NCBI GenBank assembly: GCA_016787045.1
Contig: JAEUVA010000011.1
Coordinates: 143,028-207,027, forward strand
Length of the DNA stretch: 64,000 nucleotides
Source of the DNA: Chitinophagales bacterium
GTDB lineage: Bacteria; Bacteroidota; Bacteroidia; Chitinophagales; LD1
Direction: 5' to 3'
Position numbers and translations under genes: made by a program. A model generated the notes under the pieces. That model searched no databases and was not told the origin of the DNA. It saw only the letters and a program-made list of their open reading frames with translations. Of the stretch, positions 1 through 64,000 are shown piece by piece. How positions within the stretch are numbered: the stretch's first letter is position 1; each line of letters starts with the position of its first letter.

Positions 1-258
1 TGGATACACAGCCGCCACACCGGCAAGGGTTTGGCCACACATGTGGTGCAGGCGCTTACACAAGTGGCTTTCTTGCATGAAAATATTCAGCGATTGGAAA
101 TTCGTTGTCACATGCAAAACATGGCCAGCCAAAGGGTGGCCATCAAAGCGGGATTTACACCCAAAAACAGTATAGATAATTTTAATGTGTATGAATGGAC
201 TGCTGCTGCTTATCGCAAATTTCCTCCACCATCAATGCCGTTAGTTATTTCGCAATAA
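1..258 (+). CDS. GNAT-family N-acetyltransferase, C-terminal fragment (5' end outside window)
   Basis: The frame is open from nt 1 (WIHSRHTGKGLATHVV), which resembles the GNAT acetyl-CoA loop. It is followed by a RimJ/RimL-like tail NMASQRVAIKAGF. The listed start at 31 is an internal TTG. Confidence 0.6.
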   Translation, partial: WIHSRHTGKGLATHVVQALTQVAFLHENIQRLEIRCHMQNMASQRVAIKAGFTPKNSIDNFNVYEWTAAAYRKFPPPSMPLVISQ

Positions 259-1972
259 GTATAAACTCGCTGCCCGGCTCATCATCGCCAAAGCCACCCA
301 TGATGGGCTCTGAGTCAAGCCCTTCTACAAAAGAAAATATACGACTCTTAGTCAAAATACCGGATATGCCGCCTTTGGTTCGCAGCGCTTCTAAAAAGCG
401 GATAGCAAATGGGGAGTGCTCACCTTTGTAACCATCGGGCACTGTGTTTTTATTGCCCGATGAAATATAAACGCGCGTATGGTGCTCTAACTTTTTGTTG
501 ATGTAATTCTCTTGCGCATTGCCGGTTTTTTGCTCGTTTACTTTATATGATTTTTTGGAAACCTTCTCATCAAATGTACCGCCATAGCATACATCAAACA
601 CCACCAAAATTTGGCGGGAGGGTAAGTTGTTGATGATGCGCTGCAAGGCAGAATGTTGTATGTACGTTTTTCGGTAGGGGTCATTTTTAGTGGAGGCCGA
701 ATTTTTCATCACCAAAAAGCCATCGTTAAAAAACTGCTCGTCAAAATCACCATGGCCCGCAAAATAGATGAGCAACTGATCGGAAGAGTCCATTTGTTTG
801 GAGTAGCTGCGGATGACACTATACACCGTATCCAGCAAAGGATTTTTTAGCAGCCGTACATCAAAGCCAAAGCTATTTTCCAACTCAGCGGCTATGGCTT
901 CGGCATCTTTTACGGCATTGTTGAGGGGGGTCCATTCTTTGTACTCGTTGGTACCAATTACAAGTGCAAATTTTTTGCCGATGGCCAGCTTGCTTTTGTC
1001 TATTGCTGTATTAAAAACTGCGGCACCCCGCTGATTTTGTTTTTCTTCCTGGCGTGTAAAAAAATACTTCAGATCGTCCACCAGTTCTTTTTCAAAAAAG
1101 AAAGTGGTGTAGGGCTTTTGAGGCAGGTTACACGCGTGCTCCTGATGTATAACATCATATACAAATTTATTGCGGTTTGTTTTGTTGCCGAAAAGTTCAA
1201 AAATGTTGCGGGAGGAAGAGATGTTCCGCAAAAAATAACTGATGGGAGCGCCTTGTATGATTTGCGAATTGCAATTAAAGTAATCTAACCCGAATTTATC
1301 GGGCACTATAAACACGCGGTTTTTGCTGCTGATGGAGGCAATATCGGGCGAACTTTCTATTAAGCCCTTCACAAACATTTTACCAAAATCCTCACTGTTG
1401 CCTGCTTCGGAAACAAACAGTTGATGATTGGCTTGCACCAACTGCAACAACCCGCGCAACTGGCTCAACGAAATTGATTTCGATTTTACTTCTGCAGTGT
1501 CGCAAATATTTTGTAAGCCAAAAGGGACAAAGTAAATTTCTTTATCACCATTCGCGCCCGCAAGCATGTCGGTTCTTCCTGCAAAATTGAAAATGAAGTA
1601 ATCTTCGGGTTTAGCTTTTTCAATCACTAAATTGAGGTAAGCAAGTATGCTGTCTTTGTTAGCACTTTGGTTAAGCAGCAGATAATGATTTATCTTTCCT
1701 TGTAATGTGCTAACCGATTGCTGTGTAAAAAAACTGTCCAACAATTTGGCATCGCTCAAGCAATTGTCAAACAACATGTTGTATGGACAGTTACGCGATT
1801 TATAGTCGTTTACACCTATGGAGATAATATAGGCATATCCATTTTTGTTGATGGAGGTATCTATACTGCCAGCAGTAATGCCTCCGGCACAGAGCGTAAA
1901 CCAAGAAACAACAATTAGCAAACAAGTTATTAGCAGGCGTATGATCATAAAGCATCGGGGAAGTATTTCCAT
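245..1972 (-). CDS. Exported tandem caspase-fold (peptidase C14-like) protein
   Basis: The hydrophobic N-terminus ends in WFTLCAGG, which is lipobox-like. The C-terminal unit reads KFALVIGTNEY..LLIYFAGHGD (His)..QILVVFDVCYGG (Cys). The N-terminal unit reads YAYIISIGVNDY..YFIFNFAGRTD, with Arg in place of the catalytic His. Confidence 0.7.
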   Translation of the reverse strand: MEILPRCFMIIRLLITCLLIVVSWFTLCAGGITAGSIDTSINKNGYAYIISIGVNDYKSRNCPYNMLFDNCLSDAKLLDSFFTQQSVSTLQGKINHYLLLNQSANKDSILAYLNLVIEKAKPEDYFIFNFAGRTDMLAGANGDKEIYFVPFGLQNICDTAEVKSKSISLSQLRGLLQLVQANHQLFVSEAGNSEDFGKMFVKGLIESSPDIASISSKNRVFIVPDKFGLDYFNCNSQIIQGAPISYFLRNISSSRNIFELFGNKTNRNKFVYDVIHQEHACNLPQKPYTTFFFEKELVDDLKYFFTRQEEKQNQRGAAVFNTAIDKSKLAIGKKFALVIGTNEYKEWTPLNNAVKDAEAIAAELENSFGFDVRLLKNPLLDTVYSVIRSYSKQMDSSDQLLIYFAGHGDFDEQFFNDGFLVMKNSASTKNDPYRKTYIQHSALQRIINNLPSRQILVVFDVCYGGTFDEKVSKKSYKVNEQKTGNAQENYINKKLEHHTRVYISSGNKNTVPDGYKGEHSPFAIRFLEALRTKGGISGILTKSRIFSFVEGLDSEPIMGGFGDDEPGSEFILIAK

Positions 1973-2073
1973 CTCCTAAATATAAAAATGCCCTTGCAAT
2001 AGAGTACTCTCTATTACAAAGACATTTGTTAATTCTGTTTTGGTTGTGTTATGATGCTAACACTTACCCACCT

Positions 2074-2412
2074 TTAGCTCTTGCTGCCGAGCATCAGTAT
2101 TTCGTTGGCCACGATTTCGGTGTGGTAGCGCTTGATGCCTTCTTTATCGGTATAACTGCGGTTGGTGAGCTTACCTTCTATGGCCACTTCGCTGCCTTTG
2201 TTCAGGTACTTCTCCGCTATACCTGCCAGCTTGCCCCACACTACTATGTTGTGCCAGTAGGTTTCGGTTACCTTTTCGCCTTTTTCGTTTTTGTAGGTTT
2301 CGTTGGTAGCCATGCTAAACTTTGCCAGCTTTTTGTTTTCGGCAATGGTTTTGATTTCGGGGGCTGCGCCCAAGTTGCCCATCAGGCGTACATTGTTTTT
2401 TAAGTTGCTCAT
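2074..2412 (-). CDS. ssb: Single-stranded DNA-binding protein (OB fold only, no acidic tail)
   Basis: Motifs are NNVRLMGNLGAAPE, WHNIVVWGKLA, VAIEGKLTNRSYTDKEGIKRYHTEIVANEI. The 112-aa protein ends in LGSKS without a D/E-rich, IPF-type tip. Confidence 0.85.
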   Translation of the reverse strand: MSNLKNNVRLMGNLGAAPEIKTIAENKKLAKFSMATNETYKNEKGEKVTETYWHNIVVWGKLAGIAEKYLNKGSEVAIEGKLTNRSYTDKEGIKRYHTEIVANEILMLGSKS

Positions 2413-2497
2413 GTTTTTGTGTTTTTAGAATGATTAAAAAATTTGACGGTGCAAACATGTGGCGGGCAGCAAACTTTAGTCGGATGATAAGCGCTTA

Positions 2498-2530
2498 TAG
2501 TCGTTTAGTTTTCGTTTGTAGTCGTTTGTA
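2498..2530. repeat. Phased TCGTTT(A/G) direct repeats in the ssb / Zn-ribbon divergent intergenic region
   Basis: TAGTCGTTT occurs at 2498-2506 and 2519-2527. TCGTTTGTA occurs at 2512-2520 and 2522-2530, so copies sit about 10 bp apart. Confidence 0.5.
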
Positions 2531-2586
2531 AACGGATTTATTATTTTTATATCCACACAAAACTGCTGGGTTTAAAGCCATAAAAT

Positions 2587-2958
2587 ATGAATGAAAAATC
2601 TTGCCTTGCCTGTGGCGCTACCATTAAAGGCCGTGCCGATAAAAAATTTTGCGATGACCAATGCCGTAATGCGTACAACAACACCCAAAACAGCGATGCC
2701 AATAATTATGTGCGCAACATCAACAATACCCTGCGCAAAAACCGCAGAATATTGGAGCAACTCAATACCGATGAAAGCGGCAAAACCAAGGTAAGCAAAG
2801 CCAAGCTGCTGCTAGCCGGTTTTAGCTTTGAATATTTTACTAATGTATTACACACCAAAGCCGGTCGCACCTACTACTTTTGCTACGAGCACGGCTACCT
2901 GCCCATAGAAAACGATTGGTATATGCTGGTAGTGAGGGGCGAAGAGAAAAGATCGTAA
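2587..2958 (+). CDS. Hypothetical Zn-ribbon protein
   Basis: The N-terminus has a CLAC..(15)..CDDQC four-cysteine motif and a basic region. There is no overlap with neighbouring genes. I do not recognise the family. Confidence 0.5.
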   Translation: MNEKSCLACGATIKGRADKKFCDDQCRNAYNNTQNSDANNYVRNINNTLRKNRRILEQLNTDESGKTKVSKAKLLLAGFSFEYFTNVLHTKAGRTYYFCYEHGYLPIENDWYMLVVRGEEKRS

Positions 2959-2959
2959 A

Positions 2960-3613
2960 ATGACCAACGAAGAACTCCGTCAACTTGCCGCCCAACTTCG
3001 CCAGCCATCCGGTGAGGACGGTTTGAAAACTGCCGAACTGATGCGTGATACCAACGCATCTATGATTAGGCATGCCATTAGTCAATTAGAATTAAAAAAT
3101 AACGATTTCGTTTTAGAACTCGGCCACGCTGCCGGAGCGCATGTGTCTTGGCTCTTTGATATGTGCCCGGGCATTCAATACACCGGTTTAGAAATCAGCC
3201 CGCTGATGCATGAAGAAGCAACAAAAAACAATTCAACACACATTCAAAACAATCGTGCTTCGTTTCATTTGTATGGTGGCTCCAATATTCCGTTTGAAGC
3301 AAATACATTCCACAAGATTTTTTCTGTCAACACTATTTACTTTTGGGATAATCCAATTGAAATGGCAGCGGAGCTGGCCAGAGTATTGCAACCCGGTGGT
3401 TTGCTTTGCATCACTTTTGGCGAAGAGGCATACATGAAGCACATGCCTTTTACGGCTTATGGTTTTACCCTTTACAACACACACCAAGTAACCGACTTGT
3501 TTGCTCTTGCTGGGCTAACTCTTATTCATTCGCCATCGGCCAACGAAGTTATCAAAAGCAAAACCGGTGAAGAGATAACCCGGCAGTACACCACAGCTGT
3601 ATTTACAAAGTAG
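2960..3613 (+). CDS. Class I SAM-dependent methyltransferase
   Basis: Motif I-like FVLELGHAAGAH and post-motif LQPGGLLCITF are present. The ORF starts 2 nt after the previous stop. Confidence 0.65.
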   Translation: MTNEELRQLAAQLRQPSGEDGLKTAELMRDTNASMIRHAISQLELKNNDFVLELGHAAGAHVSWLFDMCPGIQYTGLEISPLMHEEATKNNSTHIQNNRASFHLYGGSNIPFEANTFHKIFSVNTIYFWDNPIEMAAELARVLQPGGLLCITFGEEAYMKHMPFTAYGFTLYNTHQVTDLFALAGLTLIHSPSANEVIKSKTGEEITRQYTTAVFTK

Positions 3614-3697
3614 GGGTGTTTCCCCTTTCCACGCCCTGTTAGAAAATAGTGCTGTCGTGCGGTGAGCTACTTCTATTTTTACCACAAATTACACGAC

Positions 3698-4543
3698 ATG
3701 GCTTCTATTCAAGAATTAGAAAAAATTGCCAAGCAAGTACGCAGAGATATTGTGCGCATGGTTCATGCGGTTAACAGCGGTCACCCAGGTGGCTCGCTGG
3801 GCTGCACCGAATATTTTGTGGCCCTGTACTTTGAAGTGATGAAACACAATAAAAACTTCAACATGGATGCCGTAGGTGAAGATGTGTTTTTTCTGAGCAA
3901 CGGGCACATCAGCCCGGTATGGTACAGCGTGTTGGCACATGCCGGATACTTTGATAAAAAAGAACTGAGCACTTTTCGTAAACTGAATACCCGCTTACAA
4001 GGCCACCCTACCACACACGAGCATCTGCCCGGTATCCGTGCTGCATCCGGTTCTTTGGGGCAGGGCATGAGTATGGCCATAGGCACTGCACTTACCAAAA
4101 AACTAAACAAAGATTCCTCTTTAGTTTACTCGCTGCATGGCGATGGCGAATTTCAGGAAGGCCAAATTTGGGAAGCACTTATGTTTGCTCCTCACAATAA
4201 AATTGACAACCTCATTTGCACTATAGATTACAACAATGCACAAATAGACGGCAGTTGTGATGAAGTACTCTCACACCGAAATCTGAAAAACAAAATTGAG
4301 GCCTTTGGCTGGGATGTACTGGAACTGAAAGAAGGCAACAATATGGCAGCCGTAGTAGCTGCGCTGAATGAAGCAAAATCAAGAACTGGAAAAGGCAAGC
4401 CGGTATTCATTATCATGAACACGCTAATGGGTTATGGAGTTGACTTTATGCAAGGCGGCCACAAGTGGCATGGAGTAGCACCAAACGATGCGCAGTTGGC
4501 GCAAGCACTTGCACAACTGGAAGAAACATTGGGTGATTATTAA
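3698..4543 (+). CDS. Transketolase, N-terminal (TPP-binding) subunit
   Basis: Motifs are HPGGSLGCTEYFVALY, GHISPVWYSVLA, GSLGQGMSMAIG, HGDGEFQEGQIWEA. I prefer the ATG at 3698 to the upstream GTG at 3662. Confidence 0.85.
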   Translation: MASIQELEKIAKQVRRDIVRMVHAVNSGHPGGSLGCTEYFVALYFEVMKHNKNFNMDAVGEDVFFLSNGHISPVWYSVLAHAGYFDKKELSTFRKLNTRLQGHPTTHEHLPGIRAASGSLGQGMSMAIGTALTKKLNKDSSLVYSLHGDGEFQEGQIWEALMFAPHNKIDNLICTIDYNNAQIDGSCDEVLSHRNLKNKIEAFGWDVLELKEGNNMAAVVAALNEAKSRTGKGKPVFIIMNTLMGYGVDFMQGGHKWHGVAPNDAQLAQALAQLEETLGDY

Positions 4544-4561
4544 TTCTACAAAACACTCCGC

Positions 4562-6196
4562 TTAAAACGCAAACGTGTTTTTTCCGCCTTCGTCTTTGTA
4601 CACATAATTTACCACGCGTGGCCATAGTGGCGCTACTAACTCTGTTTCCCATTGGTTGATTTCGTTGGTCAGTTGCTTCACCAACTCCGGATGTTTAGCC
4701 GCCACATTTATTCGCTCTGTGCTGTCGGTGGGCATGTGGTACAGTAGTTGTGTGCCATCGTATTCGTTGAGCATGAGTTTCCATTCGTCTTTACGTATGG
4801 CCTTGTTGAATTCGCTGCGCCACAGCAGTTTTTCGTGAGGCGGCTCACTGGTTTTTGCGGTAAGGTGCGGCAGCAAATTTGCCCCATCAAATGTGCGGTC
4901 GGCTGGCAGCTCTATGCCCATATACGCAGTAATGGTGGCAAACACATCGAAAGAAATAACCGGATGATGGACTACGGTGTTGGGTGCAATTTTTCCCTTC
5001 CAATTCATCAAAAACGGCACCCGCAACCCGCCTTCAAAGTTGGTGAGCTTCCCTCCACGGTACGGGGCATTGTCTGTAGTGCCGTTGTACACCGCCCCAC
5101 CGTTATCGCTTAAAAAAACAATTAATGTGTTTTCGGCCAACCCGTTGCTCTCTACATATTTCATTACGCGGCCCACTTCATCATCCAGCTTTTTAATCAT
5201 AGCAGCATAAGTGCGCTTAACGGGGTCGGCAATGTGTTTAAACTGTTCGTAATATGAATTGGGTGCTTGCAGCGGTGAGTGAGGGGCATTGTAGGGTAAG
5301 TACAAAAAGAAGGGTTTGTCTTTGCTGCGTTCCATAAAGGCGATGGCTTCGTTGGTGAGCACATCGGTCAAGTATTTATTTTCTTCCATGCGCTCACAAC
5401 AATTACGCAAAATGGCGCAGTTGCCGGTGCGGCCTTCAGCTGTTTTCCATTGGTGCATATCCATGTAATCGGTACGTACCGGGGTGTGTGTAATGGCCGT
5501 ATCCTTTTTTTCAGCATACATAGTAAACGCTTCGTAAAATCCGTACTGATAGTCAAACCCCCTATTACACGGCAGCGCAAAATCAGCAGCGCCTAGGTGC
5601 CACTTGCCGGTAATGCCGCAGGTATAGCCGTATTTTTTCAAAAGCTCAGCCATGGTAATTTCAGATGGCGGCAGCCCTTGGCGCAGGCGCTCTTCTACCT
5701 CCGGCACTTCTTTGGTTTTGATGGGTGATAGCGGCTTAAAGCGCGGCAGCATTCGGAAACCAAAATACTCCAGCATGTTTTTTAAGTACCGGTGGTTGGG
5801 TTGAAATTCGTGCCCGAATCGTTGCTGATAACGCCCGGTCAACAATCCTGCCCGCGATGGCGAACAAACCGGAGAAGAAATATACCCTTCAGTAAATGTA
5901 GCCCCTTCGCGCCCCAAGCGGTCTATGTTTGGCGTATTGATTTTGGTGTTTCCGTAAAGAGATATGTCTGTTTGGCCTAAATCATCGGCCAAAATGAGAA
6001 TAATGTTTGGCCGATTGTACTTGCTATAATCCTCTATCGGTTCGCTGAGATATTGCTTTTTGCCTTCTATCAGTTTTTCATCAAAATATATTTTGAATTT
6101 ATCGCTCTCAAATTTTCGCAGTAAAAAGCCGCTGCTTACAGCAACTACACTTAGCAGCACAACAATAGCTATCAATACATGTTTCCGTTTCATCAT
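4562..6196 (-). CDS. Cys-type sulfatase (arylsulfatase family)
   Basis: There is an N-terminal TM/signal segment. Motifs are ILILADDLGQTD, SSPVCSPSRAGLLTGRY (the C-x-P-x-R formylglycine motif), NAPHSPL and FLSDNGG. Confidence 0.85.
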   Translation of the reverse strand: MMKRKHVLIAIVVLLSVVAVSSGFLLRKFESDKFKIYFDEKLIEGKKQYLSEPIEDYSKYNRPNIILILADDLGQTDISLYGNTKINTPNIDRLGREGATFTEGYISSPVCSPSRAGLLTGRYQQRFGHEFQPNHRYLKNMLEYFGFRMLPRFKPLSPIKTKEVPEVEERLRQGLPPSEITMAELLKKYGYTCGITGKWHLGAADFALPCNRGFDYQYGFYEAFTMYAEKKDTAITHTPVRTDYMDMHQWKTAEGRTGNCAILRNCCERMEENKYLTDVLTNEAIAFMERSKDKPFFLYLPYNAPHSPLQAPNSYYEQFKHIADPVKRTYAAMIKKLDDEVGRVMKYVESNGLAENTLIVFLSDNGGAVYNGTTDNAPYRGGKLTNFEGGLRVPFLMNWKGKIAPNTVVHHPVISFDVFATITAYMGIELPADRTFDGANLLPHLTAKTSEPPHEKLLWRSEFNKAIRKDEWKLMLNEYDGTQLLYHMPTDSTERINVAAKHPELVKQLTNEINQWETELVAPLWPRVVNYVYKDEGGKNTFAF

Positions 6197-6252
6197 TGAG
6201 GTGGCGCAAGATAATCAACCGCACAAAAATTATGTGTTAACTTTCACTCGCT

Positions 6253-7629
6253 ATGCAAACTTGCTACTACAGATTATGTATAACCGCATTATTGGTGGTT
6301 TGTTTGGTGTGGTCATTTGCCCAGCCCACTCAAGTATATAAGCCGTCTATTAACCGTGTGCTTTTTGTGCTGGATGTATCGGGCAGCATGAAAGAAAAAT
6401 GGGGCGCAAAAACGAAATACGAAACGGCCTGCGAGTTGTTGTACAAGCTCATTGACTCTGTAGAGCAAAAAAATCCGAATGTAGAGTTTGCCGTTCGCGT
6501 ACTCGGTTTTCAGTATAGCCGTACCGAAAAAAACTGCAAAGACTCTAAGTTACTTGTGCCTTTTTCTAAAAACAATGCTGCTAATATTCGCCTCGCGCTT
6601 AACAAAATTTCACCGCAGGGCATGACCCCCATTGCGTACTCGCTCCAGCAAGCCATTGGCGACTTTCCGGCAGATGGTAAAGCGCTAAACTCTATCATCA
6701 TTATTACCGATGGCAACGAAAACTGCGAAGGCAACCCGTGTGCTGTGGCTCAGCAGTTGATTGATAAACGAATTTCTGTGCGGCCGTTTGTGGTGGGTTT
6801 AGATGTAGGCGAAAAATATACTGATAAATTAAAATGTATTGGCACTGTGTTAGACACAAAAACCGATTCTTCGTTTTACAACACCGTTGGAGTAATTATC
6901 CTCCAAACACTCAATACCACCACCACCCAAATTAACTTGTTGGATGCTGCCGGCCAACCAACTGTTACCAATTTACCGTTTACGCTGTACGACCACTACA
7001 GCAAAAAAATACTTTACAACTTTGTACACTCCCTCAACGAAAAAGGAAACCCCGATACGCTGTTTCTGGATCCGGTGGGTATTTACGATTTGGAACTGCA
7101 CACTATCCCTCCGCTCAGAAAAAACGAAATTGAGTTAGTTGCAGGCAAGCACAATATAATAGCTTTAGATGTGCCGCTTGCTCTTTTTACTGCCGAAAGC
7201 CCGCTGAGTAACTTTGGCAATAATGATGCACAAGCTGTGGTGCGCAATGCAGCGGGCCAAATTTTACAAGTGCAGAATCTAAATATGGCCGAAAATTTTT
7301 TGAAACAAACCTATCGGGTGGAGGCCACCACTACTCCCGAGAGTTTTTTAGACACTACGTTTCTTGCCTTTACCGATAACCGATGGGCGGTTGCGCACTA
7401 TGGCATACTTTCCTTTAATGCAGATAGAAGCTATTTAACCAGTATTTATCAAAACGAACAACTTGTGTTGCGTTTAGATGTAAAGCCGAAGGTATACAAT
7501 CAAAAATTGCAGCCCGGCAAATACCGATTGGTGTATAAACCTACCGATAGCCGCGAGAGCAGCAGCACGCGTATTGTTAGGTTTGAAATAAAAGAAGCAC
7601 AAACTACCAGCATAGAACTAAAACCATGA
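6253..7629 (+). CDS. Secreted VWA-domain protein (paralogue 1)
   Basis: The signal peptide ends in WSFAQ. MIDAS (metal-binding site) motifs are VLFVLDVSGSMKEKW, GMTPIAYSL and IIIITDGNENC. The C-terminal ~250 aa are unassigned. Confidence 0.75.
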   Translation: MQTCYYRLCITALLVVCLVWSFAQPTQVYKPSINRVLFVLDVSGSMKEKWGAKTKYETACELLYKLIDSVEQKNPNVEFAVRVLGFQYSRTEKNCKDSKLLVPFSKNNAANIRLALNKISPQGMTPIAYSLQQAIGDFPADGKALNSIIIITDGNENCEGNPCAVAQQLIDKRISVRPFVVGLDVGEKYTDKLKCIGTVLDTKTDSSFYNTVGVIILQTLNTTTTQINLLDAAGQPTVTNLPFTLYDHYSKKILYNFVHSLNEKGNPDTLFLDPVGIYDLELHTIPPLRKNEIELVAGKHNIIALDVPLALFTAESPLSNFGNNDAQAVVRNAAGQILQVQNLNMAENFLKQTYRVEATTTPESFLDTTFLAFTDNRWAVAHYGILSFNADRSYLTSIYQNEQLVLRLDVKPKVYNQKLQPGKYRLVYKPTDSRESSSTRIVRFEIKEAQTTSIELKP

Positions 7630-9011
7630 TTCGCCAATCGCCATATTTTACCCTACTAACAATTGTTAGTTTATTTATGGCAATGGCTATGGCATCTCCT
7701 GTTTACGCACAAGAAAAAACCCGCATCCTTTTTTTGTTAGATGCTTCGCAAAGTATGCGCAACGAATGGAAGGGTGGCACCAAGTGGCAATCGGCCTGTG
7801 GTGCACTTTCAGAAATTGCCGATAGCATCAGCAAGTTGCCCAATGTAGAAATGGCTCTTCGGGTGTTTGGGCACATGTACCCTGAGCCGGACCGCAACTG
7901 CCGCGACACTCGGCTTGAGGTTGGTTTTGATACCGGTAATGCGGTGCGCATTATCAAGAAATTAGAGGAGATTCGTCCAAAAGGAATAACGCCATTGGTG
8001 TTGACTATAGAAAAAGCGGCAACCGATTTCGGAAGTTTTAATGGTAAGAAAGTGCTCCTCATCATTACCGATGGCGAGGATGCCTGCAACCGCGATATCT
8101 GCTCGGTACAAAAAGTGCTGGAAGAGAACAATGTTGTTCTTCGTCCATTCATTATTGGTATGAACTTGCAGCAAAATATTTTTCAATCTATGAGTTGCGT
8201 GGGCAAGCTCATCAACACCGCAAACCGTACAGAGTTTACCGAGGCGCTCAACAAATCTGTGCTCGAAGCCATTTCTAAAACCACACTACAAGTAAATCTT
8301 ACTGATGTAAATGGCAAGCCCACCGAAACAGATGTGAACATGAGCTTCTATGACGTACTTGATAATTCATTAAAATATGATTTGTACCACACGCTCAATC
8401 ACCGTGGGTTGCCCGATACGATGAGTATTGCTCCGGATTTTATTTACCGGATAGTGGTGCATACCATTCCACCGGTGCTCAAAGACAGTGTAGTGCTGAG
8501 GCGAAATACACATAATACAGTTACGGTACATGCTCCGCAAGGTGAGTTAAACATATCGCTGCAAAACAATGCGGCTACAAACAAAAGCAGCGAGCGCATC
8601 AAATGTTTAGTTTACCTAAATGGCAAAACACAAACGCTAAATGTGCAGCGCATTAACACTAAAGAAAAATACCTTACCGGTTTGTATGACATAGATATTC
8701 CGACACTACCTGTTACCGCTGTAAAAAACGTGCGCATTGAACAAAGCAAAACTACCGAAGTACAGGTGCCGGTGCCGGGCACACTCACCATCAACAAAAC
8801 GTTTGATGCTTATGGAGCCATTTTCGCAGTACAAAACAATAGCATGGTAAAAATTTATGATTTACACATCAAAGAAAAACAAGAGACCATAGCCATACAG
8901 CCCGGCAAGTATCGGCTAGTGTACCGCTCCAAAAACGCCCGAACCATCCACACCACTGTGGACAAAGAGTTTGAAATACAAAGCGGTGGAAGTTTAAGTT
9001 TGAAGTTGTAA
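7626..9011 (+). CDS. Secreted VWA-domain protein (paralogue 2)
   Basis: There is an ATGA overlap with paralogue 1. The signal peptide ends in PVYAQ. Motifs are ILFLLDASQSMRNEW, GITPLVLTI and LLIITDGEDAC. The C-terminal motif PGKYRLVY is shared with paralogue 1. Confidence 0.75.
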   Translation: MIRQSPYFTLLTIVSLFMAMAMASPVYAQEKTRILFLLDASQSMRNEWKGGTKWQSACGALSEIADSISKLPNVEMALRVFGHMYPEPDRNCRDTRLEVGFDTGNAVRIIKKLEEIRPKGITPLVLTIEKAATDFGSFNGKKVLLIITDGEDACNRDICSVQKVLEENNVVLRPFIIGMNLQQNIFQSMSCVGKLINTANRTEFTEALNKSVLEAISKTTLQVNLTDVNGKPTETDVNMSFYDVLDNSLKYDLYHTLNHRGLPDTMSIAPDFIYRIVVHTIPPVLKDSVVLRRNTHNTVTVHAPQGELNISLQNNAATNKSSERIKCLVYLNGKTQTLNVQRINTKEKYLTGLYDIDIPTLPVTAVKNVRIEQSKTTEVQVPVPGTLTINKTFDAYGAIFAVQNNSMVKIYDLHIKEKQETIAIQPGKYRLVYRSKNARTIHTTVDKEFEIQSGGSLSLKL

Positions 9012-9020
9012 ATTTGCCGC

Positions 9021-9278
9021 ATGGATTTCCAGTTTATTGTTGATGAGAAGGGTCGCAAAAGTGCCGTGATTGTGCCTATAAAAGAATGGGAAAAGCGTGA
9101 TGCTGCCTATCAACTTAACAAAAAACAAAAGACAAAGCACAGTAAGAAAAAAGTATCGGATGGGCGAACAAAAGAAGAAATATTAGATGGCATCAGCAGA
9201 GCCGTAGAAGAAGTTAAACTTATTCGCGCAGGGAAACTGAAAGCAAAGACACTTAAAGACGTGTTGGATGAGTTATAG
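9021..9278 (+). CDS. Putative antitoxin
   Basis: This is an 85-aa ORF overlapping the downstream toxin gene by 11 nt. The call rests mainly on context. Confidence 0.5.
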   Translation: MDFQFIVDEKGRKSAVIVPIKEWEKRDAAYQLNKKQKTKHSKKKVSDGRTKEEILDGISRAVEEVKLIRAGKLKAKTLKDVLDEL

Positions 9279-9597
9279 TGTTATCGCCACCCCCGATTTT
9301 GTCAAAGAGTTAAAACCACTGGCAAAAAAGTACCCTTCTCTCAAAAATGAACTTTACGAACTTTCTGAATCATTATCCACTAATCCCAGACAGGGTGAAT
9401 CTCTTGGTTTAGATTCATACAAAATACGTTTGGCTATTCAGTCCAAAGGCAAGGGCAAAAGTGGTGGTGGGCGCATTATCACACATGTAGTGGTAGAAGA
9501 AACTCGTGTGTACATTATCTCCATTTACGATAAGTCCTCTCAGTCATCTATCTCTAAAGACGAAATCAAACAACGCATAAAAGCAATCAAAAAATAA
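9268..9597 (+). CDS. RelE/HigB-like type II toxin
   Basis: YKIRLAIQSKGKGKSGGGRIITHVV matches the GKSGG-R core that I associate with RelE/HigB-type toxins. The product is 109 aa. Its stop overlaps the tkt C-subunit ATG (TAATG). Confidence 0.6.
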   Translation: MSYSVIATPDFVKELKPLAKKYPSLKNELYELSESLSTNPRQGESLGLDSYKIRLAIQSKGKGKSGGGRIITHVVVEETRVYIISIYDKSSQSSISKDEIKQRIKAIKK

Positions 9598-10553
9598 TGG
9601 CACTTACCGACTATCCTTCCACCGGAAAAAAAGACACCCGCTCGGGTTTTGGCGCGGGCATTTTGCAACTGGGTCGCACCAACCCCAACGTAGTTGCGCT
9701 GTGTGCAGATTTAGCCGGCTCGCTCAAGTTAGATGATTTTATTAAAGAGTTTCCGGATAGATACATACAGTGCGGAGTAGCCGAAGCTAATATGATAGGC
9801 ATAGCTGCAGGGATGACTATTGGCGGAAAAATTCCGTTTGCCACCACGTTTGCCAACTTTGCCACCGGGCGAGTGTACGACCAAATACGACAAAGCGTGG
9901 CCTACAGCGGCAAAAACGTGAAAATTGCCGCCTCACATGCCGGGCTAACGCTAGGCGAAGATGGTGCCACACACCAGATTTTAGAAGACATCGGGCTCAT
10001 GCAAATGCTGCCGGGCATGGTGGTGATAAACCCCTGCGATTACAACCAAACTAAAGAAGCTACCATTGCGGCTGCTGAATATGTAGGTCCGGTATATCTC
10101 CGTTTTGGCCGCCCGGCCTGGCCCATTTTTATGCCCGAAGGAGGTTTCAAAATCGGCAAAGCCATTTTGATGAATGAAGGCAAAGACGTGAGCATTTTTG
10201 CCACCGGCCACTTGGTGTGGAAAGCCGTTGAAGCCGCCAAACAATTAGAAGCACAAGGGCTGTCTGTAGAACTCATCAACATACACACTATTAAACCGCT
10301 TGATGAAGAAGCTATTTTAAAGTCGGTGGCAAAAACCAAATGCGCAGTAGTGTGCGAAGAGCATAACATAATTGGCGGGCTGGGTTCATCTGTAGCTACT
10401 CTTCTCGCCAAACACGCACCCACTCCATTAGAGTTTGTAGCTGTAAACGACTCTTTTGGCGAGAGCGGAACCCCCGATCAGTTACTTACCAAGTATGGAT
10501 TAGATACGGTTGACGTAGTAAATGCGGTGAGCAGAGCGGTGAAGCGGAAGTAG
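9597..10553 (+). CDS. Transketolase, C-terminal (pyrimidine-binding) subunit
   Basis: Motifs are GVAEANMIGIAAGM, ASHAGLTLGEDGATHQ, INPCDYNQ, NIHTIKPLD. Confidence 0.9.
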   Translation: MALTDYPSTGKKDTRSGFGAGILQLGRTNPNVVALCADLAGSLKLDDFIKEFPDRYIQCGVAEANMIGIAAGMTIGGKIPFATTFANFATGRVYDQIRQSVAYSGKNVKIAASHAGLTLGEDGATHQILEDIGLMQMLPGMVVINPCDYNQTKEATIAAAEYVGPVYLRFGRPAWPIFMPEGGFKIGKAILMNEGKDVSIFATGHLVWKAVEAAKQLEAQGLSVELINIHTIKPLDEEAILKSVAKTKCAVVCEEHNIIGGLGSSVATLLAKHAPTPLEFVAVNDSFGESGTPDQLLTKYGLDTVDVVNAVSRAVKRK

Positions 10554-10647
10554 CACTCTAAACAAAAACGCTTTTACTGATTAATTTCCAGATTGGGCAA
10601 AAGTAGATTCGTCTTGTTTGATAAAATCTATACTTTTAGCCAAACCC

Positions 10648-11460
10648 ATGGCTAAAAGAACTTTTTTTCTTTTTCTGTTATTAAGTATGTGTTTGGTATT
10701 GCCGGCACAACACTTTGTGGCCAATGGCTCCGTATTAAATGCCCGCTACTATAGTAAGGTACCGTACCGCGAACTGTTGAAAGGCAAAAAAAACTATGGC
10801 GCATGGATGATCGTATCGGGCAGAGCGGCCGCCTTGCCACCAATGGGCGAAACTCGTTTAAGATATAGCACCTCCTCCGGCAGTAACGAATACCAGTCGT
10901 CTGGTTGGATGTATGGTTTCACTTCAGGGTTAGAAGGTAAGTTTACGTTTCGTAAAATCTTTTTTGCCAAAGCATTGCTGGGCGGTATGTACCGCAGAGC
11001 TAGTTTTAAAGATTACACTTTTGAAGAGGCCCATTTTATGTTGTCTGTATCTGTGGGCTTCCCGCTGCTCAACCGGTTAGATTTAGATATTGGTTATACC
11101 GGCTTTTTTGGCGATGGTTTGCTGGTGAAAAAAGGGGTCTATGCCACAGGTGTTGATGTAAAAGACATTAATTGCCTGCATATTGGTCTAACTCACCATT
11201 TTTCAAACACCTTCTCTGTTTTTGCAAATGGATTGTTCGGTTTTAAATCCAATGCATTACACTTCAAGTCTGATAATGATGACTCGCCACCGATGGATGT
11301 AGATCTTGGCGCACTAAGCGGCTTGTATGTAGAGCCCTTTTCTCCGGGTAATATGCTGGAGGTAGGTTTGCGTTGGAATATATTTCAAACCCTAAATGTA
11401 GGCGAGATAAGCGAGTCAGTGATTTATGTAAAAACCACCAATAAAAAGATTCGGAGATGA
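10648..11460 (+). CDS. Hypothetical exported protein, outer-membrane beta-barrel-like
   Basis: The signal peptide is MAKRTFFLFLLLSMCLVLPAQ. Alternating aromatic/hydrophobic strands include GYTGFFGDG, LHIGLTHHF, VFANGLFGF, LEVGLRWNIF. Confidence 0.45.
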   Translation: MAKRTFFLFLLLSMCLVLPAQHFVANGSVLNARYYSKVPYRELLKGKKNYGAWMIVSGRAAALPPMGETRLRYSTSSGSNEYQSSGWMYGFTSGLEGKFTFRKIFFAKALLGGMYRRASFKDYTFEEAHFMLSVSVGFPLLNRLDLDIGYTGFFGDGLLVKKGVYATGVDVKDINCLHIGLTHHFSNTFSVFANGLFGFKSNALHFKSDNDDSPPMDVDLGALSGLYVEPFSPGNMLEVGLRWNIFQTLNVGEISESVIYVKTTNKKIRR

Positions 11461-12119
11461 TGGGGCGTTGGTTATTTGTGGGTATGATTTTGTTGTGTGC
11501 GCTTACCGCTCGTTCACAAAAGTTTCGTAAGGGTATTAGTTTGGGGTACGGTATGAGCTATGCTCACACAAGAGAAAAAAATATTTACATAGACGAAAAA
11601 AAATTATCGGTTTTATATGCTAATGAATCAAAGAAGATTGAGCGAATGGTGGCGTATGGAAACGCGGGGGTGGGAGTTCCGTTGCTATTAGACTTGGGCT
11701 CTGTGCAACTGGGCATTGAGCCAAGCGTTTATTTCATACAATACGCCAAGAGCTACCGGAAAGCAAACTCAGAAGTAACCCAATCTGAAAAGTTTACTCA
11801 AGGCATGGTTGCCACGCCAGTTACACTACAGTACACGATGATGCCCAAACGCTACAAATCGCTTTATATTTCTGTAGGATATATGCCCACCTATGCTTTT
11901 GTAAAATCTACCGATCTTGATATTAGCTTACGCAAGCAAACCTTTACCAACATAGTAGATTCTTACCTGTATCTGGAAGGCGGTGTTTCTAACTGGTTTT
12001 TTAAAAAATACAAAGTGGGTAATGGCGACCGCACCTCGTTGTACTGTGCCTTTCGCTTAAATAATATCAATAAAAATACTATCTTATTTTTTGGCGTAAA
12101 AGTTTCTCTTATCCGGTAA
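11457..12119 (+). CDS. Hypothetical exported protein, outer-membrane beta-barrel-like
   Basis: There is an ATGA overlap with the upstream gene. The signal peptide is MMGRWLFVGMILLCALTARSQ. Strand-like segments include ISLGYGMSYAH, LYISVGYMPTYAF, ILFFGVKVSLI. Confidence 0.45.
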   Translation: MMGRWLFVGMILLCALTARSQKFRKGISLGYGMSYAHTREKNIYIDEKKLSVLYANESKKIERMVAYGNAGVGVPLLLDLGSVQLGIEPSVYFIQYAKSYRKANSEVTQSEKFTQGMVATPVTLQYTMMPKRYKSLYISVGYMPTYAFVKSTDLDISLRKQTFTNIVDSYLYLEGGVSNWFFKKYKVGNGDRTSLYCAFRLNNINKNTILFFGVKVSLIR

Positions 12120-13126
12120 TGAAATATCTGTATCCGATCATATTGTTTGTTTTAAGTACCCTATTGCAGTCGTGCTTTAAAGACAACTCCATTTCGTATC
12201 CTTATGACCATTACCCAAACGTGATTCATGCCAGCACTACCGTAGATAGTTTTTCTTCGAAATATGCTCGGGTAAGCGTTAGTCTGGTACCGTTCATTTT
12301 TGATGCTTCATCCGAAAAGTTTCTGCCATATCTTGATTTCGATTCGCTGGTAGTTAGCCCCGGCAACAACTATACCGTCAAGCCATTAGGAATTACTAAC
12401 AACACCTCTCCCCTGCCTCCCACCAATTTATCTCTGATGGTGTTGTTTGATTACTCTGCCGGATCGGGTAAATATTATGACCAACTTACGCCTCCTATTT
12501 TGCATTTGTATCAACAGTTGGGCGCTAATCAAGAGGTGGCTATTGCCATTAACTCCGGCACTCAAGATTCAACATTAAACATCGTTGGCGATGGATTTTA
12601 CAGTAGCTATGCCGAAAAACAAATAGATGAATTTGTGAGTTCTGCCCCCCTGCTGGGTGGTGGCGAAAACCTGATAAAGGGAATAGACAGCGCACTGACT
12701 TACTTGGCTCAACAAGGAAAACATTCCAATAAACAATTGCTCATTATCAGCAACAAACCTTATCTACTTACCTCTTACACCGTGGTCAATGCACTTGTTC
12801 AAAAAGCCAACTCGTTGGGCGTAACCATCAACTTTAAAAATGTTGGATACGCCACCAATATAAACAACTGGTTTTTTGAGGTTAACAAACTGGCCAGCGC
12901 TACAGGTGGATTGTATACCACAAGCGATGCGGACGAACTGTTGGGGCACTCATTAAGCTTGCTTCGCCCCGATAGGCAAACTGTTACAGCTACATTTGAA
13001 ATTATCAGAGCCCAATCGTATTACAACTCGGGGTACTATTATGCTAACGGTTTAGATATCTACTACAAGGCCTATAACACCCACGAATTAGAAGATTTTG
13101 TGCGATTTGTTTTTGAAATACCATGA
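12119..13126 (+). CDS. Lipoprotein with VWA-like domain (degenerate MIDAS)
   Basis: The lipobox is LSTLLQSC. VWA-like positions read MVLFDYSAGSG, GGGENLIKGIDSAL and LLIISNKPY, with the metal ligands partly lost. The start overlaps the upstream stop by 1 nt. Confidence 0.45.
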   Translation: MKYLYPIILFVLSTLLQSCFKDNSISYPYDHYPNVIHASTTVDSFSSKYARVSVSLVPFIFDASSEKFLPYLDFDSLVVSPGNNYTVKPLGITNNTSPLPPTNLSLMVLFDYSAGSGKYYDQLTPPILHLYQQLGANQEVAIAINSGTQDSTLNIVGDGFYSSYAEKQIDEFVSSAPLLGGGENLIKGIDSALTYLAQQGKHSNKQLLIISNKPYLLTSYTVVNALVQKANSLGVTINFKNVGYATNINNWFFEVNKLASATGGLYTTSDADELLGHSLSLLRPDRQTVTATFEIIRAQSYYNSGYYYANGLDIYYKAYNTHELEDFVRFVFEIP

Positions 13127-16100
13127 GTAAACCAAACTTCACTTTCAGCGTTCCCGGCAAAACCATACTACTCATAGTATGGTTATTCTTGCTTTCTGAT
13201 TTACACGCACAGCAACAGCTGGAGGTAACGGTACAAGGCGGCCATACCAGTTATATCCGCAAGATGTGTTTTAGCTCAGACGGTTCTTTATTAGCAAGTG
13301 CTGATGAATCCGGTAAGTTAACAGTATGGAATGTTTCTACCGGATCTCAGCTAAGCAACTCAGCAACCGGATTACGAATATTAAGCATGTTATTTGTTAA
13401 TGATACAACTATAGCATATGCCGGTAAGGATCTGCTTCAGGAAATTATTCCGCAAAAGGAGGTTGTAAAGAAAGGGCTGTTTAACCGCACCAAAGAAGCC
13501 ACCTTAGAAACACCTACTGATTTTATTCTATACAATATCTCTACTGGAGCCAGGCGCGAAACTGCTTCCATAGCAGATTTGATGCCACAATCAACCACCT
13601 ACAGCCAAGACTTTAATCTTATCTACAAAGGCCAAATTGTATATACCCACAGGTACCATGACGAGGCATACACCGATTTTTTTGTTGATGCCGCGAACAA
13701 CCGCATTTATACTAGTTGCTCGGATGGGCGCTACTATGTGATAAGCACCAGCGGAAAAAGAATTAAAAAATCGGGCAGATACCATGCCGGCCAAATGACA
13801 AGTATTGCTGTGTCGGCAAACACAAAGTATATTGCCTCTGCCGGGCAAGACAAAAAAATTGTGGTTTGGGATGGCAGCCGCCACGAGCCGCTAAAAGAGC
13901 TATTGCCCCGCGTAAATGCGATTACTGCACTCACCATAGTACCCGGCAAAAACGAAGTGATGTATGCCGATATCAACGGTCGCCTAAAACTGTTAAACCT
14001 GGCAGATTACAAACTACCGGTTTCCCTTATTTCTTCTAACAAAGTATTTATCGATAAGCTCGCAGCTTCCGGCAAATGGGGCATTGCCGCATCAGATATC
14101 AGCAACAAAATATCCTTTTACAAAAACAGTCAAATAGTAAACACCGTCACCCAGTTTCCCGGCATCAGCAAGCGAATTATTAAAAACAGCAATACATTTA
14201 AAGTAAACAGTAACAGGCATCTTTCGTTTAGCCCCGATTCTTTGGCACTATTGGCCAGTGGTGGGTTTTACAAAAACCGGCTTACGGTTTTCAACCTTCA
14301 AAAAAAGTACCGGTACTCCCCCATTACCGGGCCATACCGCTACAACATAGAGCGGCAAGAGCGCTCTGCATTTTTGACAGACAATACTTTTTTGAGCAGC
14401 GATGGCAAACAGTTTCTTAATTGGGAGTCTTCTAGAACCGGTACGTTTTTCAATGCCAGCGAGCCCAAAATACCTACTTGTCATAATCTGATGTATTATA
14501 GACCTGATACTTGCATTGCAGTATGTAAAAACGCCATATATTCTATTAGCAAAAATCAACTGTTACAGTACCATTTACTAACCGACAAGGTAAATGCCAG
14601 CGCTTACAGTTTGTTACAACACTATAAGTACAACCAATTTGTGGTGTCTAATGCCGGTACTTTACAGTTTGGCAACCGCACTTCCGGTAATTTTGTGTCT
14701 TCCGGCAACTCACATAGTGGCGACATTACCGGCATCTCCTATATTGATAATGGCTCTAAAGTAATTTCCGGGTCAGTAGATGGTACCCTTAAAATTTGGA
14801 ACTCTACTACCGGTGAGTTGATATTAACCGTGTTGCCTATTGATGAAAGCGAACGCATGCTGATTACTCCAGATAACTACTATATGGCCCCTCGCGGGTT
14901 AACCAATGAAGTAGGGTTTAAGCTGGGCATGAATTATTACCCGGCAGAGCAGTTTGACTTGAAGTACAACCGGCCAGATATTGTACTTAGTCGGCTAAAA
15001 GGTGCTGACGACCACCTCATATCACTGCTGCATAACGCTTACAAAAAAAGATTACAACGGTTAGGGTTGACCGAAGAAGAGTTGTCTGCCGAGGCAAACG
15101 TTCCACAAGTAGAGATAAGCAACAAAAAAAGTGTGCCTCTAAGTACTAAAGAAAGCGTACTCAAGTTGGATATACGGGCATCTGATGCTTTGCACCCTCT
15201 CAAAAAAATTAATGTTTGGGTTAACAACGTTCCCATATTTGGCAAGTCGGGGGTGCCTGCAACCGGTAAGTCTTGGGGGAAAAACGGGGTGGCCATACCT
15301 CTCACCCCGGGCAATAACCTAATACAGGTGAGCTGTGTAAACAATGCCGGTGCAGAGTCGCTGCGCGATGCCGTATCGGTAACATACAGCGCATCCAAAC
15401 AAACCTTACCCGATTTATTTATCGTTTCCATCTCGGTATCTGACTATGAAGACAAACGATGGAGCTTAAAATACCCTGTAAAAGATGGAAGAGATATGGT
15501 GGCTACTTTTACCGAAAATAAAAAACTGTTTGGGCAAATACATATAGACACGCTTTTTAATGCTTCGGCTACAACTAAAAATATTGAAGCCCTGAGACAA
15601 AAACTGCTACAGTCAAAAACAAACGATTACATCATCGTATTTTTATCTGGCCATGGGCTCTTGAGCAGCAACGGAGATTTTTATTTTGCTACCTGGGATT
15701 GTAACTTCAACCAACCCGAAAAAAACGGTTTGCCTTTTTTAAGCGTTGAAAATTTACTGGATAGCATCCCCGCTCGCAACAAGCTACTATTAATGGATGC
15801 CTGCCACTCTGGAGAATTAGATAAAACCGACTGGCAGAATCCTTCCGCAACAAAGCAACCCGATGATAAAAACATACAAGGGCTATTATTAAGCAGCGGA
15901 AAAAAAGGAGCAATAGTTGATAATGAAGAAAAGCCCGCATCTCTTCACGGACTCAACAACTCGTTTGAACTAATGAAAGACCTGTTTACCGATGTGAATA
16001 AAGGATCGGGCACTATAGTGATATCTGCGGCCGCAGGCAACAGCTTTGCATTAGAGGGTGACAAATGGAAAAATGGTGTGTTTACCTACAGTTTGTTAGA

Positions 16101-16263
16101 GGGCATAAAAACCCGTAAGGCCGACTTGAATGGAGACAAGCGGATAAATGTGGGAGAACTAAAAGAATATGTTTCTAACCGGGTTTACCAGATAACCGAT
16201 GGCAAGCAAAAGCCCACCTCTCGCCAAGAAAACCTATACAACAATTTTGTTATCTGGAAATGA
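13123..16263 (+). CDS. Exported WD40-repeat / caspase (peptidase C14) domain protein
   Basis: The signal peptide ends in LSDLHAQ. WD40 units include GHTSYIRKMCFSSDGSLLASADESGKLTVWNV and GDITGISYIDNGSKVISGSVDGTLKIWNS. The C-terminal caspase unit has IIVFLSGHG (His codon 15652-15654) and LLLMDACHSGE (Cys codon 15802-15804). Confidence 0.8.
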   Translation: MSKPNFTFSVPGKTILLIVWLFLLSDLHAQQQLEVTVQGGHTSYIRKMCFSSDGSLLASADESGKLTVWNVSTGSQLSNSATGLRILSMLFVNDTTIAYAGKDLLQEIIPQKEVVKKGLFNRTKEATLETPTDFILYNISTGARRETASIADLMPQSTTYSQDFNLIYKGQIVYTHRYHDEAYTDFFVDAANNRIYTSCSDGRYYVISTSGKRIKKSGRYHAGQMTSIAVSANTKYIASAGQDKKIVVWDGSRHEPLKELLPRVNAITALTIVPGKNEVMYADINGRLKLLNLADYKLPVSLISSNKVFIDKLAASGKWGIAASDISNKISFYKNSQIVNTVTQFPGISKRIIKNSNTFKVNSNRHLSFSPDSLALLASGGFYKNRLTVFNLQKKYRYSPITGPYRYNIERQERSAFLTDNTFLSSDGKQFLNWESSRTGTFFNASEPKIPTCHNLMYYRPDTCIAVCKNAIYSISKNQLLQYHLLTDKVNASAYSLLQHYKYNQFVVSNAGTLQFGNRTSGNFVSSGNSHSGDITGISYIDNGSKVISGSVDGTLKIWNSTTGELILTVLPIDESERMLITPDNYYMAPRGLTNEVGFKLGMNYYPAEQFDLKYNRPDIVLSRLKGADDHLISLLHNAYKKRLQRLGLTEEELSAEANVPQVEISNKKSVPLSTKESVLKLDIRASDALHPLKKINVWVNNVPIFGKSGVPATGKSWGKNGVAIPLTPGNNLIQVSCVNNAGAESLRDAVSVTYSASKQTLPDLFIVSISVSDYEDKRWSLKYPVKDGRDMVATFTENKKLFGQIHIDTLFNASATTKNIEALRQKLLQSKTNDYIIVFLSGHGLLSSNGDFYFATWDCNFNQPEKNGLPFLSVENLLDSIPARNKLLLMDACHSGELDKTDWQNPSATKQPDDKNIQGLLLSSGKKGAIVDNEEKPASLHGLNNSFELMKDLFTDVNKGSGTIVISAAAGNSFALEGDKWKNGVFTYSLLEGIKTRKADLNGDKRINVGELKEYVSNRVYQITDGKQKPTSRQENLYNNFVIWK

Positions 16264-16407
16264 TTCTCACTAATATATAATTTACAATATGTGTGCGTTG
16301 TAAATGATATGCTAATTATTGCTGTTTATCGTTAATCGGGTAATTTGGGTAGCCACTTCCAAATACAAGCGCAGAGATTAACTTCGCCACACTAAAAAAT
16401 ATTGACA

Positions 16408-17115
16408 ATGGGTCGTGCATTTGAATACCGCAAAGAGAGGAAAATGAAACGCTGGGGCGCTATGGCTAAAGCGTTTACCAGAATTGGAAAAGATATTGCC
16501 ATTGCTGTAAAATCTGCCGGACCCGACCCCGATACAAACGCCCGCCTGCGTGCCTGCATTGCCAACGCCAAGGCCGTAAACATGCCTAAGGACCGCGTAG
16601 AGAACGCCATTAAGCGCGCTGTATCTAAAGACACTGCAGACTACGAGGAGCTAACCTACGAGGGCTACGGGGCACATGGTGTAGCCATTGTTATAGATAC
16701 CGCTACCGATAACCCCACCCGCACCATTGCCAACCTACGCGCCATTTGCAACAAAAACGGTGGCGCTATAGGCACCTCCGGCTCGGTGGAATACATGTTT
16801 AAGAAGAAGGCCTATTTTAAGTTTAGCAAAGGCAATTGGAATTTAGAAGAATTAGAATTAGAACTAATAGATGGAGGCCTCTCTGAACTCACCGAAGACG
16901 AAGGCACCATTACCGCCTATGCTGATTTTACCGACTTCGGAAACCTTGCTAAAACATTAGAAGCCAAGGGGATTGAAGTAGCAGAGAGTGGCTACGAAAA
17001 AATTCCGGATTTCTACAAAGAACTCAGCGATACCGAAGCCGAAGAGGTGATTAAGCTGATTGAGAAATTAGAGGACGATGACGATGTGCAGCAGGTGTTT
17101 CATAATATGAAGTAA
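16408..17115 (+). CDS. yebC: YebC/PmpR family DNA-binding regulator
   Basis: The N-terminus MGRAFEYRKERKMKRWGAMAKAFTRIGKDI and the motifs NMPKDRVENAIKRA and YEGYGAHGVAIV fit the family. I prefer the ATG at 16408. Confidence 0.9.
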   Translation: MGRAFEYRKERKMKRWGAMAKAFTRIGKDIAIAVKSAGPDPDTNARLRACIANAKAVNMPKDRVENAIKRAVSKDTADYEELTYEGYGAHGVAIVIDTATDNPTRTIANLRAICNKNGGAIGTSGSVEYMFKKKAYFKFSKGNWNLEELELELIDGGLSELTEDEGTITAYADFTDFGNLAKTLEAKGIEVAESGYEKIPDFYKELSDTEAEEVIKLIEKLEDDDDVQQVFHNMK

Positions 17116-17121
17116 CCTTTA

Positions 17122-17175
17122 TTATTGGCTGCTTTTAAAGTCCTTCACCATCCACTCCAAGGTCACCTTTACTTA
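17122..17175 (-). pseudogene. Orphan remnant of a recJ 3' end
   Basis: The minus strand reads (stop)VKVTLEWMVKDFKSSQ(stop). The intact recJ ends in GKVSLEWMVKDLRSTPTTY. The 20-nt TCCTTCACCATCCACTCCAA at 17141-17160 is identical to 23384-23403. Confidence 0.55.
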
Positions 17176-17361
17176 GGAGCCGGATTTCTACACGGCAACA
17201 CAACTTTTCAAATCTCTCTACGCGAAGACTTGTAAGAATTTGTATTCTTTTTCTTGTTCCACATTTAGCTTTCGCAATTTTCTGTCGTGGTGGAATTATT
17301 TTTTGTAAATCTGGAAATATTATTTATATATTTAACTATTCATCCACCAAAATACAAACCT

Positions 17362-17448
17362 ATGAAACCAGCATTACTTAGCAGAGGGGGGGGGCAAGAG
17401 TTTAAAGATAATTCTCTATTTTTTCATTCTTGTACAGCTAAAAGTTAA
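17362..17448 (+). other. Orphaned ATG and first residues of the signal-peptide region of the downstream giant ORF, frameshifted at a G9 tract
   Basis: ATG 17362 gives MKPALLSRGGG and then stops at 17446-17448. After the G tract the +1 frame reads KSLKIILYFFILVQLKVNPVLSQA/LPNLGS, continuous with the ORF at 17468. Confidence 0.6.
17386..17394 (+). repeat. Poly-G tract (G9), candidate slipped-strand switch
   Basis: The sequence is AGA GGGGGGGGG CAA. A length of G8 or G11 would put ATG 17362 in frame with the 1385-aa ORF. Confidence 0.8.
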
Positions 17449-17467
17449 TCCGGTATTATCGCAGGCC

Positions 17468-20400
17468 TTGCCTAACTTGGGAAGCTTGGTCAATTTCGGG
17501 GTACTGTCCGGGGGCACCATAACCGCTACAGATACAATTCAAGCGCATGGTTATGTTGGCGGTGTATCACTTGTAGATACCAAGATACATGCAACTAATA
17601 TTTACCAAGGTGGAGCTTTAGTAAGCACCGCTTTGGCTGATCTGAATACTGCAAAGAGTAATATGCTGGCAATGGGGGGAAACAACATAAACGGGCTGCT
17701 AAACGGGCAGGTGATTACCGAAGGAACATATTCCGTTACCGGTAATGCAAATTTGAATGATACCTTGTTTTTAGTTGGCAATCAAAGTTCGGTCATAGTA
17801 TTCAATATTAGTGGTAACCTTACTGTGGGGGTCAATGCCAGAGTAGTGTGGCAAAGCGGCAGTATGGTAAATCCTGAGCAGATATATTGGAATGTGCAGG
17901 GTACTACTGCCATAAATTCATCCTGTTGGTTTAATGGCGTGGTGCTTGGCACACAAAACATAACCGTCAATGGCATATTCTACGGTAATGTAACTTTATT
18001 TTCATTACAGAATGTAACCTTTGATGGCCAACAATTTTTATATCACAATAGCCCTTATGTAATGGGTTTTGGCGTTACATCCGTATATAACATGTTGGGT
18101 AGCCGAAGCGCACCCTGCGAAGATAACTCTCCACTAATTTGTGGTGAAATTGTTAAGAGTGGTGGCTTTGAGGTATACGATGTGAATGTAGGTTGTCCGA
18201 AAGATATTGTCCTATCGGGTCAGTATTTCCCGGGCTGTAGTTGGGAAACAACTCCGTTTCCACAAGCGGTTCCAACCCCCGATTTGTTTAATACCTGTTC
18301 TGTTGGTACCGATGTGGCAGTGCCGTTAAACGGCTACGGTACACAGCAACCACAATCAGGTAGTGGTTATGCCGGCATTTTTTCTGGAGATAATGCGCCC
18401 GGTTCTTTTTACACAGAAGGTTTGACCCAGCCCTTAGCAAACTTGGTGGTGGGTAGGGTATATTATACTGAGGTGTTTGTTTGCTTAGCCGAGGCCTCAA
18501 CATTGGCCAGCAGAATGGGATTTATGCTTACAGACGGAAGTGCTCAAAGTTATTTTACTTACCTTCATCCCACGCCTATTACAAGTAAAGCTGCATGGAT
18601 TCCAATGCGTGCATGTTTTACGGCTACACCGGATCACAAAGAGATATGGATAACCAGAAATATTAACGGCAACACACCACCTGTGCCTGTGGCGTCTGGC
18701 CCGGGGCCTTATACATACAGTAATTTTTTCAATTTTAACTTTGCCTATTACTATGTTGATGGCGTTTCTGTAAAACCTTTGGCAGATGCCGGGTTGGGCA
18801 AAACTGTTTGCTCGTTGAATACAACTCTCGGTAACGGGTGTGACCCTCTTACAGGAGTTACTTATAGTTGGTCTAAGTCCTCCGGTCCGGGCACAGTTGG
18901 TTTTGCGCCATCAAATGCGATGAACACCACTGCTACATTTTCAACTGCCGGAACGTATGTGTTAACATTAACTGCATCATTTGGCGGATGCACCGCCACC
19001 CATGACGTAACGGTTACCGTTTCTTTGCCTCCCAATGCCGCCATAAGCCCATCAAATGCAACTATCTGTTCGGGCCAACAAGTTACACTCACGGCCATTG
19101 GTGGTACTACTTACAGCTGGAACAATGGGCTGGGATCCGGGGCAACAAAAACAGTATCTCCTTTATCAACCACTAACTACACTGTAACTGTAACCAATGC
19201 CGCCAACTGCTCCGCTACGGCAACGGCATCTGTTACTGTGAATAATGCTCCTTTTACCATCACAAAAACGGTCAGTAACGCTACGCCTATTACACAAAGC
19301 AATTTTACCTATACCATCACCCTTACTAATATCACCTCCAGCAGCATAGTTGTTTCATTAACAGATAATGTTCCAGCCAGTTTGCAAATCATATCTGCCC
19401 CCGGCCTGAACATAACAGGACAACAGTTAGCTAACGCAAATATTACAATAGCACCAAACGCCTCTGTTAATTTTGTGGTTACAGTAAAAAGTACTCTCAC
19501 ATTTGGCGGCAGTACACAGTGTAACTATAGCTCGCAAAGCGTAATAAATACAGCCACAGCATCACTTGTTGGCGGTAGTTGTTCTTTTTCGCTTTATTCA
19601 AGTGCCACAGTTACCGTGCTGAGTCACCGAGTAGTTGGAAGTGCAGTTAATATACCTACTGTTTCACAAGCCATTGCCCAAGGCATGCTGCTTCCAATGG
19701 GGGGGCCTACTAACTCCACCAACACAAGCCAAACCTTTACCATAGACGGCAACTTTATTGTGGATATGAATTATGATTTTGGTAACAGCGCTCAGTTTAT
19801 CAATTCATATGCAAATTGCCGCCCCGGAGCACAAGTTACTGTAAATAGTAACTGCAAGTTATCAGGTTATAACCTACGTTTTCAACCTTGTACTCAACTT
19901 TGGAAAGGGATAGTGGTTACTGGTAGCTCGTGGTTTACGTCTGCGGGCGAATTGTTATTAAGGAATTCTACCGTCAACGGTGCTCAATACGGAGTGACGC
20001 TTTATGATGGATCTAAAATTGCGGTTTCAAATACAGAGTTTCGTGAATGCTTTGTTGGCGTTTATTTTCCTGATGTTTATTTACTAACTCCATCCGTAGT
20101 TTTTACCTCCCCTTTTGCCGGCAATATCTTTAACAGCTTCGGAAATATGCCAGCGGCATATTCAGGTATGGTGAATGCCACCAATCAACCCACCGTAGCT
20201 CAAATACCTACCACCAATCGCAGGACATGGGCAGGTATTCATGTGGGGAGATTATCCAACTTCACTTGTTCTGGCAATACGTCTGCTACTACCTTTAGTG
20301 GATTAGCCAACGGTATAGTAGCTAATGAATGTGCTCTTAATGTTACCGGCTCATTTTTTAATGATATTCTGCCGTATGGCTATAACTTCAATGGTTTACA

Positions 20401-21625
20401 AGGTAACGGCATACATTCCAAAGCCGCATTGGTGCAGCAGATCGGAGGAAATCCCTATGCCTCTGTCAGTTTATACCAAAGAGGAAATGGTTTTAATACC
20501 AATCCTTTTACTTGCTACAGTAGTTTTGGAAATTGCACTAATGGTATTGTTGCTGTTGGGGTAAACGTAGATATTGCACAAAACTGTTTTAGCTATACCA
20601 ACGCGATTTCAGTAACCGGTGTAAAGCGAGGCAATATTCGCATTAACAACAATAACTTTCACACAACCAATAAAGCCATTCTGTTGTCTAACAACGACCC
20701 GGTTAACATTATGGATGTAGGCCCAAGTACGGTAGTACAGAATGGGGGCGTATCGGCTATAGACATACAAGAACAAAACAATGCTCCATTGACCAGCGCA
20801 GAAATTCACCACAATCGCATTCAGATGAATACCAACTTGTTTACCGGCCTTGCGCTGAACAGTTGCAGTGGGGTAAACAGTACTAACTACAACTATAAAG
20901 TTTACAACAACACGGTTATACTCAATACGCCAACCAGCAATTTGATGGGAGTTAGTTATCAAAACTGTCAGTTTGTAGAATCGTCACAAAACTTGGTGGC
21001 TGGCACTTCTGCCTCTACCCAAAGTTTTGTGGCCGGATACCCCACAGCTATTAACTACAGCACCTCTAGTATGCGGCTAAAGTGCGACTCCGTAGCCAAT
21101 GTGTACAACGGAAAAAAAATTTACGGTACCTGCAATAATACCACTATCCGGGGCTGTGTAATGAACAACCATACCTACGGCTTTTACCAAACTAATGGCG
21201 GCACCATACCCCCACAGGGCAGCAGTACCGAGAGTTATGGAAACCGCTGGCGGGGTAGCTACATTACCAATTCTGCAAAAAATGAAAATGCAGCCCTCAC
21301 TCTGATTTATGTAAAGGGTACATCTCTGCCATACTGGCCACATGCGTCAGGTATAACTACGCCTAATACGGGGTGGTTTACCTCATCCGTAGGAAATCCT
21401 TTTTTGTGCACTGGTATTTTTGGAGCAGGTTTTAAAAATGAAGAAGATGATGCCATACTCAATTCGTTAGACGAACAAATACTTGATGATAGTTTACGCT
21501 TTGAAGAGTTTAATGAACAACTTAAATGGCAAAACGAAATGGCTCTGTATGAAAAGTTGAAGGATAATCCGGAAGTGTTAGAGCAGAAAGCTACAGCAGA
21601 AGTGTTTTTGAGCAAAAACAGGTAG
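17468..21625 (+). CDS. Giant surface protein (ice-binding-like DUF3494 N-domain, Ig/PKD-like and DUF11-like repeats, parallel beta-helix), frameshifted at both ends
   Basis: The N-terminus LGSLVNFGVLSGGTITATD..ALADLNTAKSNM resembles the DUF3494 family. Other units are PKD-like SKSSGPGTVGFAP..TAGTYVLTLTA, DUF11-like FTITKTVSNATPITQSNFTYTITLTN, and beta-helix-like repeats. As written it starts at a TTG with no signal peptide. Confidence 0.7.
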   Translation: MPNLGSLVNFGVLSGGTITATDTIQAHGYVGGVSLVDTKIHATNIYQGGALVSTALADLNTAKSNMLAMGGNNINGLLNGQVITEGTYSVTGNANLNDTLFLVGNQSSVIVFNISGNLTVGVNARVVWQSGSMVNPEQIYWNVQGTTAINSSCWFNGVVLGTQNITVNGIFYGNVTLFSLQNVTFDGQQFLYHNSPYVMGFGVTSVYNMLGSRSAPCEDNSPLICGEIVKSGGFEVYDVNVGCPKDIVLSGQYFPGCSWETTPFPQAVPTPDLFNTCSVGTDVAVPLNGYGTQQPQSGSGYAGIFSGDNAPGSFYTEGLTQPLANLVVGRVYYTEVFVCLAEASTLASRMGFMLTDGSAQSYFTYLHPTPITSKAAWIPMRACFTATPDHKEIWITRNINGNTPPVPVASGPGPYTYSNFFNFNFAYYYVDGVSVKPLADAGLGKTVCSLNTTLGNGCDPLTGVTYSWSKSSGPGTVGFAPSNAMNTTATFSTAGTYVLTLTASFGGCTATHDVTVTVSLPPNAAISPSNATICSGQQVTLTAIGGTTYSWNNGLGSGATKTVSPLSTTNYTVTVTNAANCSATATASVTVNNAPFTITKTVSNATPITQSNFTYTITLTNITSSSIVVSLTDNVPASLQIISAPGLNITGQQLANANITIAPNASVNFVVTVKSTLTFGGSTQCNYSSQSVINTATASLVGGSCSFSLYSSATVTVLSHRVVGSAVNIPTVSQAIAQGMLLPMGGPTNSTNTSQTFTIDGNFIVDMNYDFGNSAQFINSYANCRPGAQVTVNSNCKLSGYNLRFQPCTQLWKGIVVTGSSWFTSAGELLLRNSTVNGAQYGVTLYDGSKIAVSNTEFRECFVGVYFPDVYLLTPSVVFTSPFAGNIFNSFGNMPAAYSGMVNATNQPTVAQIPTTNRRTWAGIHVGRLSNFTCSGNTSATTFSGLANGIVANECALNVTGSFFNDILPYGYNFNGLQGNGIHSKAALVQQIGGNPYASVSLYQRGNGFNTNPFTCYSSFGNCTNGIVAVGVNVDIAQNCFSYTNAISVTGVKRGNIRINNNNFHTTNKAILLSNNDPVNIMDVGPSTVVQNGGVSAIDIQEQNNAPLTSAEIHHNRIQMNTNLFTGLALNSCSGVNSTNYNYKVYNNTVILNTPTSNLMGVSYQNCQFVESSQNLVAGTSASTQSFVAGYPTAINYSTSSMRLKCDSVANVYNGKKIYGTCNNTTIRGCVMNNHTYGFYQTNGGTIPPQGSSTESYGNRWRGSYITNSAKNENAALTLIYVKGTSLPYWPHASGITTPNTGWFTSSVGNPFLCTGIFGAGFKNEEDDAILNSLDEQILDDSLRFEEFNEQLKWQNEMALYEKLKDNPEVLEQKATAEVFLSKNR

Positions 21626-21639
21626 AAGCTATAGGCGAA

Positions 21640-21825
21640 TTGAGCGCAGCCAATGAAGCCAAACTATACGACAACCTCGGTCGGGTAATATCAGAACAAC
21701 TATTTATGCTCAGCAATAATCGTTATCGTTTAGGAACCGAAAAATTAAGTCAGGGATTATATTTTATACGTGTCAGTAAAAATTCAGAGTTTATATTCTC
21801 TGATAAGTTCACAATACATCGGTAA
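21640..21825 (+). CDS. Detached T9SS C-terminal sorting-domain fragment
   Basis: KLYDNLGRVISEQ..LSQGLYFIRV..DKFTIHR matches the distal two-thirds of the sorting domains seen in three other proteins in this window. This frame is open from 21568. Confidence 0.5.
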   Translation: MSAANEAKLYDNLGRVISEQLFMLSNNRYRLGTEKLSQGLYFIRVSKNSEFIFSDKFTIHR

Positions 21826-23369
21826 TGAAAACCTACATTAAACTACTAAAGCGCAGTTGCGCTTTAGTAGGCCCTATCTTCTTTTTTTTAACAACCACAA
21901 TTGCTCAGAAACAAGATTACGTTTGGCTATCGGGTTATAACTCTGCATATGTTGAGGACACCGGGTTGAACGCAAAATTTGGTGTCAATAAAATAGATTT
22001 TAACACAGAACCAGCCATTATTACCCGAGACAGCTTAGGCATGGGATTTAGATTTACGAATGTCAGTTATTCTAACGCTAACGGCAATTTATTATTCTAT
22101 TCCAATGGCATATATATAGCTAATTCGTTAGATGAAAGAATTGAAAACAGCGATAGTATGAATGCGGGTTTTTGGCAATATGAATGGGACTTGAGTGCAC
22201 AGGATATCGGGTACATAACATATAACGGAATTTTGGCTTTAGAAGATCCATCTTCTCCCGGAAGCTTTTATCTGATTCATAGTTTTATTGATACGGTAGA
22301 TGCTAACCTCAACTTTGGCTGCACGCGCATTTACTCCACTTACCTTGATATGAACGCCAACGCAGGGCGTGGTAAAGTGTTAGCTAAAGACCAAACAATT
22401 TTAAGCGGACGCTTTGGTTATGAATTAAAGGCAACCCGTCATGCCAACGGCAGAGATTGGTGGCTATTGGTGCAAAAGCGAAGCACTAATTGTTATGAAC
22501 GGATTCTTATAGATGATAAAGGCATTCATACCCTTGGCACCACCTGTGGTGGACAGTCCGTAAATGGTGCATCCGGGTCTGCATGTTTCTCACAGGATGG
22601 CAGCAAATATGTTTATGTGGGGATGTATGGAGGCATCAACTTGTTTGACTTTGACCGCTGTACGGGTGAGCTAAGTAATCCACAATACTTCCCGCTCACT
22701 ATCTTTCAGGATTTAGGGGCTATCGGTATTGGTTCTGCTTTTTCTCCCAAGGGCAGATTTCTCTACGTAAATGCCACTATTCACTGTTACCAGTTCGATT
22801 TATGGGCTGCCGATGTTTGGACTTCCATAGATACAGTAGCAGTGTACGATGGCTTTGCCGCCCCTTTTGGCAGTGCTTTTCACACCATGCAAATTGCGCC
22901 TGATGGTAAAATTTACTCAAGCTGTGGCAATACAGAATGGGTTTACCATGTGATCGATAGCCCCGACCGAAAAGGCGACTCCTGTCTGTTCAAACAGCAT
23001 GGAGTTGAGTTGCCTTCATATTCTGGAGGAGTGCCTAACTTTGTCAACTACCGGCTCGGTGCTTTGGCGGGTAGTCCTTGTGATACAATTGCAAGCCGAC
23101 CCGGTAGTGGGCAAGAAAAAGACATCCGTGTGTACCCTAATCCAGCCACCGATTTTGTAACTGTAGATTACGGCTTCACCAACTGGAGTAAAGGCGAGAT
23201 TTTTTTAGAGATAACCAATGGGCTTGGGCAAATAGTTTACCGCCAGAAGCCACCCATGTACAGCGGGCTTCAAAAGATAGAGGTTTCTCGGTTAGCAGCC
23301 GGAGTTTACCAGATTACTCTGCAGCGTAACGGTTTGGTGACGGCCAAAGAGCAGTTTAGTAAGTTGTAG
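21825..23369 (+). CDS. T9SS cargo protein, beta-propeller-like, function unknown
   Basis: There is a signal peptide. The C-terminal sorting domain reads IRVYPNPATDFVTVDY..LAAGVYQITLQRNG. Confidence 0.7.
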   Translation: MKTYIKLLKRSCALVGPIFFFLTTTIAQKQDYVWLSGYNSAYVEDTGLNAKFGVNKIDFNTEPAIITRDSLGMGFRFTNVSYSNANGNLLFYSNGIYIANSLDERIENSDSMNAGFWQYEWDLSAQDIGYITYNGILALEDPSSPGSFYLIHSFIDTVDANLNFGCTRIYSTYLDMNANAGRGKVLAKDQTILSGRFGYELKATRHANGRDWWLLVQKRSTNCYERILIDDKGIHTLGTTCGGQSVNGASGSACFSQDGSKYVYVGMYGGINLFDFDRCTGELSNPQYFPLTIFQDLGAIGIGSAFSPKGRFLYVNATIHCYQFDLWAADVWTSIDTVAVYDGFAAPFGSAFHTMQIAPDGKIYSSCGNTEWVYHVIDSPDRKGDSCLFKQHGVELPSYSGGVPNFVNYRLGALAGSPCDTIASRPGSGQEKDIRVYPNPATDFVTVDYGFTNWSKGEIFLEITNGLGQIVYRQKPPMYSGLQKIEVSRLAAGVYQITLQRNGLVTAKEQFSKL

Positions 23370-25125
23370 GTGTACTTCGTAAATCCTTCACCATCCACTC
23401 CAAACTTACCTTTCCGTTCCATTCGTTTTGTTCTATGTGGTAAGACACATCAACGGAGCCCTGCTTTAATAGCTGGTATTTATCGGCCATGCCGAAACCA
23501 ATGCCCGAGTATATTACGGTTGAGTTTTGGCGCAGTGAAAATTTGATGTGGGCTTCTTTCACCACTTTGCTCCATCCGGTATCTTGCAGGTTTTTAGTAA
23601 CGAATGTGGGCTTCATATTGCCCGGCCCAAAGGGCGCCATATCGCACAGTATTTTGTAAAATGAAGGGGTGATGATTTCCGGCTCTATTACAGCATCTAT
23701 TTCTAACTCGGGCACCAGGTGCTCTGGGGTAATGCGCTCGCTCACCACTCGCTCAAACGCTGTAGAAAAATTGCTAATCTTTTCTTTTTGCATAGTTAGC
23801 CCGGCAGCAAACTGATGGCCGCCAAACTGTATGAGGTGTTCGCGGCACGCATAAATGGCCTCGTACAGGTCAAAGTTTTTGACCGAGCGAGCCGAGCCGG
23901 TGAGTATGCCTTCTGCACTTTCGGTAAGTACAATAGTGGGGCGGTAGTAACTTTCGGTGAGCCGCGAGGCCACTATGCCCAGTACGCCTTTATGCCAATC
24001 GGGTTGAAAAACTACGGTGGTGTTTTGTTTCATCAATTGCTCATCGCGCTCAATCATGGCAAGTGCCTGTGCAGTAATATCGCGGTCTAAATCTTTGCGC
24101 TCGCCATTGAGTTTGTTGAGCTGAAAGGCCTGCTCTAATATATCGGCATCGTCTTCTTCGCCAATCAACAATTTTACGGCATGGCGGGCATCGTCCATAC
24201 GGCCAGCCGCATTGATGCGGGGTGCCAGCACAAACACCACGTTGGTAATATCTAATTTTTTACGCAACTGAAACTGGGGCGTTTCGTTTCGCTCTAACTC
24301 TTCGGCTGTAGCCGGAATGGTTAAGCCGGAAACTTCCAATAGTTTTTTAAGCCCCTGTGAGGGGTTGGTGTTTATTTTATCTAACCCATGCTTGGCCAGT
24401 ATGCGATTTTCTCCGGTAATAGGCACTATATCGGCACCAATGCTCAGGCAGAGTAAATCCAAATACTTGTAACATTTTTCTAATGGCCAATGTTGCTTTT
24501 GGCAAAAGGCCTGTATCAGTTTAAAGCCAATGCCACAGCCGCTGAGTTCTTTGTACGGATAGGGGCAATCGGTACGCTTGGGGTCTAAAACCGCCACTGC
24601 GTCTGGTAGAGTAGCATCGGGCAGGTGATGGTCGCCTATAATAAAATCTATCTGTTTTGAGTTGGCATAATCAACCTTATCGTGTGCTTTTATGCCACAA
24701 TCTAAAGCAATAATGAGCGATACGCCATTCGCTGCGGCATAGTCTATACTTTTAAAAGATATGCCATACCCCTCAGCATAGCGATGGGGTATATAGTACT
24801 CTACATTGGGATAAAACTCTTTGAAGAATGAATACACCGTGGCTACTGCCGTAGTGCCGTCCACATCGTAATCGCCATAGATTAAAACTTTTTCCCCCTT
24901 GCTTATCGCTTGCTCAATTCGTGTAATGGCCTTATCCATGTCTTTCATCAAAAACGGATCGTGCAGTGCATTTAATTCGGGTCTGAAAAATGCTTTGGCT
25001 TGTTCGTAGGTTTCTATGCCTCGTTGTACAAGCAGTTGACACAACACCGGATGAATGCGCAACTGTTGTTGCAGGGCATCTACTTTGTTTTTATCAAGCG
25101 GTATTTCGCGCCAGCGCAATTGCAT
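23356..25125 (-). CDS. recJ: Single-stranded-DNA-specific exonuclease RecJ
   Basis: DHH motifs are IYGDYDVDGTT, IALDCG and IIGDHHLP. DHHA1-type GGHQFAAG is present. Confidence 0.9.
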   Translation of the reverse strand: MQLRWREIPLDKNKVDALQQQLRIHPVLCQLLVQRGIETYEQAKAFFRPELNALHDPFLMKDMDKAITRIEQAISKGEKVLIYGDYDVDGTTAVATVYSFFKEFYPNVEYYIPHRYAEGYGISFKSIDYAAANGVSLIIALDCGIKAHDKVDYANSKQIDFIIGDHHLPDATLPDAVAVLDPKRTDCPYPYKELSGCGIGFKLIQAFCQKQHWPLEKCYKYLDLLCLSIGADIVPITGENRILAKHGLDKINTNPSQGLKKLLEVSGLTIPATAEELERNETPQFQLRKKLDITNVVFVLAPRINAAGRMDDARHAVKLLIGEEDDADILEQAFQLNKLNGERKDLDRDITAQALAMIERDEQLMKQNTTVVFQPDWHKGVLGIVASRLTESYYRPTIVLTESAEGILTGSARSVKNFDLYEAIYACREHLIQFGGHQFAAGLTMQKEKISNFSTAFERVVSERITPEHLVPELEIDAVIEPEIITPSFYKILCDMAPFGPGNMKPTFVTKNLQDTGWSKVVKEAHIKFSLRQNSTVIYSGIGFGMADKYQLLKQGSVDVSYHIEQNEWNGKVSLEWMVKDLRSTPTTY

Positions 25126-25134
25126 GCGGCAATG

Positions 25135-27228
25135 TTAGCGAACCACCGCAAATTTTTTGGTGGTGCCGGCTATTTGCAGGTAGTAAACTCCTTGCGGGAG
25201 GTTGGTAGTTTGAAGTTTGTGGTTTGTGGTTTGTGGTGCTACGCTCTCTATTAACTGGCCGTGTGCAGAGTAAATATGTAGCTGTATTTTTCCATCAAAA
25301 GCACTACTGTAAATGTTTAGTTCATCTTTTGTTGGGTTGGGATAAATACTAAACGCAATAGCCGGAGCAATGGAGGTTACATTATTAACTATCACGCTTT
25401 GACTTACAATGCAGCCCAAACTACTTTTTACATATATGGTGTAGGTGCCATCTGTAGGTACTGAGAAAATTGGAACAGATTGGTAGTTGATGCCATCTAA
25501 CGAATACTGGAGCGTATCGTTGCCGGCAGCGGCCACTACGGTAATGCTCCCCGGATTTCCGCCAAAGGAGCCAACGGTATTTACCGAACTAATGATAATA
25601 GAATCCGGGTAGTGTAGCTCAGTAGTAGCGTATCTGCGGCAGTTGTTGCTATCGCGCACCATTACCCAATAGTAACCGGGTGCTTGGCTCACTAACTCTA
25701 TGGCTTGTGTGCCGGTGTTCCACATAAAGGTATAATCATTTGGCGAGCCGGTGCTGGGCACTGCTGCCACGGCTCCGGTATTGGCACCGTAACAAACAAT
25801 GGGCGATTGGTCTATGCTTACGCTAAAGTGGCAGGAGTCGCAGTTGTACCTGCGCAGGTTTTCAATGGCGCGGTACAGGTTTAGCTTGCCATTGGTACGG
25901 GTAATGTTGTTGAAGGTAGAAACCCACTCTGCGGCTTCTAAAATATACTGGCGTATAAGTAACGCTGCCGAATCGGGTTTTTCGTACACATAGTCTATCA
26001 AACTTTTGCAGGCGGCTGCATACATAGCCCCAACAGCACCCGCTACATGTGGGGTGGCCATGGAGGTGCCGTTCATGTTTTGATAAAGTATGGGCGATGG
26101 TACCGTAGAATAGATGCCTGTGCCCGGAGCACCTAAGTCCACGCCAATTTTGCCATAACCCGAGCCGGTGTTGCGAAAATCTGTGCGGGTAATATTGGTT
26201 ACCCCTATCAGCCAGTTGCTGGGGCATTCGGTGGGGATGTCGTGCGCTACATCTATGTTGAGGTTTTTGTTGGGTGCGGCACCCGCGCTGATGATGCCCA
26301 CCGCCCCCATACTATCGTACATAGCGCACCAAATGGGGTAATCGGCAGGGTTGCCTTCGTCTATACCAAACGATGAATTGGTAGATACCACAAACGCACC
26401 TTGTGTGCCGAAGGATGTGTTGTATAACCTGCGCATTTCGCGGGCGTACTCGTAAGCCGCCACTACTTTGGCTTCATCTGTACTGCCGTAATTGATGCCC
26501 ATAATTTTGGCTCCCCAGCACACGCCTGCTACCCCCTTGCCATTATTGCCAATGGCAGCCGCAATACCGGCACAATGGGTAGAGTGGTACGCCCCAAAAC
26601 TTTGCGAATTGATGTTGCCGCTGTTGCTGGGCACATCCCATCCGCTAATGTCATCTATATATCCGTTGCCATCGTCATCTATGCCGTTGCCGGGCACTTC
26701 TCCGCGGTTTACAAAGTAGTTAATGTCTTCATGCGTTAAATCAAACTTGCCATCTACAATGGCAATGACTATGGTATCGCCATTTACGGTAACGTTGTCG
26801 TGATTAATGCTCCATGCATCGGTAGCATCAATATCGGCACCGGGCAAGCCGCCTTGCTGGCCGGTGTTGTACATGCCCCATTGCTCGTTAAACTTAGTAT
26901 CGTTGGGTATTAACTGCCGCTCTTGCACGCGGTGGTTAAATTGTGCCAGTTTGATGTGCGCGTTGCGTTTAAGCGCATACAAATACTCTTCGGCTTGTTG
27001 TGTGGTGTTGCGCTCTAAGAGCCAAATATTCATGCGCTTAGACAGGGGCTGAATGGTCGTTACCTCTTTTTCAAAAAATGGTTTCACCTCTGCTATATCA
27101 TGCCCGGGTTGGAGCATAACGATGTATTGGTTCAAAATGCGCTTATCGTCTGTTTCCCATTGGGCGAATGCCTTTTGAATAAATAAGAGGATGGTTATTA
27201 AAATGAAAATAAATCTTTGAGTGGACAT
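25135..27228 (-). CDS. S8 (subtilisin-family) serine peptidase with T9SS sorting domain
   Basis: The catalytic triad sits in VIAIVDG (Asp), HSTHCAGIAAA (His) and NGTSMATPHVAG (Ser). The sorting domain reads IYPNPTKDELNIY..LPQGVYYLQI. Confidence 0.85.
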   Translation of the reverse strand: MSTQRFIFILITILLFIQKAFAQWETDDKRILNQYIVMLQPGHDIAEVKPFFEKEVTTIQPLSKRMNIWLLERNTTQQAEEYLYALKRNAHIKLAQFNHRVQERQLIPNDTKFNEQWGMYNTGQQGGLPGADIDATDAWSINHDNVTVNGDTIVIAIVDGKFDLTHEDINYFVNRGEVPGNGIDDDGNGYIDDISGWDVPSNSGNINSQSFGAYHSTHCAGIAAAIGNNGKGVAGVCWGAKIMGINYGSTDEAKVVAAYEYAREMRRLYNTSFGTQGAFVVSTNSSFGIDEGNPADYPIWCAMYDSMGAVGIISAGAAPNKNLNIDVAHDIPTECPSNWLIGVTNITRTDFRNTGSGYGKIGVDLGAPGTGIYSTVPSPILYQNMNGTSMATPHVAGAVGAMYAAACKSLIDYVYEKPDSAALLIRQYILEAAEWVSTFNNITRTNGKLNLYRAIENLRRYNCDSCHFSVSIDQSPIVCYGANTGAVAAVPSTGSPNDYTFMWNTGTQAIELVSQAPGYYWVMVRDSNNCRRYATTELHYPDSIIISSVNTVGSFGGNPGSITVVAAAGNDTLQYSLDGINYQSVPIFSVPTDGTYTIYVKSSLGCIVSQSVIVNNVTSIAPAIAFSIYPNPTKDELNIYSSAFDGKIQLHIYSAHGQLIESVAPQTTNHKLQTTNLPQGVYYLQIAGTTKKFAVVR

Positions 27229-27277
27229 AGAATGATTGGCTGTTATGGCTGTATGATGATGATTGGATGTAGATGAG

Positions 27278-27604
27278 CTACTCGTTTAATATCTGGTCTG
27301 CTGTAATCAAAGGCGCCTCAATTTCTTGTGCTGTGCTAAATATGATTGAGTCGGCCAATTTGAGTTTATGTTTTTTGCAGTTTTCAATCGTTCTTTCTTT
27401 GATAGATGCACTCATTTCAATAATGATACATTCGTTTAACAGCGCTTGAGTGGCCTTTGTTTGTGCGGCAGTTAAATCCGGTTTAGATAAAATTTCTATT
27501 TCGTTGATAAATGAAACGTACCAGAGTTTATCTTTGATGAGATCGGCAATTGCTCGGTTGCCGTCTAACAAGTATATTAATACATTGGTATCAAGAAGCA
27601 GCAT
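27278..27604 (-). CDS. vapC: PIN-domain toxin VapC
   Basis: The N-terminus is MLLLDTNVLIYLLDGN. A downstream acidic residue (ADSIIFSTA) and ITADQ are present. The product is 108 aa. Confidence 0.8.
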   Translation of the reverse strand: MLLLDTNVLIYLLDGNRAIADLIKDKLWYVSFINEIEILSKPDLTAAQTKATQALLNECIIIEMSASIKERTIENCKKHKLKLADSIIFSTAQEIEAPLITADQILNE

Positions 27605-27771
27605 TATTCTTCTCTTCTTGATCGTTGGTACAAAACCGGATCTTCGGTTGCCTTTACTTTACCAAAAAACTTGCTCCAGTTTTGTTTTCTGGTAGCCAAT
27701 TTTTTTCTTCGGAGTTTCTCTAACTCTTGCTCTACCTGTACCTTTGACTTGCTGTTGAGCACTAATACCAT
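27604..27771 (-). CDS. Putative VapB-type antitoxin
   Basis: This is a 55-aa ORF from ATG 27771. Its stop overlaps the vapC ATG (TAATG). The longer listed version would overlap the kmo 3' end. Confidence 0.5.
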   Translation of the reverse strand: MVLVLNSKSKVQVEQELEKLRRKKLATRKQNWSKFFGKVKATEDPVLYQRSRREE

Positions 27772-27794
27772 ACCTGAAATTTTTCTAAAAGTAA

Positions 27795-29138
27795 TCAATT
27801 TTTTTCCAACCACTCCGCTGCCATTTTGAGCACCGTATCGCCTTGCCATTGTTGTTCTATATTATCAAGACGCATAATGGCCTCTAAAAGTTCGTTTTGT
27901 TTTTCTCCGCGCATTTTGGCTTCGTGGTAGCTGAGGTCGCTAAAGGTAACCATGCTGTAATGGGTCATAAATTTTTCGGGGAATGCTTCCGCTATACGTC
28001 TTTCTATTTGGGTGCGCAGTTGAAAATCTTTTCGCCCGCTGAGATCGCGCATTTCTATATAGTTGTGCAGCGCTAAATCTAAAATGGCATCGGCATTGGG
28101 CTTGCGTTGTGTTTGAAATTGGTATAATGTTTTTTCCCAATCTTCATGATGTTGGTTGAGCAGGTCATCCAGCTCGTTTACATCTTCAAACCCGCAGTTC
28201 ATGCCCTGGCCGTAAAACGGTACTATGGCGTGTGCGGCATCGCCTATCAAACAGGTGTTTTTGTATTTCCAGGGGTAGCAGCGGATGGTAACTAACGAGG
28301 AGGTGGGGTTTTTGAAAAACGTTTGGGCTAAATCGGGCATTAGCGCCAGCGCATCGGGGAAAAACTTTTGGAAAAATGCGGTTACCGATTTTTCATCTGT
28401 CAATTCAGCAAAAGAGTTTTCGCCTTCTAAGTTGTTAAACAACGTAAGGGTAAAGCTGCCATCGGTATTGGGCAGGGCAATGAGCATAAAACTGCCTCGC
28501 GGCCAAATGTGCAGCGCGTTTTTTTCCATCAGGTGCTCGCCATTGGGGCCGGGTGAAATGTGTAATTCTTTGTATCCGTACGGTTCGTGGTGCTGGTGAA
28601 TGTTGAAGTTGGGAGTGGTTTGCATTTGGTAGCGCACCTGGCTATAGGCCCCATCGCTGCCAAAAATGATGTCCGATTTTTGTGTGGCTATATTTTTTGA
28701 TTCGTTGTTTTCAAACTGCGCGGTGTTGGTGTCAAAATCGATGTGCGTGCAACGCTCATTAAAGTAAAAATCTACATTGGGGAACTTGTCGGCTTCTTCT
28801 ACCATGATGCGGTTGAGGTCGCCCCGGCTGATGGAGTAAATGGCTTGCCCCTCTTTGCCATAGGGAGTGAGTTGGGTATTGCCCTGCACATCGTGTATCA
28901 TGCGGCCATACATGGGTATGGCAATGTGCTCTACCTTTTCGTACAGCCCAATTTTTGATAATGCTTTGATACCGCGGTGGCTCAGCGCCAGGTTGATAGA
29001 GCGCCCGCCTATGTAGCCGGCTTTGCGCATATCGGGTCTGCGTTCATATACTTTTACGGTATGGCCGCGCCTGCTCATGTAGCAGGCGAGCATAGAGCCC
29101 ACCAACCCGGCTCCTACTATGGTTATTTGTTTTGCCAT
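27795..29138 (-). CDS. kmo: Kynurenine 3-monooxygenase (FAD-dependent)
   Basis: Motifs are ITIVGAGLVGS, GGRSINLALSHRGIKAL, LIGDAAHAIVPFYGQGMNCGFED. Confidence 0.85.
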   Translation of the reverse strand: MAKQITIVGAGLVGSMLACYMSRRGHTVKVYERRPDMRKAGYIGGRSINLALSHRGIKALSKIGLYEKVEHIAIPMYGRMIHDVQGNTQLTPYGKEGQAIYSISRGDLNRIMVEEADKFPNVDFYFNERCTHIDFDTNTAQFENNESKNIATQKSDIIFGSDGAYSQVRYQMQTTPNFNIHQHHEPYGYKELHISPGPNGEHLMEKNALHIWPRGSFMLIALPNTDGSFTLTLFNNLEGENSFAELTDEKSVTAFFQKFFPDALALMPDLAQTFFKNPTSSLVTIRCYPWKYKNTCLIGDAAHAIVPFYGQGMNCGFEDVNELDDLLNQHHEDWEKTLYQFQTQRKPNADAILDLALHNYIEMRDLSGRKDFQLRTQIERRIAEAFPEKFMTHYSMVTFSDLSYHEAKMRGEKQNELLEAIMRLDNIEQQWQGDTVLKMAAEWLEKN

Positions 29139-29364
29139 GTGGCGAAAATGAAAAAAACGGATGGATGAAGGACATGATTAAATACCGGGAGCGCAGATTT
29201 TTAAGATGGAGCGGATGGTGTGTGGCCGATAAATGTCGTTACTATTTGTTCGCTATGATGGGCAGTAATTACATCAAAAACCATGAGCCAACAATTTAAA
29301 GTGCTTCAAGAGGGTTAATCGTTACATTTACCTTTTATGTAATCGGTATCTCTAATTAGCAGGA

Positions 29365-30246
29365 ATGATTGTAATGGTAAATGCCCATCAAAAAGAGCAG
29401 AGCGTTGTGTTGCAAAAAATTGGGCTCTTAGTTTGGCTTTTCTCCTTGTTGTTGGTTTATGACGCCAATGCGCAGAACGACACTATTCCTGCCGGCAAAA
29501 TCATTTATAAAAACGCTCATCATTTTATTCCTACATTTTCTATTCAAGTACTACCCAGAGGTATTTTGTACAACAGGCAAGGCAACTTTGATGCCTTGAC
29601 AATAAAAGCACAATACAACATGGCCATTGATTATGGCTTTGATTACAACTATTCCATCAATCCAGTGTTTGGGGTTGGGGCTGGTTTTAGGGTAAAATAC
29701 TTTAGTTATCACTACCGTTTTTCCTCGCCCGAAATTTTGCCGGAGTATGGTTGTTGTAGAGTGTCGCATTTTACATTATACAACGTCACTTTTGATGTGC
29801 CTTTACAGTTTGTTTTCCGCTATCCATTCAAAAACAATTATGCATTTCGGTTGGTAGCGGGCCCGAATTTTCGTTTTTTGATGCATATAGATGATAATAC
29901 AATTTATCCCTTTAGCGAGCAGCAATTTTTCAATCTTACGTTTCATCCAACATCAATTAAGAAAGCATGGATGGTAGATGCTAATGCCGCATTTGGATTT
30001 GAAATGCAGACCAAAAAACATCACTTATTTTTTTTGCAGGGGGGTGTCAATTTTTCTTTTTTCAGAAGGGTGATCGGTAATTATCAGTTAATAAAAGGAG
30101 TAGATATTATTCAGCAGGGGATGTATCGCCAAAACCTAAGCCACATGGAGTTGAGGTTGGGTTATGTGTTTACGGGTGCACGCAAAAAATTGCGCATGGC
30201 CGGGTTGTTACCACCAAGTAAGGTTACTATCCTTTGGAGTAAATGA
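29365..30246 (+). CDS. Hypothetical outer-membrane beta-barrel-like protein
   Basis: The signal-like segment ends in YDANAQ. It contains many aromatic-terminated amphipathic strands. I do not recognise the family. Confidence 0.4.
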   Translation: MIVMVNAHQKEQSVVLQKIGLLVWLFSLLLVYDANAQNDTIPAGKIIYKNAHHFIPTFSIQVLPRGILYNRQGNFDALTIKAQYNMAIDYGFDYNYSINPVFGVGAGFRVKYFSYHYRFSSPEILPEYGCCRVSHFTLYNVTFDVPLQFVFRYPFKNNYAFRLVAGPNFRFLMHIDDNTIYPFSEQQFFNLTFHPTSIKKAWMVDANAAFGFEMQTKKHHLFFLQGGVNFSFFRRVIGNYQLIKGVDIIQQGMYRQNLSHMELRLGYVFTGARKKLRMAGLLPPSKVTILWSK

Positions 30247-30338
30247 GTTTTAAGTAGTAGAAATACATGTAAAGCAGATGGTCCCGATTTGGTGGGAGTA
30301 AGTGTATCGGATTTACTTACTCTGATTTCTTTGTTTCT

Positions 30339-30358
30339 GGCGGGTGTCTTCACCCGCC
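30339..30358 (+). terminator. GC-rich stem-loop downstream of 29365-30246
   Basis: GGCGGGTG-TCTT-CACCCGCC forms a perfect 8-bp stem. No U-tract follows, so terminator function is uncertain. Confidence 0.3.
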
Positions 30359-30469
30359 AATAGGAAATGAAAGGGGATGGGCTTAAAGGATTGTGCTCAG
30401 GGAGCTTCATATTTATGCGTCAGCAGGGGGTCATTAGAGGAATAAAATATCCCTTTTACCTTCACTCGC

Positions 30470-31792
30470 ATGAGTAAATTAGTACGCGGGCTTTCGCTGG
30501 CGCAATCGGTGGCGGTAAACACCATAGATATGGTGGGTATAGGGCCGTTTATCACCATTTCGTTTGTGATAGGGGCAATGGGCGGGCCGCAATGTATTAT
30601 TGCCTGGCTGCTGGGTGCGCTGCTCAGCTTTGCCGATGGCGCGGTGTGGGCAGAGCTGGGTGCCAAGTGGAGCGAGGCGGGCGGCAGCTATCAGTTTTTG
30701 CAAAAACTTTATGGCAAAAAATGGGGGCGGCTGATGGCCTTTTTATATGTGTGGCAAACCAGCATACAAGCCCCATTGGTGGTGGCATCGGGCGCAATAG
30801 GGTTTGCACAGTATTTTACTTACCTGATACCTTTAGAGGCATGGCAGCAAAAAGCCATATCGGGCGGGCTGGTGGTGCTTATCACCTTTTTGCTCTACCG
30901 CAAAATTGGCGACATCGGCAACATATCGGTGTTTATGGGTATAGTAACCGGGGGCACCATTTTGTGGCTCATTGGCAGTGCTGTGGCGCACTTTGACCCG
31001 GCATTGGCCTTTACCTATCCGCCCGATGCGTTTGATTTTACCCCCGCCTTTTTTTGGGGGCTTGGGCAGGCGAGTATCAAAACGGTGTATTCGTATTTGG
31101 GTTACTATAACGTATGCCACCTGGGGGGAGAAATCAAAGAGCCGGAGCGCAACATACCGCGCAGTATTTTTATTTCTATAGCCATTATTGCGGTGTTGTA
31201 TTTGCTCATGCAACTATCGGTGCTGGGTGTAATTCCGTGGCAAGAGGCAGCTAAGAGTGAGTTTATTGTGAGCACTTATTTTGAGCGCACCAACGGCCCT
31301 GTGGCGGCTGTAGTAGCTACGGCTTTGGTGTTGTTTATTGCCATCAGTTCGTTGTTTGCCGTGCTGCTGGGCTACTCAAGGGTGCCATACGCGGCTGCTG
31401 TAGATGGCAATTATTTTAAGGTGTTTGCCCGCCTGCATCCTACCAAAAATTTTCCGCATGTATCGCTATTGGCCTTGGCGGGTTTGGCCTTTGTGTTTAG
31501 CTTGTTGTTTAAAATGAAAGAGGTGATAACCGCCATTATAGTGATGCGCATTATGGTGCAGTTTTTGGGGCAGAGCGTGGGCATTATTGCCTTTCATATC
31601 CGGCACCCGCAAGAGCGCTTTCCGTACCGCATGTGGATGTATCCGCTGCCGGCACTCACCGGTATAGTGGTGTGGTTATTTATCTTTTTTTCGGCAGAGT
31701 GGGTGTATATGGCAGGGGCACTTGGGGTAATTGCACTGGGGGGTGTGGTGTACTTTATTAAGCAGCGATTGTCCGTGGCTAACACTCGTTAG
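30470..31792 (+). CDS. APC-superfamily amino acid permease
   Basis: There are about 12 hydrophobic segments. The N-terminal region reads VNTIDMVGIGPFITISF..GALLSFADGAVWAELGA. Confidence 0.75.
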   Translation: MSKLVRGLSLAQSVAVNTIDMVGIGPFITISFVIGAMGGPQCIIAWLLGALLSFADGAVWAELGAKWSEAGGSYQFLQKLYGKKWGRLMAFLYVWQTSIQAPLVVASGAIGFAQYFTYLIPLEAWQQKAISGGLVVLITFLLYRKIGDIGNISVFMGIVTGGTILWLIGSAVAHFDPALAFTYPPDAFDFTPAFFWGLGQASIKTVYSYLGYYNVCHLGGEIKEPERNIPRSIFISIAIIAVLYLLMQLSVLGVIPWQEAAKSEFIVSTYFERTNGPVAAVVATALVLFIAISSLFAVLLGYSRVPYAAAVDGNYFKVFARLHPTKNFPHVSLLALAGLAFVFSLLFKMKEVITAIIVMRIMVQFLGQSVGIIAFHIRHPQERFPYRMWMYPLPALTGIVVWLFIFFSAEWVYMAGALGVIALGGVVYFIKQRLSVANTR

Positions 31793-32952
31793 TTTTTGTT
31801 TTTCCGCAGGCCGTTTTGTAACTCGTATTGCAGACCAAACTGTATGCACATGCCTATGCCATAGGGGCTGCCGGTTTTGGTTTTGCGCTGGTAGTAGTAT
31901 TGCTTATTGCCAATACAGGTGCCTACACACACGTTTTTTACAGTCAATTGCCCGCTGCCGGTGGTGGTCATGCTGTGCGAGCGCAGGCCACGGTATGCTT
32001 TATCTGTGCTTTGCCGGTACTTTGTTTCATTAACCACGCCATGCCGCAATGCACTTTGAATACCGTAGGCAAACATGGCGGTGCAGGAGCTTTCTATCCA
32101 GTTATCGGGCTCGGTATGGCGCAAGGGCAACTGATACCAGTGGCCGGTAATGTCATCTTGCCGGTCGGGCAGGTTAACTATCATCTCTTTGAGGTAGCCG
32201 GCCATCTCTGTCCACAGGGGGTTTTCTTTGGGTATCACATCCAGTGCATCAGATAAAGTAACCACTATCCAGCCATTGCCGCGACCCCACATTTCGGTGC
32301 TTCTGCGCGTTTGTTTATCGGGCCAGTGCATTTGGCTGCAAAAGGTGCAGTGTATGCGGTTGTTGCTATCCCAGCCGTGTACCCACAGGCCGCTGTCGGG
32401 GTCGCTTAGTTTATCGTGGTGCAAGCGAAATTGCTTAGCAAACTCGTTCAAGTATTTTTCATCACCGGTGGCTTGGTACATACCCAACAAAAATTGGCCA
32501 ATCATAAACACGGTATCGTCCCACAGCTCGGTAAACAGTTTGAGGTGCGAAACTCCACCCTCTTGGGTCCGCCTGATTTTTAGGTACTGCCGGTATATTC
32601 TTTCTGCTTTGGTTTTGTACTTCTCGTCTTTAGTAGTGCGATACAAAAACGCCAGCCCAAGTGCCGAGGCCACATCGTTAGGCGAGGTACCGTTGGCCAC
32701 CGCCATGTTTTTTTTCATGGCCTTTTGTACATACTCCACATATTGGTTTTTAGAGGACTCCGGTGCCCACTCGTATTGTTTGACCATGGTGTTGAGCAAC
32801 GCTGCGTGCGTCCATAGCCAACAGTATTTGTTGGGAGGTAAAAATTGAGCGCGCGCATACGCATCCAGCGAGTCCACCCAGGTTTGTGCCCGGGTGCAAC
32901 TATTTACACTCAAAGAAGTAAGCAGTACGAGTAAAAACTTACGGAATAGCAT
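31789..32952 (-). CDS. Glycoside hydrolase family 88/105-like (unsaturated glucuronyl/rhamnogalacturonyl hydrolase)
   Basis: There is a signal peptide. Motifs are WDDTVFMIGQFLL, HGWDS and WGRGNGWIVVTLSD. Confidence 0.65.
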   Translation of the reverse strand: MLFRKFLLVLLTSLSVNSCTRAQTWVDSLDAYARAQFLPPNKYCWLWTHAALLNTMVKQYEWAPESSKNQYVEYVQKAMKKNMAVANGTSPNDVASALGLAFLYRTTKDEKYKTKAERIYRQYLKIRRTQEGGVSHLKLFTELWDDTVFMIGQFLLGMYQATGDEKYLNEFAKQFRLHHDKLSDPDSGLWVHGWDSNNRIHCTFCSQMHWPDKQTRRSTEMWGRGNGWIVVTLSDALDVIPKENPLWTEMAGYLKEMIVNLPDRQDDITGHWYQLPLRHTEPDNWIESSCTAMFAYGIQSALRHGVVNETKYRQSTDKAYRGLRSHSMTTTGSGQLTVKNVCVGTCIGNKQYYYQRKTKTGSPYGIGMCIQFGLQYELQNGLRKNKN

Positions 32953-32997
32953 GAGGGGTTATTGAGCAATTATATTTGGCCAATATTACATTAGTTG

Positions 32998-33744
32998 ATG
33001 ATGAGAAAAATGTTTCTTCCGTTCCTGCTCTTGTTTTCGCTGGTGAGCATAGCACAACAAAAGCGGGCCATAACGCTGCCCGAAATGGTTTTGGTGCAAG
33101 GCGGTACCTTTGATATGGGCAGCCATACCGGGGTAAAAAACGAAAGGCCGGTGCACCCTGTTACGGTAAAGAATTTTTACATGGGTGTGTATGAAGTAAC
33201 CCAGAGTATGTGGCAGCAAGTAATGGGCTACAACCCCTCGTATTTTAAAAATTGCCCCAATTGCCCGGTAGAAGAGGCCACACCCAAGCAGGTAGATGAA
33301 TTTATTGCCAAGTTAAATGAACTTACCGGCAAACACTACCGCTTGCCCACCGAGGCCGAGTGGGAGTATGCCGCCCGTGGCGGAAACCAAAGTAAGGGTT
33401 ACCACTACCCCGGCAGCGATAGTTTGTTTGAGGTGGGCTGGGTGCGCGATAATGCCGATAAAAAAACACACGAGGTGGGGCTTAAAAAACCCAACGAACT
33501 TGGGTTGTACGATATGAGCGGCAACGTGTGGGAGCTGTGCATAGATTGGTGGAACCCCGCATACTACAAAAAGCGCGTAAGGGATAATCCGGCAAATCTC
33601 AAAAAAGCAATTTTTAGAGTCACCCGTGGCGGCTCGTGGCGCAGTGGCGAAGAGCGCTGCTACAATACGGCTCGCAACCGCAACGTGTACGATCACCACA
33701 AGCAAAACTGCGGGTTTAGGTTGGTGGTGGAGGCGACAGAATAA
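32998..33744 (+). CDS. Formylglycine-generating enzyme family protein (SUMF1/FGE-like)
   Basis: Motifs are MVLVQGGTFDMGS, YRLPTEAEWEYAARGG, GLYDMSGNVWELC, RVTRGGSW, GFRLV. Confidence 0.85.
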   Translation: MMRKMFLPFLLLFSLVSIAQQKRAITLPEMVLVQGGTFDMGSHTGVKNERPVHPVTVKNFYMGVYEVTQSMWQQVMGYNPSYFKNCPNCPVEEATPKQVDEFIAKLNELTGKHYRLPTEAEWEYAARGGNQSKGYHYPGSDSLFEVGWVRDNADKKTHEVGLKKPNELGLYDMSGNVWELCIDWWNPAYYKKRVRDNPANLKKAIFRVTRGGSWRSGEERCYNTARNRNVYDHHKQNCGFRLVVEATE

Positions 33745-34073
33745 CGTGTAATAAGAGCTGTACAGGGCATTGCACGCTTTAACCCCAATCCTTCAAAATA
33801 AAAATACTTCAAGTGTTTGTACGGAAAATATGTGTAGATGTCCTTACGGTGAATTAGGCGAATAAACTCAACAGTATCTCTATCTATTAAAATGCCGGCA
33901 CGATATTCTCCGATGCGTATTCGGTAATGATTTTTGTAACCGCTAAGTTTTTTGAGCTGTTTATTGCTGTTGGTATCTGTAGCCGCCTCCACTTGCTCAA
34001 TACACTCTGCTACTTTGAGTAACAACTTTTTGTCTTGAATTTTGTCGGTATCTTTCTCAAAAACTTTTATCAA
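33693..34073 (-). CDS. RelE/ParE-family toxin with C-terminal extension
   Basis: The core is YKNHYRIRIGEYRAGILIDRDTVEFIRLIHRKDIY. The ORF runs about 40 aa past the usual end and overlaps the convergent FGE gene by 52 nt. Confidence 0.6.
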   Translation of the reverse strand: MIKVFEKDTDKIQDKKLLLKVAECIEQVEAATDTNSNKQLKKLSGYKNHYRIRIGEYRAGILIDRDTVEFIRLIHRKDIYTYFPYKHLKYFYFEGLGLKRAMPCTALITRYSVASTTNLNPQFCLW

Positions 34074-34082
34074 TCAATACCT

Positions 34083-34283
34083 TCATTTGCCCTTCAGCTT
34101 TTTGAGGTAATTGTTTGTGTTAACGTACTTGCCAGTACGTGCTTTTTTCATGGCATTGGCTAATGCGATATCTTCTAATCCATCATGATTTAATATCTTA
34201 GTGCTCAGGCCAATTTTTTTGGCTAACTCGGCCAAAATCTTGATATCCTTTTTATTGGGGCTTTGCAGTAGTAATGTTTCCAT
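34083..34283 (-). CDS. Putative antitoxin
   Basis: This is a 66-aa ORF 9 nt upstream of the toxin. The call rests on context. Confidence 0.5.
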   Translation of the reverse strand: METLLLQSPNKKDIKILAELAKKIGLSTKILNHDGLEDIALANAMKKARTGKYVNTNNYLKKLKGK

Positions 34284-34345
34284 GTCGTAAATGTAGTTTT
34301 ATGCACCGCACAAAACAAGCAAACCATCCTATAGAAATATTACTG

Positions 34346-34585
34346 CTATATTTCATGCAGCTCCTCGGCAGTATTTTGGCTGTGCTCCAGCACAATGTTT
34401 ACTGAGGTGGCCGATGGGCTAAGCCGAGCATCATTAAGCAAATCTTTCATGCTCAGGATATCATTTAACTCAGCCAGTAAATGAGGGTTGTCTGCTAATT
34501 CGCGCTCTAAGCGGGCGGCTTGCTCCGGAGTGGTTTCTCCGTAGGCGTGTAACAGTAAAAGGTCTTGAGTAGAGATTTGTATCAT
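34346..34585 (-). CDS. Hypothetical small acidic protein
   Basis: This is a 79-aa ORF with no overlapping competitor. I do not recognise the family. Confidence 0.35.
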   Translation of the reverse strand: MIQISTQDLLLLHAYGETTPEQAARLERELADNPHLLAELNDILSMKDLLNDARLSPSATSVNIVLEHSQNTAEELHEI

Positions 34586-34742
34586 GTGTTTAGTTTTAAT
34601 ATTTGGCTATAAAACGCTCACTACCGGGTTTATTGTGTGGCGGGCCACAAAAATTTGTGAAAATGTATGGCGGGGTAATACAAACCAGAGTTATACACAG
34701 CATTTGCGCGATAAGTAGCTAATGGTATTTTAGCCGCGCACT

Positions 34743-34750
34743 TAACTTTG
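34743..34750 (+). promoter_or_regulatory. Bacteroidota-type -7 promoter element (TAnnTTTG) for dnaN
   Basis: TAACTTTG ends 22 nt upstream of the dnaN ATG. Confidence 0.35.
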
Positions 34751-34772
34751 ACCACAAATTACAATAGAAGAA

Positions 34773-35891
34773 ATGAAGTTTATCGTATCTACCACCGCGC
34801 TTCTGAAGAGTTTGCAAACCATTAATGGTGTAGTAAACACCAATTCGGTATTGCCTATTTTGGAAGACTTTTTGTTTGAGATAAAAGGCGGCACCCTTAC
34901 TGTATTTGCCACCGACTTAGAAACCTCTATGAGCACCGAGCTAAAAGTAGAGAGCAAAGAAAACGGTAAAATTGCCATACCTGCGCGTATTTTGATGGAT
35001 ACGCTCAAAACCCTACCCGAGCAGCCGCTTACCTTTAAGGTAGATAACAAAACCTTTGGCATAGAAATTACTTCGGAAACAGGCCGCTATAAACTCACCG
35101 GAGAAAACCCGGAGGATTTCCCAAAAATACCACAGCCCGAATCGGTTACCGAAATCAATTTACCCGCATCTTCGTTAGGTCACGCCATAGCACAAACCCT
35201 TTTTGCTGTAAGTGGCGATGACCTCCGCCCGGCTATGACAGGTGTATTGTTTCAGCTATCGCCCGATGGAGTAACTTTTGTATCTACCGATGCTCACAAA
35301 TTGGTAAAACTAACCCGCAAAGACGTAAAGGCCGCCAAAGCCGCACAGTTCATTGTGCCTAAAAAAGCATTGAACTTGCTCAAGAGCGCATTACCGGCCA
35401 GCGAAAGCGGTGTAAATGTTTCTTACAATAAGAGCAATGCCTTTTTTACGTTCGAAAACACCAAGCTGATTTGCCGGCTCATAGATGCCAACTATCCCGA
35501 TTACAACGCAGTAATTCCGCAAAACAACCCCAACAAACTTTCTATCAACCGTTTGGAGTTTCAAAATGCTTTGCGCAGAATTTCTATCTATTCTAACAAA
35601 ACCACTTACCAGGTAGTGCTGACCATAGCCGGCAGCGAGCTGAAGGTATCTGCACAGGATTTAGATTTCAGCAACGAAGCCAACGAGCAACTCACTTGCA
35701 GCTACGAAGGGGCAGATTTAGAAATTGCCTTCAACGCCCGCTTTTTGATTGAAATGTTGGGTGTATTAACTTCTAACGAAATTGAAATTGAACTCAGCAC
35801 CCCTACCCGTGCCGGTGTACTCCGCCCGGTAGAAAAAGATGAAGACGAAGACCTGCTGATGTTGGTAATGCCGGTGATGATAAACGCGTAA
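34773..35891 (+). CDS. dnaN: DNA polymerase III beta sliding clamp
   Basis: The N-terminus is MKFIVSTTALLKSLQTINGVV. Motifs are LRPAMTGVLF, VSTDAHKL and NYPDYNAVIP. The 372-aa three-domain length fits. Confidence 0.9.
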   Translation: MKFIVSTTALLKSLQTINGVVNTNSVLPILEDFLFEIKGGTLTVFATDLETSMSTELKVESKENGKIAIPARILMDTLKTLPEQPLTFKVDNKTFGIEITSETGRYKLTGENPEDFPKIPQPESVTEINLPASSLGHAIAQTLFAVSGDDLRPAMTGVLFQLSPDGVTFVSTDAHKLVKLTRKDVKAAKAAQFIVPKKALNLLKSALPASESGVNVSYNKSNAFFTFENTKLICRLIDANYPDYNAVIPQNNPNKLSINRLEFQNALRRISIYSNKTTYQVVLTIAGSELKVSAQDLDFSNEANEQLTCSYEGADLEIAFNARFLIEMLGVLTSNEIEIELSTPTRAGVLRPVEKDEDEDLLMLVMPVMINA

Positions 35892-35978
35892 TTGTTTTTT
35901 CTCCTGCCACAGATGTAAATACTCGTGTTTGGTTAGTGCGCTATTGCTTTGCAAGGGCAGCAACCACAAATAGACAAG

Positions 35979-36866
35979 ATGATGTACCGAAAGCCGAGTT
36001 TTATTTGTATTGGCGCCCAAAAAGCGGGAACATCTTGGTTGTACAACAATCTATGCAAGCATCCGCAAGCCGCTATGCTTCCGCTCAAAGAGTTGCATTA
36101 TTTTGATGAGATAGAAATGGGGCTAAAGACCAACCTATACAACCGATTAGTAGATGGGCATTGGCGAAACAAATGGTGGCGCACCAACTTTTGGCAATAT
36201 TTTTACAGTTCGTGTGCTACAAGAAATACAACCCAACTTTTGTGGGTTCTAAAATACTTTTTGGGTAAAAGAAGTTTTGAGTGGTATAATTCTTTGTTTC
36301 CGGACGTTGCCGGAAAAATTACGGGTGATTTTACACCTGCTTACACCATACTTTCTGAAAATCTGGTGCGTGAAATTCACCGAGCGTTTCCGCACACTAA
36401 AATTATTCTTCTTTTACGAGACCCCGTTGAGCGAGATTGGTCACAGTACAAAATGGTATTAAAGCGTACAGGCAAAACCGAATTGTTGCTAGACAAAAGC
36501 AATGCTTATTTTAATGAGATTATTCTTGAAAAGGGCGCACGAAGCAACTACTTACATGCCCTTAACGCTTGGTCTGCTTGCTATCCGGCCGAGCAGTTTT
36601 TTGTGGGCTTTTATGATAGTATTCAAGAAAATCCGCAGCAGCTGTTTAATAATATATGCCATTTTTTGGCTATTGATAACTACAACACTGAAAGCGCTAC
36701 CGAATTTGTGAACAAGGGAATGGAAAAAAGTGCCGATAGTGACGTTATGCAAATTCTGGCAGAAAAATACAAGGATGATTTAGTTGCGCTGAGCAACTAT
36801 TTCAGCAAACATCCGGTTAATTACCCGGCTCGTTGGCTACAAAAATATTTTGGCGGCAATAGCTAA
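35979..36866 (+). CDS. Sulfotransferase family protein
   Basis: The 5'-PSB loop is FICIGAQKAGTSWLY and the 3'-PB motif is LLLRDPVERDWSQY. I prefer the ATG at 35979. Confidence 0.75.
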   Translation: MMYRKPSFICIGAQKAGTSWLYNNLCKHPQAAMLPLKELHYFDEIEMGLKTNLYNRLVDGHWRNKWWRTNFWQYFYSSCATRNTTQLLWVLKYFLGKRSFEWYNSLFPDVAGKITGDFTPAYTILSENLVREIHRAFPHTKIILLLRDPVERDWSQYKMVLKRTGKTELLLDKSNAYFNEIILEKGARSNYLHALNAWSACYPAEQFFVGFYDSIQENPQQLFNNICHFLAIDNYNTESATEFVNKGMEKSADSDVMQILAEKYKDDLVALSNYFSKHPVNYPARWLQKYFGGNS

Positions 36867-36901
36867 TGGATTAACAAAACTGCAAAGGCCTACTACTCCC
36901 T

Positions 36902-37585
36902 TCATACAAAATACTGATCAATCTCTGTACTCAACAGTTCCGTTGAAATTTTTTCGATCGGGTGCTCCACATTTTCATACTCCACATACATGGCATCGTT
37001 CATCAGCGAGGCGGCATGCTGTGTTTCTTCGGCAGTAACCATGTTGTCTTTGCTTCCGCGAGCCAACAGAACGGTTGAAGTAATTTTTTCAAAATCCGCA
37101 TCGGTTAAATGTGTTTTAGCCAAATCGTGCATCATCAATGCGGTTTTACTCATTACACTCCTCCACTCGTGCTCGCCATGCCGCTCAGCCAACGCCTGTG
37201 CAAACGCGGGTACCTTCTCCACTATTTTATCGGCATTCAGCATTTTTACTTCGCGGTTGGCTTCTTCTTCGTTCCAGTTTAGTTTGGTGCCCAGCGTAAA
37301 TATTTTGCCCACCCGCTGCGGATAAAAGCGTGCTAACCAAAGCGCTACATAACCACCCATGCTGTAGCCAAAAACATCTATGGTGTTTATTTGCTTTTCG
37401 TTCATCCAATCCAGCACTTCGTGCGCAAAATTTTGAATAGTGAACGCATGGTGGTGCGATGGTACTCTTGCATGACCGGCAAAATTGAGGGCATGTGTTT
37501 TAAATTTAGCTGCTAATTGTTTTTCCAACTCGGCAAACTGTTCTTTGCTGCCCAGTGCTCCGTGTAGTAAAAGTAAATGTTGCAT
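36902..37585 (-). CDS. Alpha/beta hydrolase
   Basis: The N-terminus is LLLLHGALGS and the nucleophile elbow is GYSMGG. Confidence 0.7.
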   Translation of the reverse strand: MQHLLLLHGALGSKEQFAELEKQLAAKFKTHALNFAGHARVPSHHHAFTIQNFAHEVLDWMNEKQINTIDVFGYSMGGYVALWLARFYPQRVGKIFTLGTKLNWNEEEANREVKMLNADKIVEKVPAFAQALAERHGEHEWRSVMSKTALMMHDLAKTHLTDADFEKITSTVLLARGSKDNMVTAEETQHAASLMNDAMYVEYENVEHPIEKISTELLSTEIDQYFV

Positions 37586-37623
37586 GGGGGCTAAAATAAA
37601 CGCTCTCTTGTTATCTTAGCCCT

Positions 37624-39468
37624 ATGAGAATTTCTTTTGTACTTCCTTTTTTGTTTGCGGTATTTTTTCTAAACGCCCAACAAACACCGCAACAAGGCAC
37701 CATAGCGCCAAGTGCCACTATTACACTATCAGACACTGCACATACCGATTTTGAACCATCCGTTACCAACATACAAGAGCAACCCAAACCCGCTACCGAT
37801 TTGCAAAACAAAAAAGCATTGCTTCATCAGCAACGCATCAAAAACAAAGCAGATATAAAAAAAAACGATGCACGAAGCGCAAAGCCCGATGCCCCCGTAC
37901 TGCTCAGCGGATTTAACGGCAACAGCGCACAAGGCACACCCAACGATAATCATATAGCAGTTAGCAATAATGGATGGATGGTGAGTGTGGTCAATACCAA
38001 CATCCGCGTATTTGATACTGCGGGTGTTTTAAAAAGCAATAAATCGCTCACTGTATTTGCACAGCCACTCGGCAGTTTTTCGCAAAACAGCGACCCGCGG
38101 GTAATCTACGATCCAGATAATGATCGGTTTATCGTTGTTTTCTTTTCGGGAGTGGTGAGCAGTACCAACAAAATTATCGTGGCTTTTTCAAAAACCGGAG
38201 ACCCTACTGCACAATGGAATTTATATCAACTGCCCGGCAATTACCTTAACGATACCACCTGGAGCGATTACCCCATTGTAAGCATCAGTAAGCACGATTT
38301 GTTTATGACCTTCAATCAACTCAAAGATGGGCAGGGCTGGCAAACTGGTTTCCGCTATTCTATTATCTGGCAAATCGATAAACAGAAAGGGTACAATGGC
38401 GATACGCTTACCTTTAACCACTGGAGCAATATTCAGTACAACAACAAACCGGTGTGGAGCATTTGCCCCGTAATGGAAGGCGCTGCATTTACCGATTCAG
38501 TTACATATTTTCTTTCGGTACGGCCTTCTGATTTGAATAATGATTCCGTGTTTTTGCACACCATTACCAACACCCAAAAATCGGGCATTGCCACACTAAG
38601 CACTCGTCTTTTAAAAACCAACACTCCGTACGGCTTAGCACCCAACGGCATACAACCCAGCGGACAGCAATTAGCTACCAACGATGCGCGGGTGCTGCAT
38701 GCTATCATTCACAACAACCGCATTTACTATGCACAAAATTGCATTACGCCATATACTACATCCGGCATTTACTTGGGTAGAATAGATAATCCCACTTCTC
38801 TATCACCCACCATCACCGGACAGATAATTGGTTACGATACTCTGGACCTCGGTTATCCGGCTATCACAAACATTGGTGTGGGGCCAAATGACTACCGCTC
38901 ATTTTTAGTATGCGGTTATACTTCCGATAAACTTTTTTCCGGCACTACAGCTTTTTATATAGATAATGATGGTAATGTATCAGACCCGCTCATTGTGAAA
39001 CAAGGCGAAGGCAATGTAAACGTACTGGCCGATAGCATTGAGCGCTGGGGCGATTACACCGGCATACAGCGGGTATATAACGAGCCCTTTACGGCTTGGC
39101 TGGCGCACTCTTATGGTCGCACCAATCAGGTACACGGTACATGGATTGCCAAAATTACCACGGCAGATACCGGTACAATTACAAATATTAAAACCGTTTC
39201 TCCGTCCATTCCAGCCAAAGTTTTTCCTAATCCGGTAGCAGAAACAGACCGCTTAACCGTACAGTTTGAATCGCAGAAAGGAGCGCACACCATTATTCAA
39301 CTAACCGATGTTAGCGGCAAAATATTACATAAGTTATTTGATGAATATCTAAAAGCCGGAGTCAATCAGTTTTCGTTTAATCCGCAACCATTGCCTTCTG
39401 GCGTATTTGTATTGCAGATTATTGAAAACGGAGTGGTGATAAAAACTGAAAGAGTGGTGATGCGATAA
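37624..39468 (+). CDS. T9SS cargo protein, function unknown
   Basis: There is a signal peptide. The C-terminal sorting domain reads VFPNPVAETDRLTVQF..LPSGVFVLQIIENG. Confidence 0.7.
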   Translation: MRISFVLPFLFAVFFLNAQQTPQQGTIAPSATITLSDTAHTDFEPSVTNIQEQPKPATDLQNKKALLHQQRIKNKADIKKNDARSAKPDAPVLLSGFNGNSAQGTPNDNHIAVSNNGWMVSVVNTNIRVFDTAGVLKSNKSLTVFAQPLGSFSQNSDPRVIYDPDNDRFIVVFFSGVVSSTNKIIVAFSKTGDPTAQWNLYQLPGNYLNDTTWSDYPIVSISKHDLFMTFNQLKDGQGWQTGFRYSIIWQIDKQKGYNGDTLTFNHWSNIQYNNKPVWSICPVMEGAAFTDSVTYFLSVRPSDLNNDSVFLHTITNTQKSGIATLSTRLLKTNTPYGLAPNGIQPSGQQLATNDARVLHAIIHNNRIYYAQNCITPYTTSGIYLGRIDNPTSLSPTITGQIIGYDTLDLGYPAITNIGVGPNDYRSFLVCGYTSDKLFSGTTAFYIDNDGNVSDPLIVKQGEGNVNVLADSIERWGDYTGIQRVYNEPFTAWLAHSYGRTNQVHGTWIAKITTADTGTITNIKTVSPSIPAKVFPNPVAETDRLTVQFESQKGAHTIIQLTDVSGKILHKLFDEYLKAGVNQFSFNPQPLPSGVFVLQIIENGVVIKTERVVMR

Positions 39469-39474
39469 TGTTTC

Positions 39475-41211
39475 TTACCGCGCAAACTTTCTTTTTCTCC
39501 ACCAGTTCCATCCAAAACCAAAACTGATAATGAAGAATATTGGGGCAACAATATTGATGAGTTGCCATTGTAGTTTTTGTTCTTCGGCCTTTACGCTGTT
39601 AAGCAGGCGTAGCTTCACTTCTTTGTTGCGCGTTTCTAATATGCCGTTGTTATCCACCAAATATTCAATACAGTTGAGTATAAAATCTTTGTTGGCAAAC
39701 TGCTGGCGGGTGTATGGATAGTAGCCCAGCGGATAGGCGGTGCTATCGCTGCGCACTTCGCTGCGTATCATATCGCCATCGGCTATTACTATCATTTTGT
39801 TTTCGGGGCTTTGCTCTTGGTACTTGAGATTTTCTATCGTGTCGCTGGCGGCTAAAAACTCTGCACTCATCCGGTTTTTATATACGCTTTCAAATTTTCC
39901 TTCCAGCAACACCGCTACCGGTAACTCCGGCTGATTGTAGTATGCAGGATTGGGCTTGCCCTGCAATATGCCAAAATGCACACGCGATGGCGTAAGCTGC
40001 GCCTTGGCGTTTTGTGTGGTGTGCAGCAATATTTTTTTGCTTATGCCCGGGTTTTTTATGGTGTCTATGCTGCTGGCAAAAAACGCTGCCACCGGGTCTA
40101 AGTTTCGGCTGATGGGGTGGCTGTTATCGCTCACCAAGAGCGGAAAGTAATACCACGGAAACATGCGCGTTTGTGGAGCATCGCCCATTTGCCCCACTAC
40201 CAGCGGAATAGATAAATTCAAATTAATATCTTGTAATATATCACCATTTATCCGCACGCCATATTTAAACAGCATATCGTCAATGCCATAGTCGGTAGCT
40301 TGCACAAATTGCCCGGTGGGGTTGGTGCGCAAGCTGTCCATATCTGCCGTAGATCCATCTACTAACCACAGCACTTTACCACCGTGCATTATGTACTGGT
40401 CTATCTTGTACTTGTTGATTTCTTCTTTTCCCTTTTCCGGGTAAATAAAACTGGCCTGTGGCTTGGCGATAACTATAGCATCGTACCTATCTGGTATATA
40501 GTAATTGGCGTTAATATCAAAATCCTTCACTTCATAGTGTAGTTGCTGAAGCGTGTTTTGAATATCGGCCACTTCTACCGCGCCCAACTCACCGTGGCCT
40601 TTCAAAAAACCAATGCGCGGTGGGCGGTATTGTGTGAGTTTTTTTATGGCGTTAGCAAATTTGTACTCCAATAGAATCACTGAGTTGTTGATGATTTCTA
40701 CCGGGCTATAGCCAATTTGATTTTCTAAAAGCTGTACCGGCATTTCGCGGCCTCCATAGGTTACGGTTGCTCCCGGAAAAATAAGCTGCTCTTTGCTGTC
40801 GCTGTTGCTAACAGTGGTAAGGTTGGTGGGCTTTATGCCTCGCTGTATCAAATCGGTAATCAGTGCTTTGCGCTCATCTAAGTTCTCTATAGCCATGGGG
40901 TCTATAAAGGTGTACTCTATGTTCCCTCCTCCGTAAGCGCGCAGTTCATCTAAGGTGTTTCGGGTGCTTTCGCGCAGGCGGGTGAACCCGGCATTGAGCT
41001 CTCCGTCTAAATACACTTTGATGGTAACAATGTCTTTGAGCTCTTTCGCCATTTTTTTTGTGGCTGGCGAAATGGAGTAACGCTTTTCGGCTGTGAGGTC
41101 AAAGCGGTGGTAAAAAAATAAGCCCGCTACATTGAGCAATAGCAATATAAGCAAAGCCAGAGCTAGCCGGAGCACGGCATCTTTACGGTTTGTTAGTGTA
41201 TTGCCCCGCAT
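39475..41211 (-). CDS. gldG: Gliding-motility ABC transporter accessory protein GldG
   Basis: It has N- and C-terminal TM anchors around a large periplasmic domain, and sits immediately downstream of gldF. Confidence 0.75.
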   Translation of the reverse strand: MRGNTLTNRKDAVLRLALALLILLLLNVAGLFFYHRFDLTAEKRYSISPATKKMAKELKDIVTIKVYLDGELNAGFTRLRESTRNTLDELRAYGGGNIEYTFIDPMAIENLDERKALITDLIQRGIKPTNLTTVSNSDSKEQLIFPGATVTYGGREMPVQLLENQIGYSPVEIINNSVILLEYKFANAIKKLTQYRPPRIGFLKGHGELGAVEVADIQNTLQQLHYEVKDFDINANYYIPDRYDAIVIAKPQASFIYPEKGKEEINKYKIDQYIMHGGKVLWLVDGSTADMDSLRTNPTGQFVQATDYGIDDMLFKYGVRINGDILQDINLNLSIPLVVGQMGDAPQTRMFPWYYFPLLVSDNSHPISRNLDPVAAFFASSIDTIKNPGISKKILLHTTQNAKAQLTPSRVHFGILQGKPNPAYYNQPELPVAVLLEGKFESVYKNRMSAEFLAASDTIENLKYQEQSPENKMIVIADGDMIRSEVRSDSTAYPLGYYPYTRQQFANKDFILNCIEYLVDNNGILETRNKEVKLRLLNSVKAEEQKLQWQLINIVAPIFFIISFGFGWNWWRKRKFAR

Positions 41212-41260
41212 TTTTATTTACCCAATTACTGATTTATTATTCATACATTTAGCATTCAAC

Positions 41261-41992
41261 TTACCACCTGCGGCTACTCAACGCTGTGCGGGTCAAGATT
41301 AAAAACAGCCCAATTACACTTAAAAAATAAATTACATCTCTGGTGTCTATCACTCCTTTGCCCATAGCGTTATAGTGTGCACTTAGCCCAAGGTACTCTA
41401 CCCAATAATCTGTTTTGCCCACAAAAGCAGCAAACTGCGAAACATAGTCAAAGGCCAAGTACAGAAAGAAACACAAAAACACTCCGGCTATAAAAGCCAC
41501 TATTTGGTTTGAGGTAACCGATGAACAAAAGATGCCTATGGCTACAAACACTGCTCCAAGAAACAATAACCCGAAGTAGCTTCCGGCTATGCCGCCTACA
41601 TCTACATTGCCCACCGGATTAGCTAATAGGTAAATGGTTACCAAATAAAATAACGTGGGTAGTATGGCGATAAGCACTAGTGTAAATGCAGCAAAAAATT
41701 TACCCAACACAATTTGCATTTCGGTAACCGGTCGAGTGGCTAATAACTCAATGGTGCCGCTGCTGATTTCTTCGGCCACAGAACGCATAGTAATGGCGGG
41801 TATCAAAAAAATAAATATATAGGGGGCGATATAAAAAAATGAATCCATGGTGGCATAGCCGTAAGTAAGTATGTTGGTATCCGGAAAAACCCAGATAAAC
41901 AAACCCAACACCAGCAGAAAAACGATAATGGCCATATAGCCAATTAGCGAACCAAAAAACTGCTGTATTTCCTTTTTATATATGGCCAACAT
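41261..41992 (-). CDS. gldF: Gliding-motility ABC transporter permease GldF
   Basis: The N-terminus is MLAIYKKEIQQFFGSLIGYMAIIVFLLVLGLFIWVFPD. It is a six-TM ABC-2 type permease. Confidence 0.8.
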   Translation of the reverse strand: MLAIYKKEIQQFFGSLIGYMAIIVFLLVLGLFIWVFPDTNILTYGYATMDSFFYIAPYIFIFLIPAITMRSVAEEISSGTIELLATRPVTEMQIVLGKFFAAFTLVLIAILPTLFYLVTIYLLANPVGNVDVGGIAGSYFGLLFLGAVFVAIGIFCSSVTSNQIVAFIAGVFLCFFLYLAFDYVSQFAAFVGKTDYWVEYLGLSAHYNAMGKGVIDTRDVIYFLSVIGLFLILTRTALSSRRW

Positions 41993-41999
41993 GGGTGGG

Positions 42000-42490
42000 C
42001 GAAGATAGAAGGTTTTGTTTGTGTGTTGTTTGCTAACAATCTGTAAATCTGTTTATGCTGTCTTTTCTTATTTACTTCTTCTGTTGTTCACACCTGTGTG
42101 TATTGGTGTGAATAAACTGCTGAAATGTGGTGTCTATCTTTTTTTGGGTTTATGATTGCTTTCACACAGGGTTTGAACAAACGTCATACCGTGTACAAAA
42201 TGAGTGATTTCCACAGCCGGGTAAATTCATTGTTAACTTCATTTTATCCCAATACTACTATTCACATGGCAATTCACAGTGTGTGGGTAACCCTGCTTTT
42301 TGTAGTAATGGCGGGGGTTGGGTGCTCACATGGTATGTGGGTTATTGTGAGTTTTGGGTGCTTATTGAGATTTACAATAGCCCCGAGAAAAAGAAATCCA
42401 ACAATCCACAGCGCTAATAACGGGCTGTTTAGTTTCTATATTTTAAAAACTATTTAATACCAATAATTAATAGTGTGGACAACCCAAATA
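42000..42490. other. Candidate chromosomal replication origin (DnaA-box cluster plus AT-rich tract)
   Basis: Five 9-mers lie within 1 mismatch of TTATNCACA: 42084-42092 (+), 42107-42115 (-), 42258-42266 (+), 42282-42290 (-), 42474-42482 (-). At least six more have 2 mismatches. About 80 percent AT at 42425-42472. Confidence 0.4.
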
Positions 42491-42493
42491 AAA

Positions 42494-44194
42494 TCATTTC
42501 TGCACTTTGGGCTTGGTTTCGGTTTGTTGAAGGTTGAGTTCTAAATCTAAATCCCATCCGCCTTTTAGTGTGTAGGTATCCTTAAATGGAATTACTTTTT
42601 CGGGTTGCTTTCTTTGACTAAGATTTCCAGTGTCCCATTCACCATTTTCATTTGTATCTTCAAAAACAACAGCTTTGTAATTTCCCTCCGGCAAGTTTTT
42701 TAAAACATCTGTTTTTTCTTTTACATTATCTAAGTAGTACACAGCAACCTCTACATCTGCTGAATTTAAAATTTTAAGAACGTATTTTTTTCCCTGCTCT
42801 GCTGTTTTAATGGTGAGTTTTATATTGCCATAGTTTTCTGAACTGTTGGTGGTAAAGCGTTGCTCCATTTTATCGTTGTAGATTCCCCACACATCTCTTA
42901 ATAAAGAATCTGGTATAATTAGTTTATACAACGTGTTCGGCTTTCTTTCAAAATCGACATACAGCGTCTGTTTTGTGGTTTTATCTAACCAAAACTTTTT
43001 GGTTGTAATGTCTTGGCTACTATCAACCGTAATTTGAATCGTTTTAGAATCGCTTATACTGAGCACAGGTCTAGATAAATTAAATTTAAGCGGCTCATAC
43101 AGCGTTAATTGCGGAAGAGTAGCCACGCTTTTATCACTTCCTAAAGATTTAACTTGCTGATTATGAATACTTAACTTGTGTTTTTTTTGTTGAAGCACCG
43201 AATCTTTGATTAACGTTTTTAACTCTAACCTCAGGGTATCAAATGTGGTGTCGTTGGCGCACAAAAATACCGAATCAAATTTGGTATAATAATCAGAAAA
43301 CCAAATTGTTATACTATCTTTTTCATTACTATTCCAGGCCTGGAACCCATTAAAAAACAACTTTGAATCTGCCCTAAACTTGCTAATAGCAGTATTGTAC
43401 TTTATTGTCAGTTTACCCGGTTCCGAATTTTTGTAAGTGAGTATTTTAGGTTTGTTTGGATGTTGATTAAAAACCAAAAGATTAACAAATTGAGGAAATG
43501 TGTCGGTTAGCTGAAGTAGCGTATCCAAAAATCCTACTAACTCGTTTGGTTGGTCATAAACTAAGTTTCCGTTTTGATCTTTAACAGCAAAAACAGCATA
43601 CTCTCCGGGCTTTACATTATTAATGGTAAACATTCCGGCTTTATTCGTTTTTGCAAAGTACTTGGGTCGTTCACTTAAAACCGGCAATAGATTATCAGTT
43701 TGATATAAACCAACAATCACACCATCAGCATCAGTATCATCATGGGCAGTTTTTACTTTCCCGGAAATACTTTGAGAATCTATATAGCTACCGGTGGAAA
43801 AGACATAGGTGAAGTTTTGAAATACATTACCAGCGTTTAAGTCTTTAACATCATCAACAAAATTTATAGTGTATGTAGTATTTGGTTGAAGACTTCCTTT
43901 TAGCTTAACAAACAGAGATTTGCCATTTAGTTTAATCTCTGGTTTTGGTTCAACAGCCGGAGAAATTACAGTTTGTGTAAATCCGTTGTTTTGTAGGTAT
44001 TCGTTAAACCGTATTTCAATTTGTTTAGAGGTAAAGTTTACCGATTTATCAGGCGGATTTGCAGCTTTAACCTTTGGCGCTTCTGTATCTTCTTTACCTC
44101 CCAATGGGGCACTTTCGGTAGCACAACCCCACAATATTGCACCACCTAACGCAAGGCGAAAAAGAGATAAAATTGACTTTTTTTGATGAAACAC
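42494..44194 (-). CDS. Lipoprotein with SbsA-type Ig-like domain
   Basis: The lipobox is AILWGC. The Ig-like start reads KVKAANPPDKSVNFTSKQIEIRFNEYL. Confidence 0.55.
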   Translation of the reverse strand: MFHQKKSILSLFRLALGGAILWGCATESAPLGGKEDTEAPKVKAANPPDKSVNFTSKQIEIRFNEYLQNNGFTQTVISPAVEPKPEIKLNGKSLFVKLKGSLQPNTTYTINFVDDVKDLNAGNVFQNFTYVFSTGSYIDSQSISGKVKTAHDDTDADGVIVGLYQTDNLLPVLSERPKYFAKTNKAGMFTINNVKPGEYAVFAVKDQNGNLVYDQPNELVGFLDTLLQLTDTFPQFVNLLVFNQHPNKPKILTYKNSEPGKLTIKYNTAISKFRADSKLFFNGFQAWNSNEKDSITIWFSDYYTKFDSVFLCANDTTFDTLRLELKTLIKDSVLQQKKHKLSIHNQQVKSLGSDKSVATLPQLTLYEPLKFNLSRPVLSISDSKTIQITVDSSQDITTKKFWLDKTTKQTLYVDFERKPNTLYKLIIPDSLLRDVWGIYNDKMEQRFTTNSSENYGNIKLTIKTAEQGKKYVLKILNSADVEVAVYYLDNVKEKTDVLKNLPEGNYKAVVFEDTNENGEWDTGNLSQRKQPEKVIPFKDTYTLKGGWDLDLELNLQQTETKPKVQK

Positions 44195-44203
44195 GTAGTT
44201 GTA

Positions 44204-46087
44204 TTATCTGCCCATGTGAACCAAAAGTACCGATACATCAGCCGGAGAAACCCCACTGATGCGGCTTGCCTGACCCAATGATGAGGGTTTAATTTTAGCC
44301 AATTTTATACGCGCTTCCATACTCAGCGATTTTAACGTACTGTAGTCAAAATTAGTATCTAAACGAATACCCTCTAACTTCCCCATCTTTTCTACCATTT
44401 CTACTTCTTTTTGAATGTAGCTTTCATATTTCATTTCTATCTCGGCACTTTCTACAAATTCCGGCTCATAGCTATTCAAAAAATCATCTACCGCAGGTAG
44501 TGCTTTTTGGAGTAATGCCATGCTTAGTTGAGGGCGGCCCAGTAGCTTATCCAACTTCATTCTTTGAGCTAATATAGAGGTCCCGGCATCTTCCAGCAGT
44601 GCGTTTACTTCACCGGGATCAACACCGGTTTGAGAAAAGAATTGCTTTATTTCTTTTATGGCGGCCCTTTTCTTTTGAACATTTTCTAACCGTTCACCAT
44701 CAGCCAAACCCAAGCGATGACCAATTTCAGTAAGCCGCAAATCGGCATTATCCTGCCGGAGCAAAATGCGGTATTCGGCACGGCTGGTAAACATACGGTA
44801 GGGCTCCTCGGTACCCTTGGTAATGAGGTCATCTATTAACACCCCAATGTAAGCATCGGAGCGCTGTAGGGTAAATGGCGCAAGTTCGCGGGCAGACAGG
44901 TGAGCGTTAATACCTGCCATTAATCCTTGGCAGGCGGCCTCTTCGTAGCCGGTAGTGCCATTAATTTGCCCGGCAAAATACAGCCCCTTAACCAACTTGG
45001 TTTCTAAGGTGTGCTCTAGCTGTGTAGGCGGAAAATAGTCATATTCAATAGCATACCCCGGCCTAAACATCTTTACATTCTCAAACCCAGAAATTTCTTT
45101 AAGCGCCTTATACTGTACATCTTCCGGTAGTGAGGTAGAAAAGCCATTTACGTAAATCTCTACCGTATTCCAGCCCTCCGGCTCCACAAATATCTGATGT
45201 CGGTCTTTATCGGCAAAGCGGTCTATTTTATCTTCCACACTAGGGCAATACCGAGGCCCCAGCCCTTTAATTCGCCCACTAAACATGGGGCTTTTATCAA
45301 AGCCGGTGCGGAGTATATTGTGGACTTTTGGGTTGGTGTAGGTAATGTGGCAGCTAAGCTGTTTTGTTTTAATGTTGGTTGTACAAAAAGGAGAGATACC
45401 CTTTTTGTAGGAGAATTGTCCCGGATTTTCGTCCCCTTGTTGTTCTTCCATTTTAGTATAGTCCAAACTACGGCCATCTATGCGAGGGGGGGTTCCGGTT
45501 TTCATACGGCCAGACTCAAACCCCAACCCTACCAATTGTTCCGTTATGCCCTTTGCGGCAGACTCTCCAGCCCTGCCGCCCCCAAAATTCTTTTCGCCAA
45601 TATGAATTAACCCATTAAGGAAGGTTCCATTAGTCAACACCACCGACTTGGCCCTAATTTCTATACCCATTGAAGTTCGCACTCCGCACACCCTTTCACC
45701 ATTAACTAACAGTCCACCAACCATTTCTTGCCAGAAATCCACATTTTTAGTGCCCTCTAAAAGGTTTCTCCACACACTTGCAAACATCATACGGTCGTTT
45801 TGGGTACGCGGACTCCACATAGCCGGCCCTTTGCTGCGATTTAGCATTCTAAACTGTACAGTACTCTTATCGCTCACAATACCACTATAACCACCAAGGG
45901 CATCAACTTCTCGCACAATTTGCCCCTTAGCAATACCGCCCATGGCCGGGTTGCAGCTCATTTGCCCAATTACCTGCATGTTCATGGTAATAAGCAGCAC
46001 ACTACTGCCCATATTGGCTGCAGCGGCAGCCGCTTCACAGCCCGCATGTCCGGCACCCACTACTAACACATCGTATTCCTTAAACAT
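44204..46087 (-). CDS. mnmG: tRNA uridine 5-carboxymethylaminomethyl modification enzyme MnmG (GidA)
   Basis: Motifs are [56 protein letters not shown]. Confidence 0.95.
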
Positions 46088-46119
46088 GTGGCAAAGGTAG
46101 CATTTGCCGGATTAAAATT

Positions 46120-46220
46120 TGTTCCATGTGGAACAATGCCATCATGTTCGTTGCCGGAACAGAAATATAGCACTAACTCGGGATGAGAGGAGTAGGCGAG
46201 TAATGTTCCATGTGGAACAA
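46120..46220. promoter_or_regulatory. Array of TGTTC..GAACA inverted repeats (operator-like)
   Basis: TGTTCCATGTGGAACAA occurs at 46120-46136 and identically at 46204-46220. TGTTCGTTGCCGGAACA occurs at 46145-46161. All lie between the ybeY stop and the mnmG start. Confidence 0.45.
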
Positions 46221-46289
46221 GAAGCTCCAAGCAGAATAACTAAAAGAGGGGTGGGATAGGTTTTGCAGGGTGGTACAAGTAATGTTGCA

Positions 46290-46799
46290 TTATTCTCTAA
46301 TAAACTCTTTCATTAACTCGCCATACTTTTTTAGCCAAAGATTTTCGGCCCTGCGCATAGCTATTTGTTGTTTGGTGGTTTTATCGTTATACCCCAAAAG
46401 ATGAAGAATGCCGTGAAAAACAACACGGTGCAGCTCTACAGCAAAAGGAGAAAGCAAAGCAAACCACATGCTCCTATTAGAAAGCATAAATTTTTGATTT
46501 TCAATAAGTTTACTATTCTTTTTTACTTGCTCTGTGCTGATGTAGATTTCGGCCAGGAGTTCTTTTTTGGTGTTGGTGAGCGGAAAAGTAATGATGTCTG
46601 TATAGTAATCGTGGTTCAAAAACTGCTGGTTTATTTTTAGCAGATATTCGTTAGAGCAAAAAACAATATTTATCTTGTAGAAATAGTTTTTGCCCCGGCT
46701 TTGGGTAATTTGTGCTGCGATAAAATCTTTTAGTAAAGTTCGGTTTTTTATAGGAATGGCAGCATCGGCAGCAAAAAATGATATTGTTGATTTTGGCAT
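46290..46799 (-). CDS. ybeY: rRNA maturation endoribonuclease YbeY
   Basis: The Zn-binding motif is HGILHLLGYND. Confidence 0.8.
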   Translation of the reverse strand: MPKSTISFFAADAAIPIKNRTLLKDFIAAQITQSRGKNYFYKINIVFCSNEYLLKINQQFLNHDYYTDIITFPLTNTKKELLAEIYISTEQVKKNSKLIENQKFMLSNRSMWFALLSPFAVELHRVVFHGILHLLGYNDKTTKQQIAMRRAENLWLKKYGELMKEFIRE

Positions 46800-46818
46800 T
46801 ACCGCAAAGATGTAAGAT

Positions 46819-47886
46819 TTACAATTCGTCTAAAGGACTTTTTACGTTAGCCAGCGATCTTTTACTGACGTGTGCGTAAATCAAGGTAGTGCGCACATCT
46901 TTGTGGCCGAGCAGTTCTTTGATTAGGCGAACGTCTGTACCCTGCTCCAGTAGGTGTGTAGCGTAGCTGTGGCGCAGCCCGTGTATGCCCACCGGCTTAC
47001 GGATGTTGGCTCTTTGCATGGCTTGTTTAAAAACTGCTTGTACACTTCGGATACTGTACAGCCCACCTCCCTGCCCTTCAAACAAATAGTACCGTGGTTT
47101 ATATTGCTTAAAATAAGCGCGCAATTCTTCTAAAACAGATTGCGGTAAATTTACATATCTATCGCGCTTGCCCTTGGCGCGTTCTATTTGCACCAGCATC
47201 CGTTTGCTGTCTATATCGGTAATTTTGAGCGCTACAACCTCGCTCACTCGCAGCCCCATGCCATAACAAAGTTTAAGCATGAGCCGGTGCTTCAGGTTTG
47301 GCATGGCCGCAAACATTTTAGCCACATCTTTTTTATCAATCACTTTTGGGAGCATGCTGTGCTTTTTGGGCCGCGGGATGTCCACAAACAATTTTTCGCG
47401 CTTCAGTACTTGTTCAAAGTAAAACTTAACAGCATTCATGCGGCTGTGTATCTGCGATTCAGTGAGCTTGAGCTCATTGGCACAATACAAAAAATAAGCG
47501 CGCAACCGCTCCGGCCCCAGCTCTTCTACCGGGTGCTTTTTAAGAGCATACAGTAACTGGGCAAATTCGTATGTGTAGGTTTTTATAGTATTTGGACTGC
47601 GACCCAATAGTTGCAGTTTTTCTATCATTTGTTTTACGGGTGCGCGGTTTACCTCGTATATATTTCCCAACAGTTGTTTTCCGGTAGCCACCGCCTCATT
47701 CACATGCAAAAGATTTCGGTGTTCGGGTGTATCGGGCAGGTACCACATTCTGCGGCTGTGGCTCCATCTTGTGCTGCTCATTTCTCTTACCAATCTGTTG
47801 TTTTCGGGTGTTGGCGGAAACTTGATAAACAGTACCCTTTGCTCACGGTGAGTATCGGGCAAAAACTGAGCGTGGGCTGGTAGCAT
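46819..47886 (-). CDS. Tyrosine-type site-specific recombinase/integrase
   Basis: The catalytic region reads GLRVSEVVALK (Arg), HGLRHSYATHLLEQG (H-x-x-R) and LLGHKDVRTTLIYAHV (His, Tyr). Confidence 0.85.
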   Translation of the reverse strand: MLPAHAQFLPDTHREQRVLFIKFPPTPENNRLVREMSSTRWSHSRRMWYLPDTPEHRNLLHVNEAVATGKQLLGNIYEVNRAPVKQMIEKLQLLGRSPNTIKTYTYEFAQLLYALKKHPVEELGPERLRAYFLYCANELKLTESQIHSRMNAVKFYFEQVLKREKLFVDIPRPKKHSMLPKVIDKKDVAKMFAAMPNLKHRLMLKLCYGMGLRVSEVVALKITDIDSKRMLVQIERAKGKRDRYVNLPQSVLEELRAYFKQYKPRYYLFEGQGGGLYSIRSVQAVFKQAMQRANIRKPVGIHGLRHSYATHLLEQGTDVRLIKELLGHKDVRTTLIYAHVSKRSLANVKSPLDEL

Positions 47887-48001
47887 AGCTCAAAATTATA
47901 CAAAATGCGCAATTAGATACTTTGTTGAAAATACACATCAATTCATATACAATCTGAAGCGAGTGTATTAATCATTCTTCCTGTATTGCTTTATTTGCTC
48001 T

Positions 48002-49258
48002 ATGTGGCGAAAGTTTATTGTGTTAATAGCCGTAAGTGCGGCCACGCTGATAGCGGCAGAAATAGCACTGCGCCTTGCCGGCTACACCCCCGGCAAGGTG
48101 ATCTACTCGCCATGGGTAAAAGAAATACCGAAAGAAAAAGTGAGTTTACTGCATGGTTTTGCAACGGATAGCAACGGCATTTTTAAAGCAGATGAGAGGG
48201 CAAAAAAGTGGATAGACTCTGCAATAGCCGCACAAGCAAAGAACCAGAATTTTTTTACCGATCGCAGCACAAAACCCTGGCAGGTACACGAGGTTTATTC
48301 GTTGTATTACGAAGCGTTGAATATGATTCATGGTAGAGTGAAAAATCCATTACAAGCGGCCTATTCTCAACTTATAATAAAAGAAACCCGCAACGATATA
48401 GAACAGGCGCTTATAGATTACGTGCACCATCCTGTTAATGAAGAGGGCTTTAGAAGTATTAGGTTTAAAGATTATACATCTGCAAAAAAGAAAGTCCTGC
48501 TTTTGGGCGATTCGTTTACGTGGGGCCACTCGGCTTATGATATTACTAATTCGTTTGCCGATATTTTATTGAGTAGAGGATACGCAGTATACAACACCGG
48601 CATCAGCGGAGCCGACCCGGCACAGTACTTAGCCATTGCACAAAAATATATACCGCTGTTGCGGCCCGATGTGGTCATCGTTAATTTCTACAGCGGAAAT
48701 GATGTGATTTATTTTGACCGAAAACCGGAGCCATATCAACCGTTGTTTTACACCACCAATGCCGGCAACATTATTGCACAGCCACAGCACCGGTATTTTA
48801 CCACAGCCGATAGTGCTTACCAGTTTGCCATGGCGTGCAGTTACATACCAAAACGCACACCATTCAACAAACTTTGTTCGCGCACTGTAGCGTCTACCTT
48901 TTTGTGGAAGCTGGTTTCTATGACCGGCTACCTTAATACCATACCCGTTGGCTATGATGCGTATTTTGACGAAGCCCAAAAAGAGGAACGCACCACGCCC
49001 ACCGCAAACGAAGAACTATTAGCAATTCAACAAATAGCAAAAAAAAGCAATGCAAGGTGCGAAGTGGTATTTATCCCCGAAACAAAACGCTGGAATAAAC
49101 TAAGCACACCCACCGATTACCGCGGCCTAGCGGATAGTATTGCGATTGTAATACCACAACCCATTACATTAGCGCACTACAAAAAAGAAGATGGTCATTT
49201 TAATAATGAAGGTCACCAGGTGTATGCCGATTTTTTGGAGCAATTGATTAATCGCTAA
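48002..49258 (+). CDS. SGNH/GDSL-family hydrolase-like protein
   Basis: There is an N-terminal TM segment. Block I reads VLLLGDSFTWGH, and GHFNNEGH lies near the C-terminus. Confidence 0.55.
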   Translation: MWRKFIVLIAVSAATLIAAEIALRLAGYTPGKVIYSPWVKEIPKEKVSLLHGFATDSNGIFKADERAKKWIDSAIAAQAKNQNFFTDRSTKPWQVHEVYSLYYEALNMIHGRVKNPLQAAYSQLIIKETRNDIEQALIDYVHHPVNEEGFRSIRFKDYTSAKKKVLLLGDSFTWGHSAYDITNSFADILLSRGYAVYNTGISGADPAQYLAIAQKYIPLLRPDVVIVNFYSGNDVIYFDRKPEPYQPLFYTTNAGNIIAQPQHRYFTTADSAYQFAMACSYIPKRTPFNKLCSRTVASTFLWKLVSMTGYLNTIPVGYDAYFDEAQKEERTTPTANEELLAIQQIAKKSNARCEVVFIPETKRWNKLSTPTDYRGLADSIAIVIPQPITLAHYKKEDGHFNNEGHQVYADFLEQLINR

Positions 49259-50302
49259 ATGGAAAAAAAGCTGAGCGTGGTCCTTACGGGCCGAAACGAT
49301 AATTATGGCGGGTATTTTAATGCGCGCTTACAAAACACGTTGCAGTGGTTACACTACTGGTTGTCGCACCACAAAATTTCATCAGAAATAATTTTAGTGA
49401 ATTACAACCCTATACCATCGGCAGCACCCATTGAAAAAATGATTGATATTCCAGCGGCCAATCAATGGGTAAACACACGAATTATAGAAGTGCCGGAAGC
49501 AGAGCATCAAAAAATACTGGCATCGGATGTACGCAGGCCAGTACCCGTAATTGAGTTTGTGGCTAAAAATATAGGCATACGCAGAGCAGAAGGCAAGTAT
49601 GTGATTGCCACTAATGCAGATGTAATATTTGATGCAAAAATATTTGAATATATTTCCGCGAATGGTTTAGACGAAAGAGCTTTCTATCGCGCAGCACGTG
49701 TAGATTTCAGGAGCAAAGAACAGATAAAATTTGAGCAAAACACGGAGCAGTTTGTCTCAGCAATTCGCCAAAACGTATTTCGCTTTTTTTTGCAGGGCGG
49801 TACATTTGACGATACCAGCCGCTTGCCTTTATGGTGGAAATTGGGCTACTTGCGGATGTTTAACGGTATTCGCAAAATCGTGTACAGCGGCATTTATCCA
49901 TTCAGAAATATTTTAAAGCATCTGATGATACCCTACACTAATGAGCTGTTTACCTTTAAATGGTTCTGCAATGCCAGTGGCGATTTTATGCTCATGAGCA
50001 AAGCCGCCTGGATAAAAGGCAAGGGTTACCCAGAAGATACATGGATTAGCACCCATACTGATTCGTTGCATCTGGTGATGACAGCCGTAAGCGGATTGAA
50101 ACAGAAATCATTACCGTATTTGGTATATCACCAAGAGCACGAGCGCAGGTTCGATTTTAGCGGCTATGATGCCGATATGGAGCTGATGTATAACCGATTA
50201 TTGAGTGAAGGAAAGGAGATGATGGCCATCGAAAAATCGCTGAATAACAATACTGAGAACTGGGGGCTAAATGGTGTAGTATTGCCAGAGAAAACAATAT
50301 GA
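49259..50302 (+). CDS. GT-A-fold glycosyltransferase-like protein (paralogue 1)
   Basis: The N-terminus is LSVVLTGRNDNYGG. VIATNADVIF is DxD-like. It starts at the TAAATG junction with the upstream gene. Confidence 0.45.
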   Translation: MEKKLSVVLTGRNDNYGGYFNARLQNTLQWLHYWLSHHKISSEIILVNYNPIPSAAPIEKMIDIPAANQWVNTRIIEVPEAEHQKILASDVRRPVPVIEFVAKNIGIRRAEGKYVIATNADVIFDAKIFEYISANGLDERAFYRAARVDFRSKEQIKFEQNTEQFVSAIRQNVFRFFLQGGTFDDTSRLPLWWKLGYLRMFNGIRKIVYSGIYPFRNILKHLMIPYTNELFTFKWFCNASGDFMLMSKAAWIKGKGYPEDTWISTHTDSLHLVMTAVSGLKQKSLPYLVYHQEHERRFDFSGYDADMELMYNRLLSEGKEMMAIEKSLNNNTENWGLNGVVLPEKTI

Positions 50303-51345
50303 AAAGCTCCACACCATATTTAAGCATAGTGGTTACTACCCGCAACGATAACCACGGAGGTGATTTACTAGCGCGCACCCAAGCATTTGTTAATGGGCTT
50401 TTGTATCAGTGCAAAAAATTTCAATTACACTGCGAATTGATAGTAGTAGAGTGGAATCCACCTGCCGGTAAGCCCCTTCTAAAAGAAGTATTGCCGGCTC
50501 CGCAAAAAGACGATTTTCTAAGTATCCGATACCTTGTAGTGCCTAACGAAATTCATCGCAAATACCTGATGAGTGATAAAATTCCGCTCTTTCAGATGAC
50601 GGCCAAAAACGTGGGTATCCGTAGGGCAACAGGGGAGTTTGTATTATGTACCAATATTGATATACTCTTTAGCGATGGTTGTTTTGAGCGAATGGCGGAA
50701 AAGAATTTTAGAGAAGATACTTTTTACAGAGCCAACCGGATAGATGTAGACAATGGGCTCCTCAAACTAACAAGTGTTAGTGAGCAATTGGAATATGCCG
50801 ATAAAAATCAAATCAAACGGCTCGGCCGAAATCGTCACCTAAAACATGTACGCGGCATATCCTCTTTCTTTTTTGGTTTTCCACGAGCTATGAAAGTTTT
50901 GGATTTACCCTGGGGCTGGGTAGATAAACTAATGCAGGGTAAAGCATACGAACTTTACCAGTTAGATACCATGGCTTGTGGCGATTTTACTTTAATGCAC
51001 AAAAGTGCCTGGATGAAAATTGACGGCTATGTAGAATTAGACATGTACTCTATACACATAGACAGTATGGCGCTCTACGCTGCACATTTGGCCGGATTGA
51101 AGCAGGAAATTTTTGAATGGTATGAAACTGTATTCCATATTCATCATGCCGATGGATGGGAAACCATCACCGATGCCAAAACTATGCTCCGCTTTTTGGC
51201 TCAAAAACCCGGGCTGGATTGGTGGTTGGTGGTACAAGCCACGCTGCAAATGAAACGTGAAGGCATAACATGCTACGAACTCAACAAGCCAGATTGGGGG
51301 TTTGCCAATGAAAAGTTTGAAGAGTATGTGCTCAAGCCACATTAA
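50299..51345 (+). CDS. GT-A-fold glycosyltransferase-like protein (paralogue 2)
   Basis: There is an ATGA overlap with paralogue 1. Motifs are LSIVVTTRNDNHGGD and VLCTNIDILF. KNVGIRRA is shared with paralogue 1. Confidence 0.45.
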   Translation: MKSSTPYLSIVVTTRNDNHGGDLLARTQAFVNGLLYQCKKFQLHCELIVVEWNPPAGKPLLKEVLPAPQKDDFLSIRYLVVPNEIHRKYLMSDKIPLFQMTAKNVGIRRATGEFVLCTNIDILFSDGCFERMAEKNFREDTFYRANRIDVDNGLLKLTSVSEQLEYADKNQIKRLGRNRHLKHVRGISSFFFGFPRAMKVLDLPWGWVDKLMQGKAYELYQLDTMACGDFTLMHKSAWMKIDGYVELDMYSIHIDSMALYAAHLAGLKQEIFEWYETVFHIHHADGWETITDAKTMLRFLAQKPGLDWWLVVQATLQMKREGITCYELNKPDWGFANEKFEEYVLKPH

Positions 51346-52340
51346 TAAACTAACGACTGTTTGCCTTGCAGCATTTGCAGCTTTATCTTTTGCTGCTCGC
51401 ATTTTTCAATCAAAAAAGTAAACCCAGCGTCTACGTTATCGCCAATGCGCGGCAAAGCTTCTAAAGGTCTTGAAAGCGGCCTGGTAAAATTATCCCAATG
51501 AATGGGCACCACCGTTTTGGCTCCGGTAGCAGTAATGGTTTCTGCAAAATACTTTTCACGAAACTCGCTGGTAAATTTGCCCAACATAGCGGTTCCAAGA
51601 AAAAACACATCAGTTGGCCTGCGGTACAAGGCACTGTCTAAATAGTTAGTGCTGGCCTTTACACAAAATCGCTTTTTGCCATGCGTGATATAAAAATCAA
51701 ATGTGCCGCCTTCTATGAACTTGTCTGCTTTAGCGGGTTGCCGGAGTGGCTGAGTAATGTTGGGATGGTTAGGGTCTGTAGCATTACTCTTGCCCAGAAT
51801 TTTGAAGGGAGGGGTATGTTTAGAGGTGAGCACTTCAATTGTAAATTTTCCTAATTCAAATTTTTCACCGGCAGCAAAAACATGCGTTTGTTTTTGCGGT
51901 AAGCCGGCACCACTACACACAAACGATGTAGATGAAGAACCATAAACTGTAGCACCCGTGATGTGTGCTACGTAAGGGGCATCCATGGCATGGTCATAAT
52001 GCGAGTGGCAAACAAATATCCCCCCGAGGCGATTAATGTTTTGCTCTGCCAAAATACTTTTTAATAAAAGTGTATCAGTTTTTACTTTTCCAAAAATTGC
52101 CTTTGCTGCATTTGGTCGGCTAAAAAATCCATCAATCAAAAGCTGCGTTTCACCATCGTCAAACAGCAAAGTAGAAGTACCAAAAAACGTGATGCGCACT
52201 TTGCCTTTATCAAAAACAGTATCCGCACTTTCAAAATACTTTTGGTAGTTGTTCAAGTTGGCCGATGGCTGAAAAGATTTGCAGCTAAAGATGCTAAGCA
52301 ATAAGCTGGAGGCCACGAAAAGAAGGATAGACTTATTCAT
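51342..52340 (-). CDS. MBL-fold metallo-hydrolase
   Basis: There is a signal/lipobox-like N-terminus. The H-x-H-x-D-H motif reads VCHSHYDHAMD. Confidence 0.65.
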   Translation of the reverse strand: MNKSILLFVASSLLLSIFSCKSFQPSANLNNYQKYFESADTVFDKGKVRITFFGTSTLLFDDGETQLLIDGFFSRPNAAKAIFGKVKTDTLLLKSILAEQNINRLGGIFVCHSHYDHAMDAPYVAHITGATVYGSSSTSFVCSGAGLPQKQTHVFAAGEKFELGKFTIEVLTSKHTPPFKILGKSNATDPNHPNITQPLRQPAKADKFIEGGTFDFYITHGKKRFCVKASTNYLDSALYRRPTDVFFLGTAMLGKFTSEFREKYFAETITATGAKTVVPIHWDNFTRPLSRPLEALPRIGDNVDAGFTFLIEKCEQQKIKLQMLQGKQSLVY

Positions 52341-52343
52341 AAA

Positions 52344-53366
52344 CTAACGAGCGTTAGCATCTGTTTGGCGAATAAAATCTACAATCCCCGGATAATACTC
52401 TTGCTGTGCATCCCACATACTTAGGTGGCCACCGGTAGGGCAATATAGGTAAGTGCCGTTTTGTACCAACTTGCTCATTTCTTCCATTTCGGCAGGGTTC
52501 ATGGTATCGTAGCGAGAGCCAATCATAAGAGTAGGTACGAGCAGGTTTTTTAATCGGCTCCAGCATTCCCAGCCCACCAAGCGGCCACCGGGTACAAACT
52601 CGCTGGGGCCTTGCAGTATTTCGTACACCGGTTGATTGATATGTTTAAACGAGCGGAGCACCGGCTCGGGCCATTCGCTGGCGGGTTTGCGCAAAATATG
52701 TTGGCAGTAATATTCATCAAACACCAACTGCTGATAAACAGGATTCATAAAGTCATTTCGTTTTTCAAAACTTTCTAAAGAGTCCACCAGCGATTGTCGC
52801 ATCTCGCTCCGCAGCTTTTTGTTGTATGCGCCATACTTCGCATAGTCGGCAGTCATATTGCTGACGATAAGCCCCTTCATGTGCTGCTGATATTTGAGGG
52901 CGTATTCCATACCCAAAATACCGCCCCAGCTATTGCCAAGTAAATAAAAATTGGTGCTGTCTAAACCCAGCGCCTGCCGCACTTGCTCTACTTCTTCTAC
53001 AAACCTTTCTAATGTCCATAGTGAGCTATCGGTAGGTTGATCGCTATAGTAAGAGCCAAGCTGATCGTACTGGTAAATTTCAAAACCCTCGCGCATAAAA
53101 AACGGTTCAAAGCACTCCATATACTCATGCGTAAGCGCGGGGCCACCGTGTAGCAGCAATATTTTAATACGTGGGTTGTTGCCTATTTTCTTTGTCCAAA
53201 CTTTGAATGTGCCTTTGGGTGTTTGTATAGGTATCATCCGCACACCGGCATTTTCTAAATCAGTTGCCGAGTAGTTAAAGTAATTGGCACTAGATTTTGT
53301 TTTTTCTGAATTACAAGAGTACAAGCCAAGCAGCAGTACGAAAAGAAATGAAGGCAAGCGTTTCAT
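52344..53366 (-). CDS. Proline iminopeptidase-family alpha/beta hydrolase (lipoprotein)
   Basis: From ATG 53366 the protein starts MKRLPSFLFVLLLGLYSC. Motifs are LLLHGGPALTHEY and GNSWGG. The longer listed ORF would overlap the upstream gene. Confidence 0.75.
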   Translation of the reverse strand: MKRLPSFLFVLLLGLYSCNSEKTKSSANYFNYSATDLENAGVRMIPIQTPKGTFKVWTKKIGNNPRIKILLLHGGPALTHEYMECFEPFFMREGFEIYQYDQLGSYYSDQPTDSSLWTLERFVEEVEQVRQALGLDSTNFYLLGNSWGGILGMEYALKYQQHMKGLIVSNMTADYAKYGAYNKKLRSEMRQSLVDSLESFEKRNDFMNPVYQQLVFDEYYCQHILRKPASEWPEPVLRSFKHINQPVYEILQGPSEFVPGGRLVGWECWSRLKNLLVPTLMIGSRYDTMNPAEMEEMSKLVQNGTYLYCPTGGHLSMWDAQQEYYPGIVDFIRQTDANAR

Positions 53367-53410
53367 ACCATGAATATAAATTGAAAACGCACATGTAATT
53401 AGCGGCAACT

Positions 53411-54208
53411 TCAGGAATGCTTTTCGCTCACATAAAACCGAAATAAAAAGTATGCCGCCAACGCATCCAGCAAATGCCACATGGCATGCCCCTGGATAAG
53501 CGAACCGGGATTGCAGAGCGGACTGTCGTCTTTCCAAATATTCCAGATAAAAAAAGCAAGTAGCAGTGAGGATAAACTGTAGTAGCCCCACTTGCGCTCC
53601 ATGTGCAAACCCTTTTGATAAGTGTTCAAAAATTCAAATACAATGGTGAGGGATATGAACAATGCAAAAATGGCATTGCCGGCATAATCAATAATAGGAA
53701 GTGGCGCATGATACAAGCCCACCACCTCGCAAAGGATTACGATAAGGATAAATGATACCGTGAAATAACCGTTGCTCCAATAAAAATAGCGCTGCATGGC
53801 ATAGCTGGCAGCAAATGATGCCACTAAGTACATGCTCAGCATGTCTAACGCACCGCCAATATGTGTTTCGGTGGCGTGCATGGCCATACTGCCCGGGCCA
53901 AGAAAAATAACTAAGCAAGAAAAATACAAGCTCGTAAAAGCACTTTGCGTAAAACGATTTTTATACTGTTCAAAATTGCCGGAGGCCAACTGCCAGGCCA
54001 TCAGTAAACCAAAAAACACAAAGCCAAGGTTGCTCCATGTATTAGCCGGTTGTTTAATGTACCCCGGGCGGGCGGCTTCGCAAAACGCCCCGCCCACATC
54101 GGCAGCAGGGCCAAACCATTGGTTAAATACAGCAATAAAAAACATTCCGAGCCATACAGCAGCCCAAAGCAAAGCAATAAGGAAAATGTTTTTGCGGTTG
54201 GCTAACAC
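53411..54208 (-). CDS. Ceramidase-family (alkaline ceramidase-like) membrane protein
   Basis: It has about seven TM segments. Motifs are QPANTWSNLGFVFFG, MAMHATE, LDMLSMY and the C-terminal HAMWHLLDA. The start is a GTG. Confidence 0.5.
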   Translation of the reverse strand: MLANRKNIFLIALLWAAVWLGMFFIAVFNQWFGPAADVGGAFCEAARPGYIKQPANTWSNLGFVFFGLLMAWQLASGNFEQYKNRFTQSAFTSLYFSCLVIFLGPGSMAMHATETHIGGALDMLSMYLVASFAASYAMQRYFYWSNGYFTVSFILIVILCEVVGLYHAPLPIIDYAGNAIFALFISLTIVFEFLNTYQKGLHMERKWGYYSLSSLLLAFFIWNIWKDDSPLCNPGSLIQGHAMWHLLDALAAYFLFRFYVSEKHS

Positions 54209-54216
54209 TTGTTAGT

Positions 54217-55419
54217 TTATTTGATTACACTTAATTCTTTTCCCACTTTAGTAAAAGCGGCTATGGCTTTGTCTAAATGCTCCTTTTCATGCGCGGCACT
54301 CACCTGCACGCGAATTCTGGCTTTGTCTTTAGGCACTACGGGGTAAAAAAATCCAATCACATAAATGCCTTCGTCTAACAGTTTGGCTGCAAAGTTTTGA
54401 GCCAGCACCGCATCGTACAGCATAACGGGTACTATGGGGTGTACACCGGGCTTTATATCAAAACCCGCGGCCGTCATTTGTTCGCGGAAGTACAGTGTGT
54501 TTTGTTCCAACTTATCGCGTAGCGCGGTGGTTTCGCTTAGCAAATCAAGCACAGCTATACTGGCACCCACAATAGCAGGCATAACGGTATTAGAAAATAA
54601 ATACGGGCGAGAGCGCTGGCGCAATATTTCTATTACTTCTTTTTTGCCCGATGTAAACCCACCGCTGGCCCCGCCCAGTGCTTTGCCCAGTGTGCTGGTA
54701 ATAATGTCTATTTGCCCATGCACACTGCAGTGCTCGGGTGTGCCGCGCCCGGTTTTGCCGATAAAACCACTGGCGTGGCATTCATCTACCATAATCATGG
54801 CTTGGTATTTATTAGCCAGCTCTACTATTTTATCTAACTGTGCAATGGTGCCATCCATGCTAAAAACGCCATCAGTAACTATGATGCGCGAGCGGTGATG
54901 TTGGGTGGCTTGTAGTTGTGCTTCCAAATCACCCATATCGTTATTTTTATATCTGTACCGAGCCGCCTTGCATAGCCGTATGCCGTCTATGATAGAAGCA
55001 TGGTTTAATTCGTCAGAGATGATGGCGTCTTCTTCGCCAAAAAGTGGTTCAAACACACCGCCATTGGCATCAAAAGCCGCAGCGTAGAGAATGGTATCTT
55101 CGGTGCCCAAAAATTCAGAAATCTTGCGTTCCAACTCTTTATGAATATCCTGTGTGCCACAGATAAAGCGCACACTGCTCATGCCGTAGCCGTGGGTGTC
55201 AATGGCTTGTTTGGCGGCCTCAATTACACGGGGGTGTGATGAAAGCCCCAGATAATTATTGGCACAAAAATTAAGCACAGCCCCCCTGCCCCCTAAGGGG
55301 GAGTTGCTCACCTCTATGGCCGCAGCTTGCGGAGTGGTGATGATGCGTTCTTTTTTGTAGAGCCCGGCTTTCTCTATTTCCTGAAGTTCGGTTTGCAGGC
55401 GTTCGCGGATGGTGTACAT
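54217..55419 (-). CDS. kbl: Glycine C-acetyltransferase (2-amino-3-ketobutyrate CoA ligase)
   Basis: Motifs are [79 protein letters not shown] prefer the ATG at 55419 to the TTG at 55443. Confidence 0.9.
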
Positions 55420-55463
55420 GTATCGGCTGTTTTGCGAAGCCAAAAAACAAATTTCTGCATAAT

Positions 55464-56039
55464 TTATGATGTGGTGGAGTGTTTGCGCAAAAACACCCGG
55501 TATAAAATAGCCACAACACCAACCACTACCATACTAAAAATAACAACGGGCACGATGAGCGCCAATATACTACCTATGATTGATAGGGCATTTTCGGCTG
55601 TAGCTATAATGCCGTTGCCCAATCCGGCAGTGAGTTTGGTTGAGCCAAGGCGCAATATGCCGGTGCCTGCCTGTATAGCCCCTGCGGTGCCCCCTCCTGC
55701 TACAATTGCCGATATCCATTTGGTCATGGGGTCAAACTCGGTAAAAACCGAAGCAGAAAGTGCAGTACCTGCAATGAATGCTGAAGGGGTGGTAACAGTA
55801 TCTAACAGATTATCTATTACCGGAAAATAATACGCCACCACTTCGGCCAGCGAGGCCACACCAAAGCAAATGATAGCAGGCCACGAACTCATCCACTCAA
55901 AGCCCGCTGAAAGGGGCAGGTATTTAAACTTAGCAGCAAGCCCGGCAACCAGCAAGGGTATAAATACCCGGAAACCGCAGCAAGCGCTAAGCGATATGCC
56001 AAGTGCTGTGGGGATAAGATAGTAGTTCAGTAAATCCAT
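55464..56039 (-). CDS. DUF4126-like membrane protein
   Basis: The N-terminus reads [28 protein letters not shown], followed by Gly/Ala-rich TM segments. Confidence 0.55.
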
Positions 56040-56078
56040 GTTTACGGGCTGTGGTTTACAGCAGTAGTACGTGCAACA

Positions 56079-59000
56079 TTACTTCTTTTCTAGTTGGTTC
56101 AATCGTTGCTTAAGCATTTCCAATTGAATCTTAAGATCGGCATTTTCTTTTTTTACGATTTCTATCATTTGTTGTTGTTCTTGTATGGCTTTTACGGTTA
56201 CGGGTATAATATCTGAATAATAAATACCGAGTTTATCCGAACTAGGCACTGGGTTTCCGTTATCATCCAACACCGGTGTTTTGCTCTTTAAGTTACCTAC
56301 CTGTACAACTTCACTAAGTATGGGCTGAACATCTTGAGCTATAAACCCAATTTTTTTACCCCATTGCGGATTTTCTTTCCAGTTAAAAGTAACGGGCCGT
56401 AGTTTCATTACCTCGTTGATGCCGTAGTGTAGGGGCAAAACATTTTCTTTATCACGAAAGTCAGAGGTATTGATGGTGCCATTGGTGGCAAAAACGGTGG
56501 TCCAGCGCGAAGCCGCTTCGCCCAATGAGTTGTTATCATCAATAGCCGGGCGAAAAGAGTTGGCAGCCATTTCGTAGTAATCTACATTGGTAACAAAATC
56601 ATCGGGGCTGCGAGAAAAAGTCATTTGGCCGGTACTGCTGGTACGTATTTTCCATTCACCTCCGGCACCGGTGCGCATCAGTTCAAGGGCCGGCTCGTAA
56701 GCAGTGCTCACACTGGCCACGCGCAGCGTTACGTTTACATTCTCTGGGTCGTAGATAGTCAACTTGGTGGCTGGAGTTGTGGTGCCAATGCCTACCTGCA
56801 CAGATGAAACAGCTCCGTTTACACCAATAATACTGCCTAAAATGAGCGTGTTGTTGTTAGTGGCATACGCTTTTGCACCAATGGCAGCAGCATTAGATAA
56901 TGTGCCAGATGAGAGATTGGCGCTATCGCCAAGTAGTGTATTGTAAGCACCGCTGGTGTTGGAGCGCCCGGCAGCATTGCCTACAAAAGTGTTTGAGCTG
57001 CCGATGTTACTGGAGTAACCGGCATTAGAGCCGACATATGTGTTGAAATTGCCGGTGGTATTGAATGTGCCGGCATGCCTTCCCAGTAAGGTGTTGTTAG
57101 AGCCAGTAGTATTGTTACTACCTGTGGCTTGTCCATAAAACGAATTGGCCATGCCGGTTGAGTTATTGCTACCTGTAGATTCACCAAAAAATGCATTGAC
57201 GGTGCCGGTAGTGTTACTGAAACCTGCTCTGGAACCAAAGAAGGCATTGTTGCTGGCAGTGTTACTAACACCTGCATGGTGGCCTACAATGGTATTTTGG
57301 ATGCCGTCTGTTAAGCTACGGCCAGCTCTGTTGCCGATAATTGTATTCCGAAAGCCTGTAGTAATGTTAAGTCCTGCACTATCTCCTATTATTACATTTA
57401 ATGAGCCGGTTGATAGGGTATTGGCTGCCATGTAACCCAATACCACGTTTTTGTTGATGTGATCTACTCGCCCTGCCGGTTGGTTGTTTACACGGATGTT
57501 GAATGGCACATTATCGGTGGTGCCTATAAAGTTGATGCCATCTACAGTGCCAGCATTGCCGGTGAGCCCCCATGCATTGGAGGATGCCGTGCTCCATGTC
57601 GGACCGGTGGCTGTTTGTGTTAGCACCTGTCCGTTGGTGCCGGCAGCAATTGCCCGCAGGTCGCCATTGGCATCGGCATACATTATTTTATCGGTAGTGG
57701 CGCTTGGGGTAGTGATAAAACTGCCTCCTGTGCTTACGCCTTCATAGCGAACTCCCAAAGTATCGTTGCCAATGTGCAATGCCCGTGCAGGCGTATTGGT
57801 GCCTATACCCACCCGTACGGTATTGGTAGCGCCATTTACACCTTGTATGCTACCCAGCACCATGCTGTTGTTGGCTCCTGCCAGCGCCTTAGCGCCAATG
57901 GCGGTGGAGTTGGTAAAGTTGGCAGCCGAAACATTGGCGCTATCGCCAAGAATGGTGTTGTACGTACCGGTGGTGTTTGTCCGTCCGGCATCTTTACCCA
58001 AAAAAGAGTTGGAGTGGCCGGTGGTATTGAAAAATCCGGCATCTTCCCCCAAGATAGTGTTTTCAGAGCCGGAAGTGTTGGAAAATCCTGCATTTTCACC
58101 AAAAAATGAATTGAATGACCCGATGGTGTTAGTGAATCCGGCATCTTCGCCAAAGAAAGAGTTGTAGGAGCCGGTAGTGTTGGAGTTTCCGGCATTTTGC
58201 CCCATAAATGCATTGAAAGAACCAGTAGTGTTAGCAAATCCGGCATCTTGACCTAAGAAAGCATTGGACACTCCGGTAGTATTTGCCCGCCCGGCACTAT
58301 CGCCCACAAAGGTGTTTTGTCTTCCTGTAGTGTTGTTTAATCCGGCATTGTATCCTACAAACACATTACTGTAGCCCGTGCTGTTGACATTGCCCGCCCT
58401 GTAGCCCAGAAAAACATTGGCCTGTGCGCTGTCTATTCTTCCTGCTTTCTGATTGTTTACTCTGAGGTTTAACGGCACATCATCGGTAGTGCCAATAAAA
58501 TTTGTGCCATCTACTGTGCCGGCATTGCCGGTTAAGTTCCATGCGTTAGCCGAAGAGGTGCTCCATTGCGGTACTCCGCTGCCATTGATGGTAAGTACTT
58601 GCCCGTTGGTACCATTGGCAAGTGCGCGCAAGTCACCGGTTGCGTCAGCAAATACTAATTTGTCTGTGGTGGCAGATGGTGCAGTGATAAAAGCGCCCCC
58701 AGTGGCTAATCCGCGCACGCGCACATTGCCGCCTTTTAAAATAGTAAATGCATCGGCCCTTGCAGCACTACCGGTGCCAATACCCACGTTAAAAATTCTG
58801 TCTGCTGCATTGTGTGCAGTGGTGCTGGCTGCGGTGTATTGAGTACCGTACACGCCTACCACCATTTCGCCATATGATGCGGCACGGTTGCCTTGACCAA
58901 AAGCATAAGAAATGTTGCCTACAGCAGTATCTTGTTGGCCGGCCACCCAGCTACCTGTGCCTTGTGCTACACTTTGGTATCCAAAGGCGGCACTGGCTTG

Positions 59001-61031
59001 TCCGTTTGCGGTTACTCTATCTCCGGCAGCAAAAGTGGTAAAAGCGTTGGCATTGCTCAAGAACCCAATGGCAGCAGAAGCAGAGCCACTCAACGTATTT
59101 TGAAAACCCACTACAATGCTGTGGCCAAAAGGAGCAGTAACGGTGTTCAATACTCCGGCTACCAAATTATTTTCACCGGCAACATTGTTGTTGATGCCAC
59201 TTACCATGCTGCGGGTAGAAGAAACAGTGTTTGTGTTGCCCGTAACTAATGAGTTAAGTCCGCTTACATTGTTTCCATCGCCAAAGGCCACCGACTGGGC
59301 GCCAGAAGCGGTATTGCTTACACCGGAAACAAAAGAGTTTACACCACTGGCGGTATTGTTATTGCCAAAAGCAGCTGCCTGATTGGCCGAAGCCAAGTTG
59401 TTGTTGCCGGCAGCAAAAGAATAATCAGAGCGGGCTTCGTTACTAAAGCCACCAAGAGCAACAGATGCCACTCCCTTAGCTGTATCTGCCCAACCAATAG
59501 CAATAGATAAGTTGGCTTGCGTTTGCGATTGAAATCCACCAGCCATAGAGGTAGTGGCTGCTGCGGTAGAGCTGGCTGTGTTGTTAAATACTACTGAAAA
59601 GTTTCCGGCTGCGTTGTTGCCGTTACCGCTCACCAGGGCATGGGTTGCAGTTACCGTGTTATTGTTACCAACAACCAAAGAGTTTTGCCCGCTTACGGTG
59701 TTGCCATTGCCGGCAGCAAATGTGTTATTGCCACTGGCCGTATTGTTAGCGCCAAAGGCCGCAGAGCCAATGCCCACGTTGGCATCATCCCATTGCACAC
59801 CGTTTACGTTGCCGGCTCTAAAGGCATTTTTTGCCGGAGCCCACATGAGCCGCGTGCCAAAACCAGAAACCGGCACCACTCCTGTAGAGGTGTTTCCAAC
59901 GCCTACCAGCGCACCACCTGGGTATGCCCGAAAAGCTTCTTCGTTTTGGCGCTTGATGATTACATCGGCATTATCGGTAGTGCCCAAAAAATTTACCGCA
60001 TTGCTAAGCCCGGCATTGCCAACGGTGTTCCAACCGGCATTAGCAAATGTGCCGCCAGACAATACTGCATTGGCGTATGATTGTACGTGCCAGCGATTAT
60101 CGCCTACGCTATAGATGAGCGTAACGGTGCCACTATCGCCCACTATTAGTGTGCCGCCACCGGTCATTATTCGGTTGCTGGTGGTAGAGAGTGTGCTTTG
60201 GTCGGTTAAAGTCAAAATTTGAGTGGTAGCGTTTTGTATAATTAGTACCCGGCCATCGGTAGCACCGGCAGCGGTAAAACCCGTAATGCTGTAGGCAGCG
60301 GTTGGCCCTGTTATCCGGTAGTAGCTATACCCTGAAGGATGCGGATTTATGACCACGTTGTGGTTGGCACCGTTGGCTAAAGTGAGTGCGGCTTGCCGCA
60401 AAGCAATATCGCCATTAATATCTAAGCGAGTGAGCGGTGCAGTGGTGTTGATGCCCACTAAACCATTACGATTTATACGCATGCGTTCTACCGGTGCAGA
60501 GCCGGCAGGTGCGGTTAGAAAAGCCAATCTACCAGTCATTAAACCGCTGGCGCTGGCAGAGTCCACGAGCATTTCTATGCGGGTGGCTTGCAGGTATGTA
60601 GAACCATCATACCCGCGACCATCTATTCGGCCTAGAGAGCCATTGGTGCCAATAATGGTAGGTGCGCTTATGGTGCCTTGAGCCCTGCGAAACCAAAGTT
60701 CGTTTGGGCTTCCGTAGTGAGAAATGATAACACCCGGATTGGTATTAATTGTATTGGTAATTTCTAACATGCCACTCAGGTTGGGCTGCGTGGTGCCTAT
60801 GCCTACGCGTCCACCGGTATCAATAGTCATCCTACGGATGTTATTGGTGCGGAATGTGAGGTAGTTGGCATCGGTAGTACCTAAAAAGTTTTGTGCAGTA
60901 TCTGTACCGGCATTTCCCTTTACCCGCCAGTATAAACCAGAAGCACTGTTAGGGTTTTGGGTTTCGGCTTGTGCAAAAAGCCGGGCTTGCAAAATGCTAA
61001 TAGCAATAACGGTAAAGTAAAATTTCTTCAT
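56079..61031 (-). CDS. Giant tail-fibre-like repeat protein with S74-type intramolecular chaperone domain
   Basis: The signal peptide is MKKFYFTVIAISILQARLFAQ. There are four W-x-x-x-GNAG..NF(L/I)GTTD modules. 17-residue repeats include NAFLGQDAGFANTTGSF. The C-terminus reads SDFRDKENVLPL..LRPVTFNWK..IGFIAQDV, then a coiled coil. Confidence 0.8.
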   Translation of the reverse strand: MKKFYFTVIAISILQARLFAQAETQNPNSASGLYWRVKGNAGTDTAQNFLGTTDANYLTFRTNNIRRMTIDTGGRVGIGTTQPNLSGMLEITNTINTNPGVIISHYGSPNELWFRRAQGTISAPTIIGTNGSLGRIDGRGYDGSTYLQATRIEMLVDSASASGLMTGRLAFLTAPAGSAPVERMRINRNGLVGINTTAPLTRLDINGDIALRQAALTLANGANHNVVINPHPSGYSYYRITGPTAAYSITGFTAAGATDGRVLIIQNATTQILTLTDQSTLSTTSNRIMTGGGTLIVGDSGTVTLIYSVGDNRWHVQSYANAVLSGGTFANAGWNTVGNAGLSNAVNFLGTTDNADVIIKRQNEEAFRAYPGGALVGVGNTSTGVVPVSGFGTRLMWAPAKNAFRAGNVNGVQWDDANVGIGSAAFGANNTASGNNTFAAGNGNTVSGQNSLVVGNNNTVTATHALVSGNGNNAAGNFSVVFNNTASSTAAATTSMAGGFQSQTQANLSIAIGWADTAKGVASVALGGFSNEARSDYSFAAGNNNLASANQAAAFGNNNTASGVNSFVSGVSNTASGAQSVAFGDGNNVSGLNSLVTGNTNTVSSTRSMVSGINNNVAGENNLVAGVLNTVTAPFGHSIVVGFQNTLSGSASAAIGFLSNANAFTTFAAGDRVTANGQASAAFGYQSVAQGTGSWVAGQQDTAVGNISYAFGQGNRAASYGEMVVGVYGTQYTAASTTAHNAADRIFNVGIGTGSAARADAFTILKGGNVRVRGLATGGAFITAPSATTDKLVFADATGDLRALANGTNGQVLTINGSGVPQWSTSSANAWNLTGNAGTVDGTNFIGTTDDVPLNLRVNNQKAGRIDSAQANVFLGYRAGNVNSTGYSNVFVGYNAGLNNTTGRQNTFVGDSAGRANTTGVSNAFLGQDAGFANTTGSFNAFMGQNAGNSNTTGSYNSFFGEDAGFTNTIGSFNSFFGENAGFSNTSGSENTILGEDAGFFNTTGHSNSFLGKDAGRTNTTGTYNTILGDSANVSAANFTNSTAIGAKALAGANNSMVLGSIQGVNGATNTVRVGIGTNTPARALHIGNDTLGVRYEGVSTGGSFITTPSATTDKIMYADANGDLRAIAAGTNGQVLTQTATGPTWSTASSNAWGLTGNAGTVDGINFIGTTDNVPFNIRVNNQPAGRVDHINKNVVLGYMAANTLSTGSLNVIIGDSAGLNITTGFRNTIIGNRAGRSLTDGIQNTIVGHHAGVSNTASNNAFFGSRAGFSNTTGTVNAFFGESTGSNNSTGMANSFYGQATGSNNTTGSNNTLLGRHAGTFNTTGNFNTYVGSNAGYSSNIGSSNTFVGNAAGRSNTSGAYNTLLGDSANLSSGTLSNAAAIGAKAYATNNNTLILGSIIGVNGAVSSVQVGIGTTTPATKLTIYDPENVNVTLRVASVSTAYEPALELMRTGAGGEWKIRTSSTGQMTFSRSPDDFVTNVDYYEMAANSFRPAIDDNNSLGEAASRWTTVFATNGTINTSDFRDKENVLPLHYGINEVMKLRPVTFNWKENPQWGKKIGFIAQDVQPILSEVVQVGNLKSKTPVLDDNGNPVPSSDKLGIYYSDIIPVTVKAIQEQQQMIEIVKKENADLKIQLEMLKQRLNQLEKK

Positions 61032-61136
61032 AAAACTTGGCGTATCGTGTAAAAATAAGGTTTATGCTAAAACAACATGTGAAGAAACAGTTACGTAAGC
61101 CGGTATATGAAAAAGGTGCGGGCGTTTAGCCCTTGG

Positions 61137-64000
61137 TTATTTACTGAGCAAATTCAATAATTCATCTATTTGTTTTTGCTGAGCTTCAATTTGTTTTTGT
61201 TGCTCCTGAATGGCCTTGGTTAACAGAGGTATAAAATCGTTGTAGCGTACTCCTAAATGGCCTTCATCATCTTTGCTGATGATGCCGCTGTTTTGTATTC
61301 CACTCTTGTATAATGCTTCTTGAACTTCTTGTGCTATAAAGCCAATTTCGCGAGTACCATAGGGGTTTGGTTCCAGCGTACGCTCAATCGTTCTTTTTTC
61401 GCCATCTTTTCCGCGCACAACCTCTATCACATTCTTGCGCACAAAATCAACCGGGCGGAGCAGCTTTACTACTTCTATGGCTTTATGGATGTCTTTTATA
61501 TCTTCTTTCCAATAGCTATCTGAGGTAACCGTCCAGCCAACTTGTATCCCGGCATAGGCAACAACCGCGCTACCCACGCGCACCTGGTTGCTGTTGGTGG
61601 CTACTGGCACCAAAGCGTTGTAGCCAACGGTAGTGTTATTATCACCGGTAGTCACATTGCCTGAGAAGTATCCTAGATGTGTATTGTTATTGCCGGTTGT
61701 AATGTTATCGCCAGCATAATATCCTACTCCAACATTGCCTGAACCTGTGGTAATTGCCTCCAATGCTCTTCGCCCAAAAGCAGAGTTACTACTTGCCCCG
61801 GTACTGGCATCTAATGCATGATTGCCAACGGCTGTATTGAAGGAGCCGGTTACGTCATCGTCTAAACAAGAATTGCCGATGGCGATATTATATCCGCCTG
61901 AAGTATTGCTGGCCAAGGCAGCATAGCCGATAGCGATGTTTTGGTAATTAAACCCCCCTAACAAGTTCCAATTGTGCAACGCAGAGTCGCCAATGGCTAT
62001 GTTGAATGTACTGATGGTGTTGCTATACAAGGCGCGGTTACCAATGGCAATGTTGCTATTGCCTGTGGTACTGCTGCGTGCAGCCCAAAAACCGATGGCG
62101 GTATTGCGCTGGCCGGTAGTTAACTGATCCATAGCGCCTGCTCCCACAGCCGTATTTAAGCGACCCGTGGTAGCTTGGGTAAGGGCATAGTGGCCTATAG
62201 CCACGTTTTGTCCGCCTGTAGTGCTTTGCAGCATGGCGTTGAACCCCACCACGGTGTTGGCGCTGCTGGTATTGCCGGCATTCCCTCTCAAGGCATTGTA
62301 ACCTACTGCCGTATTTTCATCACCGGTAGAGTTAGTTAGCATAGAGTTGTAGCCCACGGCCGTATTGTAAAATCCGCTGGTTAACGAAAACTGGGTTTTA
62401 AAGCCAATGCCCACATTGCCTGTACCCGAGGTGCCCCAAAGTGCGCTATCACCAATAGCGATGTTGAAACTTGCTGAAGTTACATTCACCATAGGTCTAA
62501 TACCAATGGCAATATTATTGGACCCCGTGCTAACGTTAAATGCAGCACCATAACCTAATGCAGTGTTTGATTTGCCACTAATCAGATAGCGCAACGAGTA
62601 CGTGCCTATACCCGTATTTTCGGTACCGGTATGGTACCCATTACCATACCCTGCTTGATAGCCCACAAACACGTTTTCATCGCCACGGTTGCCCCAGCCC
62701 GATTCTGCACCTACAAAAGTGGCCCGGTCGCTACTATCGGCATATAATCCACTGAATACGCCAATGGCCGTATTAGACCCTCCGTTGATATATCCCCCGG
62801 CCCACCGACCCACTGCAGTATTGCGGGTAAGCGAATTGCCATATTCCAATGCTCCCACACCCAGAGCCACATTTTCGTCCCCGCTTCTGTTGCTGTAAAG
62901 CGAGCGCCAGCCCATTGCTGTATTATAGTCTCCTGAAGTATCTAACCGCATGGCCTCCATACCTACAGCGGTGTTATAGATACCCCCTGTTTTTACATAC
63001 ATAGCATCGCTGCCCAAAGCCGTGTTACCAAAACCCGAAAGATTCGTCCGCATGGCACTGATTCCTACAGCGGTATTATAAGCTCCTGAAACATTTGAAT
63101 ACAATGCATAGCCCCCCACCGCAGTATTATAGTATGAATTGGTGCTTGGTCCTGCCGGTGCTCCCCTGCCCGCATAACTGCCGATATAGGTGTTGATAGT
63201 CCCCACACTATCGTATTGCCCGGCCCAATAGCCCAGATATAGGTTCTCGGCACCGGAATAATGAAATTGCCCGGCTAAGCGGCCGATAGAAGTATTGGCA
63301 CTGGAAGATTGATTAGACTGCAATGAGCCGCGGCCAATGGCCAGATTAGTACTGCCGGTAATGTTTTTTTCACCGGCAAAAGCACCAATAAAAAAGTTGA
63401 ATGTTCCTGTGGTGTTTTCATATCCGGCATGGTCACCAATGAAAAAATTACGGAAACCGGTGGTGGTGTAGCGGCCGGCCTGTGTGCCAATGGCAAAGTT
63501 TTCGGAAGCGGTGTTACTGTAGAGAGCACTGTCGCCAATAGCTATTATTTCACTGGAGCTTTGATTATTGAACCCGGCATAAGCTCCAATAGAAATATTA
63601 CGCGAAGCTGCCATAGAGCGGTATGCAGCGCTGTCGCCAATAGCTACGTTATTTATTCCAGTGGGATAGGCGGTATTTCCATGTAACGCACGAGTACCGA
63701 TAGCAATGTTGCCCGAACCGGTGTTACCATAAAAATATGCCCCGTGTCCCAAAACAGTATTGTTTTTTCCGGTTGAAACAAATCGCAATGCTAATGAACC
63801 CACAGCTACGTTTTCGTTACCCAACCTAGAGCCGGTGATATTTAACCCATACCCAGTTCCATATCCTACATATACGTTTTGGTCTCCCTCATTGTAAAAA
63901 CCGGCATAAGCGCCTACCAATGTTGAGAAAACCGCAGAGTCGGTGTATGTGCCAGCCAAATATCCAATACCAGTATTATAGCTTGTTTTTGTATCAAAGA
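61137..64000 (-). CDS. Giant tail-fibre-like repeat protein, paralogue (5' end outside window)
   Basis: The frame stays open to nt 64000. There are about 45 copies of the 17-residue repeat NTAxGxxA(L/M)xxNTxGxx. The C-terminus reads SDSYWKEDIKDI..LRPVDFVRK..IGFIAQEV, then a coiled coil. Confidence 0.8.
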   Translation of the reverse strand, partial: FDTKTSYNTGIGYLAGTYTDSAVFSTLVGAYAGFYNEGDQNVYVGYGTGYGLNITGSRLGNENVAVGSLALRFVSTGKNNTVLGHGAYFYGNTGSGNIAIGTRALHGNTAYPTGINNVAIGDSAAYRSMAASRNISIGAYAGFNNQSSSEIIAIGDSALYSNTASENFAIGTQAGRYTTTGFRNFFIGDHAGYENTTGTFNFFIGAFAGEKNITGSTNLAIGRGSLQSNQSSSANTSIGRLAGQFHYSGAENLYLGYWAGQYDSVGTINTYIGSYAGRGAPAGPSTNSYYNTAVGGYALYSNVSGAYNTAVGISAMRTNLSGFGNTALGSDAMYVKTGGIYNTAVGMEAMRLDTSGDYNTAMGWRSLYSNRSGDENVALGVGALEYGNSLTRNTAVGRWAGGYINGGSNTAIGVFSGLYADSSDRATFVGAESGWGNRGDENVFVGYQAGYGNGYHTGTENTGIGTYSLRYLISGKSNTALGYGAAFNVSTGSNNIAIGIRPMVNVTSASFNIAIGDSALWGTSGTGNVGIGFKTQFSLTSGFYNTAVGYNSMLTNSTGDENTAVGYNALRGNAGNTSSANTVVGFNAMLQSTTGGQNVAIGHYALTQATTGRLNTAVGAGAMDQLTTGQRNTAIGFWAARSSTTGNSNIAIGNRALYSNTISTFNIAIGDSALHNWNLLGGFNYQNIAIGYAALASNTSGGYNIAIGNSCLDDDVTGSFNTAVGNHALDASTGASSNSAFGRRALEAITTGSGNVGVGYYAGDNITTGNNNTHLGYFSGNVTTGDNNTTVGYNALVPVATNSNQVRVGSAVVAYAGIQVGWTVTSDSYWKEDIKDIHKAIEVVKLLRPVDFVRKNVIEVVRGKDGEKRTIERTLEPNPYGTREIGFIAQEVQEALYKSGIQNSGIISKDDEGHLGVRYNDFIPLLTKAIQEQQKQIEAQQKQIDELLNLLSK

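Follow-up and report, generated by a model that had tools for sequence, protein, structure and literature searches.

The current view of caspase-type proteases in bacteria is that they act mostly in the cytoplasm, as effectors of death and defence systems driven by an NTPase. A locus in a 64,000-nt stretch of DNA from a Chitinophagales bacterium (hereafter the window), in which a WD40-caspase gene closes a run of envelope protein genes, raises the question of what such a protease would do outside the cytoplasm and whether its neighbours belong to it.

Four co-oriented genes were called on the plus strand of the window (Table 1; ORF4 in full occupies 13123–16263). Consecutive genes are joined at ATGA (ORF1/ORF2, 11457–11460), TAATG (ORF2/ORF3, 12117–12121), and ATGA (ORF3/ORF4, 13123–13126), which is exactly the coupled four-gene unit given in a preliminary description of this DNA. 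An ORF1 start at TTG 10618 was set aside; ATG 10648 is the most likely start because the gene calls of a relative give a product of 270 aa. The dN/dS values against the close relative L008 were 0.054, 0.128, 0.046, and 0.079 for ORF1 to ORF4, respectively. These low values (0.05–0.13) indicate that the four ORFs are real genes and, judged by such substitution ratios, all four are under purifying selection. The leader is 100% identical to those of L008 and L009, against a dS of 0.2–0.34 in the flanking genes, and a hairpin (10633–10658) encloses the ATG of ORF1; a sigma-70 scan of the leader was uninformative for Bacteroidota. The four genes are probably co-transcribed from this conserved 94-nt region. 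The genes flanking the operon are housekeeping genes and are syntenic in relatives.

Table 1. Features of the operon and of its products, in window coordinates.
Feature	Description	Position	Strand	Remark
Leader	Candidate promoter/regulatory region	10554–10647	+	94-nt intergenic, conserved
ORF1	270 aa; signal peptide (..LSMCLVLPAQ) and putative small outer-membrane β-barrel	10648–11460	+	
ORF2	219–220 aa; signal peptide (..LCALTARSQ) and OMP_b-brl_2 type outer-membrane barrel	11457–12119	+	
ORF3	335 aa; lipoprotein (LLQSC/FKDN), N/C β-sandwich and VWA-like α/β domain	12119–13126	+	
ORF4, signal peptide	aa 1–30 (..LFLLSDLHAQ/QQ)	13123–13212	+	Helix 12–27 in model
ORF4, WD40 region	aa 31–580, tandem β-propeller	13213–14862	+	PF00400, Foldseek
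ORF4, linker domain	aa 581–660, conserved, hallmark QFDLKYNRPDIVL	14863–15102	+	
ORF4, Ig-like β-sandwich	aa 661–760	15103–15402	+	All-β AF2 model, pLDDT ~90
ORF4, C14 domain	aa 761–1046, caspase/metacaspase type	15403–16263	+	

ORF4 had been described as WD40 repeats followed by a C-terminal C14 unit with an intact His-Cys dyad, and the profile searches and alignments agree. PF00400 (WD40) scored 70.9 bits against a cut-off of 27, the PDB sequence matches of this region were 2ymu and PkwA, and the top Foldseek matches were tandem WD40 propellers (2ymu, Utp21, Gemin5, and Apaf-1; E 2e-24). The number of propeller blades is uncertain because parts of the WD40 model are of low confidence. PF00656 (Peptidase_C14) matched residues 770–1042 with 57.2 bits (cut-off 21.4, E 2.5e-15), and H844, G845, D892, and C894 are invariant in all 92 of the 92 relatives. 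The catalytic codons lie where they had been placed, with His CAT at 15652–15654 (SGHG) and Cys TGC at 15802–15804 (DACHSG). Neither of the two units between the propellers and the protease is covered by Pfam: a linker, composed of small strands and helices in the model, that retains Y-N-R-P-D in 88–89 of the 92 relatives, and an Ig-like sandwich with the conserved motif VNxVP..G...L..G.N.I. The C14 domain itself is α/β in the model (pLDDT ~90 outside the loop), and a disordered loop (aa 900–951) follows Cys894; this long loop is plausibly a site of activating autoprocessing. We examined ORF4 as a type IX secretion system (T9SS) cargo and rejected this assignment, as neither Por_Secre_tail nor CHU_C was among the matches listed (the best 25 of 41 Pfam families and both NCBIfam families). 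Peptidase_C14 reaches residue 1042 of 1046 and thus leaves no space for a sorting domain, which is present in the neighbouring genes at 21825–23369 and 25135–27228.

We take Asp892 of ORF4 to hold the same position as Asp211 of TbMCA2, which lies two residues before the catalytic Cys213. TbMCA2 Asp211 lines the S1 pocket, and C14B enzymes cleave after Arg/Lys (PMC4357240). Since no member of the ORF4 family lacks this Asp, placed as in metacaspases, ORF4 would by analogy prefer Arg/Lys.

The claim that ORF3 is a lipoprotein with a VWA fold and a partly lost MIDAS was borne out by structural comparison and alignments. The AF2 model is of moderate confidence (pLDDT 58.9, pTM 0.59), and its top Foldseek matches in the PDB were exclusively VWA proteins (5a8j, 6e-10; 4fx5; ITIH1; CMG2) with a probability of 1.0. 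The alignment with proteins that combine a VWA domain and a β-sandwich (the ArnB paralogue 5a8j, the Sec23/24-like trunk, and 4fx5) extends over ~350 columns (E 6e-10 to 8e-10, probability 1.0) at 7–11% sequence identity. At the sequence level, ORF3 itself gave no Pfam match, VWA models included; the Pfam VWA matches of two homologues were below threshold (E 0.035 and 0.026), and PDB profile searches returned no VWA protein, the sole match being a chance one (E 0.17). The MIDAS (DxSxS...T...D) is degenerate in ORF3 (DYSAGS, GGGENL, ISNKP) and equally so in most homologues, with DQSGS kept in L018. Unlike those VWA/β-sandwich proteins, ORF3 is a lipoprotein of a diderm envelope with a degenerate MIDAS, and its VWA fold, which has lost the metal site, is probably a protein-protein adaptor.

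The first two products had both been described as small barrels, and this holds for ORF2. ORF2 passed PF13568 (OMP_b-brl_2) marginally, at 27.6 bits where 27 is required, and matched the family of barrels found directly upstream of the caspase gene at 20 genome loci (hhalign probability 94.9%, E 4.6e-8); other barrel genes at those caspase loci belong to PF13568 with E values down to 3.4e-18. Its identification as the T9SS protein PorT/SprT was ruled out (NCBIfam NF052311, 18.1 bits against a cut-off of 125). For ORF1, the barrel fold is putative and unproven: the amphipathic β pattern and FYW/Gly content resemble those of outer-membrane protein controls, and these strand statistics and composition are its whole basis. 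ORF1 had no Pfam or NCBIfam match, hhalign gave a probability of <1% against every barrel family tried, and the family is narrow and nameless, with no relatives detectable outside its own lineage.

Sec- or lipoprotein-type N-termini are present in all four products as first quoted, and such N-termini occur family-wide. A signal-like hydrophobic N-terminal segment was found in 77 of 85 5′-complete ORF4 relatives, the remaining 8 being fragments or miscalled starts, and a lipobox was found in every full-length ORF3 homologue. By these heuristics on N-termini, all four products are predicted to exit the cytoplasm via Sec; ORF1 and ORF2 would be inserted in the outer membrane as small β-barrels, ORF3 would be lipidated at Cys19 and reside on the outer membrane, and ORF4 would be released into the periplasm. 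The lipobox of ORF3 is followed by a single acidic residue (C-F-K-D-N), and many homologues carry C-x-K-(D/E)n (C-K-K-E-E-E, C-K-R-E-E-E, and C-T-K-N-D-E-E, for example). The latter pattern resembles K-(D/E)2, which, with Q-A-(D/E)2, is given after the Cys as the signal of surface-exposed Bacteroidetes lipoproteins (LES) in PMC5080379. An outward-facing ORF3 and a periplasmic ORF4 could not bind each other directly.

A gene order conserved in no related genome had been set beforehand as refuting the unit, and this refutation failed. In L011 the order of all four genes is kept with the overlaps retained, at identities of 36, 36, 43, and 47% for ORF1 to ORF4; the 36% identical ORF1 orthologue thus occupies the same position. 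L010 and L012 have the lipoprotein followed by the WD40-caspase. An ORF3-like lipoprotein or ORF2-like barrel lies directly upstream of 33 of the 78 caspase family members in Bacteroidota genomes. Across 76 genome loci, a VWA-like lipoprotein directly precedes 13 caspase genes (all but one at a spacing between –14 and +11 nt) and an ORF2-like barrel precedes 20 (–20 to +65 nt). The ORF3 family was found only directly upstream of a WD40-caspase, in every locus examined. Both partners are missing from 45 of the 78 members, where the upstream position holds a paralogue (16), a divergent neighbour (18), another same-strand neighbour (9), or no sequence (2); the caspase gene can thus do without the lipoprotein and the barrel. 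Nor is the module peculiar to this window: the ORF4 protease family gave 373 matches in GTDB species representatives, and the module ranges over Bacteroidota, among them Bacteroidales of the rumen and gut, Paludibacter, Chitinophaga, and marine Flavobacteriales. Two further VWA genes (6253–7629 and 7626–9011) and another caspase gene (245–1972, minus strand) do exist nearby as described; however, they are not linked to the operon, from which housekeeping genes separate them, and do not recur beside the module in other genomes.

The reading that we favour, with middling confidence, is that the locus encodes an envelope-tethered, Arg/Lys-directed limited-proteolysis complex and belongs to an envelope module conserved in Bacteroidota. 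At the outer membrane, the ORF4 protease would be held or gated by the barrels together with the lipoprotein, whose VWA fold, its metal site lost, would serve as the adaptor between proteins. The propellers would choose the partner protein or substrate, and the caspase domain would then make limited cuts after Arg/Lys in envelope or surface proteins; the loop that follows Cys894 may be cleaved in activating autoprocessing. Against this reading stand the surface-export-like motifs of many ORF3 homologues, the 45 family members that lack both partners, the moderate confidence of the ORF3 model, and the unproven barrel fold of ORF1.

The WD40 half of ORF4 diverges much faster among relatives (17–41% identity) than the caspase half (27–57%), and 3–5 tandem paralogues occur in L001, L020, L021/L050, and L078. 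Both features favour extracytoplasmic surveillance or defence, in which WD40 sensors of foreign proteins that enter the envelope (such as toxins injected into it, enzymes of predators, and the tail or ejection proteins of phages) would activate the caspase, and the invader would be destroyed or the cell's own envelope proteins cut to abort infection, as an NTPase-free periplasmic counterpart of STAND/WD40-caspase immunity. The combination of sensor repeats and a caspase is also that of conflict systems (PMC7159879), and TPR-CHAT and TPR-SpoIIE proteins are among the neighbours. PADLOC gave only generic "caspase" and HEAT-ARM repeat matches, and none for ORF1–3; the generic caspase match speaks for surveillance, whereas no defined defence system was matched. 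Moreover, the locus lies amid syntenic housekeeping genes outside a mobile or defence island, the WD40 region is under strong purifying selection within the species (dN/dS 0.059) with no diversifying signal, and the sole toxin-antitoxin pair beside it is an insertion confined to the strain, with no relation to the module. We consider surveillance unlikely, and a specific form of it, an NTPase-independent extracytoplasmic sensor-protease that is anchored on the barrels by the VWA lipoprotein, detects foreign or damaged envelope proteins, and answers by caspase-type proteolysis, decidedly so.

Extracellular clan CD proteases are well known in Bacteroidota, and they provide precedents for a nutritional or offensive protease that the barrels and lipoprotein would export or display on the surface or on vesicles, where external proteins would be degraded or processed as by gingipains. 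Gingipain R is caspase-like in fold and specific for Arg (PMC4357240), T9SS cargo and secreted hydrolases abound in the window, and the LES-like motifs on many ORF3 homologues suggest surface exposure. This role is distinctly improbable: the matches listed for ORF4 include no C-terminal sorting domain of the T9SS, such as the genuine cargo nearby does carry. We know of no route by which a 115-kDa soluble protein such as ORF4 could pass through barrels of 8–10 strands, and C14 enzymes are usually site-specific processors rather than bulk degraders. That ORF1–3 are generic envelope proteins merely lying upstream of the caspase gene, as the 45 relatives lacking such neighbours and the lineage-bound ORF1 family might suggest, is very unlikely in view of the order and overlapping junctions kept at 36–47% protein identity, the confinement of the ORF3 family, in the loci examined, to the position before WD40-caspases, and the closely spaced barrel-caspase pair kept in 20 loci.

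The envelope-tethered complex that we favour would, as predicted from sequence, put outside the cytoplasm an intact and strongly conserved C14 protease, together with a large platform of WD40 repeats for recognition. This C14 protease is predicted to be exported and is genetically welded to outer-membrane components, and the module occurs across Bacteroidota. Three nameless families are defined here, namely the VWA-fold lipoprotein, the YNRPD linker with its Ig unit, and the ORF1 protein. The module offers a compact, genetically tractable target for the roles of caspase-fold enzymes in the diderm envelope, which may include protein maturation, envelope turnover, and defence.

The T9SS attachment complex of Porphyromonas (PorU/PorZ/PorV/PorQ) also unites a caspase-fold cysteine protease, β-propellers, and outer-membrane barrels, and performs Arg/Lys-directed limited proteolysis of envelope cargo. 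The likeness of this complex and of the gingipains to the module is one of architecture only: the Porphyromonas proteases belong to C25, whereas ORF4 belongs to C14 and shows no T9SS C-terminal domain among the matches listed, and ORF2 fails the PorT/SprT model. No description of the module was found in the literature searched, in line with the initial statement that no described system of this architecture was known. The accompanying statement, which placed all described WD40-caspases of bacteria in the cytoplasm, was too strong. In their survey of prokaryotic metacaspases, Asplund-Samuelsson et al. 2012 (PMC3501461) noted probable exported members: they reported helices at the N-terminus as "likely signal peptides", an extracellular localisation, and neighbours of the OmpA type. 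They also found WD40 to be the most frequent partner domain (10.9% of sequences) and, in Bacteroidetes, operons with several metacaspases. ORF4 resembles the WD40-bearing metacaspases/orthocaspases (C14B) of that survey in its His-Cys dyad and in having Asp at the second position before the Cys. The survey contains neither an N-terminal WD40 region joined to a C-terminal caspase by a YNRPD linker and Ig-like domain nor a fixed operon with outer-membrane barrel(s) and a VWA-fold lipoprotein.

Kaur et al. 2020 (PMC7159879) described NTPase-dependent conflict systems with caspase effectors, comprising STAND/NACHT-WD40, vWA-MoxR ternary, and EACC1-associated caspase systems. These systems share with the module a vWA-fold protein, β-propeller repeats, and a caspase effector, and the family is likewise rich in paralogues. 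ORF4 was rejected as an EACC1-associated caspase (NCBIfam NF047832, 82.1 bits against a cut-off of 140). As the preliminary description had held for NTPases and pore-formers, no NTPase, gasdermin/pore-former, or EACC1 was found in ORF1–4 by Pfam, NCBIfam, and PADLOC (for ORF4, among the matches listed), and a profile search found no NTPase domain in the genes flanking the module. The conflict systems reside in the cytoplasm and have an NTPase at their centre (MoxR, STAND, or GTPase), whereas the present module dispenses with the NTPase, EACC1, and the effector-associated domain, and every one of its components carries a predicted export signal.

The preliminary description had read the operon as four consecutive plus-strand ORFs with overlapping stop and start codons, and we found the junction strings ATGA (11457-11460), TAATG (12117-12121) and ATGA (13123-13126) at the positions that it named. 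The dyad codons of ORF4 were likewise as described: CAT for His844 (15652-15654, in SGHG) and TGC for Cys894 (15802-15804, in DACHSG). The start of ORF1 was set at ATG 10648 because gene calls on a close contig begin at the equivalent ATG (270 aa, MAKRTFF). Against the close relative L008, whose ORF4 is 97% identical, the dN/dS values of ORF1, ORF2, ORF3 and ORF4 were 0.054, 0.128, 0.046 and 0.079, respectively. These values are similar to that of the adjoining transketolase gene (0.036), which indicates that all four ORFs are real, constrained coding sequences. The operon is flanked by transketolase-C on one side and a YebC-family gene on the other, and this synteny is kept in relatives. The 94-nt leader does not differ from that of L008 (100% identity), and the synonymous divergence of the flanking genes is 0.2-0.34; a hairpin with a 10-bp stem encloses the ORF1 start codon. 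The leader and hairpin together (10554-10658) may be a regulatory element. A promoter scan gave background-level scores with a sigma-70 model, which is not informative for Bacteroidota, an Rfam search gave no match, and a tRNA gene search found none.

Features of the operon and its surroundings (window coordinates) and segments of the ORF4 model (aa)
Feature	Position	Strand	Basis or remarks
Second C14 protein, 575 aa	245-1972	-	caspase domain aa 333-542, E 2e-24; hydrophobic N-terminus
Transketolase, N-terminal gene	3662-4543		
Sulfatase gene	4562-6196	-	
Secreted VWA protein, first	6253-7629		
Secreted VWA protein, second	7626-9011		
RelB-like	9021-9278		between second VWA gene and transketolase-C; sub-threshold Pfam
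RelE-like	9268-9597		between second VWA gene and transketolase-C; sub-threshold Pfam
Transketolase, C-terminal gene	9597-10553		
Leader	10554-10647		
Hairpin	10633-10658		
ORF1	10618-11460 (open frame); start taken as ATG 10648	+	270 aa; gene calls in relative
ORF2	11457-12119	+	219-220 aa; ORF call
ORF3	12119-13126	+	335 aa; ORF call
ORF4	13123-16263	+	1046 aa; ORF call
ORF4 signal peptide helix	aa 12-27		AlphaFold2 model
ORF4 long all-beta region	aa 34-581		AlphaFold2 model
ORF4 small strand-plus-helix linker	aa about 585-646		AlphaFold2 model
ORF4 Ig-like sandwich	aa 662-755		AlphaFold2 model, pLDDT about 90
ORF4 alpha/beta caspase domain	aa 765-1046		AlphaFold2 model, pLDDT about 90
ORF4 disordered insert directly after catalytic Cys	aa 900-951		AlphaFold2 model
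1385-aa protein, ice-binding-like, PKD and DUF11 domains	17468-21625		
Protein with T9SS C-terminal domain	21825-23369		
S8 subtilase, T9SS C-terminal domain and SprB repeat	25135-27228	-	
Big_5/DUF2141 Ig-like protein gene	42494-44194	-	beside mnmG

Judged from the nearest ORF4 homologues found by word search (P0003, P0004 and P0005; 28-36% identity), which lack the upstream genes, the gene order appeared not to be conserved; this result is misleading when taken alone. The order was judged from the contexts of three ORF3 relatives. In the diverged relative L011, all four genes recur in unchanged order and their junctions overlap (identities of 36, 36, 43 and 47%), so that the arrangement in the preliminary description withstood this check. 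The locus L012 contains an upstream fragment followed by the lipoprotein and a WD40 protein, and L010 contains the lipoprotein followed by an overlapping WD40-C14 protein.

A scan of GTDB species representatives for the motif QFDLKYNRP returned 373 relatives, and 76 loci were kept, almost all from Bacteroidota with a few from Ignavibacteria, Spirochaetota and Myxococcota. The Bacteroidota carriers include Bacteroidales (rumen MAGs among them), Marinilabiliales, Paludibacter, Chitinophaga, Microscillaceae, Crocinitomicaceae and Polaribacter; on these sequence searches the module is widespread. The T9SS and CHU_C domains in the window, together with these relatives, indicate that the window is itself from Bacteroidota. 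ORFs were called locally and compared by iterative HMM searches around 78 5'-complete caspase genes. The immediate upstream neighbour was an ORF2-like barrel in 20/78 (gaps of -20 to +65 nt), a VWA-like lipoprotein in 13/78 (gaps of -14 to +11 nt in 12 of the 13), a caspase paralogue in 16/78, an opposite-strand gene in 18/78 and another same-strand gene in 9/78; the remaining 2/78 had no upstream sequence. Two orders were distinguished. Type A consists of a small lipoprotein (about 155 aa), a barrel (about 220 aa), a second barrel (about 245 aa), the VWA-like lipoprotein and the caspase, and 7 of 23 type-A upstream proteins matched OMP_b-brl_2. Type B consists of an ORF2-like barrel and the caspase, and another OMP_b-brl_2 gene, transcribed divergently, is often present. 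The window operon is a diverged type-A member, with ORF1 as the positional equivalent of the first type-A barrel, an equivalence not detectable by sequence.

The lipoprotein of about 155 aa that heads type A (L032:3989-4456; equivalents in L022, L023, L028, L034, L037 and L042) has no Pfam match and no counterpart in the window. Single Bacteroidales genomes also contain tandem arrays of three to five signal-peptide WD40-caspase paralogues (L001, L020, L021/L050, L078). Large TPR proteins are encoded directly 3' of the caspase gene at two loci (L069:8535-12005 and L013:4514-6835); one, from rumen Bacteroidales, combines TPR with a CHAT protease and a signal-like N-terminus, and the other combines TPR with a SpoIIE phosphatase.

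ORF4 matched the Pfam models WD40 (70.9 bits) and Peptidase_C14 (57.2 bits, E 2.5e-15, aa 770-1042), and was modelled with AlphaFold2 from a 28-sequence alignment (pLDDT 67.8, pTM 0.64). In the PDB, tandem WD40 propellers (2ymu, Utp21, Gemin5 and Apaf-1) matched the all-beta region best. Sequence and profile searches of the PDB with the caspase domain gave no useful match. The residues His844, Gly845, Asp892 and Cys894 were unchanged in 92/92 relatives, and the linker motif Y-N-R-P-D was kept in 88-89 of the 92. No Pfam model covers aa 575-770; the segment aa 581-760 (window 14863-15402) comprises the conserved linker with QFDLKYNRPDIVL and then the Ig-like sandwich. This linker plus Ig-like unit is an unnamed domain and a marker of the whole family. 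D-A-C-H-S-G is a metacaspase-type motif. In TbMCA2, Asp211 is two residues ahead of the catalytic Cys213. Asp211 lines the S1 pocket of TbMCA2, and C14B enzymes cleave after Arg/Lys (PMC4357240). From the motif, this pocket and the C14B cleavage preference, we infer a basic P1 specificity for ORF4.

ORF3 carries the lipobox LLQSC and gave no Pfam, NCBIfam or PDB sequence match. A word-indexed search found only ORF3 itself, and an exhaustive HMMER comparison with 1.84 billion representatives yielded just three relatives, P0122 (43%), P0124 (26%) and P0125 (27%). A profile search added nothing to these, and the ORF3 alignment gave no related locus among genome and metagenome contigs; genomic relatives were recovered only by fetching loci via ORF4 and then applying local HMMs. 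Sequence and profile searches of the PDB with ORF3 and its family gave no useful match. In the AlphaFold2 model, built on the alignment of HMMER relatives and of moderate confidence (pLDDT 58.9, pTM 0.59), N- and C-terminal strands form a beta-sandwich around a beta-alpha-beta domain. The top Foldseek matches in the PDB were all VWA proteins with probability 1.0: the ArnB paralogue 5a8j (E 6e-10), 4fx5, ITIH1, PilB and CMG2. Two homologues gave sub-threshold Pfam VWA matches in the right register, and ORF3 itself fell outside Pfam VWA by sequence. At the MIDAS positions ORF3 is degenerate (DYSAGS, GGGENL, ISNKP), as are most members of its family, whereas one homologue retains DQSGS. These results support, at the fold level, the earlier description of ORF3 as VWA-like with a degenerate MIDAS.

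In regard to the two proposed small barrels, ORF2 narrowly passed PF13568 (OMP_b-brl_2; 27.6 bits, threshold 27) and matched the barrel family upstream of related caspases in hhalign (94.9%, E 4.6e-8), and its PorT/SprT score of 18 was far below the cut-off of 125. The barrel assignment holds for ORF2. ORF1 had no Pfam or NCBIfam match and no hhalign relation to ORF2 or to the barrel families. In amphipathic beta periodicity and in aromatic and glycine content, ORF1 is like the OMP controls and unlike the soluble ones, which weakly suggests an outer-membrane beta-barrel.

A hydrophobicity test detected an N-terminal signal-like segment in 77/85 5'-complete ORF4 relatives, typically ending ..AQ just ahead of the first WD40 blade; the other 8 are fragments or have miscalled starts. 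Every full-length ORF3 homologue has a lipobox, which in many runs on as C-K-K-E-E-E, C-K-R-E-E-E or C-T-K-N-D-E-E. This pattern resembles K-(D/E)2, given as a surface-export signal of Bacteroidetes lipoproteins (PMC5080379); C-F-K-D-N in the window is a weaker version.

The nearby secreted VWA pair and second caspase exist as described, and they are not linked to the module: housekeeping genes lie between, and neither recurs beside the module in other loci. The VWA genes were considered as ORF3 paralogues and dropped because the ORF3 family showed no profile relation to the first of them. The second C14 protein lacks WD40 repeats, and Pfam matches nothing in its 330-aa N-terminal region. The RelB/RelE-like pair is missing in L008, where the second VWA gene and transketolase-C are 13 nt apart, and looks like a strain-specific toxin-antitoxin insertion. 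The transketolase is split, with about 5 kb between its halves containing the sulfatase gene, the VWA pair and the toxin-antitoxin pair. Genes for secreted or T9SS proteins are clustered at 17468-29138, among them the 1385-aa protein, the protein with a T9SS C-terminal domain and the S8 subtilase listed in the table. A GC dip to 0.35 at 42001-44000 coincides with the Big_5/DUF2141 gene, and the region looks ordinary.

What the sequence shows is a tightly co-oriented and coupled group of genes with conserved linkage, export signals on the products, assigned folds for ORF2, ORF3 and ORF4, and an intact active site. We propose an envelope-tethered complex for limited proteolysis, and give the whole chain an even chance of being correct. 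ORF1 and ORF2 would insert into the outer membrane, the MIDAS-less VWA adaptor ORF3 would dock the protease, the propellers would choose the substrate and the caspase domain would make Arg/Lys-directed cuts, with activation by autoprocessing in the loop 900-951. The main alternative is that the module serves surveillance or defence in the periplasm. The paralogue arrays, the fast divergence of the WD40 half and the TPR-CHAT or TPR-SpoIIE neighbours speak for it; however, the operon has a housekeeping context and its WD40 region is under strong purifying selection (dN/dS 0.059), with no diversifying selection seen there. A gingipain-like external protease is less likely; no T9SS C-terminal domain was among the matches listed for ORF4, and such a domain is present in T9SS cargo a few kb away. 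Mere adjacency of ORF1-ORF3 and the caspase gene is also less likely, since L011 keeps the order and the overlaps and 20 loci keep the barrel-caspase pair.

WD40-bearing prokaryotic metacaspases have long been known, and the secretion of clan CD proteases is well established in Bacteroidota. The premise that known bacterial WD40-caspases are all cytoplasmic was too strong, since a 2012 survey of prokaryotic metacaspases reported extracellular localisation and N-terminal helices, probably signal peptides (PMC3501461). The same survey noted OmpA neighbours and multi-metacaspase operons in Bacteroidetes (PMC3501461). No paper on the module, on the ORF3 family or on the YNRPD linker was found, in agreement with the preliminary description; the literature covered was incomplete, and the negative result is no more than absence of evidence. 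PADLOC returned generic domain matches only, and ORF4 scored 82 against the EACC1-type caspase model (cut-off 140). As described earlier, ORF1-ORF4 encode no NTPase or pore-former, nor EACC1 or gasdermin. Conflict systems with vWA, propeller and caspase modules are built around cytoplasmic NTPases (PMC7159879), whereas the present module lacks the NTPase; its predicted extracytoplasmic localisation and its fixed association with outer-membrane partners are uncommon features that can be tested.

Follow-up and report, generated by a model that had tools for sequence, protein, structure and literature searches.

The poly-G genes of Neisseria include pilC, which carries its tract in the region that codes for the signal peptide. 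In poly-G/C contingency loci more generally, a one-base change of tract length switches the reading frame, and translation in the OFF state ends at an early stop, as is also the case at the locus that we describe here. The PhasomeIt program uses a cut-off of at least 7 for G/C runs, and all tracts of at least 8 were variable in Campylobacter jejuni NCTC 11168 (PMC6321876). Our locus resembles the C. jejuni phasome (PMC6321876) and the Neisseria poly-G genes in having a G/C tract of at least 8 just 3' of the start codon of a surface-protein gene. We consider it probable, nevertheless, that this locus results from a homopolymer frameshift common to two strains, followed by pseudogene decay in one of them, whose genome contains the stretch of 64 kb analysed here (hereafter the window).

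The DNA comes from an uncultured, Chitinophagales-like member of the Bacteroidota of the free-living freshwater type. Domain matching of the large ORF of 1385 codons identified, from the N-terminus, an ice-binding-like domain (DUF3494), an uncharacterised region, PKD, Ig_7 and DUF11 domains and a long uncharacterised C-terminal region rich in Asn, Gly and Thr. The public record of this ORF is a CDS starting at TTG, without signal peptide and without sorting domain. Neighbouring genes of the window (21825-23369, 25135-27228 and 37624-39468) encode ordinary T9SS cargo proteins. The match of the ORF to DUF3494 (PF11999) reached 59.9 bits for a cut-off of 28.7 and covered model positions 28-205 of 208, and the ice-binding proteins 5b5h, 4nu2 and 3wp9 of the PDB matched the same N-terminal domain with E-values of 1e-7 to 1e-5. 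By these matches the domain is a member of the DUF3494 ice-binding-like family, ice binding itself being putative. When the intact architecture is taken from the ortholog of a related strain (P0028, in sequence L002), the complete protein would be about 1700 aa long and would comprise a signal peptide, the DUF3494 domain, PKD/Ig/DUF11 modules, the long C-terminal region and, at its end, a sorting domain of type A. The locus is likely to be the gene of a very large T9SS cargo or surface protein. The coordinates of its features are given in Table 1.

Table 1. Features of the large surface-protein gene and of its lesions, in window coordinates.
Feature	Position	Strand	Basis or remark
ATG start codon of the ancestral gene	17362..17364	+	A-rich leader aaaatacaaacctATG
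Dead-end frame of 28 codons, MKPALLSRGGGQEFKDNSLFFHSCTAKS, then TAA 17446-17448	17362..17448	+	product of the G9 frameshift
G9 homopolymer, one base out of phase	17386..17394	+	direct reading and regular expression
Rest of the signal peptide, KSLKIILYFFILVQLKVNPVLSQA, now without start codon	17396..17467	+	aligns with the signal peptide/mature junction of P0029
ORF of 1385 codons, TTG start	17468..21625	+	open reading frame and domain matches
Second lesion: T5 where the ortholog has T6	21605..21609	+	comparison with the L002 ortholog
Stranded remnant of the T9SS type A sorting domain	21649..21825	+	other frame, model positions 21-75 of 75, ends at TAA 21823-21825
Third lesion: junction of the 639-bp (213-codon) deletion	21657..21666	+	10-bp direct repeat AGCCAAACTA down to a single copy

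Direct reading and a regular-expression search confirmed the reading frames proposed in the initial annotation, in which translation from ATG 17362 crosses the G9 tract and soon stops, and the +1 frame runs without a stop into the large ORF. This +1 frame is closed by TGA 17363-17365, is open from there to TAG 21623-21625 and contains GGGKSLKIILYFFILVQLKVNPVLSQALPNLGS. Another canonical start in the frame of the ORF could be ruled out, since neither ATG, GTG nor TTG occurs in it between TGA 17363 and TTG 17468; among canonical starts, only ATG 17362 can be linked to the core of the signal peptide. The tract lies within the first 11 codons of the gene; with G8 and in frame, it would contribute R-G-G-G to the n-region of the signal peptide. 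A change of one unit toggles translation in silico: G8 and G11 fuse ATG 17362 to the ORF (1420 and 1421 aa, respectively), whereas G9 and G10 end early, the latter after 14 codons. Upstream of the start codon (+ strand, 17116-17361), the Bacteroidetes-type TAnnTTTG motif and terminators were absent and only weak sigma-70-like matches were present.

The tract is reminiscent of a working contingency locus, in which slipped-strand mispairing would toggle the gene between ON (G8/G11) and OFF (G9/G10) states, both sampled populations being mostly OFF by chance. The tract exceeds the threshold used for the in silico prediction of phase variation (G/C at least 7; PMC6321876), lies where such tracts classically do, in the n-region of the signal peptide of a large surface protein, and is made of GGG, the least-used Gly codon (15%). 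It is also the only G/C run of at least 8 in the window, where 0.13 runs of at least 9 are expected per 64 kb under an iid model, and such runs are rare in other Bacteroidota loci (two of at least 8 and none of at least 9 in 1.28 Mb). The tract is uncommon, yet a whole genome could contain one by chance.

After repair of the tract to G8 in silico, the n-region of the N-terminus is basic (K2, R8, K12, K15), the core, IILYFFILVQL, is hydrophobic, with a Kyte-Doolittle mean of 2.7 over 11 residues, and S-Q-A precedes the predicted cleavage site. An N-terminal Sec signal peptide appears in the window gene only with this repair, the ORF from TTG 17468 beginning at the mature end. The gene is therefore OFF as sequenced, as had been proposed, the frame of ATG 17362 ending after 28 codons and the ORF having no start that carries an export signal. 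The +1-frame stretch had also been read as the signal peptide of the gene, and this reading was corroborated by a homolog with 48% identity (P0029), which has an ordinary signal peptide, MKKFILLFNLFLFAGILHAQ, directly 5' of the same LPxLGS mature start. Counting back from LPxLGS, Met1 of this homolog aligns with K15/I16 of the repaired N-terminus, beside ATA 17408 and ATT 17411. The signal peptide of P0029 is plain and has no G tract. Its design is thus not conserved across the family, and the lack of a tract in this homolog speaks against a contingency locus.

The comparison with the L002 ortholog raised the number of disabling lesions to three, the G9 frameshift included. The change from T6 to T5 shifts the frame and creates the stop TAG 21623-21625, where P0028 reads through ...AEVFFEQKQ... 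to a full, in-frame Por_Secre_tail domain (model positions 2-74 of 75). The deletion takes out the first third of the T9SS C-terminal sorting domain; both copies of AGCCAAACTA are present in L002, at 4322-4331 and 4961-4970. Domain matching found no in-frame Por_Secre_tail/TIGR04183 sorting domain in the window ORF. Since the T5 frameshift and the 639-bp deletion destroy this domain, repair to G8 would not give a secretable protein in the window genome, and an "ON" tract would be predicted to yield a truncated, untargeted product ending at TAG 21623. The proposed restoration by G8 or G11 thus holds for the fusion of the ORFs but does not extend to a protein with its sorting domain, and the defective ON state of the window also argues against a contingency locus. 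In favour of a switch, the rest of the gene is intact in L002, where a G8 tract constructed in silico would give a complete cargo protein of about 1700 aa with its sorting domain.

We then have to consider that the real tract could be G8 and the 5' end of the gene intact, the additional base being a sequencing or assembly artefact. Homopolymers are indeed the commonest sites of indel miscalls, and the first additional sequence with G9 (L001/L083, Logan SRR12425364) is 100% identical to the window over 16,708 bp, so that both may come from the same reads. In contrast, L002 (Logan DRR438492) corresponds to a distinct strain, with 17 substitutions and 2 indels relative to the window, and this strain assembles the same G9 in an independent, unrelated run from another archive. 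Furthermore, the 13 other long homopolymers of the window (A8, A9, T8 or G7) all sit in open, intact ORFs, in agreement with the previous opinion that a blanket homopolymer artefact is unlikely; in particular, the G7 run at 45486-45492, described as in frame in the essential gene mnmG, was confirmed to lie inside a full-length MnmG/GidA gene. Five suspicious pairs of adjacent or overlapping ORFs in the window turned out to be distinct complete genes, none of them split. Generally poor assembly quality is ruled out by these complete ORF pairs and in-frame homopolymers, and the lesions are thus specific to the large gene. Finally, the 639-bp deletion in the same gene is not explicable by a homopolymer miscall. 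An artefact is thus very improbable, and the G9 tract is probably real.

Comparison of tract length among strains gave G9 both times (n = 2 independent consensus sequences), which leans to a fixed pseudogene; the absence of length variation between these two strains applies to consensus assemblies, which are blind to minority G8/G10. When 5.8 billion proteins were searched with the repaired protein of 1420 aa, no in-frame allele was recovered, the only matches being the gene's own cluster and PKD/Ig domains, and none of the three members of its 90% cluster was in frame. There was no match to the N-terminal 495 aa in the GTDB species-representative genomes and JGI metagenomes, nor to a DNA pattern of the tract flanks with a variable gap in the JGI metagenomes. 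Exact-protein look-ups of the TTG-start versions of YebC and of the large ORF returned no record, and those of YebC (from ATG 16408) and of the 514-aa neighbour both reached the same Logan contig only. The accessions of the two runs, SRR12425364 and DRR438492, gave no match in the literature. The best 80 Bacteroidota loci encoding YebC, the nearest of which are 83% identical and come from freshwater Chitinophagales MAGs, contained no ortholog of the large gene, which is accessory. No second tract hinted at a set of phase-variable genes in this organism. The phase switch put forward in the initial annotation was thus not borne out, both sampled strains being G9 and all in-frame alleles missing from the proteins searched, and we regard a working contingency locus as unlikely.

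The substitution pattern is informative in this respect. Between the window and L002, the large gene has accumulated 15 nonsynonymous changes and 1 synonymous change, compared to 15 and 43, respectively, in three flanking genes (Fisher p = 1e-6), and the difference persists without the recombinant patch (5:23 in the flanking genes, p = 9e-7). These counts indicate that purifying selection on the gene is relaxed relative to its neighbours, although positive selection may also fit. With a binomial p of 0.084, the ratio of 15:1 does not significantly exceed what neutrality predicts; neutral decay would account for it, and so would diversifying selection acting on a surface protein that is expressed intermittently. 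Such a nonsynonymous excess is also what a contingency locus encoding a surface antigen would be expected to show. After polarisation with the homolog L084, derived changes were observed in both lineages at conserved residues; those of L002 affect, among others, the conserved motifs GCxW and TPDLFNTC (W-to-C and D-to-N), and the loss of these conserved Trp and Asp residues is unfavourable to a functional switch in that strain. The synonymous divergence of the gene (0.001) is far under that of its neighbours; the strains thus came to share this segment only recently, which left decay little time to act. One could also imagine that, in a free-living freshwater Chitinophagales bacterium, the tract is a slipped-strand switch still operating on a giant, ice-binding-like adhesin secreted by the T9SS, with both populations OFF (e.g., under pressure from phages or grazers), the 15:1 ratio reflecting diversifying selection while ON and the window strain having recently been locked OFF, a scenario that we consider quite unlikely.

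Alternatively, the gene could be expressed despite G9, either by RNA-polymerase slippage on the G run, by a +1 slip of tRNA-Gly on G GGG at the ribosome or by weak initiation at a non-canonical codon, ATA 17408 or ATT 17411. The same out-of-frame length in two strains would be consistent with such a mechanism, as would the alignment of Met1 of P0029 beside these two codons, and GGG shifted by +1 within the run remains GGG. However, G runs promote slippage less efficiently than A or T runs do, no stimulatory element came to light, and the codon that follows the run in the zero frame is CAA, which is neither slow nor a stop. Moreover, the substitution pattern bears no sign of purifying selection, and the window copy would still be without its sorting domain. 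Expression of this kind is thus hardly credible.

We therefore favour the frameshift followed by decay, for which the following succession of events may be proposed. An extra G would have been added when slipped strands mispaired at a run of mutable length. The poly-G in the signal-peptide n-region is now G9, one base off the G8 that the frame requires, so that the frame of ATG 17362 closes after 28 codons and the gene body is left without a start carrying the export signal. Because G9 is common to the second strain, parsimony suggests that it is older than the other lesions. Once the gene was silent, constraint would have lapsed, the differences between strains being nearly all nonsynonymous, and the window lineage later gained the T6-to-T5 frameshift and the repeat-mediated deletion of 639 bp, losing the T9SS sorting domain. 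Slippage to G8 would remain mechanically possible, but the secreted protein would no longer be recoverable in the window genome; in the related strain, which retains an intact 3' end, a reversible OFF state of the tract is still conceivable. As a counterpoint to decay, the presence of G9 in both strains could be homoplasy at a mutable tract.

A practical consequence is that the public 1385-aa CDS starting at TTG corresponds to the middle of a T9SS cargo gene of about 1700 aa that has lost its start, signal peptide and sorting domain. More generally, the rest of a gene should be checked against an intact relative before a 5' homopolymer frameshift is named a phase switch. If the tract does switch in the related strain, SSR contingency loci would extend to environmental Bacteroidota and to T9SS cargo, and a live switch would likewise bring SSR phase variation outside host-adapted pathogens, on a T9SS cargo protein. 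Among the top-ranked matches of a literature search, none joined SSR contingency loci, environmental Bacteroidota and T9SS cargo.

Compared to known proteins, P0028 has the full architecture of a T9SS type A cargo (Sec signal peptide and C-terminal Por_Secre_tail/TIGR04183), whereas the window copy lacks both a translatable signal peptide and a complete in-frame sorting domain. The N-terminal domain, which is above the Pfam gathering threshold, resembles DUF3494 ice-binding/antifreeze proteins (PF11999; 5b5h, 4nu2, 3wp9) but here this domain occurs once and forms the tip of a protein of several domains and about 1700 aa, with putative ice binding; many DUF3494 proteins may not bind ice. In contrast to the contingency loci of C. 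jejuni and Neisseria, no tract-length polymorphism was seen in our two strains, the ON state of the window is defective, the host is a free-living freshwater-type member of the Bacteroidota instead of a host-adapted pathogen and the nearest homolog is devoid of the tract. Homopolymer frameshift followed by decay is an already known kind of event. In homopolymer-frameshift pseudogenes and in microevolution at homopolymeric tracts, for instance in Bordetella pertussis (PMC1891110) and the Mycobacterium tuberculosis complex (PMC10334774), as here, a G/C run that changes in length by one base inactivates the gene, the state is common to related strains and a reversible switch is not sharply separated from a fixed pseudogene. 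Our locus differs from these cases in that a second frameshift, a repeat-mediated deletion and relaxed constraint can be directly demonstrated by comparison with one intact-tailed relative.

The surface-protein gene that opens at ATG 17362 was probably frameshifted at its homopolymer and then decayed as a pseudogene in the window genome. Re-reading the sequence returned the layout described in the initial annotation: the frame of ATG 17362-17364 reads MKPALLSRGGG across the run of nine G (17386-17394) and ends at TAA 17446-17448, and the +1 frame, closed on its upstream side by TGA 17363-17365, is open thereafter until TAG 21623-21625 and translates past the tract as ...GGGKSLKIILYFFILVQLKVNPVLSQALPNLGS... 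The ORF list has the gene begin at TTG 17468 (1385 aa), and the frameshift leaves the start codon out of phase with the signal-peptide core. One G fewer in silico gave a single ORF of 1420 aa, two G more gave 1421 aa, and G10 led to a stop after 14 codons. The fused N-terminus combines four basic residues, the core IILYFFILVQL (Kyte-Doolittle mean of 2.7) and S-Q-A ahead of the junction. In the repaired 1420-aa protein, Pfam placed a DUF3494 ice-binding-like domain at residues 52-223 (59.9 bits, cut-off 28.7), which also matched the solved ice-binding/antifreeze proteins 5b5h, 4nu2 and 3wp9, with PKD, Ig_7 and DUF11 modules C-terminal to it. The deposited protein, P0001, is a plain CDS (Table), and its record should carry a flag for a frameshifted, truncated gene.

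A second search, with the N-terminal 474 aa as query, recovered P0029 (Logan DRR493918), which is 48% identical across 317 aligned residues and is the one further homolog that shares the domain order; this search may be incomplete, as it missed P0001 despite 439 identical residues. P0029 starts with MKKFILLFNLFLFAGILHAQ/VLPTLGSAGSFGVLSG: a short signal peptide of the ordinary kind leads straight into a mature start shared with the window, which confirms the +1-frame stretch as the true signal peptide of the gene, as had been proposed. Since the signal peptide of P0029 is plain and short, the comparison also shows that neither the G tract nor the MKPALLSRGGG extension is a conserved design feature; both are specific to this lineage. 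ATA 17408 and ATT 17411 adjoin the aligned position of Met1 of this homolog, but no signal supports non-canonical initiation there or recoding, and we regard both as very improbable. The P0029 gene is itself broken into two ORFs. The frameshift responsible lies around position 1109 of its contig (L084:1040-1180), away from any homopolymer, and may reflect either an assembly error due to low coverage or a second family member that has been disrupted.

The G9 tract is the only G/C run of at least 8 in the 64-kb window (iid expectation for runs of at least 9: 0.13 per 64 kb), and 1.28 Mb of other Bacteroidota loci contained two runs of at least 8 and none of at least 9. It is thus unusual, although chance could place one such tract in a genome of 4-5 Mb. 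GGG is the least-used glycine codon here (15%). The contigs L001 and L083 (Logan SRR12425364) showed 100% identity with the window across 16,708 bp, G9 included, and may stem from the reads behind the window itself. L002, a contig from another archive run (Logan DRR438492), encodes P0028 (1662 aa), the third member of the 90% protein cluster of the window ORF, and represents a distinct strain, since 17 substitutions and two indels inside the gene separate it from the window. We consider a sequencing artefact highly unlikely, because L002 carries exactly G9 as well (L002:50-58), the other long homopolymers of the window (A8, A9, T8, G7) lie within open ORFs in 13 of 13 cases, and each of the five suspicious pairs of adjacent ORFs turned out to consist of two distinct, complete genes. 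The earlier argument from an in-frame G run in mnmG is borne out, a G7 lying in the full-length gene. Upstream of the ATG the L002 contig extends for 25 nt, which puts its end 49 nt from the tract; given a Logan k-mer of about 31, that distance would be too great for tract heterogeneity to have caused the break.

P0028 passes the stop point of the window ORF, reading ...KATAEVFFEQKQVEAIGELSAANEAKL... and then about 240 residues more into a T9SS sorting domain that is complete (positions 2-74 of the 75 in Por_Secre_tail). Base-by-base alignment of the window with L002 revealed two lesions specific to the window relative to L002 (Table). The AGCCAAACTA copies that flank the deleted segment are at 4322-4331 and 4961-4970 in L002, and the remnant at 21649-21822 encodes, in a different frame, the C-terminal two thirds of the sorting domain (Pfam positions 21-75 of 75; TIGR04183 positions 16-71 of 72). 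The undeleted L002 state must be ancestral, because no insertion could credibly have supplied, by chance, the third of a conserved domain that the window lacks. Owing to these 3' lesions, a reset to G8 in the window genome would give a protein with a signal peptide and without a T9SS targeting signal; the claim that G8 or G11 restores the gene thus holds for the single ORF and not for its product.

Table. Features of the window around the surface-protein gene
Coordinates	Strand	Feature
13123-16263	+	1046-aa protein, WD40 beta-propellers and C-terminal caspase-like Peptidase_C14
17468-21625		P0001 (NCBI/nr), plain 1385-aa CDS from TTG, without signal peptide or sorting domain
21605-21609		Lesion 1: T5 (T6 in L002), frame shifted into TAG 21623
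21657-21666		Lesion 2 (junction): 639-bp deletion (213 codons) between two AGCCAAACTA copies, one copy left
21825-23369		Ordinary T9SS cargo neighbour with Por_Secre_tail
25135-27228		Ordinary T9SS cargo neighbour with Por_Secre_tail
27278-27849	-	108-aa PIN-domain gene and 81-aa small upstream partner, toxin-antitoxin-like pair; also in strain L002
37624-39468		Ordinary T9SS cargo neighbour with Por_Secre_tail
56079-61031	-	1650-aa ORF, Peptidase_S74 ('chaperone of endosialidase') and four LbR_Ice_bind (grass antifreeze beta-roll) repeats
61137-63959	-	940-aa ORF, Peptidase_S74

Between the window and L002, we counted 15 nonsynonymous and 1 synonymous differences over 17396-21602, against 15 and 43 in three downstream genes (514-aa T9SS protein, RecJ, S8 peptidase), or 5 and 23 without the divergent recombinant recJ patch (Fisher's exact test, p = 1e-6 and, with the patch removed, p = 9e-7). 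With 77% nonsynonymous sites expected under neutrality, 15/16 gives p = 0.084, which is compatible with neutrality and no proof of positive selection. One of the 15 breaks the in-frame A8 at 21112-21119 in L002 (AATAAAAA, K to I). When those N-terminal differences that aligned well were polarised, with the 48% homolog as outgroup, three derived changes were assigned to the window lineage and two to L002, where they alter the conserved motifs GCxW (W-to-C) and TPDLFNTC (D-to-N); both lineages look unconstrained, since derived changes occur in each. Synonymous divergence was 0.001 in the gene and about 0.02, about 20-fold more, in its neighbours, so that this segment was evidently shared recently between the strains, and their common G9 is most simply read as identical by descent. 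In the 5' part of recJ (24654-25153, minus strand) one 500-bp bin had 31 mismatches, versus 0-13 in all other bins; this patchy divergence resembles a mosaic left by recombination between close strains.

The window genome thus carries two additional disabling lesions and relaxed constraint, and both testable hallmarks of a pseudogene were found. The extra G would have come from replication slippage within a G8 run that encoded R-G-G-G; this frameshift, common to both strains, would be the earliest lesion, and the 3' lesions would have followed once the gene fell silent. It is rather unlikely that the gene is instead a working contingency switch that was OFF in both populations when sampled, a reading that applies especially to strain L002 with its intact 3' end. 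By the usual in-silico criterion for phase variation (G/C of 7 or more; PMC6321876) the tract qualifies, and it has the classic position, but tract-length variation, the defining feature of such a switch, was absent from the two sequences compared, both G9. The locus is not classed as phase-variable, because this variation was lacking between the two sequences and no functional ON state was found in the window genome. The initial annotation, which had proposed a candidate phase switch, was accurate in its sequence observation and is partly supported in its interpretation, the restored product and length variation failing it.

The nearest relatives of the upstream neighbour, a YebC gene, were freshwater Chitinophagales or 'Bacteroidetes' MAGs (83% identity, GTDB species representatives). 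No ortholog of the surface-protein gene was found in the 80 best Bacteroidota YebC loci, and on this comparison the gene is accessory. The YebC relatives mark the host as an uncultured Chitinophagales-like bacterium. The giant ORFs at 56079-61031 and 61137-63959 lie side by side, and LbR_Ice_bind in the former is a second 'ice-binding'-type annotation within 64 kb, unrelated to DUF3494.

A switch demonstrated in the related strain L002 would, if true, modestly extend a known mechanism to a new group of hosts, since the combination of poly-G phase variation with T9SS cargo was not found among top-ranked literature hits. In form, the locus resembles the Campylobacter and Neisseria poly-G genes (translational SSR phase variation), and it equally resembles the homopolymer-frameshift pseudogenes of Bordetella (PMC1891110) and M. 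tuberculosis (PMC10334774).
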